In this document: positions 1 to 64,000 of the stretch, in pieces | Layout: every line of letters starts with the position of its first letter | Position numbering within the stretch: the first letter of the stretch is position 1 | NCBI GenBank assembly: GCA_021736185.1 | Contig: JAIPGJ010000001.1 | Coordinates: 141-64,140 of the forward strand | DNA: 64,000 nucleotides | Direction of reading: 5' to 3' | Origin: Fidelibacterota bacterium | GTDB taxonomy: Bacteria; Fidelibacterota; UBA8477; JABMPR01 | Translations under genes and position numbers: made by a program | Notes under the pieces: model-generated | What the model saw: the letters and a program-made list of their open reading frames with translations, nothing else | What the model was told of the DNA's origin: nothing | The model's database searches: none

Positions 1-17
1 TGTTTTAAGTGCTAGGG

Positions 18-33
18 TGGCATCCTTTTTGCG
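18..33 (+). promoter_or_regulatory. Candidate sigma54 -24/-12 element (TGGCAT-N5-TTGCG)
   Basis: Sequence 'tggcatcctttttgcg' has GG and GC at the consensus 11-nt spacing for RpoN promoters. It lies about 255 nt upstream of the first cytochrome gene, and a T-run or weak hairpin follows at about 100-170. Confidence 0.3.
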
Positions 34-289
34 GCAATCCAGTGGACTGTTCATCAAACCCAAACTAGAAATGAATTGATTTTTCTCAAGCTTTAGTAAA
101 TCAACCCATAACAGAAAAAGTCTAAGTTACTGACAATCAATCTGTTGCTGGGTTTTTTTTAGAATAAATAGTTGCCGATAAAGACTATTATTATCATCAA
201 GATATTCCAAACCATAGGAATGTTGAGATGGTGTTTCTCAAACGTAGGAAAAAATGAAATTAACAATAGAAGTTAACATGGAGGAAAAA

Positions 290-1354
290 ATGAGTAGAAA
301 AATCAGTTACTTAGCCATTCTGATGATGGCACTGATGGTTATGTTTACAGTGAGTTGTGAGGGCCCAGAGGGTCCTGCTGGTCCTGCTGGTGAAGCTGGT
401 CCTGCTGGTGCTGATGCCCAGGTAACCTGTTTGTCTTGTCACAACGACGCCACAATGCTTGACAACCAGTTTGAAATGGCTCGTTCACAGCATGGACTTG
501 GTGACCTGGCCGTTGATTATGCCGGTGGTCGTGCCTCTTGTTCATATTGCCATTCACACGAAGGATTTGTGGAATGGGCTACTACTGGAGAAAATCCCGG
601 TAACTATACCACCCCATCCCCTTGGCAGTGTTCAACCTGTCATGGTCTGCATACCACCTTTGATGAAACATTTGAAGCGGATACAGACTACGCACTGCGT
701 AAAACCAATGCTGTTACAGCCATTTTTGACGCAACAGTCACCATGGACGTGGATGCCAGCAGTAACCTTTGCGTGAATTGTCACCAGGCTCGTACGAACT
801 ATACTGCTATGATTCAAGAGGGTGGTCTTACAGCTAGAATCACCAGTACCCATGCTGGACCCCATCATGGTCCACAAGCCAATCTGTTGCTAGCCAACAA
901 TGGCTCAAGTGCTGGTACACCTTTCAGCGCCCACCTGGGAGCTGGTTGTGTGGGTTGCCACATGTACGAGACCACTGGCGACGAAGAAATGAACGTCAAT
1001 GGCGGACACACCTTCTGGGCAGCAGCTGAGAAGTGTAACGCCTGTCACGAAGGCCCAGATGTTGTTTTCGATGCCAGTCGTGATGCCGAATTCGAGCATG
1101 AACCATACTATGACTACAAAGGTTTCCAGACTGAGATCGCAGAAAAGCTAGAAAACCTCGCTGGTCTCCTACTTGCAGCTGGTGTTTTTGACAGTACGCA
1201 TACTGTTGTTCCTGGAACTTATTCCATAGCACAATATAATGCTTTCTGGAATTATACATATATTGCTGAAGACCGGAGCCATGGTGTTCACAGTCCTTAT
1301 TACGCCGAGGAATTGCTGAACTCAGCTATCACCGGTTTGGGCGGCACACCATAA
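290..1354 (+). CDS. Lipoprotein hexaheme c-type cytochrome with a collagen-like G-X-Y linker
   Basis: The ORF track gives 254..1354. The preferred start is ATG 290, which follows GGAGG at 281-285. Signal peptide plus lipobox (FTVSC). Six CxxCH motifs: CLSCH, CSYCH, CSTCH, CVNCH, CVGCH, CNACH. GPEGPAGPAGEAGPAG repeat sits immediately after the lipobox Cys. Confidence 0.85.
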   Translation: MSRKISYLAILMMALMVMFTVSCEGPEGPAGPAGEAGPAGADAQVTCLSCHNDATMLDNQFEMARSQHGLGDLAVDYAGGRASCSYCHSHEGFVEWATTGENPGNYTTPSPWQCSTCHGLHTTFDETFEADTDYALRKTNAVTAIFDATVTMDVDASSNLCVNCHQARTNYTAMIQEGGLTARITSTHAGPHHGPQANLLLANNGSSAGTPFSAHLGAGCVGCHMYETTGDEEMNVNGGHTFWAAAEKCNACHEGPDVVFDASRDAEFEHEPYYDYKGFQTEIAEKLENLAGLLLAAGVFDSTHTVVPGTYSIAQYNAFWNYTYIAEDRSHGVHSPYYAEELLNSAITGLGGTP

Positions 1355-1370
1355 GCTCAATTCTTATCTG

Positions 1371-1401
1371 AAAAAAACCCCACTTCGGTGGGGTTTTTTT
1401 T
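1371..1401 (+). terminator. Rho-independent terminator
   Basis: aaaaaaaCCCCActtcggTGGGGttttttttt: a perfect GC stem, a tetraloop and a long T-run, directly after the stop of the hexaheme cytochrome. Confidence 0.8.
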
Positions 1402-1494
1402 TACTATCCGTCGTGGAAGCTCTGGCTTTGGTCATCGCCGCTGAACAGACATATCAAACCGGTTACAATGCCAAATCTCCTGCATTTAAACCAT

Positions 1495-1522
1495 TTGATT
1501 TTATGCGACACTCGTCTAAAAT
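1495..1522 (+). promoter_or_regulatory. Sigma70-like promoter candidate (TTGATT-N16-TAAAAT)
   Basis: -35 and -10-like hexamers with a 16-nt spacer, about 40 nt upstream of the ATG at 1564. Confidence 0.35.
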
Positions 1523-1563
1523 TAAGCGTATGTAACCCTGAAACGAAAAATGGATAAATCGCG

Positions 1564-2571
1564 ATGACAAAATCTTTGATTGTCGGCTGTATTGTAGGTC
1601 TAAGCATCCTTCTATCTCCACTGAACTTGATTGCTGCAGATGGAGATGAAATTCCTGAAATTCCTGAAAACATATCACTGGGAGTATTGAAAAACATTTT
1701 TCAACCAGTGAATTTCCCCCATCGCGATCATGCCCACATGTCAGAAATGGGGGCGGGATGTGTGACCTGCCACCATTATGCGGCAGATCAAATTTATGAT
1801 CCCTGTGCTGATTGCCACACCAATGACCCTGAAGATCTGGGCAGCGGTATCCCATCATTGAATGCAGCCTATCATCGCAAGTGTCTGAATTGTCATCGTG
1901 GCTGGAGTGAGACCAATGTTTGTGGTACCTGCCATGTCAAAAGTGATCCATCACCCAGCCCAGCCATGGCATCCACCCAGCCCAAAAAGCCCATCAAGTC
2001 TCCCCAGATGGTAAATTATATAACTCCCAAAGCGGATGGTGGACCACAAGTAAGTTTCCGTCACGCTGAGCATGTCGAGTTGTTTCGATTTGACTGTGCG
2101 GCTTGCCACACAGATGAAAATTGTGTCACCTGTCATGGACCACAACAGGTGCAGGATGTTTTTACCGGGAGTGCTGAAACCCATCATTTCCCCTGCAGCA
2201 AATGCCATGCTGTGAATGACATGCCTGGTTGTGAAAAATGTCACCGACAACAAGCCTCAAACGGTTTCACCCATGACATGACCACATTTCCTTTGAAAGC
2301 CTTCCACGCTTCCCGCAATTGTACGGATTGTCATGATGCCAACACATCAGTGAAAAAACTGGACAAAACCTGTACCCATTGTCACCAGAATTTTCAACTT
2401 GGCAATTTTGACCATGAGGCAACCGGATTGGTTCTGGAATTAGGCCATGAGGAATTTGAATGTTACGAATGTCATGTGGATGAAGATTTTAGTCAACCAC
2501 CATCATGCTACGAATGTCATGAGGATGAACTGAAATTTCCCGATGACCTGCCCGGGACTCGTGTGGATTAA
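1564..2571 (+). CDS. Dodecaheme c-type cytochrome (periplasmic)
   Basis: Signal peptide (MTKSLIVGCIVGLSILLSPLNLIAA). Twelve CxxCH motifs in 335 aa: CVTCH, CADCH, CLNCH, CGTCH, CAACH, CVTCH, CSKCH, CEKCH, CTDCH, CTHCH, CYECH, CYECH. Confidence 0.85.
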   Translation: MTKSLIVGCIVGLSILLSPLNLIAADGDEIPEIPENISLGVLKNIFQPVNFPHRDHAHMSEMGAGCVTCHHYAADQIYDPCADCHTNDPEDLGSGIPSLNAAYHRKCLNCHRGWSETNVCGTCHVKSDPSPSPAMASTQPKKPIKSPQMVNYITPKADGGPQVSFRHAEHVELFRFDCAACHTDENCVTCHGPQQVQDVFTGSAETHHFPCSKCHAVNDMPGCEKCHRQQASNGFTHDMTTFPLKAFHASRNCTDCHDANTSVKKLDKTCTHCHQNFQLGNFDHEATGLVLELGHEEFECYECHVDEDFSQPPSCYECHEDELKFPDDLPGTRVD

Positions 2572-2610
2572 CTTAGAATATTTGAGATTTACACATCATC
2601 AGTGTGAAAA

Positions 2611-2650
2611 ACGGGACCGTCTCAGTACATGAGATGGTTCCGTTTTTTTT
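2611..2650 (+). terminator. Rho-independent terminator
   Basis: cgggaccgtctc/agtacat/gagatggttccg gives a 12-bp stem with two G-U wobble pairs, followed by T8. Confidence 0.75.
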
Positions 2651-2881
2651 AGCCAGGGATCTATCTACGCTCACAGAGCTTCGATAGATAAATTTACACT
2701 CGCCTCTGCTCGTTGAGCTACGTCGGGCAGGCGGATTTTCACTGATAGGGAGAGGTAATGGTTACCCAGGCAGATGCAATTTGGATTGTGTCTTGCTGAG
2801 CTATCCCCATCTCAACCCAACCCCAGTTTACTCTACACCTTTATACCCCTTATACCATTACACCCTTAAACCCTCGACATT

Positions 2882-2913
2882 AAAAAAAGAGACCGCCCTT
2901 TTGGGACAGCCTC
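2882..2913 (-). terminator. Terminator-like hairpin downstream of the minus-strand heptaheme cytochrome
   Basis: A-run, then gagaccgccc-tttt-gggacagcctc. On the minus strand this reads as an imperfect 10-bp stem with G-U wobbles followed by T7. Confidence 0.45.
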
Positions 2914-2922
2914 TATTTCTTA

Positions 2923-3720
2923 TTACAAGTTATGGCAAGCGTAACACAATTTTTCTCTGGGTAGTCTCAGGAAATGCTGATTCTCTTCACTCCCAGCATA
3001 CACCACTGCATCAATCCCCAATGATCCATGGATATAGTGACAGGTGGTGCATTGGATCTCATTTTTCTGAGATAATGGCAGTTTGATATTATAGCGTTTC
3101 TGTGTGCTCTCGTATTGCTTGAGCGTGGCCTTTTTGGAGGCGGGAATATTTTTTCCGTAATGATTTTGTTCATGGGTATGCAAGGCATGACATTTATTGC
3201 AGGTTGACCGCATGTCTCCGTGCAGTTCTGCAGCAATCATGGGGTGATCTGTGGCTGTAGGTTGACGCGAATGACAATGGAGACAGACCGTGCTGTTAAT
3301 ACTGCCATCTTCCCGAAGTTGCTGATGTGGATTCACCTTGGCATAATTCTCAATTGAATGACAGTTATAGCAAAATTCTAATTCCCTGCGGTAGGGTCCT
3401 CCGCGTAAAAAGGCCCGGTTTGATCTGGTTTGTTTGCTAGCTGCTTCATGGCAGGTAAAACAGGTCAAATCAGCTTTTTGGGAAAGGGGGAAATCCTCGG
3501 GGATTGACATCTGGGGACTCTTTGGATTCAGATTAAACATGGGATGAATTAAGGCATTGATACCATCTACAGAGTGACATTCGCTGCAATCCCATTTTTT
3601 GCTGAGTCCTTCAGCATGGGGGTTGGATTTACCAGAGTAAGTGGTAGTTAGTTGTGCTGAAATAGTACTCACACTGAGTACAGAAGCAACAATGAGGGGG
3701 AAGATTTTATATGGCGACAA
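2923..3720 (-). CDS. Heptaheme c-type cytochrome (periplasmic)
   Basis: Signal peptide. Seven CxxCH motifs: CSECH, CFTCH, CYNCH, CLHCH, CNKCH, CTTCH, CYACH. TTG start is preceded by AGGAG at optimal spacing. Confidence 0.8.
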   Translation of the reverse strand: MSPYKIFPLIVASVLSVSTISAQLTTTYSGKSNPHAEGLSKKWDCSECHSVDGINALIHPMFNLNPKSPQMSIPEDFPLSQKADLTCFTCHEAASKQTRSNRAFLRGGPYRRELEFCYNCHSIENYAKVNPHQQLREDGSINSTVCLHCHSRQPTATDHPMIAAELHGDMRSTCNKCHALHTHEQNHYGKNIPASKKATLKQYESTQKRYNIKLPLSQKNEIQCTTCHYIHGSLGIDAVVYAGSEENQHFLRLPREKLCYACHNL

Positions 3721-3885
3721 ACTCGAACTCCTGTATGGCAGGTTAACAAATAGTTTTCTATTGCGAAGGTCCAGACGGAAGAAATATACATGCTCTCAAC
3801 GGGATAACAACTTGGATTGTCTTTTTCAAGCATGGTCATCACCGAGAAACCCGCCTTGGGTGACGAGCGCTTTGGCCATCATGCC

Positions 3886-6183
3886 TCAGGTCATTTTATT
3901 GCTGCCCTTGAGGATGAGCAAAGCTGACCCATAAAGGATCATTGCTACGCCTAATCCTGCCCTGAAACCAAAACTGATGATGATCAAAATAGTTATTGTG
4001 GATCCCAGCACCGAGGCTGCTCCATTGACGGCAAAACTCCAGTCCACCAGTGGACCCACATGTCGGACGCCTTTGGGAAAGGGCATCCCCATAAAGAAAC
4101 CCAGCGGACTGACCACCAGGACGGTTGCCAGGATGCGCATCCCCTGTTCATAGTGACCAAATAGCATAACAAAATATCTAAAAAGGATGATATCAAGAAA
4201 GAGCCAGGCTATAATGGCCAGAAAGACCATATTTGATTCAAATACGGAAGAATAACGACTTCCAATTCCTGAGCTGATGAGCAGCGTGACCAGAATGGCT
4301 GCCACACTGTAGACTGAGGGTCCCACCAACAGGGTATACTGCTGCATAAGAATCAGCTCAACGGACATATAAGCGATACCGATGAGCGCAAAATAGGCGA
4401 AATGTCTGAGAGAAAGATGAGGTCCGGCTCTGAAATAGGGGATCAGGGTGATGGGGAAGATCAGCAATAGAACCACCAGGATGATGATCAGTACAATCAA
4501 TTTTGTCAGGGGGAAGCCTCTGAACTCATAGGGCAGCAATTGAGCTTCCCTGTCAAAGCTCAAATTTTTCCATAGCCCCATTTGAGCAGCAAAGGGTCGA
4601 TTGTCACTGTTGGGAGAAATATCTACGGCCAGAGAATCTGCCACTTCTTGCCAACCCTGTTCCACGATTCTCTCGTAGATATTATCCTTAAGAGAGTCTA
4701 CAGCTGGATAGACGAGATGAACATCCTGAAAATTCTCGCTGCTGATGTCCCGCAGGGCAATCTGTAAGAAATCAGTTTCCAGGGGTCGTTTTGACAGTAA
4801 TAAAACCTTCCGACGCATGCTGGGCAAATTGTACACGGCAATATGAGATTTGGGATGCTCAACTCCAAGTTTATCCAAGGCTAGGAGTGCTTCGCTCACC
4901 AGTCGGGGCATATAAAACTGATGTTCCATCATGAGGAATCCCGAATCAGAAAGAGCGATCCAGTAATCCTGGAAGGCTTCCGTGGTGAAGAGGTAGTTTT
5001 CAGCCAAAGCAAATGACCCGGAGGCCAGAGCCGCAAAGGTGTTGGAGCTTAAGGAGTAAATCACATCAAAACGGGAGGAGTGCCGACGAATAAAGGCCCG
5101 GGCATCTTCAGAGATCACCGTCACTCGTGGATCATGATAAAATTGGCTGGTGTAGGTCGGTAATGTCACCAATTCTGACTGAAGCGTATCAGTATAGGAT
5201 CTCAGATAACCCTCAGGATCGCCCTCTAGAAGCATTTTGTTGAACCAGGGGTTGACCTCTACCGCATAAACCTCAGTCGCTCCCTGGGCCAGGGCCTGTA
5301 GAACATCAGCACCACCACCAGCCCCCAGAGAGAGGAAGTGGCAGGATTCGAATTGTCGAATCAAATCACCTGCCGGGATGCCCCACAGATCCTCTGCACC
5401 ACTATCGGGCAGTGAAAAATCACCATCGAATTTATAGACTGGGGTATTGGCAGCATTGTCGATGACCATGCCACGGGCTTCATCACCAGGATAGGCAAAC
5501 ATCTTGACCTGTGCCATGGCATCCCAGTGTTGATAAATGCTGGGGAGACGTTCGGGTTTGCTTGACTTAAGCAGGATGTGACCGAAGTAACTGGTCCCCA
5601 TGGCCAGCAGAATCAATACACCGGGAAGCAGCTTCCATAATTTAGGGCTATTGATCAAGGCGGCGATAAAGATGGGAATACTGATTAAGAAGCTGGCAAC
5701 AGGGGTGCTGAAAACATTCATGGCCAGGATGGCACCAATCACTCCAAGGCCAGCACCTAGAAGATCAGCCATATAGAGTTGGGATATGTTGGAATGAAAG
5801 CGTTTAAAGAGGATGGCCAGAGCAATGCCACTGAAATAGAAGCTGGAGCTGAGAATAATAATGACCAGTATGAGTTTGCCTAACATGGCCCAGCTGCCAG
5901 CCAGGGCTGAGAAACTCATCCCCAGACGATAGACCAGAGGGGGACCCACCAGGATCATGATGCCACCCACAAGCAGGCTGTTGCGCAGGCTGCCCAGGCT
6001 GTCTACTTTTGGGAAAAGCCGCAGGGTGAGGCCTCCAAGACCCAGACCGAGAATGGCCAGGGAGAGTACCAGAAAGGCGAAGGTATAAAAGAATTCCGCT
6101 GCCAGAATTCGTGTCCAGATGAGCTCAAGCGATAATAGTGAAAATGATAAAAGCGCGATGGTGTAGCTATGTTTGCGATCCAT
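3886..6183 (-). CDS. Polytopic membrane protein with a central spermidine-synthase/methyltransferase-fold domain
   Basis: N-terminal and C-terminal multi-TM blocks flank a soluble domain carrying the SpdS-like motif LSLGAGGGADVLQALAQGATEVYAVEVNP. The ORF track starts at TTG 6201. ATG 6183 (MDRKHSY...) is preceded by GAGGGG. Confidence 0.75.
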   Translation of the reverse strand: MDRKHSYTIALLSFSLLSLELIWTRILAAEFFYTFAFLVLSLAILGLGLGGLTLRLFPKVDSLGSLRNSLLVGGIMILVGPPLVYRLGMSFSALAGSWAMLGKLILVIIILSSSFYFSGIALAILFKRFHSNISQLYMADLLGAGLGVIGAILAMNVFSTPVASFLISIPIFIAALINSPKLWKLLPGVLILLAMGTSYFGHILLKSSKPERLPSIYQHWDAMAQVKMFAYPGDEARGMVIDNAANTPVYKFDGDFSLPDSGAEDLWGIPAGDLIRQFESCHFLSLGAGGGADVLQALAQGATEVYAVEVNPWFNKMLLEGDPEGYLRSYTDTLQSELVTLPTYTSQFYHDPRVTVISEDARAFIRRHSSRFDVIYSLSSNTFAALASGSFALAENYLFTTEAFQDYWIALSDSGFLMMEHQFYMPRLVSEALLALDKLGVEHPKSHIAVYNLPSMRRKVLLLSKRPLETDFLQIALRDISSENFQDVHLVYPAVDSLKDNIYERIVEQGWQEVADSLAVDISPNSDNRPFAAQMGLWKNLSFDREAQLLPYEFRGFPLTKLIVLIIILVVLLLIFPITLIPYFRAGPHLSLRHFAYFALIGIAYMSVELILMQQYTLLVGPSVYSVAAILVTLLISSGIGSRYSSVFESNMVFLAIIAWLFLDIILFRYFVMLFGHYEQGMRILATVLVVSPLGFFMGMPFPKGVRHVGPLVDWSFAVNGAASVLGSTITILIIISFGFRAGLGVAMILYGSALLILKGSNKMT

Positions 6184-6386
6184 ATTCCCCTCAGACGTCA
6201 AGTTTTCTTATTCAGTGATGGTGGTGGTCAATTGCGGCTGTTTTCCCAGAACCAGTATTGGATTGAAATTATAAATGCCAGGGAATAATGGGCAGTTGGA
6301 TCGGTAAAAGGCGCCAATATTCTGTGGATGGCTTGGCCCGACTGTCTTGTGTCAATGAGACCGGATGAGGGTTGAATAGTTGGGAT

Positions 6387-6812
6387 CTAGAGAATCTGAA
6401 TACAATCCTTCCACCATTTTTCGGCTTTGTAATTTTCCAGAATAATGGCATTAATGATGCAATTTGCATCGGCGATGGCATTGATTATCTCCACTTCTCT
6501 AAAATTGATACCCATTTCCACCCACAGCAGATCAAAGTTCTCTTCACTCATGTTGGCCACCGCCGCCGCTGCGGTAAAGGCATAGGCCAGATCCGAGCCA
6601 CTTTGAGTACGGCGTCCCATAATCTTTATTTTCAATGTGTGTCCCAGCTCGGGATGCTCGAATACATCAACGCTGACAAGTTCCGGACCGCCGCGATTCA
6701 GCTTAAAATATTGCCCGATACAATGGGGAATTTTAACATCCTGAAGGTGGGCTGAAAGCAGCCAGGGAATGAAGAAAATGCTCAGGAATAAATGTCGATT
6801 TTTGATATTCAA
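6387..6812 (-). CDS. Small secreted protein, paralog 1 (unknown family)
   Basis: Signal peptide. Shares a core with the next gene: TLKIKI..RR.QSG.DLA.AF.AAAAVANM, plus a C-terminal E/KKWW.DC motif. Confidence 0.6.
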   Translation of the reverse strand: MNIKNRHLFLSIFFIPWLLSAHLQDVKIPHCIGQYFKLNRGGPELVSVDVFEHPELGHTLKIKIMGRRTQSGSDLAYAFTAAAAVANMSEENFDLLWVEMGINFREVEIINAIADANCIINAIILENYKAEKWWKDCIQIL

Positions 6813-6878
6813 GTGCCCCCTTGAAACGTCAGCTCAAATGATGCGAGATAGTTTATACCCGGCTAGTTTATCTGAGCT

Positions 6879-7298
6879 CTATGGAAATTGCAGACAATCC
6901 TGCCACCATTTTTCGGTTTCGCAGTTTCCAAAAATAAGAGCATCTATGGTGCAATTTGCCGGCGCCAGTGCCAGGGTCGTTTCCGAACCTTTAAAATTAA
7001 CATCCATTTCTACCCACAGCAACTCAAAGGGCCTATCCGCCATATTAGCTACGGCAGCAGCTGCCGCAAAAGCAAACGCCAAATCTTTTCCACTCTGATT
7101 ACGTCGGGCAATAATTTTTATTTTCAGCGTCCGTCCAGACTGGTGATGATTGACTACTTCAACGGAAACAAGGTCGGGACCTGTACGGCACATTTGAAAA
7201 TATTTTTCTACTGTACTGGGGATTTTTACATCAGGAATTTGAGCCAAAACGAGCACAGGGAATAAAATAATTATCGTGAGCAATCCGCGTGAATTCAT
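6879..7298 (-). CDS. Small secreted protein, paralog 2 (tandem duplicate of 6387..6812)
   Basis: About 45% identical to its neighbour over the whole length. The preferred start MNSRGLLTIIILFPVLVLAQ sits behind a GGGGGT ribosome-binding site. Confidence 0.6.
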   Translation of the reverse strand: MNSRGLLTIIILFPVLVLAQIPDVKIPSTVEKYFQMCRTGPDLVSVEVVNHHQSGRTLKIKIIARRNQSGKDLAFAFAAAAAVANMADRPFELLWVEMDVNFKGSETTLALAPANCTIDALIFGNCETEKWWQDCLQFP

Positions 7299-7817
7299 AA
7301 AAAGTACCCCCAAATCAGATCTGAGTAATTCTAAATAAAAATTTAACAATTTTACGACTGATGAACAGGCATTTACAAGTCAATTGTTTTTAGCGATTTA
7401 TTAGGACTGATTTTAATCTGCAGAATTTCAGCTCTCAAAGGTTGAATGACACCTGCCTCCCCAAAAATATGAATCGATTCAGCTCCTGGGTCAAAATTCA
7501 AATGGTGGCAGTCAGATACGACAGGAGGTTGCGTGCGGCTATCCTCTATCTTGTGAATTCAATATAAGTTTTGTGTGTATTGACTCGTATCGGAATCGTT
7601 CAGTGGTTGTTGAATGGGTCAAAAGGGAGCTTGCAAGATAGAAAAAGAGTCAAGAAATATTCCCGCAACCATTGATCATCTGGAGTTGAAAACGAAAAGA
7701 GATAATCCATTGTAAAATTTGTTGAAAATCGTATAATTATTTATCATCAACAAATAACAGATTCGGGGGAAATATGGAGCTAAAAACACTCTGGAGCAGT
7801 TTATCCGCAGGATAACT

Positions 7818-8203
7818 GTGATCATCTCACTGTTCACCCTCGGGATGATACTAGGACTTTTTCTCAAAAATAATCAACTCCTGCGCCGAGATGTTGAATC
7901 CAGGGCCAAGTCCAACTTTGCTAACATTCTACTCACCAGGAGGTGGAATGCTAATTATCATGGAGTGTATGTTGAGAAAACGGAAGGAGTTTTATCAAAT
8001 CTCTACCGGAAGAATCCAGATATTACTGGCTCGGATGGAACCGTATATACTCAAAAAATCCGGCCCTGATGACCCGGGAAAATTCAGAACTTGCAAAATG
8101 TGAAGATGAAACGGTGATAGTCAAATATGCTGATCAAGCCCTTTACGCTGCCAAGGGAAAAGGTAGAAATCAGGTTCAGATATACAGGCCAAAATCTACC
8201 TAG
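7818..8203 (+). pseudogene. Degenerate remnant of a sensor diguanylate cyclase (GGDEF) gene
   Basis: Three consecutive short ORFs in shifting frames. The last (8069..8203, 44 aa) encodes ...CEDETVIVKYADQALYAAKGKGRNQVQIY, the characteristic C-terminal ADxALYxAKxxGRNxV tail of GGDEF domains. The first has one TM helix. The GGEEF core is absent. Confidence 0.4.
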
Positions 8204-8288
8204 TATTAATTGGATCAGAATTTGTATATTTCAGAAGATGATTTGAAAAAGATCTAATAAAAATTTTTGATTAGTTAGAGGGGTACAT

Positions 8289-11200
8289 ATGAATTCAGTA
8301 AAAAGCGTTTTACTATCCATCCTGTTTGTCACTACCAATGTATTTGCCATTGCTCCTCCAAAACCTGGCATCCAGGTGAATGAGTTCTTTGCCCGGGACC
8401 AGGCGCGCTTTGCTGAATCATATGCAAGCTCAAGTCTGGCTCAACGCATGCAACAGCTGAAATCATCCAGTCTAAGAACAACCAGCCTGATCACCTTTCC
8501 TGTCATGCTAGGCCAATACTCAGATGCTAATCATCAATTCAGCCTTACTCAGTTGGATTCCATGCTCTTAGGTGATAATGCAACAGGATCGCTGATTGAT
8601 TATTATGCACAAGTCTCCTATGATCAACTAACCATCGAAGCCACGATGTATGCCTGGCAAACCTTGCCAGGCAATCAGGCATATTACGTTGGCAATGATA
8701 ATGGCGGTGAAGGTGAGGCTGCCAGATTTTGTTATGATTTGGCAGCAGCGAATGATGCCACCCTTGATTTTTCACAATATGATAATGATGGCCCCGATGG
8801 TGTTCCCAACTCTGGAGATGATGACGGTTATGTAGATGTAATGGTGGCCGTGCATTCAGGTGGTGGAGCTGAAACTGGAGATGACGACAACATCTGGTCG
8901 CACCGCTGGACTCTCAGTGGCGCACATTATTATTATCCTGATATGATGCCCTATAGTTACTATGAAACCAATGATGTCGCGGCCAACGGTGGTTTTATCA
9001 AAATAAATGACTATATGATCCAACCTGAACAATATGGCACCGGTTTGCCCAGTGATCCCATTATTGCCATTGGTGTGTATTGCCACGAACTTGGCCATGT
9101 CCTCGGTCTCCCCGATCTCTACGATACGGATGGTACATCAGCCGGTATTGGAAATTGGGGCGTCATGTCTGGTGGTTCATATGGTGGTGATGGAGCTCAT
9201 CCCGGGACACCAGCGCAAATGTGTGCCTGGTCCAAAGAATTTATGGGTTGGCTGGATCCAATTGTGGTTAGCGCTGATATCTTTTCCCAGGACATTCAGG
9301 CAGTTGAATTTAACGAGGAAGCCTATAAGATTCATATTACCGATGATGAATACTACCTCATTGAGAACCGCCAGCAAATTGGCTTTGACCAGTATTTATT
9401 CACTAGCGGAATATGCATCTGGCATGTGGATAATACTGTTCAGAAGAATACCAATGAATTCCATAAAAAGGTGGATCTGGAAGAGGCAGATGGGCTCACC
9501 CAAATGGATGACGATGTCAATCGTGGGGATGATGGGGATCTATTCCCGGGTTCAACCGTCAATCGTCGTTTTGGGTCAGACACGACACCCAATTCTACTG
9601 CCTATAGCGGCATGCCCTCCGGTTTTAACCTTGAAAATATTAGTAATTCGTCTGCGACCATGACTGGTGACTTCATATTTGATGATCCAGTTGAAGCTGG
9701 GGGAGACGTTGTCTTTGCTGAAAGTTTTGAGAGTGGAATGCTTCCCAACCATTGGGTTGCACTCGATGAGGATGGCGATGGAGAGAACTGGCACGTCCAG
9801 TCAGAGCCCTTCACCGACGAAGATATGGCTTATCTGGGAAACAGGGGTCTCAGATGTATGAGCAACAGCACAGCCAGCAATGACTGGCTCATTACCAGTC
9901 TGAGTAATTTGTCGCTCAGTGGCGATATCGCCTTCTCCTTCTTGGCCCGTTCACGATCAGATGCAAGCCCTGGGGACTTCAATGTGCTCCTGTCAACCAC
10001 GGGATCCGATCCTACTGATTTCACAGTGACATTAGCCAGTGTCAGCGCAGCTTCCCCCGACTGGACCTACTATGCCTATGATCTCTCAAGCTATGTTGGT
10101 CAGCCTATCTATCTGGCCATCCAGATGGTAACTGTAAATGGAGACTATCTCTACCTGGATGACTTTCACCTGATCACATCTGAGCCTGTACCTGATCCAA
10201 GCCTTACTCTCTCCAGTAATTCCCTCTCCATGGTATTGCCGCCAGGGGAAACCGGGGCACAGGATTTATCTGTCAGCAATGTAGGTGAGCTGGGTTCATT
10301 GCTGACATATGATGTGTCATGGGAATATGCTGCTCCAGCCATGGCACGGCTAAGATCCAGTGAGGTTCCAATCAGTTTGGGAACCCGATCGACCACGCGC
10401 ATAACCGAGCCTGAGCCTGCGCTGGAACCTGTCATGAATCCACTGGATAACCGCGAGCAGTTCACTATCAGCTATCATGGGAGTTCCGCCTATCTTTTTC
10501 ATCTACCAGACCAATACGGTGCTACGGAATTTGCGGTGAGATTCACCCCTGAGACGTATGTCAACATCCTGGAAGGACTCAGGATTGTGTTTAATGGTGT
10601 GGTAGGTATGCCTGATGCCACCATCCATGTCTATTCAGATAATGGATTCGGTTTCCCCGGGACCGAATTAGGTACTGTCATATTAAGCTATGCTGATATC
10701 ACGCCAGGTTACTGGCAGGTGGTCAATTTATCTTCACTTAATCTCTCTTTCGAGGCTGGGGAAGATTTCTTCATTTCCTATTCAGTCAATGGCGGAGTGT
10801 ATGGTAGCAGCGAAATCAAAGCCCTTGCAGATGCAGGAGGTATGGGTCTAAACCGCTCCCTTGAATTTGATGGGAGTAATTGGGGATACATGCAAAACGA
10901 TTGGGGCACCGACTATGAATTTCTCATGGAGGCCCAGGTTTACTATACAGATGAAGTAGCACCCACATGGTTGTCTGTTACGCCCACAGCAGGTGCAATC
11001 CAGCAGAATGAAACTGACGTGCTCACCGTTCAATACGATGCTACAGATCTGGTTGCTGGCACTTATCATGCGACCATAAGCCTCAATCATAATGCCTCTG
11101 CATCCACTGATGTGATTGATGTAAGCTTTGTGGTGGACCAGAATATGGTTATCACTGCGCTGACGCCCTCCCCGGGTAGTGTGACCACGGATGAAGGCCA

Positions 11201-13328
11201 ATCCATTCAGTTCCAAGTGGAAGCCCATGATCCAGATGGGCATGACCTGGCCTATTTATGGGAACTGGGCGAACAGACAGTCTCAACCACTACCTCCTAC
11301 CTATTTGAGCCAGGTTTTGATGCATCAGGTGATTATGCACTATCACTTCTGATCACAGATTCCTTTTCCGATAGGGATACAACTTTTACCTGGGATATAA
11401 CGGTTCAGAACGTCAATCAGGCTCCCTTACCTTTTGCTCTCCTGACACCATTGGAATTAGATACTGTTCACACTTTGACACCCCACTTCCTCTGGGTATC
11501 AGCTCAAGATCCAGATCCTGAGGATATAATTAGTTATCACTTGATCCTGGGACGCCCTGGTGCTCTTCTCGATACCATTGATGTGGGAACAGATACCAGT
11601 TTTATCGCCGCCACAGCGCTTCTGGACAATACCCACTATCAATGGGATGTGATTGCCTTGGACCCCGGCGGTCTTAGCCAGGAAACCAGCAGCGGCTTTC
11701 AAAACTTTGTCGTGAATGGGGTCAATGATGTTCCAACCGACTTCCAGCTTATTGCGCCGGTTGCTAATTTAATGGTGACCAGCTTAACACCGGAATTTTT
11801 GTGGTTTGCCTCTGCGGATCCCGATGATGGTCCTTTTCTGTCCATTCGCTCCCAAGGGCAAGAAGACCTACCTCAGGGGAATTCCGTTCGCTTTATCACA
11901 GGGTATGAACTGCAATATGGTCTGGAACCAGACTTGTCCGATGCCGTCTCCGTTGTGGTGCCAGACACAAACTTCACGCCTGAAACTGTTCTAATGGAAA
12001 ATCAGGATTATTATTGGACAGTTTCTGCCATGGATGATTCCAGCAGCATGACACCTGCAGATACGGCCCATTTCTGGACCAATAGTGTGAATGAGGCACC
12101 AGCCCAATTCCTAATGCTGGAACCGACAGGGATAAACCCACCTGAAATCACCACCCTAACACCCACGTTCAGGTGGAATTCTACTTCTGATCCTGATATT
12201 CATGATGCCATTATTTACCGACTCAGTCTTGGGCAATCAGCTTTGGATATGGTAGAAGTATACGCAGGCACTGACACCAGCTGGACATTGAGTACCGCCC
12301 TGCAAGATAATGCATTCTATTCCTGGCAAGTCTGGGCTGAAGATCCATCAGGTGAATTAACAGCAGGTACGAATAATAATACAGCGAACCCCGCAGACTT
12401 CATTGTCAATACCATGAATGATGCACCTGAACCAGCCACGCTCATTTATCCAGATTCTGCAATTGTTATCAGCAATACACCAACCTTTAGCTGGCTGGCG
12501 AGTTACGATCCTGATCCGGGTGAGATGTTGGAATATGAAATGCATTGGTGGTATACAGGAGGTGAGTGGGATTCCCTTATCACCACCGAGACCTCTGGGA
12601 CTGTAACCAGTCCACTCACCAGAGAAAATCTGCAGTATTTTTGGCAGGTTATCAGTATGGATGATCAGGATGGAATCGCCCAGTCCAGGGACGGTGTATT
12701 CTGGCTTGATACCCTTGCTGAACCCCCGGGTGAGTTTTCATTGATTGCCCCAGCTGATGGCAGCAGTGGTCTGGGTACACGACCGGAGCTGACTTGGGAA
12801 GCATCAATCGATCCTGATCCATTTGATACCATTCAATATATTGCCTATATCGCCACTGATTCGCTTATGGAAAATCAGATTGAGGAGATTGCGTTGACAA
12901 CTGAATCTTCTACGCCAGACCAGGATCTGCAAAATGACAGCCGCTACTACTGGCAAGTTGCTGCGATGGATGAAGATTCTCTGGTGACATTGTCAGAAAT
13001 CTGGAGTTTTGATGTTGGCTATGTGGCGGTGGATGGGATCAACCTTCCCCAGGAATTCAGTCTGGACCAGAATTATCCGAACCCCTTCAATCCTATGACC
13101 ACCATTAGATATGGAATACCCAACAGTTCAGATGTCAATTTGGTCATCTATGATCTGAGAGGTCGGGAAATCAGGCGCTGGTCTCAGATGGCGCAGAACT
13201 CAGGCTGGTACAACGTGGTTTGGGATGGTACTAGCCAGGATGGCGTGCTTGTCCCCACAGGCGTTTATCTTGCCAGATTTCAAACGGAGGGTTACTCTCA
13301 CATGATTAAAATGGTCTATTTAAGATAG
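8289..13328 (+). CDS. Secreted M6-family (InhA-like) zinc metalloprotease with FN3-like repeat modules and a T9SS C-terminal sorting domain
   Basis: Signal peptide. HELGHVLGLPDLYD zinc motif. At least six roughly 100-aa modules with TP.F.W.....DPD...I.Y.L signatures. Terminal NYPNPFNP...IYDLRGREI...WDG...GVYLARF...KMVYLR matches the T9SS type-A C-terminal domain. Confidence 0.9.
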   Translation: MNSVKSVLLSILFVTTNVFAIAPPKPGIQVNEFFARDQARFAESYASSSLAQRMQQLKSSSLRTTSLITFPVMLGQYSDANHQFSLTQLDSMLLGDNATGSLIDYYAQVSYDQLTIEATMYAWQTLPGNQAYYVGNDNGGEGEAARFCYDLAAANDATLDFSQYDNDGPDGVPNSGDDDGYVDVMVAVHSGGGAETGDDDNIWSHRWTLSGAHYYYPDMMPYSYYETNDVAANGGFIKINDYMIQPEQYGTGLPSDPIIAIGVYCHELGHVLGLPDLYDTDGTSAGIGNWGVMSGGSYGGDGAHPGTPAQMCAWSKEFMGWLDPIVVSADIFSQDIQAVEFNEEAYKIHITDDEYYLIENRQQIGFDQYLFTSGICIWHVDNTVQKNTNEFHKKVDLEEADGLTQMDDDVNRGDDGDLFPGSTVNRRFGSDTTPNSTAYSGMPSGFNLENISNSSATMTGDFIFDDPVEAGGDVVFAESFESGMLPNHWVALDEDGDGENWHVQSEPFTDEDMAYLGNRGLRCMSNSTASNDWLITSLSNLSLSGDIAFSFLARSRSDASPGDFNVLLSTTGSDPTDFTVTLASVSAASPDWTYYAYDLSSYVGQPIYLAIQMVTVNGDYLYLDDFHLITSEPVPDPSLTLSSNSLSMVLPPGETGAQDLSVSNVGELGSLLTYDVSWEYAAPAMARLRSSEVPISLGTRSTTRITEPEPALEPVMNPLDNREQFTISYHGSSAYLFHLPDQYGATEFAVRFTPETYVNILEGLRIVFNGVVGMPDATIHVYSDNGFGFPGTELGTVILSYADITPGYWQVVNLSSLNLSFEAGEDFFISYSVNGGVYGSSEIKALADAGGMGLNRSLEFDGSNWGYMQNDWGTDYEFLMEAQVYYTDEVAPTWLSVTPTAGAIQQNETDVLTVQYDATDLVAGTYHATISLNHNASASTDVIDVSFVVDQNMVITALTPSPGSVTTDEGQSIQFQVEAHDPDGHDLAYLWELGEQTVSTTTSYLFEPGFDASGDYALSLLITDSFSDRDTTFTWDITVQNVNQAPLPFALLTPLELDTVHTLTPHFLWVSAQDPDPEDIISYHLILGRPGALLDTIDVGTDTSFIAATALLDNTHYQWDVIALDPGGLSQETSSGFQNFVVNGVNDVPTDFQLIAPVANLMVTSLTPEFLWFASADPDDGPFLSIRSQGQEDLPQGNSVRFITGYELQYGLEPDLSDAVSVVVPDTNFTPETVLMENQDYYWTVSAMDDSSSMTPADTAHFWTNSVNEAPAQFLMLEPTGINPPEITTLTPTFRWNSTSDPDIHDAIIYRLSLGQSALDMVEVYAGTDTSWTLSTALQDNAFYSWQVWAEDPSGELTAGTNNNTANPADFIVNTMNDAPEPATLIYPDSAIVISNTPTFSWLASYDPDPGEMLEYEMHWWYTGGEWDSLITTETSGTVTSPLTRENLQYFWQVISMDDQDGIAQSRDGVFWLDTLAEPPGEFSLIAPADGSSGLGTRPELTWEASIDPDPFDTIQYIAYIATDSLMENQIEEIALTTESSTPDQDLQNDSRYYWQVAAMDEDSLVTLSEIWSFDVGYVAVDGINLPQEFSLDQNYPNPFNPMTTIRYGIPNSSDVNLVIYDLRGREIRRWSQMAQNSGWYNVVWDGTSQDGVLVPTGVYLARFQTEGYSHMIKMVYLR

Positions 13329-13356
13329 TCATAAACCCAAGCTCAAGAGTTGAACA

Positions 13357-13381
13357 CAGAAGCCCCATCCAGGGGCTTCTG
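13357..13381 (+). terminator. Terminator-like hairpin after the protease gene
   Basis: agaagcccc-atcca-ggggcttct, a perfect 9-bp stem. The T tract after it is weak. Confidence 0.4.
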
Positions 13382-13465
13382 CATTTAAACAAGAGTTGTT
13401 TTGTGAGTCTGTCCAATGATTATGTTATCGTGTGGTCTAAAATCATGTCCGAAAGGGATGGAAAC

Positions 13466-13870
13466 ATGCAAGCATTAGTCTGGAATAATCGTTTCAATGT
13501 TGGGATTCGAGAATTTGACCAACACCACAAGATTTTATTCGAAATGGTGAATTCGCTAATTATCGCCAAGGAAGAGAATAGTGGTCCTCAAGTCATTAAA
13601 AATTCACTTGAGCAGCTGCATATGTATACCATTTTCCATTTCACTGCCGAAGAAGCCATGATGAGACATTTTGAATTTGATGGCCTGGATGAGCATGTGG
13701 CTGAACATGAAGCGCTCCTCCAACAGGTGATCGACTATCAAGACAGAATTGCTGCCAATGATGGTGTGACCATAGATGAGATGCTTGAATTTCTTGCAGG
13801 ATGGTTAATAGATCACACCCTGGGCTTGGATCAGCTTTATGGCCCATTCCTCAGACATCGAGTTGAATAG
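13466..13870 (+). CDS. Bacteriohemerythrin
   Basis: WNNRFNVGI...FDQHH...HFTAEE..M..H.....H..EH hemerythrin HHE cation-binding pattern. The ORF track starts at 13403. MQALVW at 13466 is the typical hemerythrin N-terminus. Confidence 0.8.
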   Translation: MQALVWNNRFNVGIREFDQHHKILFEMVNSLIIAKEENSGPQVIKNSLEQLHMYTIFHFTAEEAMMRHFEFDGLDEHVAEHEALLQQVIDYQDRIAANDGVTIDEMLEFLAGWLIDHTLGLDQLYGPFLRHRVE

Positions 13871-13896
13871 CCTTGTTTTAACATAAGGTCTGAATC

Positions 13897-14097
13897 CTAG
13901 ATGGATTCATCATCCTGAAAAATTTCCTCAATCGATAATTCAAATAATCTGGATACTTTGAAAGCCAAGGGTAAACTGGGATCAAATTTTCCAGTTTCAA
14001 TGGCGTTAACAGTCTGTCTTGAAACCTCCAGGGCCTCGGCCAGTTGAGCCTGTGTCCAATCCCGCTCTGCGCGCAGTACCTTCAGTCGATTTTTCAT
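13897..14097 (-). CDS. XRE-family helix-turn-helix transcriptional regulator (YozG-like)
   Basis: 66 aa. LRAERDWTQAQLAEALEVSRQTVNAIETGKFDPSL is the canonical XRE HTH. Confidence 0.85.
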   Translation of the reverse strand: MKNRLKVLRAERDWTQAQLAEALEVSRQTVNAIETGKFDPSLPLAFKVSRLFELSIEEIFQDDESI

Positions 14098-14516
14098 CGA
14101 TAGCGCCTATTCCCGGTAAAAACACCAATAGCATAAGCAAGGGACATTAAAACGACCAGGTGTGAAATTTCTGGCTGAAAGCTTATGAGGTGTATGTCTT
14201 CTAATAGTTCATAGCTGAGTCCTGCCACAACTCCAACGCTCAGGGACAACGCAGTCGCCTCAAGTTGGATTTTTTGTTGCAGGTCATCAAGATCTCTCAA
14301 GTTCAGCTTATTGGCGTGTATCCAGCCAAGGCCTGCGGCAAGGTTCACCAGGAGCGCTAAAATGCTGGGTAAGGTTGCATAATCCCAGGCGAACTTGGGG
14401 CCAAATGCGGCAATTGCCAAGGTTATGACCCAGGCCGTTGTCCAGTATCCAAGACGGAGGGTATTCTTTTTTAATCGGGTTGTCCAGTTGCTGTTTTCTG
14501 TTGCTGGTGTATTCAT
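14094..14516 (-). CDS. Small four-TM membrane protein co-transcribed with the XRE regulator (DUF2975-like)
   Basis: Four predicted TM helices. Its stop overlaps the start of the HTH gene. This pairing is typical for the YozG/DUF2975 arrangement. Confidence 0.5.
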   Translation of the reverse strand: MNTPATENSNWTTRLKKNTLRLGYWTTAWVITLAIAAFGPKFAWDYATLPSILALLVNLAAGLGWIHANKLNLRDLDDLQQKIQLEATALSLSVGVVAGLSYELLEDIHLISFQPEISHLVVLMSLAYAIGVFTGNRRYR

Positions 14517-14621
14517 AAGTATGGTTCCTTTGTCATAATGTTAAGTGTGCTTGACTAATCTAGAGGTGAATATTCAAAAGTCAAGCATCCTTTACAAAAA
14601 GAATGGTGTGCTTGATATTAA

Positions 14622-15740
14622 TTGTTTAACCGGATGCCAGCAACAAGCCCATTAATTGATTACCACCTCAGCTATGTTATCATTAGCTTTCTATCCATGA
14701 GAATGCTTAAACGACTCCTCCTGTTTATCACTGCGCTAATTGCCTATGTCATTTTACGCGAAATGCTCAATTTTTATGTCCTGGCTCATACGGCAAGCCC
14801 CTATCTGGGATATCTTGTTTTAATAATCCTTATTTCTGTTTTATTCTATTTTGTGGTTATCCCGCTCTACCGAATTAGCAGACTCAGCGGTGATCCTGGA
14901 CCCGTTCGGAAAAAGCGAAAAGAAGCCGAGCTTATGGAAATGCGTCTCCAGCGCAGAGCGAGTAACAAGTTTCTGAAGGACCTGGGATATGTGATTCCAA
15001 GTTCAGGGACAACCCTTGAGCGTTATGAGCTTTCAACAAAGGAGCTGTCGCTACGCTGTGACGAGATCAGACGAAAATATGTTGTTCATTTATTTTACAG
15101 CAGTGCCGTATCCCAGTATGGCTTTATTGACGCGATTCTCATCTTTTCAGCCAACGTTAATCTGATCAAAGAAATTTTCACCCTCTACACAGGCCGCGCT
15201 TCGGGTAGAGATTTGTGGCACATCATGAAACAGATATACTATTCCATTGCCATTGGAGGGTCTGAAGGGGTGGAGTTTGCTGTGGAAGAACTGATCTCCA
15301 AGATGGGCTCGGATACCTTGAAAAGTATTCCCTTCTTTGACAAGGTCATGGCGTCCATTGCCAGCGGTTTTACCAATGCCGTTTTGTTGTCACGGATATC
15401 TTTGATTACAGAAAATTACTGCAGAATGACTTATATCGAATCGACCCGCGATCTCTCTCCTGATCCCAGACAAATTCTGTCTTCAACCAAATCTATTGTG
15501 CAGGAACCCATTCGTCATATTAAAGCGCAGCTGAATGATATCGCCAAACAAAAGGCCATCGATTTCTCTCGCTATGCCCTCAACCCAACCCGTACGGTGA
15601 TTGAAAAGGCCCTGGATAAATTCACTTCCAAATCTGAGGAGGAAAGTGAAGAGACTCAAGCAGTGAAAAGCAGTATTGCCATTGGTTTGAATCCATTGAG
15701 ATTATTCAGCTTCCGACGACTCCGTAAATCCAAAAAATAA
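14622..15740 (+). CDS. Hypothetical membrane protein (possibly DUF697/YcjF-like)
   Basis: Two N-terminal TM helices, a basic linker, a large cytoplasmic domain and a C-terminal basic tail. No diagnostic catalytic motif. Confidence 0.45.
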   Translation: MFNRMPATSPLIDYHLSYVIISFLSMRMLKRLLLFITALIAYVILREMLNFYVLAHTASPYLGYLVLIILISVLFYFVVIPLYRISRLSGDPGPVRKKRKEAELMEMRLQRRASNKFLKDLGYVIPSSGTTLERYELSTKELSLRCDEIRRKYVVHLFYSSAVSQYGFIDAILIFSANVNLIKEIFTLYTGRASGRDLWHIMKQIYYSIAIGGSEGVEFAVEELISKMGSDTLKSIPFFDKVMASIASGFTNAVLLSRISLITENYCRMTYIESTRDLSPDPRQILSSTKSIVQEPIRHIKAQLNDIAKQKAIDFSRYALNPTRTVIEKALDKFTSKSEEESEETQAVKSSIAIGLNPLRLFSFRRLRKSKK

Positions 15741-15974
15741 TCGCACACCATTTTTACAAAGAACGAAACGAGGTAAACGAATTATTATATAGTCATTCGT
15801 TCCTTTCGTTGTAAGAACTTGTTGTAATAGTTTCAGGCGGAGATTATTCATTTTGGTTTAGATTGGTATGGCTTGAATGGGCTGTTAATCAGACTGTGGG
15901 GAAGACAGATATCAGACAACTACCAGCTATAAATTGTTCACAAAAATGCGATTGCTGTTGCAGCTTGAAAATTT

Positions 15975-15991
15975 GTGACTATTATAGTCAC
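15975..15991. promoter_or_regulatory. Perfect palindrome GTGACTA-tta-TAGTCAC, candidate operator upstream of the PDH operon
   Basis: 7-bp inverted arms with a 3-bp spacer, about 75 nt upstream of the aceE start. It overlaps the only -35/-10-like hexamers in the region (TTGAAA, TAGTAT). Confidence 0.45.
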
Positions 15992-16053
15992 GTTAGTATG
16001 AGTTACTCTGAACTATTCTGCCAAATTTCTATCCTAAAAAATGCAATTATTTA

Positions 16054-18738
16054 TTGAGGTATGCCGTGGCTAGTGTAAACATTCATCAAGATACTGATCC
16101 CCAGGAAACCAGCGAATGGCTGGATTCTCTGGCTGCTGTCTTCGAAGAAGCAGGCGTGAATCGCGCCCATTTTCTTGTCAACGAACTGATTGATTATGCC
16201 AGTCGGCATGGAGTGCGACTTCCTTATAGTCCCAACACCTCTTATCTGAACACTATTCCTGTCTCACAACAGCCCCAATTCCCCGGTGATCGGGACATTG
16301 AGCGCCGTATCAAATCAATCATACGCTGGAACGCCATGGCCATGGTGGTTCGCGCCAATAAAGCCAGCGATGGCATCGGTGGACATATCTCCACTTACGC
16401 CTCCTCAGCCACCTTGCTTGAGATTGGTTTTAATCATTTTTTCCGTTCAGCCACTGATGAGTTTGGTGGAGATCTAGTCTACTTTCAAGGTCATGGTTCT
16501 CCGGGAATTTATGCCCGGGCCTTCCTGGAAGGTCGCCTCAGCGAGCAGGACCTGGCCAATTTCCGTCGTGAATTAGCAGATGGTGGTGGTCTCTCCTCAT
16601 ATCCGCACCCCTGGTTGATGCCTAATTTCTGGCAATTCCCCACCGTATCCATGGGTCTGGGACCCCTGCAGGCCATTTATCAGGCCCGTTTCATGCGCTA
16701 TATGGAAAACCGCGAACTGATTCCCAGGAGTGATCGTAAAGTCTGGGCTTTTCTCGGCGATGGGGAAATGGATGAACCAGAATCCCTGGGAGCCATTACC
16801 CTGGCTTCACGGGAAAAGCTGGATAACCTCATTTTTGTAGTGAATTGCAATATGCAGCGTTTGGATGGCCCTGTCCGCGGTAATGGCAAAGTCGTCCAGG
16901 AACTGGAAGGCGCTTTCAGAGGGGCTGGCTGGAATGTCATTAAAGTTATCTGGGGTTCAGAATGGGATGAACTGCTGGCCAAAGACAAAAATGGGACCCT
17001 GGCCAAGCGCATGGAAGAAGTGGTGGATGGAGATATCCTCAAGTATATCGTTGAGGGAGGTGCCTATATCCGTGAACATTTCTTTGGAGCCTATCCGGAA
17101 CTGCTGGAGATGGTGAATCATCTCAGTGATGAGGACCTTGAAAAATTAAAACGTGGGGGACATGACCCTGCCAAAGTCTACGCCGCCTATGCAGAAGCGC
17201 TGGCTCATGTGGATCAACCCACTGTAATTCTTACCAGTACGGTCAAGGGTTATGGAATGGGCGAAGCCGGTGAAGGTAAAAACATTACCCATGGTCAGAA
17301 AAAATTGAACGAAGAGGAACTAAAGGCGTTCCGCAGTCGTTTTGGAATACCGATTTCTGATGAAGAAGTGGTGAAGGCTCCTTTTTATCGTCCGGATGAC
17401 AACTCAGAAGAAGTCAAATATTTAAAAGCCCGTCGTGAAGCATTGGGTGGGCATTTTCCTGCTCGTCGTACCTCAGCAGAGCCTACTGAAACTCCCGAAT
17501 TATCAGCCTTTAAAGCTGCTTTGGAGGGAACTGGCGATCGAGCTCAATCCACTACCATGGCTTTTGTCCGTATTTTATCCATGCTCACCAAAGATAAAAC
17601 CATGGGCAAGCGAGTCGTTCCCATCGTTCCTGATGAAGCCCGAACTTTTGGTATGGAAGCCCTGTTTAGAAGTCTGGGTATTTACTCCAGCGTAGGTCAG
17701 CTTTACGACCCGGTAGATTCAGATCAATACCTTTATTATCGCGAAGATATCAAGGGACAAATTCTGGAAGAAGGTATCACCGAGGCCGGGTCGGCGAGTT
17801 CCTGGGTTTCAGCAGCAACCTCCTATAGTACTCATGGTGTCAATATGATGCCTTTTTATATCTACTACTCCATGTTTGGATTTCAGAGGGTCGGTGACAT
17901 GTTCTGGTTGGCCGGTGATATTCGCGCCAGAGGTTTCCTCCTGGGTGCCACAGCTGGAAGAACAACCCTGAACGGTGAGGGTCTGCAACACCAGGATGGC
18001 CATAGCCATCTCGCTGCAGCAACCATTCCCAATTGTCGGGCTTATGATCCAGCTTACTCCTACGAGATTGCCGTGATAATACAACATGGTATGAAGCGCA
18101 TGATGCAAGAGCAGATTGATGAATTTTATTATCTCACTCTGGAAAATGAACCCTATATCCACCCCGCCATGCCCAAAGGCGCTGAAGAGGGGATCATTAA
18201 AGGGATGTACCAGTTATCCAGCACAGGAAAAGCCAAGGATGACATGCATGTTCAATTACTGGGATCAGGAGCTATTCTTGGAGAAGTTATTGCAGCTGCC
18301 GATATGCTGAAAAAGGAATGGAAAGTTACCTCAGATGTCTGGAGTGTAACAAGTTATTCAGAATTACGATTGGAAGCTCAGGATGCACAGCGCTGGAACC
18401 GTCTCCATCCCACCGAGGCCAGGCGTAAAGCTTATGCCTGCCAGCTCATGCACGATAAGGTGGGGCCGGTGATTGCAGCTTCAGATTACATCAAACTGGT
18501 TGCCGAGCAGATATCCATTTTTATTGATAAGCCGTTTATCGCCCTGGGTACCGATGGCTTTGGCAGAAGTGAATCCCGAGAAAACCTGCGTAAGTTTTTT
18601 GAGGTTGATCGTTATTCCATCGTTGCTGCAGCACTGTTTCAGCTGCAAAAACTGGGTATTATTAAAGGTGAAGTTGTGGCTAAAGCCATCAAAAAGTATA
18701 AAATCGAAACAGAATCAGACAACCCAGTGAAGCGCTAG
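16054..18738 (+). CDS. aceE: Pyruvate dehydrogenase E1 component (homodimeric AceE type)
   Basis: The N-terminal ...DPQETSEWLDSLAAVFEEAGVNRAHFLVNELIDYA and full-length architecture are diagnostic of AceE. The ORF-track start at TTG 16054 is doubtful. GTG 16066 follows GAGG with a 6-nt spacer and is the likelier start. Confidence 0.9.
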   Translation: MRYAVASVNIHQDTDPQETSEWLDSLAAVFEEAGVNRAHFLVNELIDYASRHGVRLPYSPNTSYLNTIPVSQQPQFPGDRDIERRIKSIIRWNAMAMVVRANKASDGIGGHISTYASSATLLEIGFNHFFRSATDEFGGDLVYFQGHGSPGIYARAFLEGRLSEQDLANFRRELADGGGLSSYPHPWLMPNFWQFPTVSMGLGPLQAIYQARFMRYMENRELIPRSDRKVWAFLGDGEMDEPESLGAITLASREKLDNLIFVVNCNMQRLDGPVRGNGKVVQELEGAFRGAGWNVIKVIWGSEWDELLAKDKNGTLAKRMEEVVDGDILKYIVEGGAYIREHFFGAYPELLEMVNHLSDEDLEKLKRGGHDPAKVYAAYAEALAHVDQPTVILTSTVKGYGMGEAGEGKNITHGQKKLNEEELKAFRSRFGIPISDEEVVKAPFYRPDDNSEEVKYLKARREALGGHFPARRTSAEPTETPELSAFKAALEGTGDRAQSTTMAFVRILSMLTKDKTMGKRVVPIVPDEARTFGMEALFRSLGIYSSVGQLYDPVDSDQYLYYREDIKGQILEEGITEAGSASSWVSAATSYSTHGVNMMPFYIYYSMFGFQRVGDMFWLAGDIRARGFLLGATAGRTTLNGEGLQHQDGHSHLAAATIPNCRAYDPAYSYEIAVIIQHGMKRMMQEQIDEFYYLTLENEPYIHPAMPKGAEEGIIKGMYQLSSTGKAKDDMHVQLLGSGAILGEVIAAADMLKKEWKVTSDVWSVTSYSELRLEAQDAQRWNRLHPTEARRKAYACQLMHDKVGPVIAASDYIKLVAEQISIFIDKPFIALGTDGFGRSESRENLRKFFEVDRYSIVAAALFQLQKLGIIKGEVVAKAIKKYKIETESDNPVKR

Positions 18739-18855
18739 CAGAATCGAAACAATTAAAGAGAATTGATATGCTTCGACCAGCTCAGCAAGACATACCAAGA
18801 GATTTAGTGCAATAATATTATCTCAAATTGAAATTGATTGAAGAAAGATAAAATC

Positions 18856-20118
18856 ATGCTAAAAGAAATAATCATACCGGATCTAGGGGAAGGCATTGAT
18901 AGTGTTGAAGTAGGGGAGATCAATGTCAAACCCGGTGATCATGTAGATGTTGGTGATATTCTGGTCATCCTGGAGAGTGATAAAGCCTCCATGGAAATTG
19001 AATCCGAGTACGCCGGCACCATTAAAGATATTCGCATTAGCAGCGGTTCTGAAGTCAGTACCAATACCATTCTGGCTACCATTGAAGCAGATGAGACGGA
19101 AGCAGTAGCAGCGCCTGAACCAGAAGCAGTCAAAGCCGAAGAAAAACCAGTCAAAACCGCAGCTCCGGCAGCTCCAGTTGAAGAAGAAATGCCCAAAATT
19201 CCCATTGAAGTTCCGGTTACCAAGCGTCGGATCATTCCTGCCAGCCCTTCCGTTCGCAGATTTGCCCGTGAATTGGGTTGCGATTTAAGTCAGGTCAGTG
19301 GTACCGGCCCCAAAGGTCGTGTCCTCAAGGAAGATGTTCAGAATTATGTCAAGGGACGTCTCAGCGATGCTCCCGGTGTCAATTTGAGCCGACCTCCTCA
19401 AGCTGAGATCGATTTCAGCCAATGGGGTGAAATTGAAAAGGTCCATCTGAGCAAGATACGCAAAGTGACGGCTGTCAACCTGCAGCAGGCCTGGCAAACC
19501 ATTCCCCATGTCACCCAATATGATGAAACAGATATTACAGAACTGGAAGCCTTTAGAAAGATATACAAGCATGCCGTGGCCAAAGACGGAGGCAAGCTTT
19601 CCATATTACCCTTTATTATGAGGGCAGCAGCCAATGCTCTCAAGGAATTCCCGGATTTTAATAGCTCACTGGATGTATACGGCGAAAACCTGATCCATAA
19701 AAAATATATTCATCTGGGGATTGCAGTGGATACCCCCAATGGATTGGTTGTGCCCGTCATTCGAGATGTTGACCAGAAAAGCTTGAGTCAACTCGCCGTA
19801 GAGTTGGTTGATGTGAGCACCCGGACCCGTGATCGTAAAATCAAGCCAGCTGAACTGGTTGGTGCAACCTTTTCCATTTCAAGTCTTGGCGGCATTAGCG
19901 GAACCGGTTTTTCACCTATTGTCAATCCGCCGCAGGTTGCCATCCTGGGTGTTTCCCGCTCGAAGATCAAACCAGAATACGATGGTTCGGACTTTCAACC
20001 CCGACTTATGCTGCCTTTCTCACTGTCCTATGACCACAGGGTTATCGATGGTGCCACTGCAGCCAGATTCACAAAATTTATCGCTGATGAATTAAAAGCG
20101 ATCAAAAATTTATTTTAG
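18856..20118 (+). CDS. aceF: Dihydrolipoamide acetyltransferase E2
   Basis: Lipoyl domain (ESDKASMEIESE), E3-binding domain (PSVRRFARELGCDLSQVSGTGPKGR) and catalytic DHRVIDGA motif. The ORF track starts at TTG 18838. ATG 18856 is preferred. Confidence 0.9.
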   Translation: MLKEIIIPDLGEGIDSVEVGEINVKPGDHVDVGDILVILESDKASMEIESEYAGTIKDIRISSGSEVSTNTILATIEADETEAVAAPEPEAVKAEEKPVKTAAPAAPVEEEMPKIPIEVPVTKRRIIPASPSVRRFARELGCDLSQVSGTGPKGRVLKEDVQNYVKGRLSDAPGVNLSRPPQAEIDFSQWGEIEKVHLSKIRKVTAVNLQQAWQTIPHVTQYDETDITELEAFRKIYKHAVAKDGGKLSILPFIMRAAANALKEFPDFNSSLDVYGENLIHKKYIHLGIAVDTPNGLVVPVIRDVDQKSLSQLAVELVDVSTRTRDRKIKPAELVGATFSISSLGGISGTGFSPIVNPPQVAILGVSRSKIKPEYDGSDFQPRLMLPFSLSYDHRVIDGATAARFTKFIADELKAIKNLF

Positions 20119-20133
20119 CTTCAGGAGATTTAA

Positions 20134-21549
20134 ATGTCTAGTGCTCTTCAGGCCGATGTGGTCGTTCTCGGTGCAGGACCAGGGGGTTATGCTGCTGCTT
20201 TTCGAGCTGCTGATCTGGGTAAATCCGTCATACTCATTGATAAGGATAAAACACTGGGAGGTGTTTGTCTCAATCGGGGCTGCATCCCTTCCAAAGCCCT
20301 TCTCCATCTTGCCCGCGTAAAGTCAGAAAGTGCTGAGGTAAAAAGTTTTGGACTCAATTTTGCCGAACCGGTATGGGACCTTGAAGCCGTCAAACAATGG
20401 AAAAACGAACGGGTTGTCGGTCGCTTAACCAAGGGGATAGCTGCCCTGGCAAAAGCCCGCAAGGTTCAGGTTGTCACCGGCTCGGGAGTTTTCACCTCGC
20501 CTACAAGTATAGAAGTAACTCAAGCGGATGGGGTTGTGGAAGTCGTTTTCGAAGACGCCATCATTGCCGTTGGCTCCCATCCCACAAAAATCCCTGGCTT
20601 CCCTGAAGATCCCCGGATTATGGATTCCACCTCAGCCCTTGATCTTGATGGCATCCCAGAAAATCTGCTCATTATTGGTGGTGGTTATATTGGTCTTGAG
20701 ATGGGTACCATCTATTCCGCCCTGGGCTCCAGGGTCACGGTAGTGGAATTTATGCCCAATCTTCTGCCTGGTGCTGATCCTGATGTTGTTCAGCCCCTGG
20801 AGAAACGATTGAAGAAAGAATTTTCATCCATTCAGACCGGAACCAAGGTTTTGGGGATAAAACCCCACGATGACTATTTGGAAGTAAGCATTGAAGGCAA
20901 AGCCGGTCCAAGTACCGTGCAGGTCGATAAGGTTCTGGTAGCGGTGGGTCGTCGGCCCAATACTTTTGGCAGTGGCTTTGAAACCATCGGTTTGGATATC
21001 GACGAACGTGGATTCATCAAAGTGAATGAAAAGCGCCAGACCAATATTCCTCATATTTACGCCATTGGGGATATCACTGGTGATCCCATGCTGGCTCACA
21101 AAGCCACCCATGAAGGCAAGGTGGCTGCTGAGGTTATCTGCGGGCAACCCGCTGCGTTTGATATTTCCATTATTCCAGCAGTGATCTTTACTGACCCTGA
21201 AATTGCCTGGGCTGGTCTGACTGAAACACAGGCAAAGGAGCAGGGCATAGAATATGATAAGGGTGTTTTCCCCTGGTCTGCCAGTGGCCGAGCACTGGCC
21301 TTGGGGCGCACTGAAGGATTCTCCAAGGCTCTGTTTGACAAGGAGAGCGGAAAATTAATCGGGATGAGTATCGTGGGAACCAATGCTGGTGATCTGATTG
21401 CTGAAGCGGTTCTGGCCATGGAGATGGGAGCTGATGCTGAAGATATCGCCCTCATCATACATCCCCACCCAAGTCTATCAGAATCCGTTGGGAATGCAGC
21501 TGAGATCGTAGCTGGCAGTATAACTGACCTTTTTTCCCCTAAGAAATAA
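20134..21549 (+). CDS. lpdA: Dihydrolipoamide dehydrogenase E3
   Basis: GAGPGGYAAAFRAADLG...GGVCLNRGCIPSK is the FAD/redox-disulfide signature. A second Rossmann motif and a C-terminal dimerisation HPHPSLSE motif are present. Confidence 0.9.
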   Translation: MSSALQADVVVLGAGPGGYAAAFRAADLGKSVILIDKDKTLGGVCLNRGCIPSKALLHLARVKSESAEVKSFGLNFAEPVWDLEAVKQWKNERVVGRLTKGIAALAKARKVQVVTGSGVFTSPTSIEVTQADGVVEVVFEDAIIAVGSHPTKIPGFPEDPRIMDSTSALDLDGIPENLLIIGGGYIGLEMGTIYSALGSRVTVVEFMPNLLPGADPDVVQPLEKRLKKEFSSIQTGTKVLGIKPHDDYLEVSIEGKAGPSTVQVDKVLVAVGRRPNTFGSGFETIGLDIDERGFIKVNEKRQTNIPHIYAIGDITGDPMLAHKATHEGKVAAEVICGQPAAFDISIIPAVIFTDPEIAWAGLTETQAKEQGIEYDKGVFPWSASGRALALGRTEGFSKALFDKESGKLIGMSIVGTNAGDLIAEAVLAMEMGADAEDIALIIHPHPSLSESVGNAAEIVAGSITDLFSPKK

Positions 21550-21564
21550 TAGACTGAGGGAATC

Positions 21565-22218
21565 ATGCCAGGCTTCCGGATCGTTGAAATTGAGCAATGG
21601 GAGCGGAAGCAACAATTCCAGTTTTTCAAGAATTACGACAACCCTTTCTTTGGGTTGGTTGCCGATATTGAGGTTAGCAGACTGCTGGAGTATACGCGGA
21701 CCCGCGGTCACTCCTTTTTTGCTGCCTATCTGTATATTTCTCAGCTTCAGGTAAATAAGATTAAAGAATTCCGCTACCGAATCCTGGATGATCAAGTTAT
21801 CGATTATGCCACAATTTCTGCCGGGTCAACCGTGCTAAAAGCAAATGATGTTTTCACTTTTTGCTATTTCGAATTCATGAATTCATTTTCAGCATTCGAG
21901 GCCCATGTCCTTAAGCAGATTGAAAGCTGTCGCCAAGCTGAAAGCCTGCTGGAAGACCATGATCACGATCTGGCCATGATTCATTATTCGGTGATTCCCT
22001 GGGTCCATTTTCGGGGTTTGAGTCATCCCAGGAACTACAGCTCAGGTGACAGTATTCCCAAGATCGTTTTTGGGAAATATGCCAGTGCCAATGGTTTAAC
22101 AAATATGCCCATCTCAGTGGAAGCGCACCACTCGTTGATGGATGGATTTCATATGGGACAGTATTTTGAAGGCTTTCAGTCTTGTGCTAACTTCCCCGAA
22201 AATTATTTAGAGGGCTAG
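21565..22218 (+). CDS. Chloramphenicol-acetyltransferase (CAT) family protein
   Basis: 217 aa. The HHSLMDGFHMGQYF catalytic-His motif and overall length match the classic trimeric CAT family. Confidence 0.75.
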   Translation: MPGFRIVEIEQWERKQQFQFFKNYDNPFFGLVADIEVSRLLEYTRTRGHSFFAAYLYISQLQVNKIKEFRYRILDDQVIDYATISAGSTVLKANDVFTFCYFEFMNSFSAFEAHVLKQIESCRQAESLLEDHDHDLAMIHYSVIPWVHFRGLSHPRNYSSGDSIPKIVFGKYASANGLTNMPISVEAHHSLMDGFHMGQYFEGFQSCANFPENYLEG

Positions 22219-22220
22219 AC

Positions 22221-22676
22221 GTGGAATATTGTTTGATTCAACACGGAACCAAAGCTTACGAAGCATCGCTGAAGCTGCGACATCAAATCCTCAGGGTACC
22301 CTTGGGTATGAATCTATATGATGGATCATATGATGACCTCAGTCAAGAATCCAGATATTATCATTTTGGTGCTTTTAATGAAGCCGGTGAATTGATTTCA
22401 AGTGTCATTGGTATTCCAACTGCCACCCACGAAGTTCGAATCAAACAGATGGTTGTTGCTGAGGGTCACCAGAACCAGGGTGTGGGTAAAAGACTTTTCA
22501 TGGCCTTCGAAGCTTACTTGCTCAACCTGGGATTTCAGGTGTTCATTCTGCACTCTCGAAAGACTGCTCATGGTTTTTATCTGAATCTGGGCTACGAGAT
22601 TGTTGGTGAAAAATTTGAGGAAGTTGGCCTACCCCATTATAAGATGATTAAAACCTTTATACCACAACCTGATTAA
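22221..22676 (+). CDS. GNAT-family N-acetyltransferase
   Basis: QMVVAEGHQNQGVGKRLF...GYEIVGE acetyl-CoA-binding motif. GTG start is 3 nt after the CAT stop. Confidence 0.8.
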   Translation: MEYCLIQHGTKAYEASLKLRHQILRVPLGMNLYDGSYDDLSQESRYYHFGAFNEAGELISSVIGIPTATHEVRIKQMVVAEGHQNQGVGKRLFMAFEAYLLNLGFQVFILHSRKTAHGFYLNLGYEIVGEKFEEVGLPHYKMIKTFIPQPD

Positions 22677-22695
22677 GAGAGTCACCCCGCAAAAC

Positions 22696-23298
22696 TTATT
22701 TTCCCTTGCGCAGGGGGAAGAAATTCAATCCTCCTCCGCGTTTGGCACTATTACGCTTAGGTGAAAGGGGAAAAGTCCCTTCAGAAACCTTTTTAACATC
22801 TTCAATGGAATAAAAAGCCCTGGGGTTAAAGCGTGTTACCTCTTCGATGGTTTCTTGTAAATCCTTGCGAGCAATAATGCTAAAAAGGACTTTCACCGGT
22901 CCCTGGGCACCCATTCCATCGACCACGGTGATGCCCAATCCCTTCGCCCGGAAGAAACTCACCAAAGCATCTGCATTTTCACGGGTGATCACTCTCAGGG
23001 CGACCTTGCCAATGTAGAGGCGTCGCTCGATGGCAATACCGATATAATTCCCAGTGGCAAAGCCAGCAGCATAGAATACAAAATAGAAAGGTGAACTCAG
23101 GTTTTTCATAATACCTGAAATGACCACCAGCCAAATGAATACCTCAAAAAAACCTAGTACAGAGGCCAGGGTTTGTACACCCCTGGCAATGAATAATATG
23201 CGAATGGTGCCAAGGCTTACATCAATAATCCGGGCTAAAAATATAAGCACGGGTAATACAATATAGGCAAACCACCAGATTTCCAGCCAGGCTTCCAT
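22696..23298 (-). CDS. UPF0316/DUF2179-family membrane protein
   Basis: LIFLARIIDVSLGTIRILFIARG is the UPF0316 signature. Three TM helices plus a C-terminal soluble domain. ATG 23298 follows GGAG. Confidence 0.6.
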   Translation of the reverse strand: MEAWLEIWWFAYIVLPVLIFLARIIDVSLGTIRILFIARGVQTLASVLGFFEVFIWLVVISGIMKNLSSPFYFVFYAAGFATGNYIGIAIERRLYIGKVALRVITRENADALVSFFRAKGLGITVVDGMGAQGPVKVLFSIIARKDLQETIEEVTRFNPRAFYSIEDVKKVSEGTFPLSPKRNSAKRGGGLNFFPLRKGK

Positions 23299-23320
23299 GT
23301 TCAACTCCATTTGAAATCAG

Positions 23321-25792
23321 TTATTTTACCAGAAGGCATTTCCCTGAAAGTTCTTGATTTCCCAGCGTCGCTTTAAATAAATAAACACCACTGGGGAGAT
23401 TGTCAGCTTCCCAAGTGAGGGTCAGGCTGCCTTGTCTGGCATCCTGTTTTACCATGTCCACTTCTCGTCCATCAAGGCTGTAGAGTTTTAGCTCGAGAAT
23501 ACCAGCTTCCTGAATGCTGAACCGGAATCGGGTCGTCGAATTAAATGGATTGGGGTAGTGCTCTTCTAGCGTGAATGATTGCGGGCTGATACTGGCTGGG
23601 GAATCAATATCTGAGGCAATAAAGTTCACTTTAAAATCATCCAGATAGATCGTACCGGCATCTTTATTATTTTCATCGGTTTCAGCCAGATAAATTTTGG
23701 TCCAGGTGAGAGGGAAGCTGAGGATGGCATTGGGATTACCCCAGTATGGGACAGCATCTTCCAGCATTACTGTGACCTCTCTCCACTCGTTCTCCCAGTC
23801 AATACCAGGTGAGGCTGTCGTGAAGTCGAGGACGAATTTTTCATTCTGAGCGTTCTTAAACTCACCCCGTATCCAGTGTGCTGAGTTGTCACCATAAACC
23901 TGGAGCGAAACAGATTCAGGTGTACCTGAAATTTGGATATTGCAATCAAGGTAGAGAACACTGGTACCCCCTGTGGTCAGGCTGTAGTCCAATTTCCCTG
24001 AAGTTGGAGCAGATACGAATTGAGTATTGTCTGCTGTAAAACTACACGCTGCCAGGTTGATCCTTGCACCGCTGATGGTGAAGTTGTTGGTATTATCAAA
24101 ACTATCGATAGTAACCGAGGTTGAGCTACCAATTGCCAGGGGAATTGTGGCGGTTACCTCATGAAAGGTGGCCGTGATTGTGCCTTCTCCAATACTTTCA
24201 GCTTGGACAACTCCCGTTGCAGAAATTGTAGCAATATCAGGACTTACCCACCAGGTATAAGCTTCAGGTTCAACATGGATCAAATTGCCAAAAGCATCTC
24301 TAGAGACTGCGGAAATCACCTGTGACTCACCGGGTTCGAGGACAACTGCAGCGGGCTGCAGCGAAAGTGTAGCTATGTCTGTGACATGGACCCAGGTGGT
24401 ATCATGAATATCACCGCTACTCACGTATACATAACCCTCAGACTCGGTAGTGCTGGCTGAGAGTAGTCCGGTTGCGGAGATCGTACCGATGGTTGGATCG
24501 CAGGACCACTGCACAGACCCATCTGATATAGTAACAGGATTAAAATATTGATCTGTTCCGTAGACTGAGAATTGGAGCTGGGTTTCCACCAGTGTGAAAG
24601 TCTCACTCCAGGGTAGATTAATATATGCAAGGGAACCAAGGGGAGCTTTGGAAATGGCCATGAGTGCGTTTGCCACAGATCGCTCACCACCTGCATCGGA
24701 TGGGCTATTGACAACATTGCCTCGGACAACCATAGTGGTAGAGCCACCGCCATCCAGGTTGACAGCTTGATAAATACCCCACTCCAACATATAATCTGCT
24801 AATTCAAAGAGACTCATGCCTACACTGTAGTCCCCTTGTCTTCCATCAACCGTTACAAAAAACACGGTTGTACTATCTTCTGAGAAGCCTACAGCTGTTC
24901 GGGGGTGGCGATCCTGTGCAAAGCTGGAGCCCACGGATTCTTCCACCCATTCAACACTGCTAACACCATTTCGAATAATTCTGGGTCCACCTCCCACTAA
25001 CTGTGTCAGTGCATCTGCGCTTGGTGGTAGTGCCAGGTCAATGGTCAAGGTATCACCAACAAACATGGAATTATTGAGAAACGCTCCTGCCGTACCGTGA
25101 CCTGAAAGCACTGCTCCTTCTGCTGATAAGGGGATGGTAGAGTTGCCATGTCCATTTGCCTGGATACTATCTTTGGCAGTGACCACAGCGAGCATGGAAT
25201 TGCCAACGCCATGAGGTGAATTCACGTATTCAACTGTGATTTCAGATCCCCATTCGTTGGTACCTGTACTGGCCCCCATATAGCGATTATAGAGTACGAG
25301 CATGTCAGTATTCCTGACTTCGTTGACTCCATTGATATCAATTGAAAGGCTGTCCCCTTTGGATATTTGACCACTAAAAGTAACCACATCGATAAAGGGT
25401 TGTTTGTTGTCTGTAAGGGCGAATACCGATCGAATGTGAGGACGCTTTAACAAGGTCCCATTAATAATTTGAGAGCCAATACTGATTCCACCACTGGCAT
25501 AAAAGTCAGCATTGATGGCACCTATGACTGTATGTCCGGGAGCACTCGATCGAGCAGCCATGGAGGATGTGCGCTCGTAGCCGGCAATATTATTACCTGC
25601 TTTTATGGTCTCTAGTGTGTTCATGGTGTCAGAGAGATCGATTTCCAGAATTTGTAGGTGCCAGGGCCCACCAGGGAGAAAGGCGTGGTGATGGACAATG
25701 CCTGGACCAACAGGGCGACTGCTAAGGGTTTGCGCTTCTATTGAGACGAATGATAGTGCAATGATCATCATAAGCAGGGCTGTTTTACGCAT
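23321..25792 (-). CDS. Secreted phosphodiester glycosidase (DUF2233) with Ig-like domains and a T9SS C-terminal sorting domain
   Basis: Signal peptide. ...TAVGFSEDSTTVFFVTVDGRQ...GMSLFELADYMLEWGIYQAVNLDGGGSTTM matches the phosphodiester glycosidase core. C-terminal HYPNPFNS...LYSLDGREV...SGVYLFKA...LLVK is the T9SS C-terminal domain. Confidence 0.8.
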   Translation of the reverse strand: MRKTALLMMIIALSFVSIEAQTLSSRPVGPGIVHHHAFLPGGPWHLQILEIDLSDTMNTLETIKAGNNIAGYERTSSMAARSSAPGHTVIGAINADFYASGGISIGSQIINGTLLKRPHIRSVFALTDNKQPFIDVVTFSGQISKGDSLSIDINGVNEVRNTDMLVLYNRYMGASTGTNEWGSEITVEYVNSPHGVGNSMLAVVTAKDSIQANGHGNSTIPLSAEGAVLSGHGTAGAFLNNSMFVGDTLTIDLALPPSADALTQLVGGGPRIIRNGVSSVEWVEESVGSSFAQDRHPRTAVGFSEDSTTVFFVTVDGRQGDYSVGMSLFELADYMLEWGIYQAVNLDGGGSTTMVVRGNVVNSPSDAGGERSVANALMAISKAPLGSLAYINLPWSETFTLVETQLQFSVYGTDQYFNPVTISDGSVQWSCDPTIGTISATGLLSASTTESEGYVYVSSGDIHDTTWVHVTDIATLSLQPAAVVLEPGESQVISAVSRDAFGNLIHVEPEAYTWWVSPDIATISATGVVQAESIGEGTITATFHEVTATIPLAIGSSTSVTIDSFDNTNNFTISGARINLAACSFTADNTQFVSAPTSGKLDYSLTTGGTSVLYLDCNIQISGTPESVSLQVYGDNSAHWIRGEFKNAQNEKFVLDFTTASPGIDWENEWREVTVMLEDAVPYWGNPNAILSFPLTWTKIYLAETDENNKDAGTIYLDDFKVNFIASDIDSPASISPQSFTLEEHYPNPFNSTTRFRFSIQEAGILELKLYSLDGREVDMVKQDARQGSLTLTWEADNLPSGVYLFKATLGNQELSGKCLLVK

Positions 25793-26067
25793 GGATGGAT
25801 CTCCGTTTCATTAATAATCTTTTCATATGTTCATTATTCATGGGGTTTCTGAAACCCTGATGTCAAGCTTAGGACAAAGGGATGCGTTTTTCTGGATAAG
25901 CGACATTGAAAGATCCTGTATCAGTGTGAATCCGTGGAAAATCGATTTTACCTGCATGTCGCGTCCTTCAGTGCTGTGAATATAACCTGGTAAAACTAGA
26001 GGTGTAGGGGTTTGTTAATATTTTGCACAAATTGATTTAGGTATGTATAAGTTGGAAAATGAAGCAA

Positions 26068-26096
26068 TAAAAAGCCGTCGGTACGACGGCTTTTTA
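26068..26096. terminator. Bidirectional rho-independent terminator
   Basis: aaaaaGCCGTCGgtaCGACGGCttttt: a perfect 7-bp GC stem flanked by A- and T-runs, immediately downstream of the minus-strand gene ending at 26118. Confidence 0.7.
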
Positions 26097-26117
26097 TAGA
26101 ACAGTTATGAAGCGTTT

Positions 26118-27356
26118 TTAAAAAGTATATATCAGATCTGCACAGATACCCAGCGTGCCATAGAGATCATTAAAAATCATTTGAGGACCGGTGATCCAAA
26201 AGGTGTTATTTAATAAAATATCCAACTGGAGATCCCCATAGTTAAAACCCATACCTGCGGTGTAATTGTAAACACCATTACCACCCAGTGAGAATGTGGA
26301 GTAGCTATCTTCATCATCGACACTGCCTGAGACATAAACACTCTTTGAACTGGTAAATCCCAGAGTTGTGATCTGTCTTTCCAGTCCAAATCTAAGGGAT
26401 GCGTATTTCAAATTCGCTTCCAAACCCACATTGAAAATTGGGGCAACCAGACCAAAACTCATATCGGTATCTTGGGATTCAGACCCACTTATTTTATCCT
26501 CGTCTGCGACACGGGAAAAAAACAGGGAACCACCCAATCCATAAACGAGAAATATTTTGTCGTTTGCCAGATTCAGGTTATTGAAAACTCGGTAGGTTGA
26601 GCTGATGGAAAATTGACTGCCAGATTCATCTTCGAGCTTGGTGTTGGCATTGGTGTATTCACTGGAACTGCCCTGGTAACCCAGGCCAAATACGGCATAG
26701 CTGTGGTCAAAGAAAAATAGACCTTCGTTGGCCCGTGCTTTTACCTGTAGGGCAAAAGTGAGCTTACTTGCTTTTCCCTCATCTGTCCAACTGTTCCCCG
26801 GTGTTTCATAATCACCAGTAAAACTACCGTGGGGCGTTGGGAAGGTACCTATGAGATTATTAATATTGTCAGGAGTTAGACCGAAACTAAACGATGTTGA
26901 GAGTTCCATATCTTTCGTGTCCATACCATATTCAAGGTCAAGCATGATGTTGGTCTGGCTGAGTTTCTCCTCGCTGGTAGTAGGAGTAGTTTCCTTGTCA
27001 TCGTTCACATCAGTTTGGCTGGTTATTCCAAAACGGACCCCCATACGGATTGCTGCCCGACCTCCAAGGCTGCGAATGATGTTGAAATAGTCATTTTGCT
27101 GAACGCTTCCTCCATAGAAGCCCCAGGAGTTTGCAGAATCTCCAACGACCAGCAAATAATTTGGGCTTGCCAGATGAATATCCTCAAAATATATCAGATT
27201 CATGTCATTGATTCTCTGCGGAAATAGCTGGATGGAGGCATCATCACCCGGGAGCATATATGGATTGTTTCCCAAAGCCTGGACGCGTTTGTCCGTGGCT
27301 AAAAGAGAACTGAATGCAACCAGCAGGATAAGACCCATTACGAGTGTTTTTTTCAT
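26118..27356 (-). CDS. Outer-membrane beta-barrel protein (porin-like; PorV/LptO-like is a speculation)
   Basis: Signal peptide. Alternating amphipathic beta-strand pattern throughout. C-terminal ...DLIYTF with a terminal Phe, typical of beta-barrel outer-membrane proteins. Adjacent to T9SS cargo. Confidence 0.5.
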   Translation of the reverse strand: MKKTLVMGLILLVAFSSLLATDKRVQALGNNPYMLPGDDASIQLFPQRINDMNLIYFEDIHLASPNYLLVVGDSANSWGFYGGSVQQNDYFNIIRSLGGRAAIRMGVRFGITSQTDVNDDKETTPTTSEEKLSQTNIMLDLEYGMDTKDMELSTSFSFGLTPDNINNLIGTFPTPHGSFTGDYETPGNSWTDEGKASKLTFALQVKARANEGLFFFDHSYAVFGLGYQGSSSEYTNANTKLEDESGSQFSISSTYRVFNNLNLANDKIFLVYGLGGSLFFSRVADEDKISGSESQDTDMSFGLVAPIFNVGLEANLKYASLRFGLERQITTLGFTSSKSVYVSGSVDDEDSYSTFSLGGNGVYNYTAGMGFNYGDLQLDILLNNTFWITGPQMIFNDLYGTLGICADLIYTF

Positions 27357-27540
27357 GCGTTTACTCCCAAAAGATGTGTGTGTTAGAAATCTACTTGCTT
27401 ACATGATAATACATAAAATTGTAATTCCCAAAGCCCGAAAATCAATATTTGAATTTGTTGTGACCCGCATCAAATGATGACAATATGCATCACAATAGAT
27501 CAATAGTAACAGCCCTTTATGAAATTTTTTTTATTCAAAG

Positions 27541-27695
27541 AATACTGTATTTGTAACTACCGATAATCACATTATATTCTTCACGCAATTATTGAACAAT
27601 AGAAACTATTAGGGATGAATTAAGTCATGAATTACTTCATGGATGCGTCTTTACACAATCAGAAAAATACCTGGTTTGTAACTACCACGTTGACC
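27541..27695. promoter_or_regulatory. Two copies of a roughly 21-nt direct repeat (core TTTGTAACTACC) upstream of the hydrogenase operon
   Basis: aatactgtaTTTGTAACTACCga at 27541 and aatacctggTTTGTAACTACCac at 27665. They are about 120 bp apart, 55-180 nt upstream of hybO. Confidence 0.35.
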
Positions 27696-27746
27696 TGAAG
27701 TCAATTCGGAATCAGACCTTGTTAATCAGAGGGAAAGGGTAACTGA

Positions 27747-28892
27747 ATGGGAACACTACTCAAAACCGATGAAGCCCTGAACAATGCCTACTCAGAAGAG
27801 TTGGCTGCAAGAGGCGTGTCGCGTAGAGATTTTATTAAATTCTGTACTGCGATTACAGCTGCAATGGGATTGCCAGTTGGAATGGTGGCTAAAGTTGCCG
27901 AAACGGTAGCCAATCCAAAACGTCCACCTGTAATCTGGCTTCATTTCCAAGAATGTACAGGTTGCACCGAGTCACTACTCCGTGCTACGCATCCAACTGT
28001 TGAGAACCTTGTTTTGGACTTGATCTCGTTGGATTATTCTGAAACGCTTTGCGCCGCTGCTGGCCATCAAGTGGAAGAAGCATTGCACAACTCTGTTGAA
28101 GCCAATGCAGGCAAATTTATTCTTGTCATCGAAGGATCGATTCCAACAGCTGAAAATGGTATCTACTGTAAGATCGGCGGTCGCACTGCCATGGAGATCA
28201 TGGCAGATATTGGTCCCAAGGCAGCTGCTGTAGTTGCTATCGGCTCATGCGCAAGCTGGGGCGGAGTACAGTCTTCCGGTCCTAATCCTACTGGAGCCAA
28301 GGGCATTCATGAAGTATTTACGGATAAGCCTGTGATCAACCTTCCAGGTTGTCCAGCCAGTCCCTACAATCTATTGCAGACCGTTCTCTACTACCTGACA
28401 TTAGGTAAACTGCCTCAACTGGACGAGAAGAACCGCCCCATGCTGGCCTATGGCAAGCTTATCCATGAGAACTGTGAACGTCGTCCACATTTCGATGCTG
28501 GTCGTTTTGCTCAGCAGTTTGGTGATGCCGGTCATCGCCAGGGCTGGTGCCTGTATAAACTTGGTTGTAAAGGTCCCGAAACCTACGCGAACTGTCCATC
28601 GATCCTCTACGGGGATGTGGGGTCAGGCGCATGGCCAGTGGGTACTGGACATCCATGTTTTGGGTGTTCGGAAGAAGGTGTCGGATTCACCAAAGCAATT
28701 CACGAACAAGCCGATGTATTTACGGTGCGGCCACCTTCCTTATATCCTGAGGTCGACACACCTCAAGGTAATGGGTTGGGAGTTGGCGCTGCCGCAGTGG
28801 TAGGCGCTGCCGCCGGTATTGCTATCGGAGCTTCCGTAGCTACGGCGAAGAAGACAAAGGAATCCGATCAATCCTCATCAACTGAATCCTAA
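27747..28892 (+). CDS. hybO: [NiFe] hydrogenase small subunit, Tat-exported, with C-terminal membrane anchor (group 1, Hyb type)
   Basis: SRRDFIKFC Tat motif. PVIWLHFQECTGCTESLL proximal-cluster motif. C-terminal hydrophobic anchor GVGAAAVVGAAAGIAIGA. Confidence 0.9.
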   Translation: MGTLLKTDEALNNAYSEELAARGVSRRDFIKFCTAITAAMGLPVGMVAKVAETVANPKRPPVIWLHFQECTGCTESLLRATHPTVENLVLDLISLDYSETLCAAAGHQVEEALHNSVEANAGKFILVIEGSIPTAENGIYCKIGGRTAMEIMADIGPKAAAVVAIGSCASWGGVQSSGPNPTGAKGIHEVFTDKPVINLPGCPASPYNLLQTVLYYLTLGKLPQLDEKNRPMLAYGKLIHENCERRPHFDAGRFAQQFGDAGHRQGWCLYKLGCKGPETYANCPSILYGDVGSGAWPVGTGHPCFGCSEEGVGFTKAIHEQADVFTVRPPSLYPEVDTPQGNGLGVGAAAVVGAAAGIAIGASVATAKKTKESDQSSSTES

Positions 28893-28903
28893 GAGGCGTC
28901 ATT

Positions 28904-29956
28904 ATGCAAGTTGATAGAAGAGAATTTTTCAAAATCCTGTCCGCGGGTGCGGTTACGATGTCCAGCATCAGTACCGTTCAAGCTCGTAGCGTAGCGACAC
29001 TTCCGCCAGAGGCTGAAGGTGTGCTTTACGATGCCACGCTTTGCATCGGGTGTAAATCATGTGAAGTGGCCTGTAAACGTAATAACAGCATGCCCATGGA
29101 CTTTGGTTCCTATGAGGAAAGCCTCGGTGTGGAGGGTGTCTGGGATGCTCCCAAAAACCTGAATGCGAAGACATTAAATAAGATTCAGGTGTATCGAAAT
29201 GGGAAAGCAACTACGAGAAATCAGGAAAAAGATGGCTTTTCATTCATTCGTCGGGCCTGTATGCACTGTGCCGATCCGGACTGTGCTTCTGCTTGTCCAA
29301 CAACGGCCTTTACAAAAGACCCCAAGACCGGGATTGTCAGCTGGGAAAAGGATAACTGCTGTGGCTGTCGCTACTGCCAGATAGCCTGTCCATATGACAT
29401 CCCCAAGTTTGAATACGATAAAGCTATTCCACTGGTCCATAAATGCGAAATGTGCTCCCATGTACAGGCTGAGGGTGGCATACCCGGATGCGCAGAATTC
29501 TGTCCAACCGGAGCCACGATCCATGGGAAGCTTACTGATATCCTGGAAGAGGCTAAGCGTCGTATTGCCCTGCAGGAAGGGGATGAATATCCCTATCCTA
29601 CCGCGTCGTTGAAAGGCGTATATCGCCGTACCAGCGATAAAGATGGATCCTTCATTCAGGACGAAGCGCAGGATAACTCCTTTATCCAGCGTAGGCCTGT
29701 GGCCAAGTACATTGACTATATCTATGGTGAGCAAGAGAGTGGAGGGGCTCAGTACTTGATTCTCTCTGCAGTACCTTTCGAGAAATTGGGACTGCCCCGT
29801 CGCGGATTTACCTCGTCGGCTGTTCGCTCGGAAAATATCTCACACACGCTCTACAAGGGAATGATTGCACCGATCGCCCTCTTGGGTGGTCTGGTCTTCG
29901 CAGCTCATCGTAGTTCCAAATCACTAGCTGACGGCGAGGAGGTGGGTGATGAGTGA
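28904..29956 (+). CDS. hybA: Hydrogenase-2-type 4x[4Fe-4S] ferredoxin subunit (HybA/NrfC-like), Tat-exported
   Basis: RREFFK Tat motif. Four Cys clusters: CIGCKSCEVAC, CMHCADPDCASACP, CCGCRYCQIACP, CEMC...CAEFCP. C-terminal TM helix. Confidence 0.85.
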   Translation: MQVDRREFFKILSAGAVTMSSISTVQARSVATLPPEAEGVLYDATLCIGCKSCEVACKRNNSMPMDFGSYEESLGVEGVWDAPKNLNAKTLNKIQVYRNGKATTRNQEKDGFSFIRRACMHCADPDCASACPTTAFTKDPKTGIVSWEKDNCCGCRYCQIACPYDIPKFEYDKAIPLVHKCEMCSHVQAEGGIPGCAEFCPTGATIHGKLTDILEEAKRRIALQEGDEYPYPTASLKGVYRRTSDKDGSFIQDEAQDNSFIQRRPVAKYIDYIYGEQESGGAQYLILSAVPFEKLGLPRRGFTSSAVRSENISHTLYKGMIAPIALLGGLVFAAHRSSKSLADGEEVGDE

Positions 29957-31088
29957 TACTTATGCGCCATTAGGTGGTAAATTGTGGACAAAGCCCTTTT
30001 CCATTCTATTCATGCTGGCAGTGGTAGGCCTGGTCCTCATAGGCTACCGTTTTCTCTTTGGCTTGGGGGCGGTAACCAATCTCAATGACGGATATCCATG
30101 GGGTCTCTGGATTGTCTATGACATTCTGGTAGCCACTGGATTGGCTTGCGGTGGTTATGCCATGGCTATTCTTGTCTATGCCTTCAATCGCGGCCAGTAT
30201 CATCCGCTGATCAGACCGGCCTTGCTGGCTAGTGTCTTTGGATACACGCTTGCTGCAGGTGCCATTGTCATAGATACGGGGCGTTACTGGAACCTCATTA
30301 ACATATTCCTGCCGCAGACAAGCAATATTGGAAGTTCCTGGATGGTAGAGGTGGCCATTTCCATCTCAGCCTACATCGTCGTCCTGTGGTTGGAACTTTC
30401 CCCTGTGATGCTTGAGAAGTGGAACAAGACCAAACTTCGTCGGCGTGTACACCGTATCATGTTTGTGGTGGTGGCCTTCGGGATGCTTTTCCCGACGCTG
30501 CACCAGAGTTCTTTGGGTGGTCTGATGATTGTCGCTGGTGACAAACTGTCTCCCCTGTGGCAAACCAACTGGCTTCCGGCACTCTTCCTGCTTTCAGCAC
30601 TCTCCATGGGATTTGCTGTGGTGGTTTTCGAGGCAATCTTTTCAGCCACGGTGCTGAAGCGACCCTATGAACAGTCCATGTTGAGTAAGTTAGCCGGGAC
30701 CATTCCTTGGATACTCGGGTTTTATCTGATCTTGCGCTGGACCACCTTGCTGATCAACGGTGGTCTTAGCGACTGGGCACTGAATGCTAAAGGCATCATG
30801 TTCATTATTGAAAATCTGCTGTTCATTTATCCCTTCATTGTCTTGTTGAGCGAGGCGAACAGAGGGAAACTGACGCAGTTGTTTTATGCTTCCATCTCAA
30901 TCCTGCTGGCAGGCGCAGTGTATCGATTTGATGCCTTCCTGGTAGGATTCGAACCAGGTGGCGGTTATGTCTATTTTCCAGCTGTTGCTGAGATCCTGAT
31001 CACTGTTGGTATCATCTCCATCGAGCTGGTAGCTTACTTATTCTTTGTTAAACGTTTCCCGGTTTTACCGGTGCTAAAAGATGCCTAG
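29949..31088 (+). CDS. hybB: NrfD/PsrC-family integral membrane quinone-interacting subunit
   Basis: About 10 TM helices. Its position between hybA and the large subunit matches the hyb operon order. ATG 29949 follows GGAGG. The ORF track starts at GTG 29946. Confidence 0.85.
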   Translation: MSDTYAPLGGKLWTKPFSILFMLAVVGLVLIGYRFLFGLGAVTNLNDGYPWGLWIVYDILVATGLACGGYAMAILVYAFNRGQYHPLIRPALLASVFGYTLAAGAIVIDTGRYWNLINIFLPQTSNIGSSWMVEVAISISAYIVVLWLELSPVMLEKWNKTKLRRRVHRIMFVVVAFGMLFPTLHQSSLGGLMIVAGDKLSPLWQTNWLPALFLLSALSMGFAVVVFEAIFSATVLKRPYEQSMLSKLAGTIPWILGFYLILRWTTLLINGGLSDWALNAKGIMFIIENLLFIYPFIVLLSEANRGKLTQLFYASISILLAGAVYRFDAFLVGFEPGGGYVYFPAVAEILITVGIISIELVAYLFFVKRFPVLPVLKDA

Positions 31089-31100
31089 GGAGGATTTCTA

Positions 31101-32804
31101 ATGGCTAAACGTATTGTTGTAGATCCCGTGACCAGAATCGAAGGACACCTGCGCATCGATTGCGAGGTGAAGAATGGAAAAATCTCAAATGCCTGGTCAT
31201 CGGGACAGATGTGGCGTGGAATCGAGACCATCTTGGAAGGTCGTGACCCCAGGGACGCCTGGGTTTTTACCCAGCGTATCTGCGGTGTTTGTACCACGGT
31301 ACATGCCATAACATCAGTCAGAGCTGTAGAGAATGCCCTGGCCATGGAAGTGCCGTTGAACGCTCAGTATATTCGAAATATGATCATTGCGGCTCATGGT
31401 ATCCACGATCATATCGTTCATTTTTATCATCTGTCTGCCCTCGACTGGGTAGATGTTGTCTCTGCCCTTTCAGCAGATCCTGCCAAGGCTTCCAAACTGG
31501 CGGAGAGCCTTTCTGATTGGCCACATAATGGGGTTCAGGAATTCAAGGCTGTTCAAGATAAGTTGAAAGCCTTTGTGGGTTCAGGACAGCTTGGCATTTT
31601 TGCCAACGGCTACTGGGGACACCCAGCCATGAAGCTGTCACCTGAGGTAAACCTGCTGGCTGCTGCACATTATCTCCAGGCTTTTGAGATTCAGCGCTTG
31701 GCCAACCAGATTACCACCATCCTGGGATCAAAGACCCCCCATATTCAGAATCTGGCTGTAGGTGGCGTTGCCAATCCCATCAATCCTGACAGTGAGGATG
31801 CTCTTAACATGGAGCGTCTGGCAGCGATCAAGACTTTGATGGATAAGCTGGAACAGTTCATTTATCAGGCTTATTTTGTTGATGTTACAGCGATTGGTGG
31901 ATTCTATGCAGACTGGACTCAATATGGATCAGGTGTCATGAACTACTTGTCCGTTCCGGATTTCCCGACTGATACGAAGGGAACTCAATTCGGCATGCCC
32001 GGTGGATATATTCCCAACGGTGATGTGGGTGCCTTCAAGCCCATCAACTCATTCAACGACGCCATGTTTGAAAAAGGCGTTAAAGAAAGCATCAAGCACT
32101 CCTGGTATGATGGTGATCATAATCGACATCCATACAAGGGGGAGACTATTCCCAAGTATACGGATTGGGACGATGACGGTGCCTACAGCTGGGTAAAATC
32201 ACCTACATTCAATGATCAGCCTGCTCAGGTTGGTCCCTTGGCCAATGTGCTAGGTATGTATGCCGCAGGTCATAAAACCACCCAAAAAGTGGCGAATCTT
32301 GCGCTGGAGCGTGTGTCGGCGATTGCCGGGACAAAGGTTGGAATCGGTGCCTTGCATTCTACAATAGGTCGCCATGCAGCACGCTGTATTCGTACGGCTG
32401 TTCTTTATGAAGAGCTTCAAAAGAACTACGATCTTCTCATTAATAATATAGCAGGTGGCGATATGACCACATTTAACCCACCTGTATTTCCCAAGGGTGA
32501 GCAGACGGGCTTCGGTTTTCATGAAGCACCTCGTGGTACCTTGAGTCACTGGGTGGTCATCAATAATGGTAAGATCAAGAACTACCAGTGCGTGGTTCCT
32601 TCGACTTGGAACGCCGGTCCTCGAAACGGCGATGACAAGCTGGGACCATACGAGGCATCCTTGGTGGGTAACCCCATCGCGGATGAAGAGAAGCCTCTGG
32701 AGTTATTGCGGACGGTGCATTCCTTTGATCCATGCCTGGCATGCGCCATCCATCTCCATGACAACGATCGCAAGGACATTGTGAAAGTCAATGTCCTTCC
32801 CTGA
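31101..32804 (+). CDS. hybC: [NiFe] hydrogenase large subunit
   Basis: N-terminal RIEGHLRID...RICGVCTTVH (CxxC Ni ligands) and C-terminal DPCLACAIH (DPCxxCxxH) motifs. Cys, not Sec, at the C-terminal motif. Confidence 0.9.
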   Translation: MAKRIVVDPVTRIEGHLRIDCEVKNGKISNAWSSGQMWRGIETILEGRDPRDAWVFTQRICGVCTTVHAITSVRAVENALAMEVPLNAQYIRNMIIAAHGIHDHIVHFYHLSALDWVDVVSALSADPAKASKLAESLSDWPHNGVQEFKAVQDKLKAFVGSGQLGIFANGYWGHPAMKLSPEVNLLAAAHYLQAFEIQRLANQITTILGSKTPHIQNLAVGGVANPINPDSEDALNMERLAAIKTLMDKLEQFIYQAYFVDVTAIGGFYADWTQYGSGVMNYLSVPDFPTDTKGTQFGMPGGYIPNGDVGAFKPINSFNDAMFEKGVKESIKHSWYDGDHNRHPYKGETIPKYTDWDDDGAYSWVKSPTFNDQPAQVGPLANVLGMYAAGHKTTQKVANLALERVSAIAGTKVGIGALHSTIGRHAARCIRTAVLYEELQKNYDLLINNIAGGDMTTFNPPVFPKGEQTGFGFHEAPRGTLSHWVVINNGKIKNYQCVVPSTWNAGPRNGDDKLGPYEASLVGNPIADEEKPLELLRTVHSFDPCLACAIHLHDNDRKDIVKVNVLP

Positions 32805-33312
32805 CGTTGTTGTACTAGGACTGGGTAACCTGTTACTGCAGGATGAGGGCGTGGGAATCCACGCCCTCCGCATTCTGCAGGAGAATTACCTGTTTACCCC
32901 CCAAATTGAACTCGTTGATGGGGGAACCTCCGGCCTGGATCTTTTACAATTTTTCAGGCCTGAATCAAAGATGATCATGCTGGATGCCATGCTCTTTGAG
33001 CAATCAGCAGGCAGTATCGGTCGCGTGGAAAATGAGGATATTCACGCTCGCCTGAATACCAAAACATCTGTGCATCACTTGGGGTTGAGCGACCTGCTTG
33101 CTATCGCCAAACTGACGGATGTCACTCCCCGGGAAATCGTCCTTTTCGGAGTTCAGCCTGAAAGTATGGAACTGAAAGTAGAGCTCACAAAGACGGTGAA
33201 TGATGCCATTCCAAAGCTTATGGAGTATGTGATTCAGCAGCTAGGGGAGTGGGATGTGAAAACATCCACCTTGAAAAATGAGGGAAAGGGAACCACTCAG
33301 GCAGACTGGTAG
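32791..33312 (+). CDS. hybD: Hydrogenase maturation endopeptidase (HybD/HyaD family)
   Basis: VVVLGLGNLLLQDEGVGIHA...ELVDGGTSGLDLL family signature. Overlaps the hybC stop. Confidence 0.85.
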   Translation: MSFPDVVVLGLGNLLLQDEGVGIHALRILQENYLFTPQIELVDGGTSGLDLLQFFRPESKMIMLDAMLFEQSAGSIGRVENEDIHARLNTKTSVHHLGLSDLLAIAKLTDVTPREIVLFGVQPESMELKVELTKTVNDAIPKLMEYVIQQLGEWDVKTSTLKNEGKGTTQADW

Positions 33313-33352
33313 TGTGCGTTTTTTCAGTCGGTTCGGCTTGAATTTCGCCGTG

Positions 33353-33733
33353 CTATTTCATCACCCCGGCATGGGTTAACATGTAGGCGACGGCATCCTC
33401 AATATCCTTTTCAGAACACTGAGAACACATCCCCATAACAGGGAGCTCGCCATATTTACCGCGGTAGCCATGAACAGTATTGTACACGAGTTGGTCAAAC
33501 CCCTTCTCAGCACTCTCCTGCCAACGGCTATTCTGATCTAAGCGATGTGCACCCTCGATGGCGCCAGTATGACAGAGCATGCAATTATCCTTGTAAATTT
33601 TCTCACCATTAACCAGGTCAGCATGGATATCATGCAAATTAAGTTCGCTTTTTGAGCTACAGCTGAAGATTGCTGCAATCATGAGTAAACTGGATGCTAA
33701 AAAAAGTGATCGATACATGGATTCCCCTCTCAC
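33353..33733 (-). CDS. Monoheme class-I c-type cytochrome
   Basis: Signal peptide. A single CMLCH motif with a downstream Met. Likely start MYRSLFL (33718). Confidence 0.75.
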   Translation of the reverse strand: MRGESMYRSLFLASSLLMIAAIFSCSSKSELNLHDIHADLVNGEKIYKDNCMLCHTGAIEGAHRLDQNSRWQESAEKGFDQLVYNTVHGYRGKYGELPVMGMCSQCSEKDIEDAVAYMLTHAGVMK

Positions 33734-33919
33734 AACTCATAAAGTGCAATGAATGCACTGAAATTTAAAATATCAAGGGTATTTTGAAAGCCATAGTATA
33801 TCAAAAAATGAGGAGCTAATTCATTTAAGCCATTTCAAAATGTTTTATGTTCTTTATCTTAAAATCATGGAGCTTAGAAATCGAATCTGTCTGGATGGTA
33901 GATATGAGTCCCTGTTGGC

Positions 33920-34348
33920 TTGAATTTTGAAGGCATTCCAACGATGAATCTTTTCAAGAATGTCAGTTTGTTTCGTTTGTTGCTGCAGCTTATTGCTATC
34001 CACTCCTTCCTCGTTGGTCTGGGGCTGATCGTCCTTCCCTTTGGAGTTCTTTCCTGGTTTGGATTTACCGTAGACCCATATCGCTTCTTCTCCGCCCAGG
34101 GAGGCGTTTTCCACGTTGTGATGAGCATTGGCTATTTTCTTGCTGCACGAAATCCACGGGGGGAGAAGAATCTCATTATTTTCATCATCCTGGCAAAATG
34201 GATCGCTTTCTTTTTTCTGGCATTTTATTTTCTGTTTTCAGAAATGGTTCCAGTCATAGCCTTTTCCGCTGTGAGTGATGGCTTGATGGGCTTGATCGTC
34301 ATGATGTTTTTCCTCGAATTATACACTCAGGAGGAAATGGATGGCTGA
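33920..34348 (+). CDS. Small hypothetical membrane protein
   Basis: Three or four TM helices. TTG start in the ORF track (ATG at 33944 is an alternative). No motif recognised. Confidence 0.4.
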   Translation: MNFEGIPTMNLFKNVSLFRLLLQLIAIHSFLVGLGLIVLPFGVLSWFGFTVDPYRFFSAQGGVFHVVMSIGYFLAARNPRGEKNLIIFIILAKWIAFFFLAFYFLFSEMVPVIAFSAVSDGLMGLIVMMFFLELYTQEEMDG

Positions 34349-35879
34349 CAAGCCCCTTCCCAGAATAGTTATCACTGGGGCATCAGGGTTTATTGGTAGC
34401 CACTTTGTAGAAACCTACAAAGATGAATTTCAAATATATGCCCTGGCCCGTCGGAGTCAGCAGGAAGTGGGTATCCCCAGACATAAAAACATCAACTGGA
34501 TCCTGGTGGACATAGCCGATCGTGATCAGGTTCAAAGGGTGATGAGTGAGATCGAGACCAGCGGTGGAGCAGATTATTTTATTCACCTCGCAGCTTATTT
34601 TGACTTCTCTAACGAAGCGAATGCTGAGTATGAACGGACCAACGTACTGGGATCAAAAGTCATTTTTGAGGCGGCTTCAGGTCTGGGACTCAAACGATTT
34701 ATTTTTGCAAGTTCACTGGTGGTTTCAGAATTTCCACGACAGGGGGAAAGATTAAACGAACAGAGTCCACTGGACGCCGATTTTCCCTATGCAGTTACCA
34801 AAAAAGCGGGCGAAGCCATGGCCAAAGAGTGGTCTGAATCGTATCCCTGCACGGTGGTTCGCTTTGCAGCAGTGTATAGTGACTGGTGCGAATATGGTCC
34901 CCTCTATAAATTTTTAGACACCTGGTCATCCAGTTCATGGAAATCCAGAATTCTAGGTGGCCAAGGGGAATCATCAGTACCCTATATTCACATTGTCTGT
35001 TTGGTGCGGATGTTAAAAACGATCCTCGACAAAACGGAACAACTGAAACCATTCGATGTGCTCCTTGCCAGTCCCGATGAAAGTACGAGTCATCAGGAAT
35101 TATTCGACTTAAGCACCCGATTTGTATTTGGTGAAAAACGAAGCGCTGTTCACATGCCCGTTTCTCTGGCTCGGCTGGGTGTTTACCTCATGGATTTGAG
35201 CGGAAAACTCATCGGTCATCGTCCCTTCGAACGGCCCTGGATGATGAAATACATAGACGAACGTATGGATGTTGATGCTTCTTATACCAGGGATGAACTG
35301 GATTGGCAGGTGATTCCACGATATCGGCCCGAGCGCAGAATTCTACATGTGATTGAGCATATGAAAACTTTTCCCATAGAGTGGCATTCTAAGAACGTTC
35401 TGGCTCTGTATAAAACACCTGACAGGCCAAATCTGGAAATTTCTGAGGCACTTGCCCATCAGGAGGCTCAGATTCTCAGTGCCCTGCAAGTTCAAATTAT
35501 GAATGTGGATGAACCCTGGCGATATCCATCATATAAGCAAATGGAACCGGAAAAATTGGCCTGGTATCTTAGCATTGTGTATAATTTGCTCAAGGTTGCC
35601 GTACGGACAGGTGACCGATTATCTCTGGCAAATTATGCACGCTTTATCGCTAGCATACGTATCCATGAAGGTTTTAAATTGCCTGAAGTCGTTGATGTTT
35701 ATCAAACCCTCTCTGAGTTGGTCATCCAGCACCTGCTCGAATTTGATGCTGTCAAACATCTTGAGCAACGCATTCGCGACGATATTGACCTGACCATTCA
35801 GATGGCGGTGGATGAAATTGAAGACGCCTATGATAATGCTCATGCTCCAGCGCCATATATTCGATTTCATCAACGCTAG
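34341..35879 (+). CDS. Two-domain protein: N-terminal extended-SDR NAD-dependent epimerase/dehydratase fold plus a roughly 180-aa C-terminal helical domain of unknown function
   Basis: ITGASGFIGSHF Rossmann motif. YAVTK (Yx3K) catalytic pair. The C-terminal domain is shared only with the next gene. Confidence 0.75.
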   Translation: MADKPLPRIVITGASGFIGSHFVETYKDEFQIYALARRSQQEVGIPRHKNINWILVDIADRDQVQRVMSEIETSGGADYFIHLAAYFDFSNEANAEYERTNVLGSKVIFEAASGLGLKRFIFASSLVVSEFPRQGERLNEQSPLDADFPYAVTKKAGEAMAKEWSESYPCTVVRFAAVYSDWCEYGPLYKFLDTWSSSSWKSRILGGQGESSVPYIHIVCLVRMLKTILDKTEQLKPFDVLLASPDESTSHQELFDLSTRFVFGEKRSAVHMPVSLARLGVYLMDLSGKLIGHRPFERPWMMKYIDERMDVDASYTRDELDWQVIPRYRPERRILHVIEHMKTFPIEWHSKNVLALYKTPDRPNLEISEALAHQEAQILSALQVQIMNVDEPWRYPSYKQMEPEKLAWYLSIVYNLLKVAVRTGDRLSLANYARFIASIRIHEGFKLPEVVDVYQTLSELVIQHLLEFDAVKHLEQRIRDDIDLTIQMAVDEIEDAYDNAHAPAPYIRFHQR

Positions 35880-35926
35880 GCCGGTTATTCGCATTTGATT
35901 CTAAGGATCAAAGCTGGATATATAAA

Positions 35927-37444
35927 ATGGGACATCCGCAGACAAATAGAACGGTCCTCATTACCGGTGCCTCGGGATTTGTCGGTCGGCATCTTGTAAA
36001 ATATCTGTGCTCTGAGCATAAGGTCATCGCCTTTGCCCGGCGAACTCAAAAGGAAGTCGGTCTGGAACCACATCCCAATCTTGAGTGGGTTTTGGTAGAT
36101 ATCACTGATTCGAAACAATTGAAAAAAGCCTTTCTTAAGGCGACTACTTCACACCCCATTGATTTTATTTTTCATCTGGCTGCCTATTATGATTTTGGGG
36201 AGCAGATTTATTCAGATACCTATGAGAAAACCAATATTGAGGCAACTTATAACTTATTAGAATTGGCCAGAGCGGCTCATGTCCAACGATTTGTGTTTAC
36301 CAGTTCCATGGTTGCCAGCAATTTCCCCCTACCCGGCGATCTGGTTAATGAGCGCAACCTGCCAGATGCTGAATATCCTTATGCCATTACCAAACGTCAG
36401 GGGGAAAAACTGGTCCAGGAATTCTCCCATTATTTCCCCTGCTCGGTGGTGCGGCTGGCTGCAGTTTGCAGCGATTGGTGTGAGTATGAACCGCTTTATC
36501 ACTTTTTGAAAATATGGTTATCTGATCGATGGGATGCCCGTATTATCCCGGGTAAAGGAATGATGGCCATTCCCTATATCCATGTTTGCTGTATCATTTC
36601 ACTTTTCGTCCAGATCATGGAAAAATCTACCGAATTGAAGGATTATGATGTATTTCTGGCCAGTTCTGATCAACCCGTATCACTGGTTGAGTTATTTAGA
36701 TTTGCCACTCGTCATTATTATGGTGAGGAGCGACACCCTGTTTTTATCCCCGTTTTCCTGGCCAGGCTAGGTGTGTTTTTCCGCAATATCAGGGGCAAAC
36801 TGATGGGGCAGCCTCCGTTTGAAAAGTTATGGATGCTGGACTATACGGATAAAGCATTTCCTACTGATTCATCTTATACCAGAGCAACGCTCGATTGGCA
36901 ACCGAAAGCGCGGCACCAAATATCAAGACGCCTCCTTCATCTTATTGAAAATTTGAAAGCCAGACCAGAGGAATGGCATCGCAAAAACATTGATCGATTG
37001 CACAGATTTTCCAGAAGTCGACCTTCCCTCGCGCTAGCCGAAGAAATGATCAAGTTGCATGAGACCTTGGTGGAGACTATCACTTCCCACATTATGCAGC
37101 CTGAAAACGCAGAGCAGTTGAAGTTTTATCATTCCATGGAGGCTGATGAGCTCAAGTGGTATATAAGCGTTGTTTTTAATAATCTACTAACCTCTGTACG
37201 TCATGGGGACAGATCGATCATGATCGTCTTTGCCCACGATCTTGCCAACCGGCGCATGCAGGAGGATGTGAGCCTGGAAGAATTATGTGAAGTACTATAT
37301 ATCACTCGTGATGTCATCACAGAAAGTTTGTACAACAATCCCAAGCTCCACAATATGAAACTGCTTGTCCATGATTACATCACCCTGGCCATTCAACTGG
37401 CCATCGATGAAATCAAAGATATTTATGAAAATATCCCCCTCTAG
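35927..37444 (+). CDS. Paralog of 34341..35879 (SDR epimerase fold plus the same C-terminal domain)
   Basis: ITGASGFVGRHLV, YAITK, and conserved CSDWCEYxPLY and L.WY.S.V.N.L..VR.GDR motifs. Co-linear with the upstream gene over the full length. Confidence 0.75.
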   Translation: MGHPQTNRTVLITGASGFVGRHLVKYLCSEHKVIAFARRTQKEVGLEPHPNLEWVLVDITDSKQLKKAFLKATTSHPIDFIFHLAAYYDFGEQIYSDTYEKTNIEATYNLLELARAAHVQRFVFTSSMVASNFPLPGDLVNERNLPDAEYPYAITKRQGEKLVQEFSHYFPCSVVRLAAVCSDWCEYEPLYHFLKIWLSDRWDARIIPGKGMMAIPYIHVCCIISLFVQIMEKSTELKDYDVFLASSDQPVSLVELFRFATRHYYGEERHPVFIPVFLARLGVFFRNIRGKLMGQPPFEKLWMLDYTDKAFPTDSSYTRATLDWQPKARHQISRRLLHLIENLKARPEEWHRKNIDRLHRFSRSRPSLALAEEMIKLHETLVETITSHIMQPENAEQLKFYHSMEADELKWYISVVFNNLLTSVRHGDRSIMIVFAHDLANRRMQEDVSLEELCEVLYITRDVITESLYNNPKLHNMKLLVHDYITLAIQLAIDEIKDIYENIPL

Positions 37445-37451
37445 GAAAACG

Positions 37452-37982
37452 CTAAGCAGTCAGCATCGAGAGCTCGTTTTGACAGGTCTGGCAAAACATA
37501 TCTGACTTTTGATCCATTTCTTCTACATAGGTGGTTGAGACCATGACGCAGCCAGGCTTTAGGCAGTGTTTCAGTCCAAACGTGTGACCGAGCTCATGGA
37601 CGATACACTTGATGATACGATCCGAAAATATTTGTGGATCACTGGCGAGACCATATCGTCTATTCTCTAAACGATGCCCTGAGACCAGGGCCACGGATCC
37701 ACCCAGGTAGGCCTGTCCAAATATGTAACTGAGTACGGGTATAAATAAATCCAAGTCAGTGACGCCGACGATTTTATCATCTTCACCTGCCAAAGGGAGC
37801 AACTTTTGTATGATTTCATTGGCATTATACTGAGATCTCACCGGATTGAAGAAGGGGGTCAAGTCCAGATGTTGACCGCTCAATCTGGTTTCCATCTTGA
37901 AGCGATTGCTGAGCACAGAAAGCATTGTTTCCATCGTAGAAACGCTGGAAAACTGTAGAGGAATGATCCTGATCAGGGGCAT
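37452..37982 (-). CDS. Archaemetzincin-like zinc metallopeptidase (M54)
   Basis: HELGHTFGLKHCLKPGCVM-x16-CQTC reproduces the archaemetzincin signature HExxHxxGx3Cx4CxMx17CxxC. Confidence 0.7.
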   Translation of the reverse strand: MPLIRIIPLQFSSVSTMETMLSVLSNRFKMETRLSGQHLDLTPFFNPVRSQYNANEIIQKLLPLAGEDDKIVGVTDLDLFIPVLSYIFGQAYLGGSVALVSGHRLENRRYGLASDPQIFSDRIIKCIVHELGHTFGLKHCLKPGCVMVSTTYVEEMDQKSDMFCQTCQNELSMLTA

Positions 37983-38002
37983 GAATCTAAGCCTGATCTA
38001 GA

Positions 38003-39343
38003 CTATTTTGGTTTCTCTATTTTATACTTTTTAATTTTACTGTAAAGGGTTACCCGGTCAACCCCCAGAGCTTTGGCCGCGCGTGAGATATTCCAATCAT
38101 ATTTAGTAAGTATTGCCTCAATGTGATGTTGTTCCATATCCTGGATGGACTCCCAAGTGGGTTTGGACATCTGGTGTTCGAAGGGGAGATCTTTGAGTTG
38201 CACCGTATCACCGGTTCCGATGACAATGGCTCGCTCAATGAGATTTTCAAGTTCACGTACGTTCCCAGGGAAAGCATAATTGTTCAAGGCTTTGGCTGCT
38301 CGTTTACCGATGTAGCGCGTTCCCTTGTTCATCTGGTCAGCATAGAGTTTAACAAAGTGTTCGGAGAGGAGTTTAATATCCTCTGGTCGTTCCCGTAGTG
38401 GCGGTATTTCAATTGAGAATACATTTAATCTATAATACAAATCCTCTCGAAACTCTCCAGCTTTGACCATGGTCTGCAAGTCCCGGTTGGTAGCGCAGAT
38501 CACTCGAAAGTCAGATTGGAGTTCACGGTTCCCGCCAACCCGGGTAAAGCGTTTTGATTCCAATACGCGCAATAATTCTATTTGCATCTTCATGGAGATA
38601 GTAGAAATCTCGTCCAGAAAAAGAGTTGCCCCATCAGCCATTTCAAATTTGCCTTTTCGCGCATATTGAGCACCGGTAAAAGCACCTCGTTCATGACCGA
38701 ACAGCTCGCTTTCCATGAGACTTTCAGCAATGGCGCCGCAATGCACAGTTACCATGGGAAAGAAACGTCTCGGCGAATTCATATGAATAGCTTTGGCGAT
38801 GAGTTCTTTACCCGTACCACTTTCGCCATGAATGATCACTGTTGAATCAGTTTCAGCCACAATTCTGACCTGCTCGAGGACTTTGAGAATACCCTCGCTT
38901 TGACCGATGATGTATTCAACATTGACCAGGCTTTTAATCCGATCCTGAAGCGAGAGGTTTTCACGGCTCAATTGAATGGATTTGCTCGCATTCCGTATGA
39001 TATGTGTGACTGCATCTGGATCGAATGGTTTGCATACATAATCGTAGGCTCCATCTTTCAAAGCTTGTACCGCAGAATCCACGGAAGCAAAAGCGGTCAT
39101 AATAATGACGATGGTATCTTCATTGATGGCTTTAATTCGCCGGTTGAGCTCAAGTCCGTCCATTCCAGGGAGTTTGATATCGATCAGGACGATGTGAAAG
39201 TGGAATGCTTCAATCTTTTTCAGGGCAACTTTGGCATCTTCAGCTGTGTCGACATCATAACCATCCTCGAGAAACCAATTGGATAGTGAATCCCTGACAG
39301 ATAGCTCGTCATCGACTACCAATATGGAAAGATTATTGTCCAT
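38003..39343 (-). CDS. Sigma54-dependent response regulator (NtrC family)
   Basis: Receiver domain (ILVVDDE...D). AAA+ core with GESGTGKE Walker A and the GAFTGA sigma54-contact motif (ERGAFTGAQ). C-terminal Fis-type HTH. ATG 39343 follows GGGAGG. Confidence 0.9.
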   Translation of the reverse strand: MDNNLSILVVDDELSVRDSLSNWFLEDGYDVDTAEDAKVALKKIEAFHFHIVLIDIKLPGMDGLELNRRIKAINEDTIVIIMTAFASVDSAVQALKDGAYDYVCKPFDPDAVTHIIRNASKSIQLSRENLSLQDRIKSLVNVEYIIGQSEGILKVLEQVRIVAETDSTVIIHGESGTGKELIAKAIHMNSPRRFFPMVTVHCGAIAESLMESELFGHERGAFTGAQYARKGKFEMADGATLFLDEISTISMKMQIELLRVLESKRFTRVGGNRELQSDFRVICATNRDLQTMVKAGEFREDLYYRLNVFSIEIPPLRERPEDIKLLSEHFVKLYADQMNKGTRYIGKRAAKALNNYAFPGNVRELENLIERAIVIGTGDTVQLKDLPFEHQMSKPTWESIQDMEQHHIEAILTKYDWNISRAAKALGVDRVTLYSKIKKYKIEKPK

Positions 39344-41009
39344 CCTCAAGCCTCCCAACACTAAGTTTAAATATAAATTTCATTGAGGTTCCAACTCCTG
39401 GAGTTGAATCAACAGCCACCCTGGCCTGATGTTGTTCCAAAATCCCATACGTGACTGCCAGTCCAAGGCCAATTCCAGACATTTCTTTTTTGCTGGAGAA
39501 AAAGGGCTCAAAAATATGCTCCAAATCAGATTCTGGAATACCAATGCCATTGTCTTTAATTTCAATAATAACATGCTCCATATCCGGATTAGAGCTGCGG
39601 TAGGTCACCAGACCCTCCGAACCTGGACGAACAGCTTCCAGGGCATTGGTAAGTGTGGCCAGACAGGCCTGAATGATTTGGTTGCCATTGGCCATGATTT
39701 TATCTCTGCTGGCTGAAAAATCAGTAACGAGTCTCACATCAGAGATTTGGAAACTATGCTGAATAAGCTTTTCAGTTTCCATAAGCACCTCATTAAGGTG
39801 AATTTCCTCAAATTTTTCGCTACCATCCCTGGAAAAATTTAGCAGACCTTTTACAATATTACCACAGCGGGTAGTTTCAGACTGAATCATATCAAGATGC
39901 TTTAAGACAGCGGTTTTCTTCTCATCCGTGAAATCACTGGTCTGAAGTATTCTGGAAACCAGCTTGGCATAGGTCAGAACTCCTGCCAAGGGGTTATTAA
40001 TTTCATGTGCTACCGAGGACGAAAGGCGACCCAGCGAGGCGAGTCTTTCGATTTGATATATTTCATTCTGAGTTCTGGCGATATCCTCCGATTTGCTCCG
40101 GACCTTACTTTCCAGCTCACTGGACCATTCATGTAACTCACGATTACTTTCATTAATGGATTCCAGCATGGTATTCAGTGCCAGACCCACCTGGTGAATA
40201 TCAATCAGGTCATTGGGTTGTATATCCACTCGAACCGATAAATTACCGGCAGAAACGGCCCGGCTGGCTTCCACAATCCGTTGGAGGGGCTGATTGATGC
40301 GGCGCTGGACAAAATACAACAAGGTGCCGACCAGGAGGATCAGAAAGAGCACCACAATGCTGAAGTATTCATACAAAACTTTGTTCAATGCCGAGTCCAC
40401 CTCAGTCAAGGGCAATTCAATTTCCATAAATCCCAGTACTTCGGAGGGGGAAGATGTTTGATGACAGGAAATCGAACCGCAGGAGGGGGCAGACATGATG
40501 GGTGAGAGGACGATCATATTCCGGCCGTCCTTAAGCTCCACATTGTATACGCAAGTAGCCGGCATGCCCCATTGAGCTGGATCTACTTCCGCATGGCAAT
40601 GGGAGCAGGGGAGCAGGGGCTCTTCGCCCCGGGCCTTACTTGAGGCATCCTGAGTGTGATGTTTGATCTCACCGCGATTATTATATATCCTAATCGCGCT
40701 GATACCAGGCACCTCCAACACCTCGTTGATGGCGCTGGCAAGTTCAGCATGATCCTCACTGATCATACTGCTGCGGATCGACTTATCAATGACCGTAGCC
40801 ATTCGTTTTCCAAAGCGGGTAGTGACACTTTCCAGATAATTGTTTGACATTGAAAAGATGAGCCAGGCTAAAAATGCGAAGAGAATCACAGACATGCTTA
40901 CCAGCAGGCTAAGGAGATGTCCATATAATGATTTTGGTTGAAACTTTTTTTTCATAAATGAGATGTGGTGTTTTTGCATTGGTGGAACCTGATTGAGCTT
41001 AGAGTTCAT
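39333..41009 (-). CDS. Sensor histidine kinase with a periplasmic heme-c-binding (CxxCH) sensor domain
   Basis: TM1, a roughly 170-aa periplasmic domain containing CSHCH plus CGSISCH, TM2, HAMP, HisKA (SSSVAHEINNPLAGV), HATPase_c (DNGIGIPE...GIGLGL). Start chosen at MNSKLNQ (GAGG-preceded ATG 41009). The ORF track extends to 41102. Confidence 0.85.
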   Translation of the reverse strand: MNSKLNQVPPMQKHHISFMKKKFQPKSLYGHLLSLLVSMSVILFAFLAWLIFSMSNNYLESVTTRFGKRMATVIDKSIRSSMISEDHAELASAINEVLEVPGISAIRIYNNRGEIKHHTQDASSKARGEEPLLPCSHCHAEVDPAQWGMPATCVYNVELKDGRNMIVLSPIMSAPSCGSISCHQTSSPSEVLGFMEIELPLTEVDSALNKVLYEYFSIVVLFLILLVGTLLYFVQRRINQPLQRIVEASRAVSAGNLSVRVDIQPNDLIDIHQVGLALNTMLESINESNRELHEWSSELESKVRSKSEDIARTQNEIYQIERLASLGRLSSSVAHEINNPLAGVLTYAKLVSRILQTSDFTDEKKTAVLKHLDMIQSETTRCGNIVKGLLNFSRDGSEKFEEIHLNEVLMETEKLIQHSFQISDVRLVTDFSASRDKIMANGNQIIQACLATLTNALEAVRPGSEGLVTYRSSNPDMEHVIIEIKDNGIGIPESDLEHIFEPFFSSKKEMSGIGLGLAVTYGILEQHQARVAVDSTPGVGTSMKFIFKLSVGRLEDGQ

Positions 41010-41076
41010 GTCCCCCTCAATAAAAAAGTGACTTCGTAAATAATCGCGTGAGTTAATTATGCATAATACATGCCAG

Positions 41077-41784
41077 TCAACAGACATAAGCCAGGCCATC
41101 ACTAATGCCTAGCAGGTATTTTGAGAATGCGCTTTTATTCAATTTGGATCGCCGAAGGAGTGTGTGCGGCGTAGGTTCATCTGACCTATGGAGGAGTTTG
41201 CTGAACCTATCCAGATCTTCCTCAGCCAGTTTTAGGTACTCATCTCGCCTGAGATATTCAAGTTCAAGTGAGTTTTCATCCACTTCCAATTCTACAAACC
41301 AGAGTTCTTCCTCAGGGCTCATATATAAATAAGTGTCCTGAATTTGATTTGAGCTGAACAGGGGATTGGACTGAAGAATTTGTCCAGATACGGGTGTGCG
41401 CAGGTAGATAATATCATCTTCCAATTGCAGCCAACTGAAACATTGTTTTTGAAGGAGTGCGGTGTTGACCTTGGGTGTAATTATTTTTTGAACTGAGGAA
41501 AAATATTGCCACAAAAATGCATCGATTCCCAGGCGAATTTTACCTTTCCCCGTTCTCTTGATCCAGAAATGCCGATGAGTGAATTGGAGCCCCGGTGTAA
41601 ACTGAATCACTGATACTTCAGGGTTTTTAATATCGATGGTGGTGGTTTCAGCTTTTATTCCAGGTCGTCGACACCCCCGCATCATTTCCCTGTGAAAATC
41701 ACATAAGTCGCAATTCTGTTTGAGGGGACAAAGTTGATATTCAACGGATTCGGCATCCATCCATATACATTTTTGCGATTCCAT
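41077..41784 (-). CDS. Soluble GcvH-fold protein with an N-terminal Cys-rich region
   Basis: HFWIKRTGKGKIRLGIDAF...IITPKV...IYLRTPVSGQILQSN aligns with the H-protein core (HEW..VGITD(F/Y)A..LP.VG..ES.K..IYAPVSGEV..N..L). No Lys at the lipoylation position. N-terminal CIW...C..C..C..C cluster. No TM helix. Confidence 0.6.
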   Translation of the reverse strand: MESQKCIWMDAESVEYQLCPLKQNCDLCDFHREMMRGCRRPGIKAETTTIDIKNPEVSVIQFTPGLQFTHRHFWIKRTGKGKIRLGIDAFLWQYFSSVQKIITPKVNTALLQKQCFSWLQLEDDIIYLRTPVSGQILQSNPLFSSNQIQDTYLYMSPEEELWFVELEVDENSLELEYLRRDEYLKLAEEDLDRFSKLLHRSDEPTPHTLLRRSKLNKSAFSKYLLGISDGLAYVC

Positions 41785-41873
41785 CTTTGATCCACCTATC
41801 TATCATTCAGCAGGGTAGGGAGGGGTAGTCCTAAAAGGACCCCCCTCCAAAAAGTCCCACTGACTCACTATTG

Positions 41874-42566
41874 TCATTTAGCTGCATCAATGAATTCAGA
41901 CTGGAATTCTTCCCATATTTCAGGTGAGAGTGATTCCAGCACCTTATCTTCGATTTCGCCACCTTCCTGGAGCAGGATAGGTTGAACGTTCAGATCATAT
42001 TTTCTTTCGGCAAAAGCGAGAACATCACGTAATCGGGCTTTTTCCTGCTGAATCCATCCTTGAGCTTTTTCACCTAGAATGAGCATGGTTTTTTCTGCAT
42101 CCCAGCGCTTGGGAGCCATATCGAACAGCCAATTCTCTGTGAAATCATTATGGGTACGCTTGCTGAATTTATGCAGGGCTTTTTTATTGATCGATGTTAA
42201 GGTTCCACTTACTGGCGAATAGATTTTCAGGCTTTTCCCATCGCCCATCAAGGTAGCTAGATGATCCCCGCGTTGAATCTCTCCACCACTATATTTATGA
42301 AGTTGTATAGAAACGGGACCTGTTAGAGCGGCTAAAAAATCGTCAATTCCCACTTGAACCTGACCCGCTGATTTGAGATAAGCCCAGGTATGGGTTTTAT
42401 CAAAGAAAACACCGCGGGGCAAGCGGACTTTGGCCAGTGAAAATAGGGGACCTTCAACTTCCTTCAAATAGGAGTAAAAGGGGATGAAAACGAGGAAGAA
42501 ACTTATGATGAGTAAGTATTCAACTCCTTTTGTTGAAAAAATATCAGTATAATAAAAACTAGGCAT
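41874..42566 (-). CDS. Membrane-tethered GcvH-fold protein (paralog B)
   Basis: One N-terminal TM helix, then THTWAYLKSAGQVQVGIDDFLAALTGPVSIQL...GDGKSLKIYSPVSGTLTSINKKAL...NWLFDMAPKRWD, a close match to the GcvH consensus, plus a C-terminal LLQEGGEI extension. Confidence 0.6.
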   Translation of the reverse strand: MPSFYYTDIFSTKGVEYLLIISFFLVFIPFYSYLKEVEGPLFSLAKVRLPRGVFFDKTHTWAYLKSAGQVQVGIDDFLAALTGPVSIQLHKYSGGEIQRGDHLATLMGDGKSLKIYSPVSGTLTSINKKALHKFSKRTHNDFTENWLFDMAPKRWDAEKTMLILGEKAQGWIQQEKARLRDVLAFAERKYDLNVQPILLQEGGEIEDKVLESLSPEIWEEFQSEFIDAAK

Positions 42567-43812
42567 GATTTGTCACCTCATAGTGTTTTGCTTTTTTTTC
42601 TGTCATGGATTCCATGGTTCTTAACACAGGCATACGATGCAGTACCCAACGAAAGATCCAGATTTGTACAAAGAGAATTGATACCGTCACGACAATTTCC
42701 ATCCAGGTGGGCACATATCGGGGAATCTGATCCCAACGATAAGCGATTACGGACACATTCATGCGATTGAGAACAATTCCAATCAGCGCCATGAGTGAGG
42801 CAAGTTTAATAATGAAGGGTGTTCCTAATCTGACTCCTCTGACGAAGAGCAGCATGGGGATGAGGACAAAACCAATCATCTCGAGCATATACCAGGCGCC
42901 CATAGGTGACATGAGATATCCCAGTGTATGATTGTGAACCATATCCACGATTTTAAGGAAGAAGTATACGAACATAGTGACAGCGCATACCTTGGACAAT
43001 CCTCGAATCATAACATTATTACGTTCATCACTATGCTCATCCATTTGATAGGCAAAGACCTTCTGTAGGATACTTCCCTGGAAAATCACCATGCTCAGTC
43101 CAGCAAAAATACTGGAAATGAAAAATAGTGTCGGGATAAACTCAGAATACCACAGAGGATGAATTTTGCCCTTGGCCATGAGGAAAAGCGCTCCAAGTCC
43201 TGACTGGTGTAAGGTGGAAAGGGTGATGCCAAAAATAACGGCACCAATGGTCAGGCGTTTCAGGTTTCGTCGCGCACGCTCCGAACCCAACCATTCCGCT
43301 ATCGTCGGAGAAAATTCGATGAGTTGGGCGACGATATAAAGAATGAAGTGCCAGGCCACCAGGAATAGAATACTGCTGGTCCCAAATGAGTTACCAATAA
43401 CGGGATTGATAATATTCCAGGGTTTTCCCAGATCTAGAATCAAGGCAATTGCATAAAAGGTGTAGGCGAGAAAGCCATTGAGAACGGTCACTCGAACCAA
43501 GGGCTTATATTTTTCCAAACCCAGGATATAAACCATGAAGGTTAATACATAGGCTCCACCGGCAAAGGCCACACCGGTAACCACGTTAAACCCTTTCCAT
43601 AATCCCCAGGGCATGGTTTGAGTCACATTTGAAACTGCTTCTAGACCATAAATAAAGCGTATCACAATGATCACGGCAGCAACCATCACCGTTGGCACTG
43701 AAATCATATTGAACACGGTCCAGGGATTGCCACGTGGTTTTAATTCAGATAGCAAAAATTTCCAAGTGCTGGCAGGACGTTTGTAGCTTTCAGATAGAAT
43801 GGTTTCACTCAT
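42559..43812 (-). CDS. NrfD/PsrC-family polytopic membrane subunit (paralog of hybB)
   Basis: About 10 TM helices. Overlaps the upstream FeS gene by 8 nt. ATG 43812 follows AGGAAGGAG. Confidence 0.8.
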   Translation of the reverse strand: MSETILSESYKRPASTWKFLLSELKPRGNPWTVFNMISVPTVMVAAVIIVIRFIYGLEAVSNVTQTMPWGLWKGFNVVTGVAFAGGAYVLTFMVYILGLEKYKPLVRVTVLNGFLAYTFYAIALILDLGKPWNIINPVIGNSFGTSSILFLVAWHFILYIVAQLIEFSPTIAEWLGSERARRNLKRLTIGAVIFGITLSTLHQSGLGALFLMAKGKIHPLWYSEFIPTLFFISSIFAGLSMVIFQGSILQKVFAYQMDEHSDERNNVMIRGLSKVCAVTMFVYFFLKIVDMVHNHTLGYLMSPMGAWYMLEMIGFVLIPMLLFVRGVRLGTPFIIKLASLMALIGIVLNRMNVSVIAYRWDQIPRYVPTWMEIVVTVSILFVQIWIFRWVLHRMPVLRTMESMTEKKAKHYEVTNHA

Positions 43813-44674
43813 GGTCATCTCCTTCCTTGTCTTTCTCTTTGGTTGCTTCTCTCAAACCCAGGAGCAATGCTGGCCAGAGAACAAAGACAGAAGGAACACT
43901 GTAGAGAAATCCCTTCGTTAATTCGGGGTAAGGCTTGGTTTCAAGATTCGTTTTAAAGCCAAGCTCTTCAAAGGGGACAGGGGATATGTTTAACCAGGAT
44001 GTCCCACCGGCTTCATATTCACCATAGACGTGGTCTACGTATGAATCAGGATCTTCAATGATTCTTTTATGGGCTTCGGCTAATATTTCGCTGCGTTTCC
44101 CAAAAATGAGTGCTTCAGCTGGACAGTTTTCAACGCAGGCTGGGACCTCACCTTTCGTTAATCTGTCAAAACACATCTGGCACTTGCCAATTTTTGGATT
44201 GTTGTCATCGAACTCGAATTGTGGGATATCGAATGGACAGGAGACCATGCAATAGCGACATCCCATACATTTCCCTTCTTCCCAGGTTACAGGTCCTTCT
44301 TTGTGTTTCTTCATGGCCTGAGTGAGACATGCAGATGCACAGGCCGGTTGGGCACAATGCATACATTGTTGTTTGGTATATACTTCACCGACACTGGTCT
44401 CAACGGCGTTGATCACCGAGTATTGATCAGGTTTTAATTTTCGTTTTATGCTACTATCAGGATAGTCATCGCTGGAAGGTTCCGGTAAATTATTAGCAGC
44501 AGCACAGGCAAATTCACACTCCTGGCAGCCTTCACACAAGGTAATGTCATGCAGAATAGCATAAAATTCTTCTGGATCAGAATCCGACTTAGTTTTTCCT
44601 AACGCAGAGACACCAGTGAGGCTGGCGCCCGCTACCCCGAGAGTCTTTAGAAATTCTCGTCTATCAATTGTCAT
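43805..44674 (-). CDS. Tat-exported 4x[4Fe-4S] ferredoxin subunit (NrfC/HybA/DsrO-like) with C-terminal TM anchor
   Basis: RREFLK Tat motif. Four Cys clusters: CEGCQECEFAC, CMHCAQPACASAC, CMGCRYCMVSCP, CQMC...CVENCP. C-terminal hydrophobic helix. Confidence 0.85.
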   Translation of the reverse strand: MTIDRREFLKTLGVAGASLTGVSALGKTKSDSDPEEFYAILHDITLCEGCQECEFACAAANNLPEPSSDDYPDSSIKRKLKPDQYSVINAVETSVGEVYTKQQCMHCAQPACASACLTQAMKKHKEGPVTWEEGKCMGCRYCMVSCPFDIPQFEFDDNNPKIGKCQMCFDRLTKGEVPACVENCPAEALIFGKRSEILAEAHKRIIEDPDSYVDHVYGEYEAGGTSWLNISPVPFEELGFKTNLETKPYPELTKGFLYSVPSVFVLWPALLLGLREATKEKDKEGDDHE

Positions 44675-44725
44675 AATATTTTATCCTTACAGGGTCTAGA
44701 GTAATATTTGTAGGTAGATGGATCA

Positions 44726-45436
44726 TCAGGAATGATGCAATAATTCCTGATTTGATGGATCCAGGATGAGCTTCTGAAATGAACCCCACAAACCTTTGCC
44801 TGCGAATCCCAGAGCGCCCTCGGCAATATCTCCGCCTTCTTGCAGAAGTACCACACCGCGTTCAGCATGGGGAGGCGCAAAAGAATGGGCAAAGAAATCA
44901 CGGATACGGGCGATTTCAGCTTTGAGCCAGCTGGCCGTACTTTGACCCAGATAAAGTCTGCGTGTCTCATGCTCCCAGTTATCGGGTTCCATTTCCAGAA
45001 GCCACCCGAAGGTATAGGGGTCACGATGGACCATGCGCAGGTTTTGAAGTGCTTCAGTATTAATCGTTTTAATCTTGCCGGATACTGGAGCCGTGATGAC
45101 GAGTTTGTTCCCCTTGTGGATGATGTCAAAAAGAGGATCCCCCTGTTTAACCCTGGTGTTGCCTTCAGGTACATGTATTTCTGAAAGAATACCCGTGAGT
45201 CCCTGAATGAATGCGTCAACACCTACCTTGGCGCGACCATTGGTTTCAAGATGCGCCCAGCTGTGGGTAGGACTGAAATATATGCCTGCCGGTACAGCCA
45301 TATTTTCCATCTTGAATTGATACGATTCACGTTTTACGAGTGGGGAGCTGCTGATCGCTTGATTACGTCGCATACTTTGATACCACGTAACACTGATAGC
45401 GATTGCTACAAATAAAATAACGAGTGAGATGACCAT
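44726..45436 (-). CDS. Membrane-tethered GcvH-fold protein (paralog A), first gene of the operon
   Basis: N-terminal TM helix followed by RR (C-in topology), then THSWAHLETNGRAKVGVDAFIQGLTGILSEI...ITAPVSGKIKTINTEAL...GWLLEMEPDNWE, the GcvH core. Strong AGGAGG ribosome-binding site. Confidence 0.6.
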   Translation of the reverse strand: MVISLVILFVAIAISVTWYQSMRRNQAISSSPLVKRESYQFKMENMAVPAGIYFSPTHSWAHLETNGRAKVGVDAFIQGLTGILSEIHVPEGNTRVKQGDPLFDIIHKGNKLVITAPVSGKIKTINTEALQNLRMVHRDPYTFGWLLEMEPDNWEHETRRLYLGQSTASWLKAEIARIRDFFAHSFAPPHAERGVVLLQEGGDIAEGALGFAGKGLWGSFQKLILDPSNQELLHHS

Positions 45437-45468
45437 AATGAACCTCCTTTTTAGTTCACCCCTATTAG

Positions 45469-45484
45469 TTCAAGATAGGTGCCA
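45469..45484 (-). promoter_or_regulatory. Candidate sigma54 promoter (minus strand: TGGCAC-N5-TTGAA) about 45 nt upstream of the GcvH-like/NrfCD operon
   Basis: The reverse complement of 45469-45484 reads CTGGCACctatcTTGAAC. The -24 GG is present. The -12 reads GA instead of GC. Geometry relative to the RBS and ATG is appropriate, and an NtrC-family activator is encoded at the 3' end of the operon. Confidence 0.3.
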
Positions 45485-46069
45485 GAGATTTTTACATGAC
45501 ATAAACATAAAAGTAATATATAGATAGGACGAAATGATGACTGGGAACGCACGAGGCGAAAGTGTGGAGATATTCACCACCCCCATGAATTCAACACTAT
45601 AGGTGGGCGTCACACCCATTTAATGTTAGTGCATAGAAATACAACAGGTGTAAGGAATGCTTACAGTTTCAATCTTCAGGCGAAAAGTGAAATAAATATT
45701 TGAATATAAAAGACTTATGAAGAAATATCATGAAACTGATGGTAATAAAATGCCACAAAATTTTGTTATTCCAATGGCCAAGCTCAGAAGTGAATATATT
45801 TTTAACACCTCATCTTTTTGGAGGTAAAAATTCATGATGTGCAGAAGCTATCCCTAATAGAATAATGATGTAAAACGAATAAAAACAATATCATGAAACT
45901 TGCCATTTTATGAGATGATATGTTGAATATGTAAACACACCAATAATTTGGTCATTTTGATAGCTTACTTCATTTCTCAGTGATATTAATGACTTCTCTC
46001 ATTTTGTTTGAGAGTTTAATTCCATCCAAGTTTAGATTCTTGGACTTAAAATTGTTAGGAGAGTTCATC

Positions 46070-46819
46070 GTGCGACAGTTTATCATCATACTTGTCACTG
46101 CCTCAATCTTGTTGGGCTGGGGAAAAACTGGTCATAGAGTTATCGGTAAAATTGCAGAAGAGAATTTGTCACCTGAAGCAAAAGAGAAAATCACTCAATT
46201 ATTTGGTCATAGTGATCTTGCCAGCCTCGCAAATTGGGCAGATGATATAAAATCTGATCCAGCCTGGCGCCATGCAAACGACTGGCATTATTGCACCATA
46301 CTGGAAGGTAAAGAATATGAAGGTCCGGATGCTGGGGGAAGAGCAGTCCAGAAAGTTACAGAATTTACTGATCTGTTGAACAAGGGAACCCTCTCAGAAA
46401 AAGATCAGAAAGATGTCCTTAGATTTATTATTCATATTGTAGGTGACCTTCATCAGCCCTTGCATGTTGGTAATGGAACTGACCGGGGCGGGAATGATGT
46501 GAAAGTGACCTGGTTTCGGGAAGAAACCAATCTGCACAGAGTTTGGGATTCGCAGCTGATTGACCATTTGCAATTTAGTTATACTGAATATGCACAGCAG
46601 ATTCAACTTGGCATAACCCCTGCTGAAAAGGACACGCTTACGAATCCCACACTTCTCAGCTTTGTATACGCCTCTAAAGCAGTTCATCCCCAGGTGTATG
46701 ACATAGGAGATGGAAAATTATCCTACGAATACATCTACAAAAATCGGGATCTCCTGGATGATCGTCTATTGAAGGCTGGATATCACCTTGCCGCTATTTT
46801 GAACGATATTTTTAAGTAA
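46070..46819 (+). CDS. Secreted S1/P1-family nuclease
   Basis: WGKTGHRVIGKIAEENL, HIVGDLHQPLHV, GGND and LHRVWD motifs of S1/P1 nucleases. GTG 46070 follows AGGAG. The ORF track starts at 45980. Confidence 0.8.
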   Translation: MRQFIIILVTASILLGWGKTGHRVIGKIAEENLSPEAKEKITQLFGHSDLASLANWADDIKSDPAWRHANDWHYCTILEGKEYEGPDAGGRAVQKVTEFTDLLNKGTLSEKDQKDVLRFIIHIVGDLHQPLHVGNGTDRGGNDVKVTWFREETNLHRVWDSQLIDHLQFSYTEYAQQIQLGITPAEKDTLTNPTLLSFVYASKAVHPQVYDIGDGKLSYEYIYKNRDLLDDRLLKAGYHLAAILNDIFK

Positions 46820-47821
46820 ATGAAGCATTATCGCTGTAATTTCCTGATATTGATATTCCTTTGCATGGCTTGCGGGCCAGTGAAGGCAGCTTCCCCCAAT
46901 TCATCAACTTTGGACAAAAAGTTCAGGCTGGTTCTGGAAGGAAAGGCTGAGCAGGATTTCACTGTGGGCCTGGCTCTGGGGGCCGGCGCTGCAAAAGGGT
47001 TCGCTCATATCGGGGTTCTAGAGGCACTGGAACAGGCCGGGATTCGAATTGATATGATTGCCGGTAGCAGCATGGGCGCCATCATCGGCGGTGGCTATGC
47101 CGCAGGTCTGAGCGTTGATTCATTATCAAAGGTTGCACTTACATCGAATTGGTTGGATGTATTGAATCTCCTGGATCCGGTTTTTCCCGCCCGTGGATTT
47201 ATTGATGGACAGAAAATTCATAACTTTTTAGACGAGCTATACGGTCATAAAAACATCGAGGATTTAGCAATCCCATTCTCTGCAACCACGGTAGATATAC
47301 TCAATGGGGAGCTATTTGTACTCAATGAGGGAAATTTAGCCAACGCTGCCCGCGCTAGCTCATCCATCCCCATCATTTTTAACCCGCTTGCCAACAAGGA
47401 TCGCTTCCTGGTTGATGGAGGTATGATTGACCCCGTGCCCATTGATGTGGTTCGATCCATGGGGGCGGACTATGTCATTGCGGTGAATGTGCTTGCCATG
47501 CCTGAAGGAAAATTGGATAAGGCACCTTTCAATTACATGAACGCCAATGACCTAACGAATAGTCGCTCGACATGGCATTTTCCCAGGGGCAATGAAGCCT
47601 GGTATACTGCAGGGAAACCCAATATGGTTGAAATAGCTCATGAGACAGTCATTCTCTCCATGGCGTTAATTGCGGCCAATCAAATTGAGCTGGCCAACCC
47701 CAATATGATTATCAGTATAAACACTGGACTATCTGCCTGGAATTTTCTGGAAGCCGAAATTGCCATTCAAAAAGGCTATGAAGAAACCATCCTGAATTTA
47801 AAGCTGGCAAAACAAAAGTGA
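46820..47821 (+). CDS. Patatin-like phospholipase
   Basis: GLALGAGAAKGFAHIGVL (oxyanion GGxR/K) and GSSMGA (GxSxG nucleophile) motifs. DGG catalytic Asp. Signal peptide. Confidence 0.85.
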   Translation: MKHYRCNFLILIFLCMACGPVKAASPNSSTLDKKFRLVLEGKAEQDFTVGLALGAGAAKGFAHIGVLEALEQAGIRIDMIAGSSMGAIIGGGYAAGLSVDSLSKVALTSNWLDVLNLLDPVFPARGFIDGQKIHNFLDELYGHKNIEDLAIPFSATTVDILNGELFVLNEGNLANAARASSSIPIIFNPLANKDRFLVDGGMIDPVPIDVVRSMGADYVIAVNVLAMPEGKLDKAPFNYMNANDLTNSRSTWHFPRGNEAWYTAGKPNMVEIAHETVILSMALIAANQIELANPNMIISINTGLSAWNFLEAEIAIQKGYEETILNLKLAKQK

Positions 47822-47906
47822 TACAAATCCACCTACCAGCATTATTATTCCAAATTTGAATTGAGGTTTTAGTTGACTCAGTCAATGGTCTGTAGAAATT
47901 AAATCC

Positions 47907-49349
47907 ATGCGCAAGACACCCTTTTTTAAACTCGTGATGAGGACCTGGATCATCTCACTCATACTGGGATTGATGTGGTCATGTAGTTTTTTTGGAGATA
48001 GAAAAAAGGAACAGTACATCCCCATTGAATTTGATCTTCAGGATGAAGTAGGTGCTTTTAATGGGCTTGGTGCCAATGTGCCCATCAGTTTTTACAGTCG
48101 TAGGATGAAAGTGCTTCAAACCTTTAATGATTTGGGAATTAAGTACATTCGGGTCAAACGAGTAGATGAGAACTGGAATGATATTCTGGCTCTCCGCGCT
48201 TCCACCACACGTCTGCGGATCAAATGGATTTATAGTCTGGATGCAATACCCCCTCAATTTCTAAATAAATATGGAAAGTTGATTGATGTCAAAGGCTTTG
48301 CCGGATGGTGGGCTGAGGAAGTAGATGAATTGCTCTATCAGGAAGTGCCAGCTGATTATATCGAATTATTGGATAGCCCAGATCTTCTTAGAGGTGACTC
48401 CCTGGCCCTGACATCAGATTTATTCAATGAATTAATCCACTCTACCAGGACGGAGTTGGATCTCCGAGAATTTCAAAATGTTGGCATCGTGGGACCGGGA
48501 TTGTCATCCCCGGACATCATGGGGGACAGAGAAACCTGGTATATGGATCTTGATCAGGCAGGTTTTGATATGTTGCCATTCTGGTCGGTTCAGAACTGGG
48601 AAAACAGGGATACCAGTAGACAGGTCGTCTCGGCTTTAGCCGATTTGCTGGATTACCTTGAGGAAATTGAATCCAGCAAATCCATCTTGATTTCCGCCTA
48701 TGCCAGCTCGGAAACAAATTTTAATCAGATTCAATATCCTGATCCCAATCAATACGATCTACTGGGCAACTTGAAAACATTCGAAACCTATTACTATAGC
48801 GCATCATTTTCCCTGCCCTATGCATTAAGAGTTTATTCTAATACACTGGACTTGTTAAAACATAAACAGGTCGTGCCCTTCCTTTACCAACTTTACGATG
48901 CACCTGCCGATGTAAAATACAAAAAGCAATCCTGGGGACTTCTGGATCTAAGCGGTGCAGAGAAGCCCGTTTTTTCTATGCTTTCTCAGCTGATGCAGCG
49001 AGTTCCCCAACGCTCCACCATCGTTAAAACCTTACAACCTTCCCCTGCAGGTTTGAATGCCCTGTGCTTTAAGAATCAGGAGAAGGTTCTAGTCACTGTC
49101 TTGAATGAAGACCTTCATTCGCAATCTATCCAGGTCAGCCTGGGAGGTGCAGAGGGCAAGTTGGAATATAAAAATGGCTTGCTCTGTTTTTCCCCAGGAA
49201 TATTTCCCCCTGAGCTGGGGAAAATGGATGTGGTTGAAATGGAAGATGTGGAATTAAAACTCCGATCTGATGGTGATAACCATGCTTATATTTTCACCCT
49301 TACTTTAAAACCGCAATCGATTTTTGTTGGTGAATTTCAATATAAATAA
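47907..49349 (+). CDS. Hypothetical secreted protein or lipoprotein (possible glycoside-hydrolase-like TIM-barrel; unverified)
   Basis: N-terminal hydrophobic segment with Cys. No diagnostic motif recognised. Confidence 0.4.
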   Translation: MRKTPFFKLVMRTWIISLILGLMWSCSFFGDRKKEQYIPIEFDLQDEVGAFNGLGANVPISFYSRRMKVLQTFNDLGIKYIRVKRVDENWNDILALRASTTRLRIKWIYSLDAIPPQFLNKYGKLIDVKGFAGWWAEEVDELLYQEVPADYIELLDSPDLLRGDSLALTSDLFNELIHSTRTELDLREFQNVGIVGPGLSSPDIMGDRETWYMDLDQAGFDMLPFWSVQNWENRDTSRQVVSALADLLDYLEEIESSKSILISAYASSETNFNQIQYPDPNQYDLLGNLKTFETYYYSASFSLPYALRVYSNTLDLLKHKQVVPFLYQLYDAPADVKYKKQSWGLLDLSGAEKPVFSMLSQLMQRVPQRSTIVKTLQPSPAGLNALCFKNQEKVLVTVLNEDLHSQSIQVSLGGAEGKLEYKNGLLCFSPGIFPPELGKMDVVEMEDVELKLRSDGDNHAYIFTLTLKPQSIFVGEFQYK

Positions 49350-49439
49350 ATGGTTTTGTCAGTCCCGACAGGTTTTTCCTCTTATCTAAATAAAAGTAAC
49401 CTGAGCAAATTCCCAGAGTCGGTCTAGATTCATCGAGAC

Positions 49440-50729
49440 ATGGACACATTAACCGCAAAGAAAATTTTTAAGTTTTGGTTGCCTTTGGCTGGGACCTGGC
49501 TCATGATGTCAGTTGAGGGACCATTCATAGCGGCCATCATAGCCCGTCTAGTGGATCCAAAATTTAATCTGGCTGCTTATGGAGTGGCTTTTTCATTTGC
49601 CCTCATTGTTGAAGCCCCGGTTATTATGATGATGACAGCATCCACCTCCCTGGTAAAAGACTATACCTCACTGCGGAAACTCCGCCAGTATACCTGGATA
49701 TTGAATGGTTCCATAACCATGGCGATGCTCATCCTCATCATCCCCAAAATATTCTTTTTTTTAACAATTGATCTGATTGGTCTGCCAGAAAATGTAGCCG
49801 GGTTAACCCATGTGGGTACCATCATTTTATTACCCTGGCCAGCGGCCATCGGTTTTCGTCGTTTTTATCAGGGTGTTTTAATCAGAAACCACGCCACCAG
49901 ACGGGTTGCCTATGGGACGGTCATTCGTCTGGTTTCCATGGGCTCTACTGCCCTGGGTCTATTTATTTTTACCAAGTTGCCAGGTGTGTACATAGGAACT
50001 GCAGCCCTATCAGCCGGTGTGACCATGGAGGCGTTGAGTACCCGAATCATGGTCAATCACATTTTGCACAGGCTGAGGAATGCCTCCGCTTTAGAGGTTG
50101 AACAGGAAGCACCACTAAGCTTTTCATTTATCAACAAATTTTATTTTCCATTGGCTCTCACATCCATGCTCACCCTGGGAGTGCACCCTCTGATCACATT
50201 TTTTATGGGCAAAAGTAACATGGCTCTGGAATCTCTCGCCGTCCTCCCTGTGGTTACGTCATTTGTATTTTTATTCCGGGGAATTGGTCTCTCATTTCAG
50301 GAGGCTGCCATCACCATGCTGGGGGTGAATAAAGAAAACGATAGAGTCGTTTATAAATTTGCTGCAATACTGGGCGTTATCCTTGCTTCTGCTCTGATTG
50401 TGACGGCCATTACACCGCTCTCAAAATTATGGTTCTCCAAAGTGAGTGGACTCAGCGCCGAATTGACTGGCTTAGCCCTGACACCCATTCTGATCATGGG
50501 AATCTTTCCCGCCTCCACAGTTTTGATCGCCATGCAGCGGGCTATTCTTGTGAAATCTGGACGTACGAGTCCCATTACCAATGCCACGATCATTGAGGTA
50601 TTGACCATTATTAGTGTACTCTATATAGGCATTATTCATTTATCGGCCATTGGTGTGGTGGCTGCTGCTTCCGCCTTTTTGTCGGGTCGCCTGGCAGCTA
50701 ACGCCTATTTGTATTATAAAACAAGATGA
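49440..50729 (+). CDS. MATE/MOP-superfamily transporter
   Basis: 12 predicted TM helices. N-terminal WLPLAGTWLMMSVEGPFIAAIIARLVDPKFNLAAYGVAF resembles the MATE repeat signature. Confidence 0.6.
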   Translation: MDTLTAKKIFKFWLPLAGTWLMMSVEGPFIAAIIARLVDPKFNLAAYGVAFSFALIVEAPVIMMMTASTSLVKDYTSLRKLRQYTWILNGSITMAMLILIIPKIFFFLTIDLIGLPENVAGLTHVGTIILLPWPAAIGFRRFYQGVLIRNHATRRVAYGTVIRLVSMGSTALGLFIFTKLPGVYIGTAALSAGVTMEALSTRIMVNHILHRLRNASALEVEQEAPLSFSFINKFYFPLALTSMLTLGVHPLITFFMGKSNMALESLAVLPVVTSFVFLFRGIGLSFQEAAITMLGVNKENDRVVYKFAAILGVILASALIVTAITPLSKLWFSKVSGLSAELTGLALTPILIMGIFPASTVLIAMQRAILVKSGRTSPITNATIIEVLTIISVLYIGIIHLSAIGVVAAASAFLSGRLAANAYLYYKTR

Positions 50730-50872
50730 AGACCTTTGCTAAAATATTATCCTGGAGGGAGAGAACTTCCTGGATAAGGCCTTGATACCAGTCTTAGAAG
50801 CGCGTATTTTTACATTGTACATTTTATAAAAATCTAGAAGACCTCAGAAGGGGACACACAATTAAAACAAGA

Positions 50873-52771
50873 TTGTGGACAGTGATTAAAACAGGGATAA
50901 TTCTATCGCTTCTGGCATTTCAGATGATCAGTTGCTCAGGTAATGCCGGCAAAAAGCCCCTGGCTGAGAACGGTATCCTCGACCTGCGTGATTACAAATT
51001 TGATCATCACCTCAGACTTGATGGGGAGTGGCGATTTGTCTGGAGGGATTCCAGTTCCTCGGCCCTGGCTTCCACTGATGACCACATCAATATCCAGGTT
51101 CCTGATTCCTGGAAAGGTTTCCGTTACAACGGCGCTAAACTCCCGGGACATGGCGCTGGGAGCTACTTCCTGACCATCATTATCCCGGAGCAACCCGCAT
51201 CATATGCCCTTAAATTCAGAACTGCCGGAACCGCATATAATCTTTTTGTGGATGAAAATCTTGTGGGCAGCGTGGGCATCTATTCCATTGATTCCAGCAT
51301 GTCTCATCCCCAGTATGAACCCAAAATTTACAATTTGGGTTCCCTGTCAAATCAACTCACACTGAGAATCGATGTATCCAATTTTGATCACCGTTTGGGA
51401 GGACTCTGGGAGTCGATCTACTTCGGCACCACAGAAGACATTCAGCAGGCTCGTGAAAAACAAGTCGCCATGGCTCTGTTCATGTTTGGAACCATGTTTG
51501 TCATGGGCATCTATCACCTCGGCGTGTTTTCCCTCAGCACGCGTGGCAGAACCGCCCTCTATTTTGGGATTTTCTGTCTCATTATCGGACTGAGAACCCT
51601 GACAACAGGTGAAATATTCCTCCACCAACTCTGGCCCGCACTCTCATGGCAGCAGCTTGTAAAAATTGAATACCTCACCTTTTATACAGGTATTCCCATT
51701 TTTTTCCTGTTTGTGCGTTTGCAATTCCCCGACGAAATCAACCTTCGAGTTAGTCAAGCTGTCGTTGGAATTTCAACGCTTTTTGTACTGCTGGTTCTTT
51801 TTACCAGGGTTGATACTTTCTCCTTATCACAGCCTTACTTCCAGCCTTTTAGTCTCCTGATTATGATATACATCGTCTATGCTCTGGTCCTGGCCTTCAT
51901 CCGCGGTGAAGAAGGCTCGACCATGGTTCTGATTGGATTTTTGGCCCTCGTTGTCACATTTCTGAATGATATGTTGTACATTGCCAATGTGGTGCATACT
52001 GGGTATCTCATCTCACTGGGTCTCTTGATTTTCATTTTAACCCAGGCCTTCTTAATCTCCATCCGATTCTCGAAAGCTTATACCACCATTGAGTTACAAC
52101 GAACCAAGCTTGAGCGTACCAACGCGGCCTATCAATCGGAGATTGAGAGTCGGAAATCAGCTGAGCTAGAAGTTCTCAAGCATAAAGAGCATCTCGAAGA
52201 ATTGGTGGAGGATCGTACTGCCGAACTGCAAATTGCTAATGAACGACTCAAAGAGCTATCCAGAGTCGATGGCTTAACGGGGATCGCGAATCGGCGGCGT
52301 CTTGACGAAGAGCTGGATCGCGAATGGAAAAGAATGCTCCGTGAAAAACGTCCACTCAGTGTGGTCTTATGCGATATAGACCATTTTAAATATTATAATG
52401 ATACCTATGGCCACCAACGCGGGGATGACTGTCTGGTGAGCGTTGCTACCGCCATAAAAGACTCCGTGAATCGGCCTGGTGATTTAACTGCGCGCTATGG
52501 TGGTGAAGAATTTTGTCTGGTTTTGCCTGAGACAGCTGGTCCTGGTGCCATCCGGATTGCCGAACTGGTCAGGAAGAATGTGCTTGAATTGAATCTGGAA
52601 CACAAATCTTCTCCAGTTGCCAAAATGGTGACATTGAGTTTGGGTGTTGCCACCATGATCCCCAATAAGGGAAGTCAACCCCTTGTATTATTGGAAGCCG
52701 CCGATCGAGCTCTGTATCAGGCCAAGGGTAATGGTCGCAACCGGGTTGAGCAAAACCTCACCGAAGAGTAA
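50873..52771 (+). CDS. Sensor diguanylate cyclase (periplasmic domain, 7TM region, GGDEF)
   Basis: N-terminal signal and periplasmic domain, seven TM helices, a coiled coil, then a GGDEF domain with RYGGEEF active site and ADRALYQAKGNGRNRV tail. TTG start in the ORF track. Confidence 0.85.
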   Translation: MWTVIKTGIILSLLAFQMISCSGNAGKKPLAENGILDLRDYKFDHHLRLDGEWRFVWRDSSSSALASTDDHINIQVPDSWKGFRYNGAKLPGHGAGSYFLTIIIPEQPASYALKFRTAGTAYNLFVDENLVGSVGIYSIDSSMSHPQYEPKIYNLGSLSNQLTLRIDVSNFDHRLGGLWESIYFGTTEDIQQAREKQVAMALFMFGTMFVMGIYHLGVFSLSTRGRTALYFGIFCLIIGLRTLTTGEIFLHQLWPALSWQQLVKIEYLTFYTGIPIFFLFVRLQFPDEINLRVSQAVVGISTLFVLLVLFTRVDTFSLSQPYFQPFSLLIMIYIVYALVLAFIRGEEGSTMVLIGFLALVVTFLNDMLYIANVVHTGYLISLGLLIFILTQAFLISIRFSKAYTTIELQRTKLERTNAAYQSEIESRKSAELEVLKHKEHLEELVEDRTAELQIANERLKELSRVDGLTGIANRRRLDEELDREWKRMLREKRPLSVVLCDIDHFKYYNDTYGHQRGDDCLVSVATAIKDSVNRPGDLTARYGGEEFCLVLPETAGPGAIRIAELVRKNVLELNLEHKSSPVAKMVTLSLGVATMIPNKGSQPLVLLEAADRALYQAKGNGRNRVEQNLTEE

Positions 52772-52814
52772 AATTTATTCTTAGCCTGCTAAAGGCGGGG
52801 AATGCCGAATAAAC

Positions 52815-54290
52815 CTATTCGATAATTTTCCACTCAAAATTCCATTTCCACTTATCAAAATATAGATTACCACCTGACCACTCAACTTCACCCCTTTGAC
52901 TATCAACGGTCTCAGAGCGGAAATGCTGTTTGGGAGGAGAGAAGGGCTGACTGATATCATCATTAAAAATGATACGATAGCTATCCATGCCGCTGAGATA
53001 GAACCAACGAAGTTGAGGATCACTACTTTTTCGTAGACCATAGGTGACATCCATGGGAACCCAGCCGTAAGGTTCAAAATAAATCATTCCCCAATCGTGC
53101 ATGCTGTCATCGGGTGGCTGTAATTCCCAACCCGATTGCCAGCGAGCCGGGATGCCATTTATGCGACAGAGTGTGATGAAAAACAGGGTCTGTATGCCAC
53201 AATCACCATGATGATTTTCCAGTGCATACTCAGGGATGCAGGGAATAGTGGAATATTCACTGGCCGAGGCCCAGGGTGTGTTTTCATCGACCCAGGCGAA
53301 AAGGAGTTGAGCTATCTGGTAAGGGTTTTGTTCATCCCCCACGATCTCCCTTGAAAGTGCTCTCAAGCCCTCTGTAAATACGATATGTGGCGCTTCCTCC
53401 TGAAGATATTGGTTCAGGCTCAGACTGTCTTTCAAGGGAGTGACCAAATCAGCGTCAATAGCCTGGTAAACACCATGGGAGTTAAACTCGTACTCCACAG
53501 AAAATTTGGTGGATTCACCAGCAAGAGCAGGCTTTTCCATATAAATGGTTCTTTGCAGGGCATCAGGAGCGGCCAGTTGATGTTCTGCAGGGACAGTCTG
53601 GATCAGATCAATATTTTCCTGACGACCCTCAATTAAACGAGGATAGGGTATCCAGCATTTCACTATCTCACCAGCAGGTACTTCGTCAGCCAGGACTTCA
53701 ATACTCTGCTTGATACGCAGTCGCCGGGGCTCTACAAAAAGTTGCTGCGAGCTGTTGGCGGCTTTAATCACCTGAGCATTGTGTACATCTAGGACCAGCT
53801 TGGCCCCTGAACCTGAACTGATTTCGTCTTCAGGATGTTGAGCAATCCATATTTTTTCCATTTCAGCATCAATACGAAACAAATTGCGGGCAGCCCTGGC
53901 GAAGTATCGTTTCTGGCCATCAATGATTTTGAACTCCAGAGATTTTTCTGCCTCCCAGCTTTCCATGTCAGCTGCAGTCATCTCAGGATAATATTTTTTA
54001 ATATAGTTCTCAACTTCTGCTTGAGTCTGGGTAAAGTCCGCTCTTACCCGGCTTAAACGCTCCATCTCGAAAGTATAAACACGGCGATCCTGCTCTGAAA
54101 GCGACCCGTCATCCAGATAGTGGGTGATTAATTGAGTGGCTTCGGTGAATTCACCCTTTCTGATGGCCTGGTTTATCTGTTCCTTCATATCTATTGAATC
54201 CTCAATCATATTTTGACTCCTACACATACCCAAAACTGCCATGGTAAATACAATGAGCCCTATCTCCACATAGCGTTGCCTGTTGACCAT
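52815..54290 (-). CDS. Secreted transglutaminase-like protein
   Basis: Signal peptide. HGDCGIQTLFFITLCRINGIPARWQSGW...H.W...D has the transglutaminase-core Cys/His/Asp arrangement. Confidence 0.75.
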   Translation of the reverse strand: MVNRQRYVEIGLIVFTMAVLGMCRSQNMIEDSIDMKEQINQAIRKGEFTEATQLITHYLDDGSLSEQDRRVYTFEMERLSRVRADFTQTQAEVENYIKKYYPEMTAADMESWEAEKSLEFKIIDGQKRYFARAARNLFRIDAEMEKIWIAQHPEDEISSGSGAKLVLDVHNAQVIKAANSSQQLFVEPRRLRIKQSIEVLADEVPAGEIVKCWIPYPRLIEGRQENIDLIQTVPAEHQLAAPDALQRTIYMEKPALAGESTKFSVEYEFNSHGVYQAIDADLVTPLKDSLSLNQYLQEEAPHIVFTEGLRALSREIVGDEQNPYQIAQLLFAWVDENTPWASASEYSTIPCIPEYALENHHGDCGIQTLFFITLCRINGIPARWQSGWELQPPDDSMHDWGMIYFEPYGWVPMDVTYGLRKSSDPQLRWFYLSGMDSYRIIFNDDISQPFSPPKQHFRSETVDSQRGEVEWSGGNLYFDKWKWNFEWKIIE

Positions 54291-54354
54291 GCTTAACCCC
54301 CGAAAATTTGTTATTCTGATGGCAAATATATTGGCTGAGAAGCAAATACCCTAA

Positions 54355-55086
54355 CTATTGATTCTTTTGTTTTCCAGCTTCAAAAGGCTCAAGACCTGCC
54401 TGGATAGCATGGTAGGTGGTGGATAACATTTCATCCAGCTCCATCCCCGCAATGGATTCTGCCCGGATCACTGAGCCAAAACGAACGACGATTGGACCAG
54501 GTTTAAGATGGAACGAGCCTTTGTTTTTCATCTTGAACACGCCTGATATGGACATAGGTACGATATGGGCTCCGCTTTCTTTGGCGAAACGAAAAGCCAG
54601 GCGCTTGAAAGGAATGAGTTGACCATCCAAAGATCTCCCGCCCTCGGGGAGAACCGTAATCTGGATCCCTTCCTGAAGTTTCTGCTTGGCCAGATTGAAA
54701 CTTATCAGCGACTTACGAATATTATCCCTTTGAATAGGAATACTGCCCATTCGCCTGACGGCAGACCCATACAGCAAATACTTTAATTGATCCTCAGCAA
54801 TAATGCCGACAAAGTATTGGGGAATTACTGCCTTCAGCAGCGGGATATCGATAAGACTGCTGTGGTTGGCCATGAAAATAAGCGGTTCTCCAACCGGCAA
54901 TTCCTCTGCATACTCAATCTGTGGGTCGCTGTTTAAAAGTCTGAAAAGGGTTTTTACGCAGCGTCTTAGCCAGGGGTCATAATCTTTGGGTGCTTGAAAA
55001 AGGGATCTGACAAGGAGTACCAAGAGAACCGGTACAAAATATCCTAACCCGATTACCCAATAGTAGAGTGAAATCAGACCTTTCAT
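54355..55086 (-). CDS. plsC: 1-acyl-sn-glycerol-3-phosphate acyltransferase
   Basis: NHSSLID (Hx4D) and VLPEGGRS (PEGTR-like) acyltransferase motifs. N-terminal TM helix. Confidence 0.8.
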   Translation of the reverse strand: MKGLISLYYWVIGLGYFVPVLLVLLVRSLFQAPKDYDPWLRRCVKTLFRLLNSDPQIEYAEELPVGEPLIFMANHSSLIDIPLLKAVIPQYFVGIIAEDQLKYLLYGSAVRRMGSIPIQRDNIRKSLISFNLAKQKLQEGIQITVLPEGGRSLDGQLIPFKRLAFRFAKESGAHIVPMSISGVFKMKNKGSFHLKPGPIVVRFGSVIRAESIAGMELDEMLSTTYHAIQAGLEPFEAGKQKNQ

Positions 55087-55973
55087 TTCCAGAAGACGTC
55101 AATCGCCTGTTTCAGGCAATCTACCTCCAGGGGAGTGGATCCCATGAGTTCTCCATCTGGTGTCAGGATTTTGGGTATGCTGGTTTCGATACGGATATGA
55201 CTGGCTTGAAAACACTCGACTTCTGGCATGTGAATATGTTCACCCGTAATAATTTTTGGAAAACTTCTGATCAGACCGATCCTGCTTTTAGGACCAAGAA
55301 TGGTCACATCCAACAGACCATCATCGGTTTTGGCAGCTGGAGCCATGAGGAAGTTGGCGGTGTAGCGCGTGTTTGAGATTTCTACAAACACATTTTCCCT
55401 TTCAATAAGCTGATCATCGATTTCCATTTTCACATGGAAGGGCTTTAATTTGAGAATATGATAGAGACTCCCCAGCGTATATGAAATATTCCCCAAAGCT
55501 TTCATCTTCAGGGCGGTAGCGCCAATATCAGCGACTAAACCCAGCCCCAGTATATTCAAATAGTACCAGGTTTTACCTTCAGTAGTGAAATGACCCACAT
55601 CAAATTTACGGGTATTCCCGGCCTTGATAATGTCCAGTGCAGGCTTCCAGTCATGATGGTGCAAATCCATATCTCTGACAAAGGCGTTGCCGGTTCCCAC
55701 AGGCAAAACCCCAATGGGAATTCGTACGGATGAATCATTACCATAATAGCCGTTAATGACCTCAAAGAGGGTCCCATCACCGCCTGCAGCAATGATACCA
55801 TCGTACTGACTGAAATCCGCCTCCCTGGTGAGGTCAATGCCATGCCCCTGATGCTCGGTGATCAGCATGTCGTATTCAAAGTCAATTTCCTGCAGATAGG
55901 CTTTAATTTGAGGTATAATTTTCCCAGCATGCCCGTGACCTGCCCATGGATTAAAAATGATGAGTTTTTTCAT
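55083..55973 (-). CDS. YegS/DAGK_cat-family lipid kinase
   Basis: IIAAGGDGTLFEVINGY is the diacylglycerol-kinase catalytic-domain GGDGT motif. Its stop overlaps the plsC start. Confidence 0.8.
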   Translation of the reverse strand: MKKLIIFNPWAGHGHAGKIIPQIKAYLQEIDFEYDMLITEHQGHGIDLTREADFSQYDGIIAAGGDGTLFEVINGYYGNDSSVRIPIGVLPVGTGNAFVRDMDLHHHDWKPALDIIKAGNTRKFDVGHFTTEGKTWYYLNILGLGLVADIGATALKMKALGNISYTLGSLYHILKLKPFHVKMEIDDQLIERENVFVEISNTRYTANFLMAPAAKTDDGLLDVTILGPKSRIGLIRSFPKIITGEHIHMPEVECFQASHIRIETSIPKILTPDGELMGSTPLEVDCLKQAIDVFWK

Positions 55974-56248
55974 AAATTCCGCTCTCTTGTTGATAACATT
56001 GAATGTGATTCAATATAGTTGAAAAAGTGTTTCATCTTTGCAGATAATTAAGATAAACGCATTAATAGTGGTCGAGGTCTAAATTGAGGTGAATCTGAAA
56101 TCATCCTTTTCGAGACATCTCTCAAAATAGCGTCATGAGTTTTAAGAATGTTATCTATGCAGGACTTGATTGTCTAGGGCTCTTCATTTAGCTTTCATGG
56201 CTTAATCAACTCTGATGAAGCAAGCTTGATTTAAACGAAGGAAACAGC

Positions 56249-57679
56249 ATGGATCTACAAGCAATACTTTCTGGTATTGACGTAAGAGCCGATTGGATCG
56301 GTCTACGTTACGTCAAGGAAAATACAGGATTTCGACTGGTACGGGATGGCAAACCCGAGGCCAATACAAGAGAATCAAAACAAGGCATTATGGTTGAGGT
56401 ACTGGTGCAAGGTCAGTTTGCATACTATGGAACCAGTCGTCTGGATATGCCGGGTATACAAGCGGCTGCTGAGCGAGCTGTGAAGCTGGCAACTGCGGCA
56501 GCTAAATTTAGCCTGCATTCGTTTGGTGTAGATGCGCGACCCGTAGCCAAAGGAAGTTATCACTCACCCTTTCAGACGGCTGCCGACGCTTTTTCACCTG
56601 GAGAGTTATCAGACTTGCTCATCAAAGCTACCGCTGAATTAAAGATCTCAGATAAGGTGGTAACCACCAATGCCATGGCACGCACTGTGGAGACTGAATC
56701 TCATTTTGTAGCCTCAAATGGGAGCGATGTGGATCAGAAGTATCTCATGGTTTCTGCAGACTATTCAGCCATCGCCCATGAAGGCACGGTCACCCAAAAA
56801 CGAACGGATGGTGGTCTCCTGGCCAAGAGTTATCAGGCTGGCATGGAAGTATTCAACGAAGCAGATGTTCTGGCGCGCTGTCGCAAAATCGGTGCTGAAG
56901 CTGTGGAATTGCTCTCTGCCGAGGAATGCCCCACTGGCACCATGGATCTGGTGCTGGCACCTGATCAGATGATGTTACAGATCCACGAAAGTGTGGGACA
57001 CGCTCTGGAAATTGATCGAATCCTGGGTGATGAACGCAACTATGCCGGTTGGAGCTTTGTCCGCCTTGAAGACTTTGGTAAGCTGCAGTACGGTTCCCCT
57101 CTCATGAACATCACTTTTGATCCCTATGTGGAAAATCAATTTGCCTCCTATGCCTATGATGATGGAGGTCTGAAAGCCGAGAAAGAATTTCTGATTAAAG
57201 ACGGCCTTTTGATTCGCGGGCTGGGTGGCATGGAAAGCCAAATGCGTTCCGGTATCAACGGGGTTGCCAATTTCAGGGCCAGTTCCTGGAATCGTGCCCC
57301 CATCGATAGAATGGCTAATCTCAATCTGGAGCCAGGCACCTCAAGCCATGATGAAATTATCGCCGCAGTTGACAAGGGTGTTTTCATGACATCCAATCGT
57401 TCCTGGTCCATTGATGACTATCGGAACAAATTTCAGTTTGGTTGTGAATATGGCAAACTCATTGAAAATGGGAAACTGACTAAAACAGTCAAAAACCCGA
57501 ATTACCGTGCCATCTCCAACCCCTTCTGGCGGAGCCTGAAAATGTTGGGAAACAAAGATACCTTTGAAGTCTACGGAACGCCCTTCTGTGGCAAGGGTGA
57601 ACCCAACCAGATCATTCGTGTCGGACACGCCAGCCCATTATGTCTGTTTGAAGGTGTGGAGATATTTGGTGGTGCCTAA
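56249..57679 (+). CDS. tldD: TldD-family metalloprotease (peptidase U62)
   Basis: HESVGHALE is the HExxxH zinc motif of TldD. The C-terminal Gly-rich region is conserved. Confidence 0.85.
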   Translation: MDLQAILSGIDVRADWIGLRYVKENTGFRLVRDGKPEANTRESKQGIMVEVLVQGQFAYYGTSRLDMPGIQAAAERAVKLATAAAKFSLHSFGVDARPVAKGSYHSPFQTAADAFSPGELSDLLIKATAELKISDKVVTTNAMARTVETESHFVASNGSDVDQKYLMVSADYSAIAHEGTVTQKRTDGGLLAKSYQAGMEVFNEADVLARCRKIGAEAVELLSAEECPTGTMDLVLAPDQMMLQIHESVGHALEIDRILGDERNYAGWSFVRLEDFGKLQYGSPLMNITFDPYVENQFASYAYDDGGLKAEKEFLIKDGLLIRGLGGMESQMRSGINGVANFRASSWNRAPIDRMANLNLEPGTSSHDEIIAAVDKGVFMTSNRSWSIDDYRNKFQFGCEYGKLIENGKLTKTVKNPNYRAISNPFWRSLKMLGNKDTFEVYGTPFCGKGEPNQIIRVGHASPLCLFEGVEIFGGA

Positions 57680-57736
57680 AAGATTCACCGAAGAACGCAC
57701 GCTTCTGATAGCTGAAAATATTTATTGAGGTACCCA

Positions 57737-59059
57737 ATGGAAAAATTATTTAAAGAAATTAACCAGACAATTATGGCCGAACTCCGCGATGGAGAATGTC
57801 TGGGCTTAGGTTTTGGAGGAGAGCAATCTACCTTTACTCGAATCAATGCAGCCAAAGTCAGACAAATAGGCAATGTTGATGAAGCTGATCTCGGTTTTAA
57901 TCTTATTCTAAATGGCAGAAGAACCACAGGTAGCATCTCTCTCTCGGGTGACCTTAAAGAGGATCTCAGCAGAGCACGAGGAGAACTAGAACGATTACGG
58001 GCTGAGGTGGTTCAACTGCCAGAAGATCCATATCTGGTTCTCCCTGAAAGCAAAGAAACCAGCAGAAGCGAAAAACAAGGCAAGCTGCCTGACGCTGAAG
58101 CGATTCCTGGTATCTTGTTACCGGCCATGGGCGATGTTGATCTAACAGGTATCTGGGCTTCAGGTCGTGTTTTTCAAGGGAGCGCCAATTCTGCAGGTGG
58201 CTATCACTGGTTTGCTTCAGATTCTTTCTCCCTGGATTATTCACTCATCACTCCCTCCGAAAAAATGGTGAAAGCAACCTATGCTGGTACAGAATGGGAT
58301 CAGGCTGCCTATGAGGCTTTTCTAGGCGATTCGATTACCAAGCTGGAACTCATGTCCCTGCCACCTAAAAAGATCGAACCAGGGGCTTACAGGACCTTTA
58401 TTGCTTCCGCAGGTGTGTCTGATATCCTCTCCATGTTCTCCTGGGGTGGAGTCTCTGAAGCCTCCATTCGTCAGAGCGAAAGCTGTCTGGGTAAAATGCG
58501 GAATGAAAATGTCAAACTGAGTCATTTGTTTACTTTATCAGAAGACTTTAGCTCTGGTTTTGCACCGCGGTTTAATGGGAACGGGGAAGTGGCCCCGGAA
58601 AAAACCCTCCTCATCACCAGGGGTGAATTGACTCACACTCTGGTGAGTAGCCGAACGGCCAAGGAATATGGTGTCGAATCGAATTTTGCTGCTGAAGGGG
58701 AGAGTATGCGTGCTCCCTCAATGACCCCAGGTTCCTTAAAAGAAGAGGATATCCTCGCAACCCTGGGCACGGGTGTATATCTTTCTAATCTTCATTATCT
58801 GAATTGGAGCGATATGATCGGTGGCCGTATCACGGGAATGACTCGCTATGCCTGCTTCTGGGTGGAAGATGGTAAAATTGTAGCTCCCATTGAGAATATG
58901 CGTTTTGATGATAGCATTTATAGCTTTCTTGGAGACAATCTGGAAGCAATTACCGAGAAACAACATATCAATCCTGATGTGGGAACCTATGATGGGCGAG
59001 AGCTCAGTGCCGTCGTATGTCCCGGAATTTTATTAAAATCATTTTCACTAACATTATAG
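57737..59059 (+). CDS. pmbA: PmbA/TldE-family partner protein
   Basis: Homologous to the upstream gene over its length but lacks the HExxxH motif. ATG 57737 follows GAGG. The ORF track starts at TTG 57725. Confidence 0.75.
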   Translation: MEKLFKEINQTIMAELRDGECLGLGFGGEQSTFTRINAAKVRQIGNVDEADLGFNLILNGRRTTGSISLSGDLKEDLSRARGELERLRAEVVQLPEDPYLVLPESKETSRSEKQGKLPDAEAIPGILLPAMGDVDLTGIWASGRVFQGSANSAGGYHWFASDSFSLDYSLITPSEKMVKATYAGTEWDQAAYEAFLGDSITKLELMSLPPKKIEPGAYRTFIASAGVSDILSMFSWGGVSEASIRQSESCLGKMRNENVKLSHLFTLSEDFSSGFAPRFNGNGEVAPEKTLLITRGELTHTLVSSRTAKEYGVESNFAAEGESMRAPSMTPGSLKEEDILATLGTGVYLSNLHYLNWSDMIGGRITGMTRYACFWVEDGKIVAPIENMRFDDSIYSFLGDNLEAITEKQHINPDVGTYDGRELSAVVCPGILLKSFSLTL

Positions 59060-59065
59060 GTGCCT

Positions 59066-59986
59066 ATGTCAAAGTCTGATTCCAAACATCGCTATTTACT
59101 CATTGTTAATCCCGAAGCAGGATCTCGCTCAACCATGAGGGCATTGCCAGAAATTGATCGCCTCATGCGGGTTCATAAAGCCGAGTTTGAATTTCATTTT
59201 ACCCAGGAGCGGGACCACGCAACTGAATTGGTTAAAGAAATCGGCGCCGACTTTGACGTGATCGTCTCAGTGGGGGGAGATGGCACCATCAATGAAATTG
59301 TTAATGGGATGCCAGACCTTAATAAGCCATTAGGTATATTGCCCATCGGAACGGGAAATGATTTCGCCCGGAGTTGTTCCATGAAAATAGGTGATTTGGA
59401 ATCTGCAGTGGACGTCCTCCTGGCCCACGATATAAAAACAATAGATGTGGGTGAAGTCAATGGCCGCAGGTTTGTCAATGTCATGGGACTTGGCTTTGAA
59501 GGCAGAGCGAATGACATAGGGAAAATGTTACCCCATTTACACGGCACCCCGAAATATCTTATTGCTATTGGTGGTACCTATCTCAGCTACAGACGGATGC
59601 CCCTCCGAATCAAATTCAATGAGATCGTCATTGACGAGAAGGTCTTTCTACTGAGCATCGGGAATGGCTGGAATGTGGGGGGGGGATTACAGCTGACTCC
59701 CAAAGCCGTTATGGATGATGGCATGTTTGATGTGGGATATTTGCAAAACATCTCGCGCTTCAGAATCCTTCAGGTCTTTTCCAAACTATATGATGGGACC
59801 ATTGATACGGTTCCGGAAGTTGAGATGTACCAGACCACGGAATTGACCATTGAAAGTGATCGGCCCATACCGGCCCATATCGATGGGGAGGCCTTTGATC
59901 CGGTTCAGACATCGTTTAAAATTCATCTGATACCCCAGGCCCAGGAGATCATTGGAAACTGGTCAGCAGATACAAGATTTGGTTAA
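59066..59986 (+). CDS. Second YegS/DAGK_cat-family lipid kinase
   Basis: VSVGGDGTINEIVNG motif. Contains a G9 homopolymer at 59677-59685. Confidence 0.8.
   Translation: MSKSDSKHRYLLIVNPEAGSRSTMRALPEIDRLMRVHKAEFEFHFTQERDHATELVKEIGADFDVIVSVGGDGTINEIVNGMPDLNKPLGILPIGTGNDFARSCSMKIGDLESAVDVLLAHDIKTIDVGEVNGRRFVNVMGLGFEGRANDIGKMLPHLHGTPKYLIAIGGTYLSYRRMPLRIKFNEIVIDEKVFLLSIGNGWNVGGGLQLTPKAVMDDGMFDVGYLQNISRFRILQVFSKLYDGTIDTVPEVEMYQTTELTIESDRPIPAHIDGEAFDPVQTSFKIHLIPQAQEIIGNWSADTRFG
59677..59685 (+). repeat. G9 homopolymeric tract inside a coding sequence
   Basis: ggggggggg encodes GGG in NGWNVGGGLQL of the lipid kinase. Confidence 0.9.
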
Positions 59987-60029
59987 TAGGTTTAATTATT
60001 GTAACGAAATAAATATAGAGGTGAGTTTC

Positions 60030-60929
60030 ATGAGACGTTTTTTGATCGTAGCATTGGTGTTGACCATTGGCAGTCAATTGCTGATAGGGCAAGAGCTAAA
60101 GCCATATACCATGGGGGCTCAAAGCACTGAAGGTCTGGATGTGGTACGGGAAAAGACCAGTCAAGCGCTTGTGGCTGCAGGATTTACTGTTCTGGGTGAA
60201 TATCAACCTGCCATGGATGAAACCAGGTGGGTTTATGTGGTTAATTCAAACGAATTGGTAGAGGCAGTTCAGGAAGTTGGCGGGCTTGCCGGCTTTGCCA
60301 CGGCTTTACGGGTAGGGCTGACCTTTGAAAATGGTGTCGTCAACATCTCCTATACAAATCCTATCTACCTGGGGAATGCTTATTTCCAGAAACGTTATTC
60401 CGATGTTGAAGATAAATTCTTGAAGGTCCAGGAAAAACTGAAACAAGCCATGACCGGTTTGGGAACAGTGCAGGATCAACCCTTTGGTGCTGAAAAGGGG
60501 CTGACGCCCAAAGCACTCAGCCATTACCATTATATGTTTGGTATGGAATATTTTGAGGATGTGGTTGAGCTAACCACTTTTTCAAAGTACTCTGTGGGAA
60601 AAAGCATTATTGAATCCAAACTGTCCAAGGGCGGCGATACCAAGCTGGTTTATGCATACGAAGTGCCTGGTAAAGATTTAAAGCTTTATGGCATTGCCCT
60701 GAGTGGTGAAACCGGCGAAGAACATTTCATGCCAATTATCGATATTGGCACTCCCAAGCATACTGCATTTTTACCTTATGAAATACTTCTCATGGGTAAT
60801 ACCGCTGTGATGATGCATGGTCGTTTTCGAATTGCTTTATCTTTTCCTGATTTGACCATGGGCACCTTTTCAAAAATCATGTCTACACCCGGTGATATAG
60901 AAGATTTGATGCGGAGTGTTACCGAGTAG
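60030..60929 (+). CDS. Hypothetical secreted protein
   Basis: GAGGTGA ribosome-binding site before ATG 60030. N-terminal signal peptide MRRFLIVALVLTIGSQLLIG. No recognised motif. Confidence 0.5.
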   Translation: MRRFLIVALVLTIGSQLLIGQELKPYTMGAQSTEGLDVVREKTSQALVAAGFTVLGEYQPAMDETRWVYVVNSNELVEAVQEVGGLAGFATALRVGLTFENGVVNISYTNPIYLGNAYFQKRYSDVEDKFLKVQEKLKQAMTGLGTVQDQPFGAEKGLTPKALSHYHYMFGMEYFEDVVELTTFSKYSVGKSIIESKLSKGGDTKLVYAYEVPGKDLKLYGIALSGETGEEHFMPIIDIGTPKHTAFLPYEILLMGNTAVMMHGRFRIALSFPDLTMGTFSKIMSTPGDIEDLMRSVTE

Positions 60930-60949
60930 TGATCCTGCGGGGCTGAAGC

Positions 60950-61687
60950 TTAATGTGAATGGGGATGTCGCGTCAGGGAATGGGGCACTTCCAGCTTATG
61001 GCTTTCCATTAATTGCACATCTCCAAGAATTTCATCAGGTTTACCCATCTTTATAATCTGACCTTCATCAAGTAGGATCATCTGTGTACAAGTCTCCAAT
61101 ACCAGCTCCAGATCATGGGTGGCCAGAATCATAGTCCCTGTCATTTTATGAAACAGATCGATAAAATTACGACGCCCATATGGGTCCAGCTCACGAGATG
61201 GTTCATCAAACAGTGTGATATCAGAACGTCGTGCCAGCGCCGTGGCGATGCACACCTTTCGGCGTTCTCCATAACTGAGGTGATGAGCTGATCGTTGCTC
61301 ATATCCCTCAAGTGAGACTTGAGAAAGAGCCGCTTGCCCTCGTTCCAGAGCCATCTTATCGTCAAGACCGAGTGTGTCTAAGCCAAAACAGACATCTTCA
61401 ATAACCGTGGGCATGAATAACATTTCGTCGGGGTTCTGAAAGACAAAGCTCATGTGCTCCCTGAGGCTATCCGCGTTTTTCGCTGTCAGGGGAGCATGAT
61501 TGATCAGGATTTCCCCCTGGGTCTGGAGCAATCCGGCAATGGCCAATAGCAAGGATGTCTTGCCAGCTCCATTGGGACCTACCAGAGCGGTTCTCGAACC
61601 CGTTTCCAGCTGGAAATCAAGACCTTTAAGTGCTGGAACGCCATCACTGTAGGTATAGCTAAGTCCCTTAACAGAGAGTTGACTCAT
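60950..61687 (-). CDS. cbiO: ECF/ABC transporter ATPase component
   Basis: GPNGAGKTS Walker A, LSYGERRKV ABC signature, ITLFDEPSRELD Walker B. Confidence 0.8.
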   Translation of the reverse strand: MSQLSVKGLSYTYSDGVPALKGLDFQLETGSRTALVGPNGAGKTSLLLAIAGLLQTQGEILINHAPLTAKNADSLREHMSFVFQNPDEMLFMPTVIEDVCFGLDTLGLDDKMALERGQAALSQVSLEGYEQRSAHHLSYGERRKVCIATALARRSDITLFDEPSRELDPYGRRNFIDLFHKMTGTMILATHDLELVLETCTQMILLDEGQIIKMGKPDEILGDVQLMESHKLEVPHSLTRHPHSH

Positions 61688-62325
61688 GGAAAATCTCCGG
61701 TAAAACCCCTCATTTGCATGGCCTGGTACACATGCTCAGCTCGTTCATAACTTCGCACGAGTAGCATGCCGATCATGTTTGTGTAGACCCTGATCCGTTT
61801 CCAACCTGAAACAGAACTATGTCTCATGTGTACAGCTCGCTCCAAAGCCTCAATTTCACCCATGAGGAGGAAAAAGTAGCGATACATAAAAGAAAGAATA
61901 ATGATAAATAAACGGGGTGTTCCCCAGCGGGATAATTGCTTAAGAATCTCATGGAAAGGCGTGGTAGAAGTGAGCAACAACAGAGTAAATATACTTAACA
62001 AGGATTTTACTGTGGTCTCAATCATTTGAGCAAAAGAAAAATTTCCTGACACATAATTAACAAAAACAATGAGGACCGAAAAGGGCAGGACCAATGCAGA
62101 ACGGGAAAGCAGAAAGGAAAAGGGTACACTTGAACTCAGCGTGATCAAAACCATAATTGCCGAATAGATCAGTAGTCCGGCCCAGATTTGGGGTGGATTC
62201 AGAAGAGGGATCACAAACAGAAGCGCAATCAGGCAGACAGAAACCCCCAGTATCTTCGTTGCGGGGGAGCGTTTATGAAGGGGACTGTCAAGTCTCGAAT
62301 AACGATCTATAAAGGCATGATTCAT
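61684..62325 (-). CDS. cbiQ: ECF transporter T component (CbiQ/EcfT-like)
   Basis: About five TM helices. Its position between cbiM and cbiO and the overlapping stop/start codons fit the CbiMQO arrangement. Confidence 0.7.
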   Translation of the reverse strand: MNHAFIDRYSRLDSPLHKRSPATKILGVSVCLIALLFVIPLLNPPQIWAGLLIYSAIMVLITLSSSVPFSFLLSRSALVLPFSVLIVFVNYVSGNFSFAQMIETTVKSLLSIFTLLLLTSTTPFHEILKQLSRWGTPRLFIIILSFMYRYFFLLMGEIEALERAVHMRHSSVSGWKRIRVYTNMIGMLLVRSYERAEHVYQAMQMRGFTGDFP

Positions 62326-62933
62326 GCGGTGCTTTCTAATAATTCAGGCTTGATCTTCTTGAGAAATTCCAGAATAAACATGCTTGCAACACCCTCTATT
62401 GTTCCCGTTATCCCGTAGATCAGCAACATGGTTGCAAAAGCGCTTGATAAATCCAACATGCCTGATAAAGCCAGTTCCAGAGCACAAAAACTGGCTGAAA
62501 CCACTCCGGAAAGGAGTCCGGCAACAATCAGCGATGCTCGGCGCCCGGGGATGAAGCGATAGATTCCATATCCCAGAAAGCATCCCACAACGCCCATATT
62601 CAGAATATTAGCACCCAAACTGAGCATCCCACCATGTTGAAATAACAATGCCAGGGCAAAAAGGGAAATGGTCATAATGAGAAAACCTGCCAGAGGACCA
62701 ACCAGAATTGAGATCAGCAGGGCTCCGGTGAGATGAATGGAGGTGCCAATACCTATTGGGAAGCTGAACAATTGTATCATAAAAACGAAGCTGGCCAATA
62801 AACCCAGCAGAGGGATTTGTTCTGGTCGAATGGATTGGTTTACTTTTTTAAGGCTGTATACCAGCGTGAGACCGGAGACGCCTGCAGTAGCCAGGGTTAC
62901 GGGTGTATTTAAAAATCCATCAGGAATATGCAT
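62322..62933 (-). CDS. cbiM: Cobalt/nickel ECF substrate-capture component CbiM/NikM
   Basis: The N-terminal MHIPDGFL is the hallmark metal-binding start of CbiM/NikM. The ORF track extends to 62972, but His2 is required at the N-terminus. Confidence 0.85.
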   Translation of the reverse strand: MHIPDGFLNTPVTLATAGVSGLTLVYSLKKVNQSIRPEQIPLLGLLASFVFMIQLFSFPIGIGTSIHLTGALLISILVGPLAGFLIMTISLFALALLFQHGGMLSLGANILNMGVVGCFLGYGIYRFIPGRRASLIVAGLLSGVVSASFCALELALSGMLDLSSAFATMLLIYGITGTIEGVASMFILEFLKKIKPELLESTA

Positions 62934-63360
62934 GGCGATTTCTTTTGCGCTGGATATAAAAATACCAGACACTGAAAATGAACAGGATGTATCCCAACCC
63001 GGAAACGATTCTCTGGAAACGTGATGGTCCTGGGGTCTCAGGAGTGTTCAGGCTAACCTCATCCACTGGGAATTGAATGACCTGACCATGTCCCAGGCCG
63101 TCTGAGACTTTTATCGTCCAGGAGCCGGTGGTGTCCGGTTTAAACATGAACACGCCATTTTCATCGGTCATGCCAGCTTGAAATTCAATTTCTGACTCGC
63201 CTGGTCTGAAAATTTCTACATCAGCAAAAGTCATGGGATCCTGATTGTCATACGTGATGAGAATACCCACACCCCAGTGCAATTCCTGATATTCAACACC
63301 ATGAGCAAGCAGGGTGGAACAAGTCAGGGTCAGGAGAACAAACTGGATTATTGAACGCAT
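62920..63360 (-). CDS. Periplasmic beta-rich accessory protein with C-terminal TM anchor (NikK/NikL- or DUF4198-like)
   Basis: ATG 63360 follows GAGGAG. Signal peptide cleaved before HGVEY. C-terminal hydrophobic helix plus KRNRH. Located directly upstream of cbiM. Confidence 0.45.
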   Translation of the reverse strand: MRSIIQFVLLTLTCSTLLAHGVEYQELHWGVGILITYDNQDPMTFADVEIFRPGESEIEFQAGMTDENGVFMFKPDTTGSWTIKVSDGLGHGQVIQFPVDEVSLNTPETPGPSRFQRIVSGLGYILFIFSVWYFYIQRKRNRHAYS

Positions 63361-63361
63361 T

Positions 63362-63988
63362 TTACTCCTCGATATACACTGAATAGGAGGCCGTCTGTCG
63401 CCTGAAATGACAGATGAGAACGTGAAAACCTGCTTGAGCAGGAGTGAAGGCACTTATACCCTCACGATCCATGATCAGTGATCTTTCCGACCCATCAGGT
63501 GCCAGCAGAGTCAACGGAACTTTTACTGGATCAGCACTTGCAAAAACGCTAAATGAAGTCCCTGAACCGGCAGGCATGATCTCAAGTTCCTGTGTAGGTG
63601 CCAGTGGGGAATCCAGTTCTGGGGACCCAACTCGAACCTGCGTTTTCAAAAGGTAAATGGAGGGACCCTTATTGCGTTTCCGAAGATTGACGAGGATGGT
63701 ATATGTACCTGGAGTCATCGTCTGAAAATATGCGATATGCTCATTCCCACTGGCATGTAGCTGGATGGGTTCCTGTGTATTATCTGGTCTGATGATCAGG
63801 GCGGTCTGGATGAGTTGGGTATCAATTAAAAATTCACTGTTACCCGGGGAATGGCCGCTTCTCAAGGTGACACCAATGGAATCACCTATGGCGTAGCTTG
63901 GTGATTCAGTATACAACCAGTGTTCATGCGCCCAAAGACCCACGGTCATGACTAAAAGCGAAACGAGAGTTCGGGTGGAAAAGTTCAT
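63362..63988 (-). CDS. Periplasmic accessory protein (NikK/DUF4198-like)
   Basis: Signal peptide cleaved before HEHWLY, a mature N-terminal His like that reported for DUF4198 metal-binding proteins. Its stop abuts the downstream start. Confidence 0.45.
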   Translation of the reverse strand: MNFSTRTLVSLLVMTVGLWAHEHWLYTESPSYAIGDSIGVTLRSGHSPGNSEFLIDTQLIQTALIIRPDNTQEPIQLHASGNEHIAYFQTMTPGTYTILVNLRKRNKGPSIYLLKTQVRVGSPELDSPLAPTQELEIMPAGSGTSFSVFASADPVKVPLTLLAPDGSERSLIMDREGISAFTPAQAGFHVLICHFRRQTASYSVYIEE

Positions 63989-64000
63989 GATCTAGAAGCG

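Follow-up and report, generated by a model that had tools for sequence, protein, structure and literature searches.

A haem-kinase- and sigma-54-linked operon combining three GcvH-fold proteins with an HmcBC-like ferredoxin/NrfD pair in a Fidelibacterota bacterium

Layout of the locus and its promoters

The window analyzed here is a stretch of 64,000 nucleotides of contig JAIPGJ010000001.1 (assembly GCA_021736185.1) from a Fidelibacterota bacterium, and the features of interest lie on its minus strand (Table 1). An open reading frame (ORF) check of the window located all five genes of the operon, G1, FeS, NrfD, G2 and G3, and bore out the tight packing described in an earlier note on this DNA: gaps of 51 and 89 nt separate G1 from FeS and G2 from G3, FeS and NrfD overlap by 14 nt, and NrfD and G2 overlap by 8 nt, with the start of G2 lying over the NrfD stop. 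The haem-c kinase and sigma-54 activator to which the same note linked the operon were likewise found; the kinase carries the haem-type motifs CSHCH and CGSISCH and is followed by a REC-AAA+-HTH regulator (Pfam Sigma54_activat, 231 bits, together with Response_reg and HTH_8) and then by an archaemetzincin (NCBIfam NF033823, 153 bits; cutoff, 145). The kinase ORF is listed with a start at 41102; because of the position of P2, we infer that the true start lies at or after 41009.

Table 1. Features of the operon and the adjoining regulatory unit (window coordinates)
Feature	Coordinates	Strand	Remarks
Two conserved boxes, TG.TGA-N6-.CA.CAC-like	45540..45650	-	Candidate activator-binding sites 5' of P1
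P1, sigma-54-type promoter TGGCACCTATCTTGA	45470..45484	-	~34 nt 5' of G1 start codon
G1, tethered GcvH-fold protein	44726..45436	-	N-terminal membrane helix, cytoplasmic GcvH-fold domain (predicted), C-terminal extension
FeS, Tat-exported, C-tail-anchored 4x[4Fe-4S] ferredoxin (HmcB/HybA/FdnH-like)	43805..44674	-	RREFLK, 16 Cys, Fer4_11
NrfD-family integral membrane subunit (HmcC/HybB-like)	42559..43818	-	Pfam NrfD, 10 predicted helices
G2, second tethered GcvH-fold protein with C-terminal extension	41874..42566	-	GCV_H, 39 bits
G3, soluble Cys-rich GcvH-fold protein	41077..41784	-	GCV_H, 27 bits; N-terminal C-x12-C-x5-C-x2-C
P2, sigma-54-type promoter TGGCATGTATTATGC	41061..41075	-	Immediately past G3 stop, ahead of kinase
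Sensor histidine kinase, haem-c type	39333..41009	-	2 membrane helices, periplasmic CxxCH and Cx4CH, HAMP, HisKA, HATPase
Sigma-54-dependent response regulator	38003..39361	-	REC, AAA+, HTH_8
Archaemetzincin-family zinc metalloprotease	37452..37982	-	Intact HExxHxxGxxH; closes kinase-regulator unit

In a sigma-54 motif scan of the whole window, P1 was one of only 4 sites with no more than one mismatch; its -12 element is TTGA, not the canonical TTGC. In 9 orthologous regions from Marinimicrobia, the motif TGGCA[CT]-N5-[CT]TTGAA always occupies the same position, and loci of Chlorobi, Calditrichia, delta-proteobacteria and Deferrimicrobiaceae have comparable sites ahead of G1. An equivalent of P2 occurs 55 to 71 nt 5' of the kinase in every Marinimicrobia locus that reaches the kinase, and also in Ignavibacteriota and Bacteroidota loci. 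Judged by this conservation, P1 and P2 are conserved promoters of the predicted -24/-12 type. A phylogenetic footprint of the 9 orthologous upstream regions delineated the two boxes 5' of P1, which read CTGTTGTATTTCTATGCAC and GTGGTGAATATCTCCACAC in the window and are candidate sites to which the activator may bind; a generic palindrome search for the boxes was not specific.

Fold, topology and lipoylation site of the GcvH-like proteins

All three G proteins exceeded the Pfam GCV_H gathering score of 22.2 bits (G1, 55.1; G2, 39.0; G3, 27.4), and AlphaFold models of G1 and G3 matched solved H-proteins in Foldseek searches (E values of 5e-13 and 8e-8; TM, 0.73 to 0.86), with biotinyl or membrane-fusion-type domains appearing only at E values of >0.01. 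The G3 model has a pTM of 0.75, and the G1 model is of low confidence over its C-terminal extension, in which a DGG motif is near-invariant. Profiles, structure models and Foldseek are thus concordant: G1, G2 and G3 have a true H-protein fold, as the earlier note had proposed, and the profile searches that it had called for also returned Fer4_11 and NrfD for the other two operon products. G2 shares 34% sequence identity with G1, and relatives of G1 fall into 752 clusters at 50% identity (E of ≤1e-30).

The G proteins retain the HxW, VG[IV]D, PVSG..N and GW motifs of the glycine cleavage H protein and align with solved structures, including GcvH-L of Streptococcus pyogenes (PDB 5a35), with TM values of 0.7 to 0.86. 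Unlike the H protein and LbpA of the sHdr system, however, they have no conserved modifiable lysine, they add a membrane tether or a Cys4 module, and they carry a C-terminal extension of ~80 residues with the DGG motif; nor are they associated with genes for GcvT/P, a lipoate ligase, a sirtuin or Hdr. A further likeness is to the barrel-sandwich-hybrid domains of NqrA and RnfC, for which weak, below-threshold Pfam matches were obtained (NQRA_N and RnfC_N): there too, a lipoyl/biotinyl-type beta fold without a prosthetic group belongs to the periphery of a membrane redox complex on its cytoplasmic side, but as a domain of a large catalytic subunit, whereas the G proteins are full H-protein folds, free-standing or tethered.

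The earlier observation that a lysine is missing 8 residues before the conserved proline was upheld for all three proteins. Lysines do occur at -9 and -6 of G1 and at -7 and -4 of G2, counted from this proline, but none of them is conserved; in an alignment of 188 relatives, lysine occupies the canonical lipoylation column in 9, and the best hairpin column contains 62 lysines and 56 arginines. No lysine or cysteine is conserved in the hairpin across the GcvH-fold relatives, and G1 and G2 have no cysteine at all. Since they lack the lipoyl-lysine, G1 to G3 are more likely to be adaptors or regulators than carriers.

The GcvH domains of the tethered proteins are predicted to be cytoplasmic, in agreement with the earlier note, a placement fixed by basic residues after the membrane helix of G1 and by the fusions found in orthologs. 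In Bacteroidota, a signal peptide and a periplasmic domain of ~330 amino acids precede the helix, a KRKSR sequence and the GcvH domain; elsewhere, receiver domains are fused to the GcvH domain and its C-terminal extension, either as helix-REC-GcvH or as REC-GcvH, which suggests a signalling or adaptor role. The Cys4 motif of G3, C[VI]WMxAGxxx[YF][KQ]LCx5CxxC, is conserved across phyla; among Marinimicrobia G3 proteins, conservation reaches 90% at C6 and is complete at C19, C25 and C28.

The ferredoxin/NrfD pair and the spread of the cluster

The FeS protein matches Fer4_11, bears a TAT signal and is anchored by its C-terminal tail; its closest solved chain is FdnH (1kqf_B; E, 5e-30). Loop Lys/Arg bias places both termini of the 10-helix NrfD protein in the cytoplasm. 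The earlier note had taken the pair for paralogs of hybA and hybB of the hydrogenase 2 genes in the same window (hyb genes, 27747-33312; HybA-HybB, 28904-31088). Homology to HybA (34% identity) and HybB (28%) stood, as did a shared predicted NrfD topology and a Tat-exported, tail-anchored ferredoxin in both, but in NCBIfam the two proteins have HmcB and HmcC as their best matches. The FeS protein falls below the cutoffs of both ferredoxin models (HmcB, 331 bits versus 420; HybA, 229 versus 263), and the NrfD protein below those of HmcC (361 versus 550, both Hmc models being equivalogs) and HybB; furthermore, the operon encodes no hydrogenase subunits, and the hyb operon already includes a HybA and a HybB. 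The Hmc/Nhc/Tmc complexes of Desulfovibrio share with this locus an NrfD-type subunit that carries a four-cluster ferredoxin on the periplasmic side, and Hmc adds a periplasmic multihaem cytochrome to HmcB and HmcC, just as many related clusters encode a multihaem cytochrome c. In contrast to Hmc, however, HmcA, HmcD, HmcE and HmcF are absent, GcvH-fold proteins take the place on the cytoplasmic side that an HdrD-like subunit has in Hmc, and a haem kinase, a sigma-54 regulator and an archaemetzincin are firmly tied to the cluster.

As the earlier note had pointed out, no catalytic subunit for the pair is encoded among the operon genes. The most plausible explanation is that the missing partner is a multihaem cytochrome c, encoded by the cluster or elsewhere: genes for such cytochromes lie within the cluster or next to it in 29 of ~82 loci, about a third, many clusters carrying large ones (8 to 13 haems), and a cytochrome c7 domain is fused to one NrfD. 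In the window, the operon neither contains nor adjoins a cytochrome gene, the nearest being ~38 kb away, and the multihaem cytochromes c of the source genome are encoded in trans. Some 24 relatives have a ferredoxin without a signal peptide and an unchanged NrfD topology, which would imply an unseen Tat-exported partner or another arrangement.

Gene-neighbourhood comparison located the cluster in 79 species-level genomes of more than ten bacterial phyla. GcvH-fold genes co-occur with FeS and NrfD in 66 of the 79 loci, and this recurrence shows that the genes have not come together by chance. The kinase is present in 62 loci, the sigma-54 regulator in 54, and an archaemetzincin next to that regulator in 48, across phyla, and in L083; no further gene family was found to recur across phyla in the clusters. 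Two haem-type motifs ~43 residues apart characterize 55 of the 66 kinases of related loci. In seven of the 79 loci, plus L083/L084, where both divergent arms bear sigma-54 promoters, G1, G3, the kinase, the activator and the archaemetzincin occur without FeS and NrfD, the kinases retaining the same haem motifs; as G1 and G3 are kept without the pair in at least seven loci, a role as NrfD subunits cannot apply to every G protein. A tethered protein directly following NrfD is closest to G2 in ~20 of 25 Tat-type loci. This Marinimicrobia operon is thus one copy of a widespread gene cluster, no published description of which was found in the literature searched, in keeping with the earlier note's view of the combination as undescribed.

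Proposed function and alternative readings

We consider it on balance probable that the locus is a sigma-54 regulon responsive to redox state, which would switch on an HmcBC-like module linking cytochrome c and menaquinone, with the GcvH-fold proteins in a regulatory or adaptor role. The kinase, by virtue of its CxxCH and Cx4CH motifs, would sense the redox state of the periplasm or the quinone pool through two c-type haems and, as domain architecture and adjacency suggest, would phosphorylate the activator, which may then fire both P1 (G1-FeS-NrfD-G2-G3) and P2 (kinase-activator-archaemetzincin). The induced module would be of the HmcBC/HybAB type, a periplasmic tail-anchored four-cluster ferredoxin docked on a 10-helix NrfD, and would exchange electrons between menaquinone and periplasmic multihaem cytochromes c, whose genes lie within or next to about a third of the related clusters and elsewhere in the genome in the present case. 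In keeping with this reading, related modules adjoin other quinone-linked enzymes, namely pairs of cytochrome b with multihaem c in L002 and a Pyr_redox_2 enzyme in L067. The three cytoplasmic, non-lipoylated GcvH-fold proteins would be protein-binding adaptor or regulatory elements, not cofactor carriers, with NrfD, the kinase and the activator as targets suggested by gene order and fusions: G1 and G3 may belong to the signalling core, the Cys4 motif of G3 being a possible Fe-S or metal sensor, and G2, apparently translationally coupled to NrfD, is probably its cytoplasmic subunit.

That G1 to G3 are all auxiliary to the two-component pathway, with FeS and NrfD merely co-regulated and physically unlinked cargo, is possible but rather unlikely. 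They could then be kinase co-sensors or feedback anti-activators of the sigma-54 regulator, much as PspA and PspB/C act on PspF, where small tethered and soluble proteins also lie within the regulon of a sigma-54 activator; this is analogy only, since the Psp proteins are unrelated in sequence and fold and have no histidine kinase or receiver domain. The loci without FeS and NrfD fit such a scheme, as do sigma-54 promoters that drive G1 and G3 themselves, consistent with a feedback loop, the sensor-like N-terminal modules (Cys4 motif, periplasmic domain and REC) and a variable cargo at the core, namely NrfCD, cytochrome b/c pairs (L002) or a Pyr_redox_2 enzyme (L067). The overlap of G2 with the NrfD stop codon and its position after NrfD in most Tat-type loci argue against it, however, and L056-type units, in which nothing but two REC-GcvH proteins, a cytochrome c, the ferredoxin and NrfD comes after the kinase, lack a DNA-binding regulator and leave the membrane complex as the sole evident GcvH target. 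It is improbable that FeS and NrfD are instead an input device of the kinase, not an enzyme of energy metabolism, equilibrating its haems with the menaquinone pool, so that the kinase system reports quinone redox state and no catalytic partner need be encoded. The conserved periplasmic haem motifs and the tight, wide linkage of FeS/NrfD to this kinase type accord with such a device, but a sigma-54 promoter upstream makes the pair an output and not a constitutive input, kinases of loci without it keep the same motifs, and the 8- to 13-haem cytochromes suggest bulk electron flow.

The earlier note's own suggestion, a lipoyl or other carrier system around the NrfCD pair, fared worst and is the least probable of these readings. 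It would make the GcvH-fold proteins swinging arms, bearing a lipoyl, persulfide or other covalent group, that ferry reducing equivalents or sulfur between NrfCD and cytoplasmic metabolism in a new quinone-linked system. The fold is intact, the organism has lipoyl proteins of its own (a PDH E2 encoded at 18838-20118 contains a lipoyl domain), one protein, P0091, combines three GcvH-like domains with an FAD oxidase and a CCG/HdrD-like module in a single chain, and G3 has conserved cysteines, including a C-terminal one invariant in Marinimicrobia. In sulfur oxidizers, moreover, lipoate-binding GcvH-like proteins function with Hdr-like enzymes (the sHdr-LbpA system). Against this stand the family-wide hairpin without a conserved lysine or cysteine, the cysteine-free G1 and G2, and the restriction of the conserved C-terminal and core cysteines of G3 to Marinimicrobia. 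The ferredoxin is periplasmic whereas the GcvH domains are cytoplasmic, and NrfD proteins are not known to hold a cofactor able to pass electrons across the membrane and bridge the two. Lipoate ligase, Hdr-like and sulfur-transfer genes do not recur in the clusters, NrfCD is a less constant companion of G1 and G3 than the kinase, activator and archaemetzincin are, and fusions to receiver domains are unexpected for a metabolic carrier.

The redox-responsive regulon that we favour has a counterpart in Geobacter sulfurreducens, where BccR, a sigma-54 regulator, turns on CbcBA, a quinone oxidoreductase of the inner membrane, when the redox potential is low (bioRxiv 10.1101/2021.04.15.440034). Both loci place a sigma-54 activator beside a sigma-54-promoted operon of hypothetical proteins and a quinone-linked membrane module, although that module is FeS/NrfD here and cytochrome b/c in CbcBA. 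In L002, the G1 relative P0050 lies directly 5' of multihaem cytochrome and cytochrome b pairs in a gene order resembling the published cbcBA operon (bioRxiv 10.1101/2021.04.15.440034); the adjoining regulators, however, are of the NarL type, not sigma-54. In sister systems, a phosphorylated receiver domain within G1 would replace or supplement transcriptional control.

Gene content of the operon and the fold of its GcvH-like proteins

The five-gene minus-strand operon described in the earlier note is real, and the finding proved more general than that note could see, with related clusters at 79 loci in other genomes. The operon encodes a membrane-tethered GcvH-fold protein (G1), a Tat-exported ferredoxin (FeS), an NrfD-family membrane subunit, a second tethered GcvH-fold protein (G2), and a soluble, Cys-rich one (G3), with G1 and FeS lying 51 nt apart, G2 and G3 89 nt apart, and NrfD overlapping FeS by 14 nt and G2 by 8 nt. 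G1 and G3 are 100% identical to proteins in an NCBI Marinimicrobia MAG. By their domains, the neighboring kinase and regulator fit an NtrC-family sigma-54 two-component system, and the archaemetzincin scores above the NF033823 cutoff of 145 bits and has the HExxHxxGxxH zinc site. An Rfam scan of 36000-47000 gave no match.

Genes and putative promoter elements of the cluster, in minus-strand order
Feature	Position	Strand	Attributes
P1, sigma-54-type site TGGCACCTATCTTGA	45470-45484	-	~34 nt upstream of G1 start
G1	44726-45436	-	236 aa; N-terminal helix; GCV_H 55 bits
Ferredoxin (FeS)	43805-44674	-	289 aa; Fer4_11 74 bits; Tat motif RREFLK; 16 Cys
NrfD-family protein	42559-43818	-	419 aa; NrfD 50 bits; 10 predicted helices
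G2	41874-42566	-	230 aa; GCV_H 39 bits
G3	41077-41784	-	235 aa; GCV_H 27 bits; no signal peptide
P2, sigma-54-type site TGGCATGTATTATGC	41061-41075	-	directly past G3 stop, ahead of kinase
Histidine kinase	39333-41102 (ORF)	-	directly after the five-gene operon
Sigma-54 response regulator	38003-39361	-	REC, sigma-54-interaction AAA+, and HTH; beside HisKA/HATPase kinase
Archaemetzincin (Peptidase M54)	37452-37982	-	176 aa; NF033823 153.3 bits; HELGHTFGLKH

The FeS/NrfD pair fits an NrfCD-type module, with an exported four-cluster ferredoxin and a polytopic NrfD subunit encoded by adjacent genes. Its best NCBIfam families are HmcB and HmcC, but at scores under their cutoffs (330.8 versus 420 and 360.8 versus 550); the HybA and HybB equivalog scores are likewise under cutoff (229 versus 263 and 231 versus 450), and identity to the HybA and HybB proteins of the window is 34% and 28%. 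It is a variant of the HmcBC/HybAB kind that fails both equivalog tests. The operon, consisting only of G1, FeS, NrfD, G2, and G3, contains no HmcA (16-heme), HmcD/E, or HdrD-like HmcF gene and no CbcBA-type genes. The window also holds a complete hydrogenase-2-type operon, HybO-HybA-HybB-HybC-HybD (27747-33312, plus strand), with its own ferredoxin and NrfD subunits; between it and the archaemetzincin gene sit two adjacent paralogs of ~510 aa (34341-37444, plus strand), each with an N-terminal SDR/epimerase-like part and a long uncharacterized C-terminal half.

All three G proteins exceed the Pfam GCV_H gathering score, and their scores against the GcvH equivalog TIGR00527 (52.7, 28.7, and 24.1 bits for G1, G2, and G3) lie below its cutoff of 115.85. 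AlphaFold models of G1 (mean pLDDT 69) and G3 (mean pLDDT 76, pTM 0.75) contain a confident central domain (block-mean pLDDT mostly 70 to 95), and Foldseek comparison of both with the PDB returned glycine-cleavage H proteins (1onl, 3ab9, 3klr, 3hgb, and others) as the only significant matches, at an E value of 5e-13, an rmsd of ~1.8 Å, and a TM score of ~0.8 for G1 and an E value of 8e-8 for G3. The family and structure searches thus bear out the GcvH fold that the earlier note had assigned, and since H proteins are the only significant Foldseek matches, a membrane-fusion or biotinyl-lipoyl scenario does not apply. HlyD, Biotin_lipoyl, and NQRA_N were all subthreshold, and biotinyl-carrier domains of the BCCP type appeared in the Foldseek output only at E values of >0.01, compared with 1e-13 for H proteins.

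The column of the lipoylated lysine was set by alignment with E. coli GcvH and lies eight residues before the proline of PVSG. At this column, G1, G2, and G3 have Gly, Gly, and Asp, and the canonical lipoyl-lysine is indeed missing, as first noticed. Among 188 distinct family members from 82 loci, only 9 have lysine there, and no column of the hairpin exceeds 33% lysine, the richest holding 62 Lys and 56 Arg. Most hairpins are basic, with a modifiable residue conserved at none of their positions, and G1 and G2 have no cysteine at all. Noncanonical lipoylation at a nearby lysine of G1 or G2 was rejected because those positions vary even within the Marinimicrobia. The organism does lipoylate proteins, since its pyruvate dehydrogenase E2 has a genuine lipoyl domain, and this makes the absence of the lysine from G1 to G3 more telling. 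The E2 gene (18838-20118, plus strand) is preceded by that for E1 (16054-18738, plus strand), and the next ORF (20134-21549, plus strand) is likely E3.

Distribution of the cluster, its putative promoters, and its kinase

The locus scan, in which one genome was taken per species and ORFs were labeled with the window proteins, yielded 79 loci spanning Marinimicrobia, Bacteroidota, Ignavibacteriota, Chlorobiaceae, NC10, Chromatiales, Calditrichota (including a Caldithrix abyssi MAG), several delta-proteobacterial lineages, Deferrimicrobiaceae, Gemmatimonadota, Eisenbacteria, Krumholzibacteriia, and others. Among groups with cultured members, it was seen in MAGs only, assigned to Caldithrix abyssi, Draconibacterium, Prolixibacteraceae, and Ignavibacterium. 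FeS and NrfD together are present in at least 66 of the 79, two or more G proteins in at least 63, the window kinase type in at least 62, the sigma-54 regulator in at least 54, and archaemetzincin in at least 48; these counts are lower bounds because 23 of the loci span less than 12 kb. When the ORFs of 82 loci were clustered all against all, no additional family recurring across phyla came to light. A profile search over 1.84 billion representative proteins placed the G family in 752 clusters of 50% identity at E values of ≤1e-30 and 3752 at ≤1e-10, with 9084 matches at ≤1e-3, where canonical GcvH is included. Hosts of the wider family include Marinimicrobia, Bacteroidota, Ignavibacteriota, Chlorobi, NC10, Calditrichota, Gammaproteobacteria, and several delta-proteobacterial lineages, and the existing names of these proteins are "glycine cleavage system H protein" or "hypothetical."

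The positions of the two sigma-54-type sites, P1 before G1 and P2 before the kinase gene, are conserved in all Marinimicrobia loci as -24/-12 elements predicted from sequence, and a search of both strands (128 kb) that allowed a single mismatch gave four matches, P1 among them. Comparable sites lie ahead of G1 or the kinase gene in Chlorobi, Ignavibacteriota, Calditrichia, delta-proteobacterial, and Deferrimicrobiaceae loci, and a locus that lacks FeS/NrfD (L083) has them on both divergent arms. When nine orthologous upstream regions were aligned, the -24/-12 elements and the ribosome-binding site were invariant, and two conserved boxes with imperfect dyad symmetry were apparent ~95 and ~165 nt upstream, which are candidate binding sites for the activator. 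Searching for activator sites as generic palindromes lacked specificity, and scans for sigma-70 promoters and terminators gave background levels. Both sigma-54-type sites have the 10-mer TGAATATCTC upstream of them (41251-41270 and 45540-45560, minus strand); the copy before P1 lies inside a conserved box and that before P2 inside the G3 coding region, and its sharing by the two putative promoter regions is weak evidence.

In the kinase, a periplasmic domain of ~180 aa is flanked by two membrane helices, and its CxxCH and Cx4CH motifs stand ~43 residues apart. Of 66 kinases encoded at the loci, 55 have both of these putative heme-binding motifs, among them kinases from loci without FeS/NrfD. 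This periplasmic domain has no relative in Pfam or the PDB; in sequence searches of the PDB, none was found for the NrfD protein either, which lacks a close solved homolog.

Membrane topology and candidate cytochrome partners

The N terminus of G1, two residues and a hydrophobic helix followed by RR/KK, predicts an N-out, C-in orientation. Bacteroidota orthologs of G1 (~560 aa) consist of a signal peptide, a periplasmic domain of ~330 aa for which a PDB sequence relative was not found, one helix, KRKSR, and then the GcvH domain, and in other relatives a receiver (REC) domain lies between GcvH and the same N-terminal helix as in G1. A receiver domain is necessarily cytoplasmic, and these two independent fusions place the GcvH domains in the cytoplasm. 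In the NrfD protein, the even-numbered loops are rich in Lys and Arg, a charge bias that indicates N-in, C-in topology as in HybB, and the ferredoxin is placed in the periplasm, tail anchored like HybA and FdnH, by its Tat signal and a C-terminal helix with basic residues behind it. NrfD-type subunits carry no cofactors. By this topology, the redox centers and the GcvH domains lie on opposite faces of a cofactor-free subunit.

A second ferredoxin subtype of ~250 aa, encoded in about 24 relatives, has no signal peptide and retains the C-terminal helix followed by WWITNRR (loci L001/L024, L021-L026, L029-L034, L038-L044, L048-L050, L057, and L064). It resembles an FdnH-type "hitchhiker" and, like FdnH, would depend on a partner exported by Tat, yet nearby genes encode none with a Tat signal. 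Inverted NrfD topology was dismissed as the cause, the Lys/Arg loop bias being identical in both subtypes.

The earlier note had seen no catalytic subunit adjoining FeS/NrfD, and none emerged from the ORF clustering of 82 loci or from the scanned ORFs of the window, among which the hyb genes are the only ones for a catalytic oxidoreductase, molybdopterin dependent or other. Multiheme cytochromes c with 3 to 13 CxxCH motifs do occur inside or beside the cluster in 29 of ~82 loci. In NC10, a triheme c7-like gene lies between G1 and the ferredoxin gene; 13-heme proteins accompany the cluster in Fidelibacterota and a Marinimicrobia single-cell genome; two close relatives in the Marinimicrobia have 8- to 10-heme genes immediately ahead of G1; and at L034 (9340-10914) a cytochrome c7 domain is fused to the NrfD C terminus. 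The NC10 loci (L021, 7755-7985 and 8629-9111) have, besides the triheme c7-like gene, a small Cys-rich ORF (MRCPFFEE...C.C.C...CPLF) immediately upstream of G1.

The only multiheme cytochromes of the window are encoded at 254-1354 (plus strand), 1564-2571 (plus strand), and 2923-3720 (minus strand), with 6, 12, and 7 CxxCH motifs and cytochrome c3/c7/MtrC-like Pfam matches; other CxxCH-bearing ORFs are a small one at 33353-33736 and the kinase, and a 771-aa protein adjoining the cytochromes (3886-6201, minus strand) has no Pfam match. The cytochromes at 254-3720 may serve the orphan FeS/NrfD pair as periplasmic partners, or they may form an electron conduit. The most economical reading of the pair is an Hmc/Nhc-like cytochrome c:menaquinone oxidoreductase that could run either way and draw on a cytochrome encoded in trans.

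Proposed signaling roles for the GcvH-like proteins and relation to known systems

Members of the G family have an extension of ~80 residues behind the GcvH core (W..E..R.RDF, a near-invariant DGG, and W..F...FL), of which the DGG is kept in 146 to 148 of ~152 sequences, and exchangeable modules in front of the core: a bare membrane helix in G1 and G2; a Cys4 motif, C[VI]WMxAGxxx[YF][KQ]LCx5CxxC, in G3, conserved across phyla and possibly binding Fe-S; a REC domain, soluble or behind a membrane helix, in some relatives; and a periplasmic domain plus helix in Bacteroidota. Tandem GcvH duplications also occur. At L065, L068, and L076, a helix-REC-GcvH protein takes the place of G1 before FeS-NrfD-G2, with G3 also present in the latter two, and the unit at L056 comprises a heme kinase, REC-GcvH, helix-REC-GcvH, a five-heme cytochrome c, a Tat ferredoxin, and NrfD, with no DNA-binding regulator. 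Such combinations are the behavior of a signaling output or adaptor domain, not of a metabolic carrier. The G proteins share their fold with the glycine cleavage H protein, which would suit the lipoyl or carrier system contemplated in the earlier note, but they lack its defining lipoyl-lysine; in the sHdr-LbpA system, a lipoylated LbpA is accompanied by sHdr genes and dedicated lipoate ligases, whereas the window cluster has neither a conserved lysine nor such genes. GcvT/GcvP, Hdr-like, and lipoate ligase genes were neither recurrent in related clusters nor found among the scanned window ORFs. With no conserved hairpin lysine and with an adaptor-like domain usage, a carrier role for the G proteins is very improbable. 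One relative, P0091 (1391 aa), joins three Lys-less GcvH-like domains to a GlcD-like FAD oxidase and a CCG-type (HdrD/GlcF-like) Fe-S module, a fusion that hints at cooperation of part of the wider family with Hdr-like redox enzymes.

How the G proteins relate to FeS/NrfD can be judged from two arrangements. G1 and Cys-rich G3 occur with the kinase, regulator, and archaemetzincin but without FeS/NrfD in seven loci, plus two soil-metagenome loci reached by a separate search, so that G1 and G3 travel with the signaling genes and FeS/NrfD is a frequent insert between them; a G2-type gene directly follows NrfD in most loci that have a Tat-signal ferredoxin, often overlapping the NrfD stop codon. 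The main rival reading, an action of the G proteins on the two-component pathway only, with FeS/NrfD as mere cargo, accords with the former arrangement and less readily with the latter, and we regard it as doubtful. The balance of probability tips slightly toward a redox-sensing sigma-54 regulon that combines a cytochrome c/menaquinone module with G-protein partners. In such a regulon, the heme kinase would sense the redox state of the periplasm or the quinone pool and drive the sigma-54 activator, which would switch on both P1 and P2; FeS/NrfD would connect cytochromes c and menaquinone, with G2 as the probable cytoplasmic partner of NrfD; membrane-tethered G1 and Cys4-sensing G3 would be elements of the signaling core; and archaemetzincin may act on one of the proteins of the cluster.

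More tentatively, we suggest that the GcvH fold with its DGG extension is an unrecognized cytoplasmic output or adaptor domain that docks on quinone oxidoreductases of the NrfD type, and possibly the cytochrome b type, and, on receiving redox signals from a di-heme kinase, gates or tunes their activity, with archaemetzincin as a dedicated processing or turnover protease. Were this so, a large family automatically annotated as "glycine cleavage system H protein" would be misannotated; it would provide a new output domain for response regulators and belong to a conserved redox-sensing regulon governing the link between periplasmic cytochromes and the quinone pool in anaerobes and microaerophiles, offering a testable regulatory handle on the respiratory flexibility of uncultured groups abundant in oxygen-minimum zones. 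One site where these Marinimicrobia occur is Saanich Inlet. Bacterial archaemetzincins would gain their first conserved genomic partner set and, if the dedicated-protease reading is true, the family would gain its first functional context in bacteria.

We rate the system as known kinds of component, a sigma-54 two-component regulon and an NrfCD-type module, together with a new class of accessory proteins. Within the literature that could be searched, the view that it is undescribed holds: we found there no description of GcvH-fold proteins with NrfCD or Hmc, of receiver-GcvH regulators, of an archaemetzincin-sigma-54 link, or of this heme kinase-sigma-54 system, and two papers on sigma-54 regulons do not mention the cluster genes. 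The regulatory logic proposed for the cluster resembles that of BccR-CbcBA in Geobacter sulfurreducens, in which the sigma-54 regulator BccR induces an operon with two hypothetical genes first and, last, a quinone oxidoreductase that serves at low redox potential (bioRxiv 10.1101/2021.04.15.440034). At L002 (2924-9519) and L003, a tethered GcvH-fold protein related to G1, two small uncharacterized proteins, and two pairs of multiheme cytochrome c and cytochrome b (Ni_hydr_CYTB) are encoded in an order resembling the published cbcBA operon GSU0597-GSU0593, as known from the description of that operon. The first gene, GSU0597, is named only "hypothetical protein" in the literature, and its possible tie to the G1 family is a lead. 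If our tentative suggestion is true, the Geobacter paradigm of choosing among quinone oxidoreductases according to redox potential may extend to many phyla.

A Desulfobaccales MAG (L067, 59-7898) encodes a sigma-54 regulator, archaemetzincin, and four tandem GcvH-fold proteins (three of them Cys-rich), and next in order come a Pyr_redox_2 (NDH-2/SQR-like) enzyme and a DUF1641 protein in place of FeS/NrfD. Together with the cytochrome pairs of L002, this enzyme suggests that the GcvH module accompanies several quinone-linked enzyme types.

Elsewhere in the window, a 7TMR-DISM/GGDEF diguanylate cyclase, a TldD/PmbA metallopeptidase pair, and two paralogous YegS/DAGK-type lipid kinases (50873-52771, plus strand; 56249-59059, plus strand; 55083-55973, minus strand; and 59060-59986, plus strand) have no evident tie to the operon. 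A 1679-aa secreted-type protein (8289-13328, plus strand) has M6 peptidase, cleaved-adhesin, and Ig-like domains, and a large protein at 23321-25792 carries a Por_Secre_tail (type IX secretion) sorting domain.
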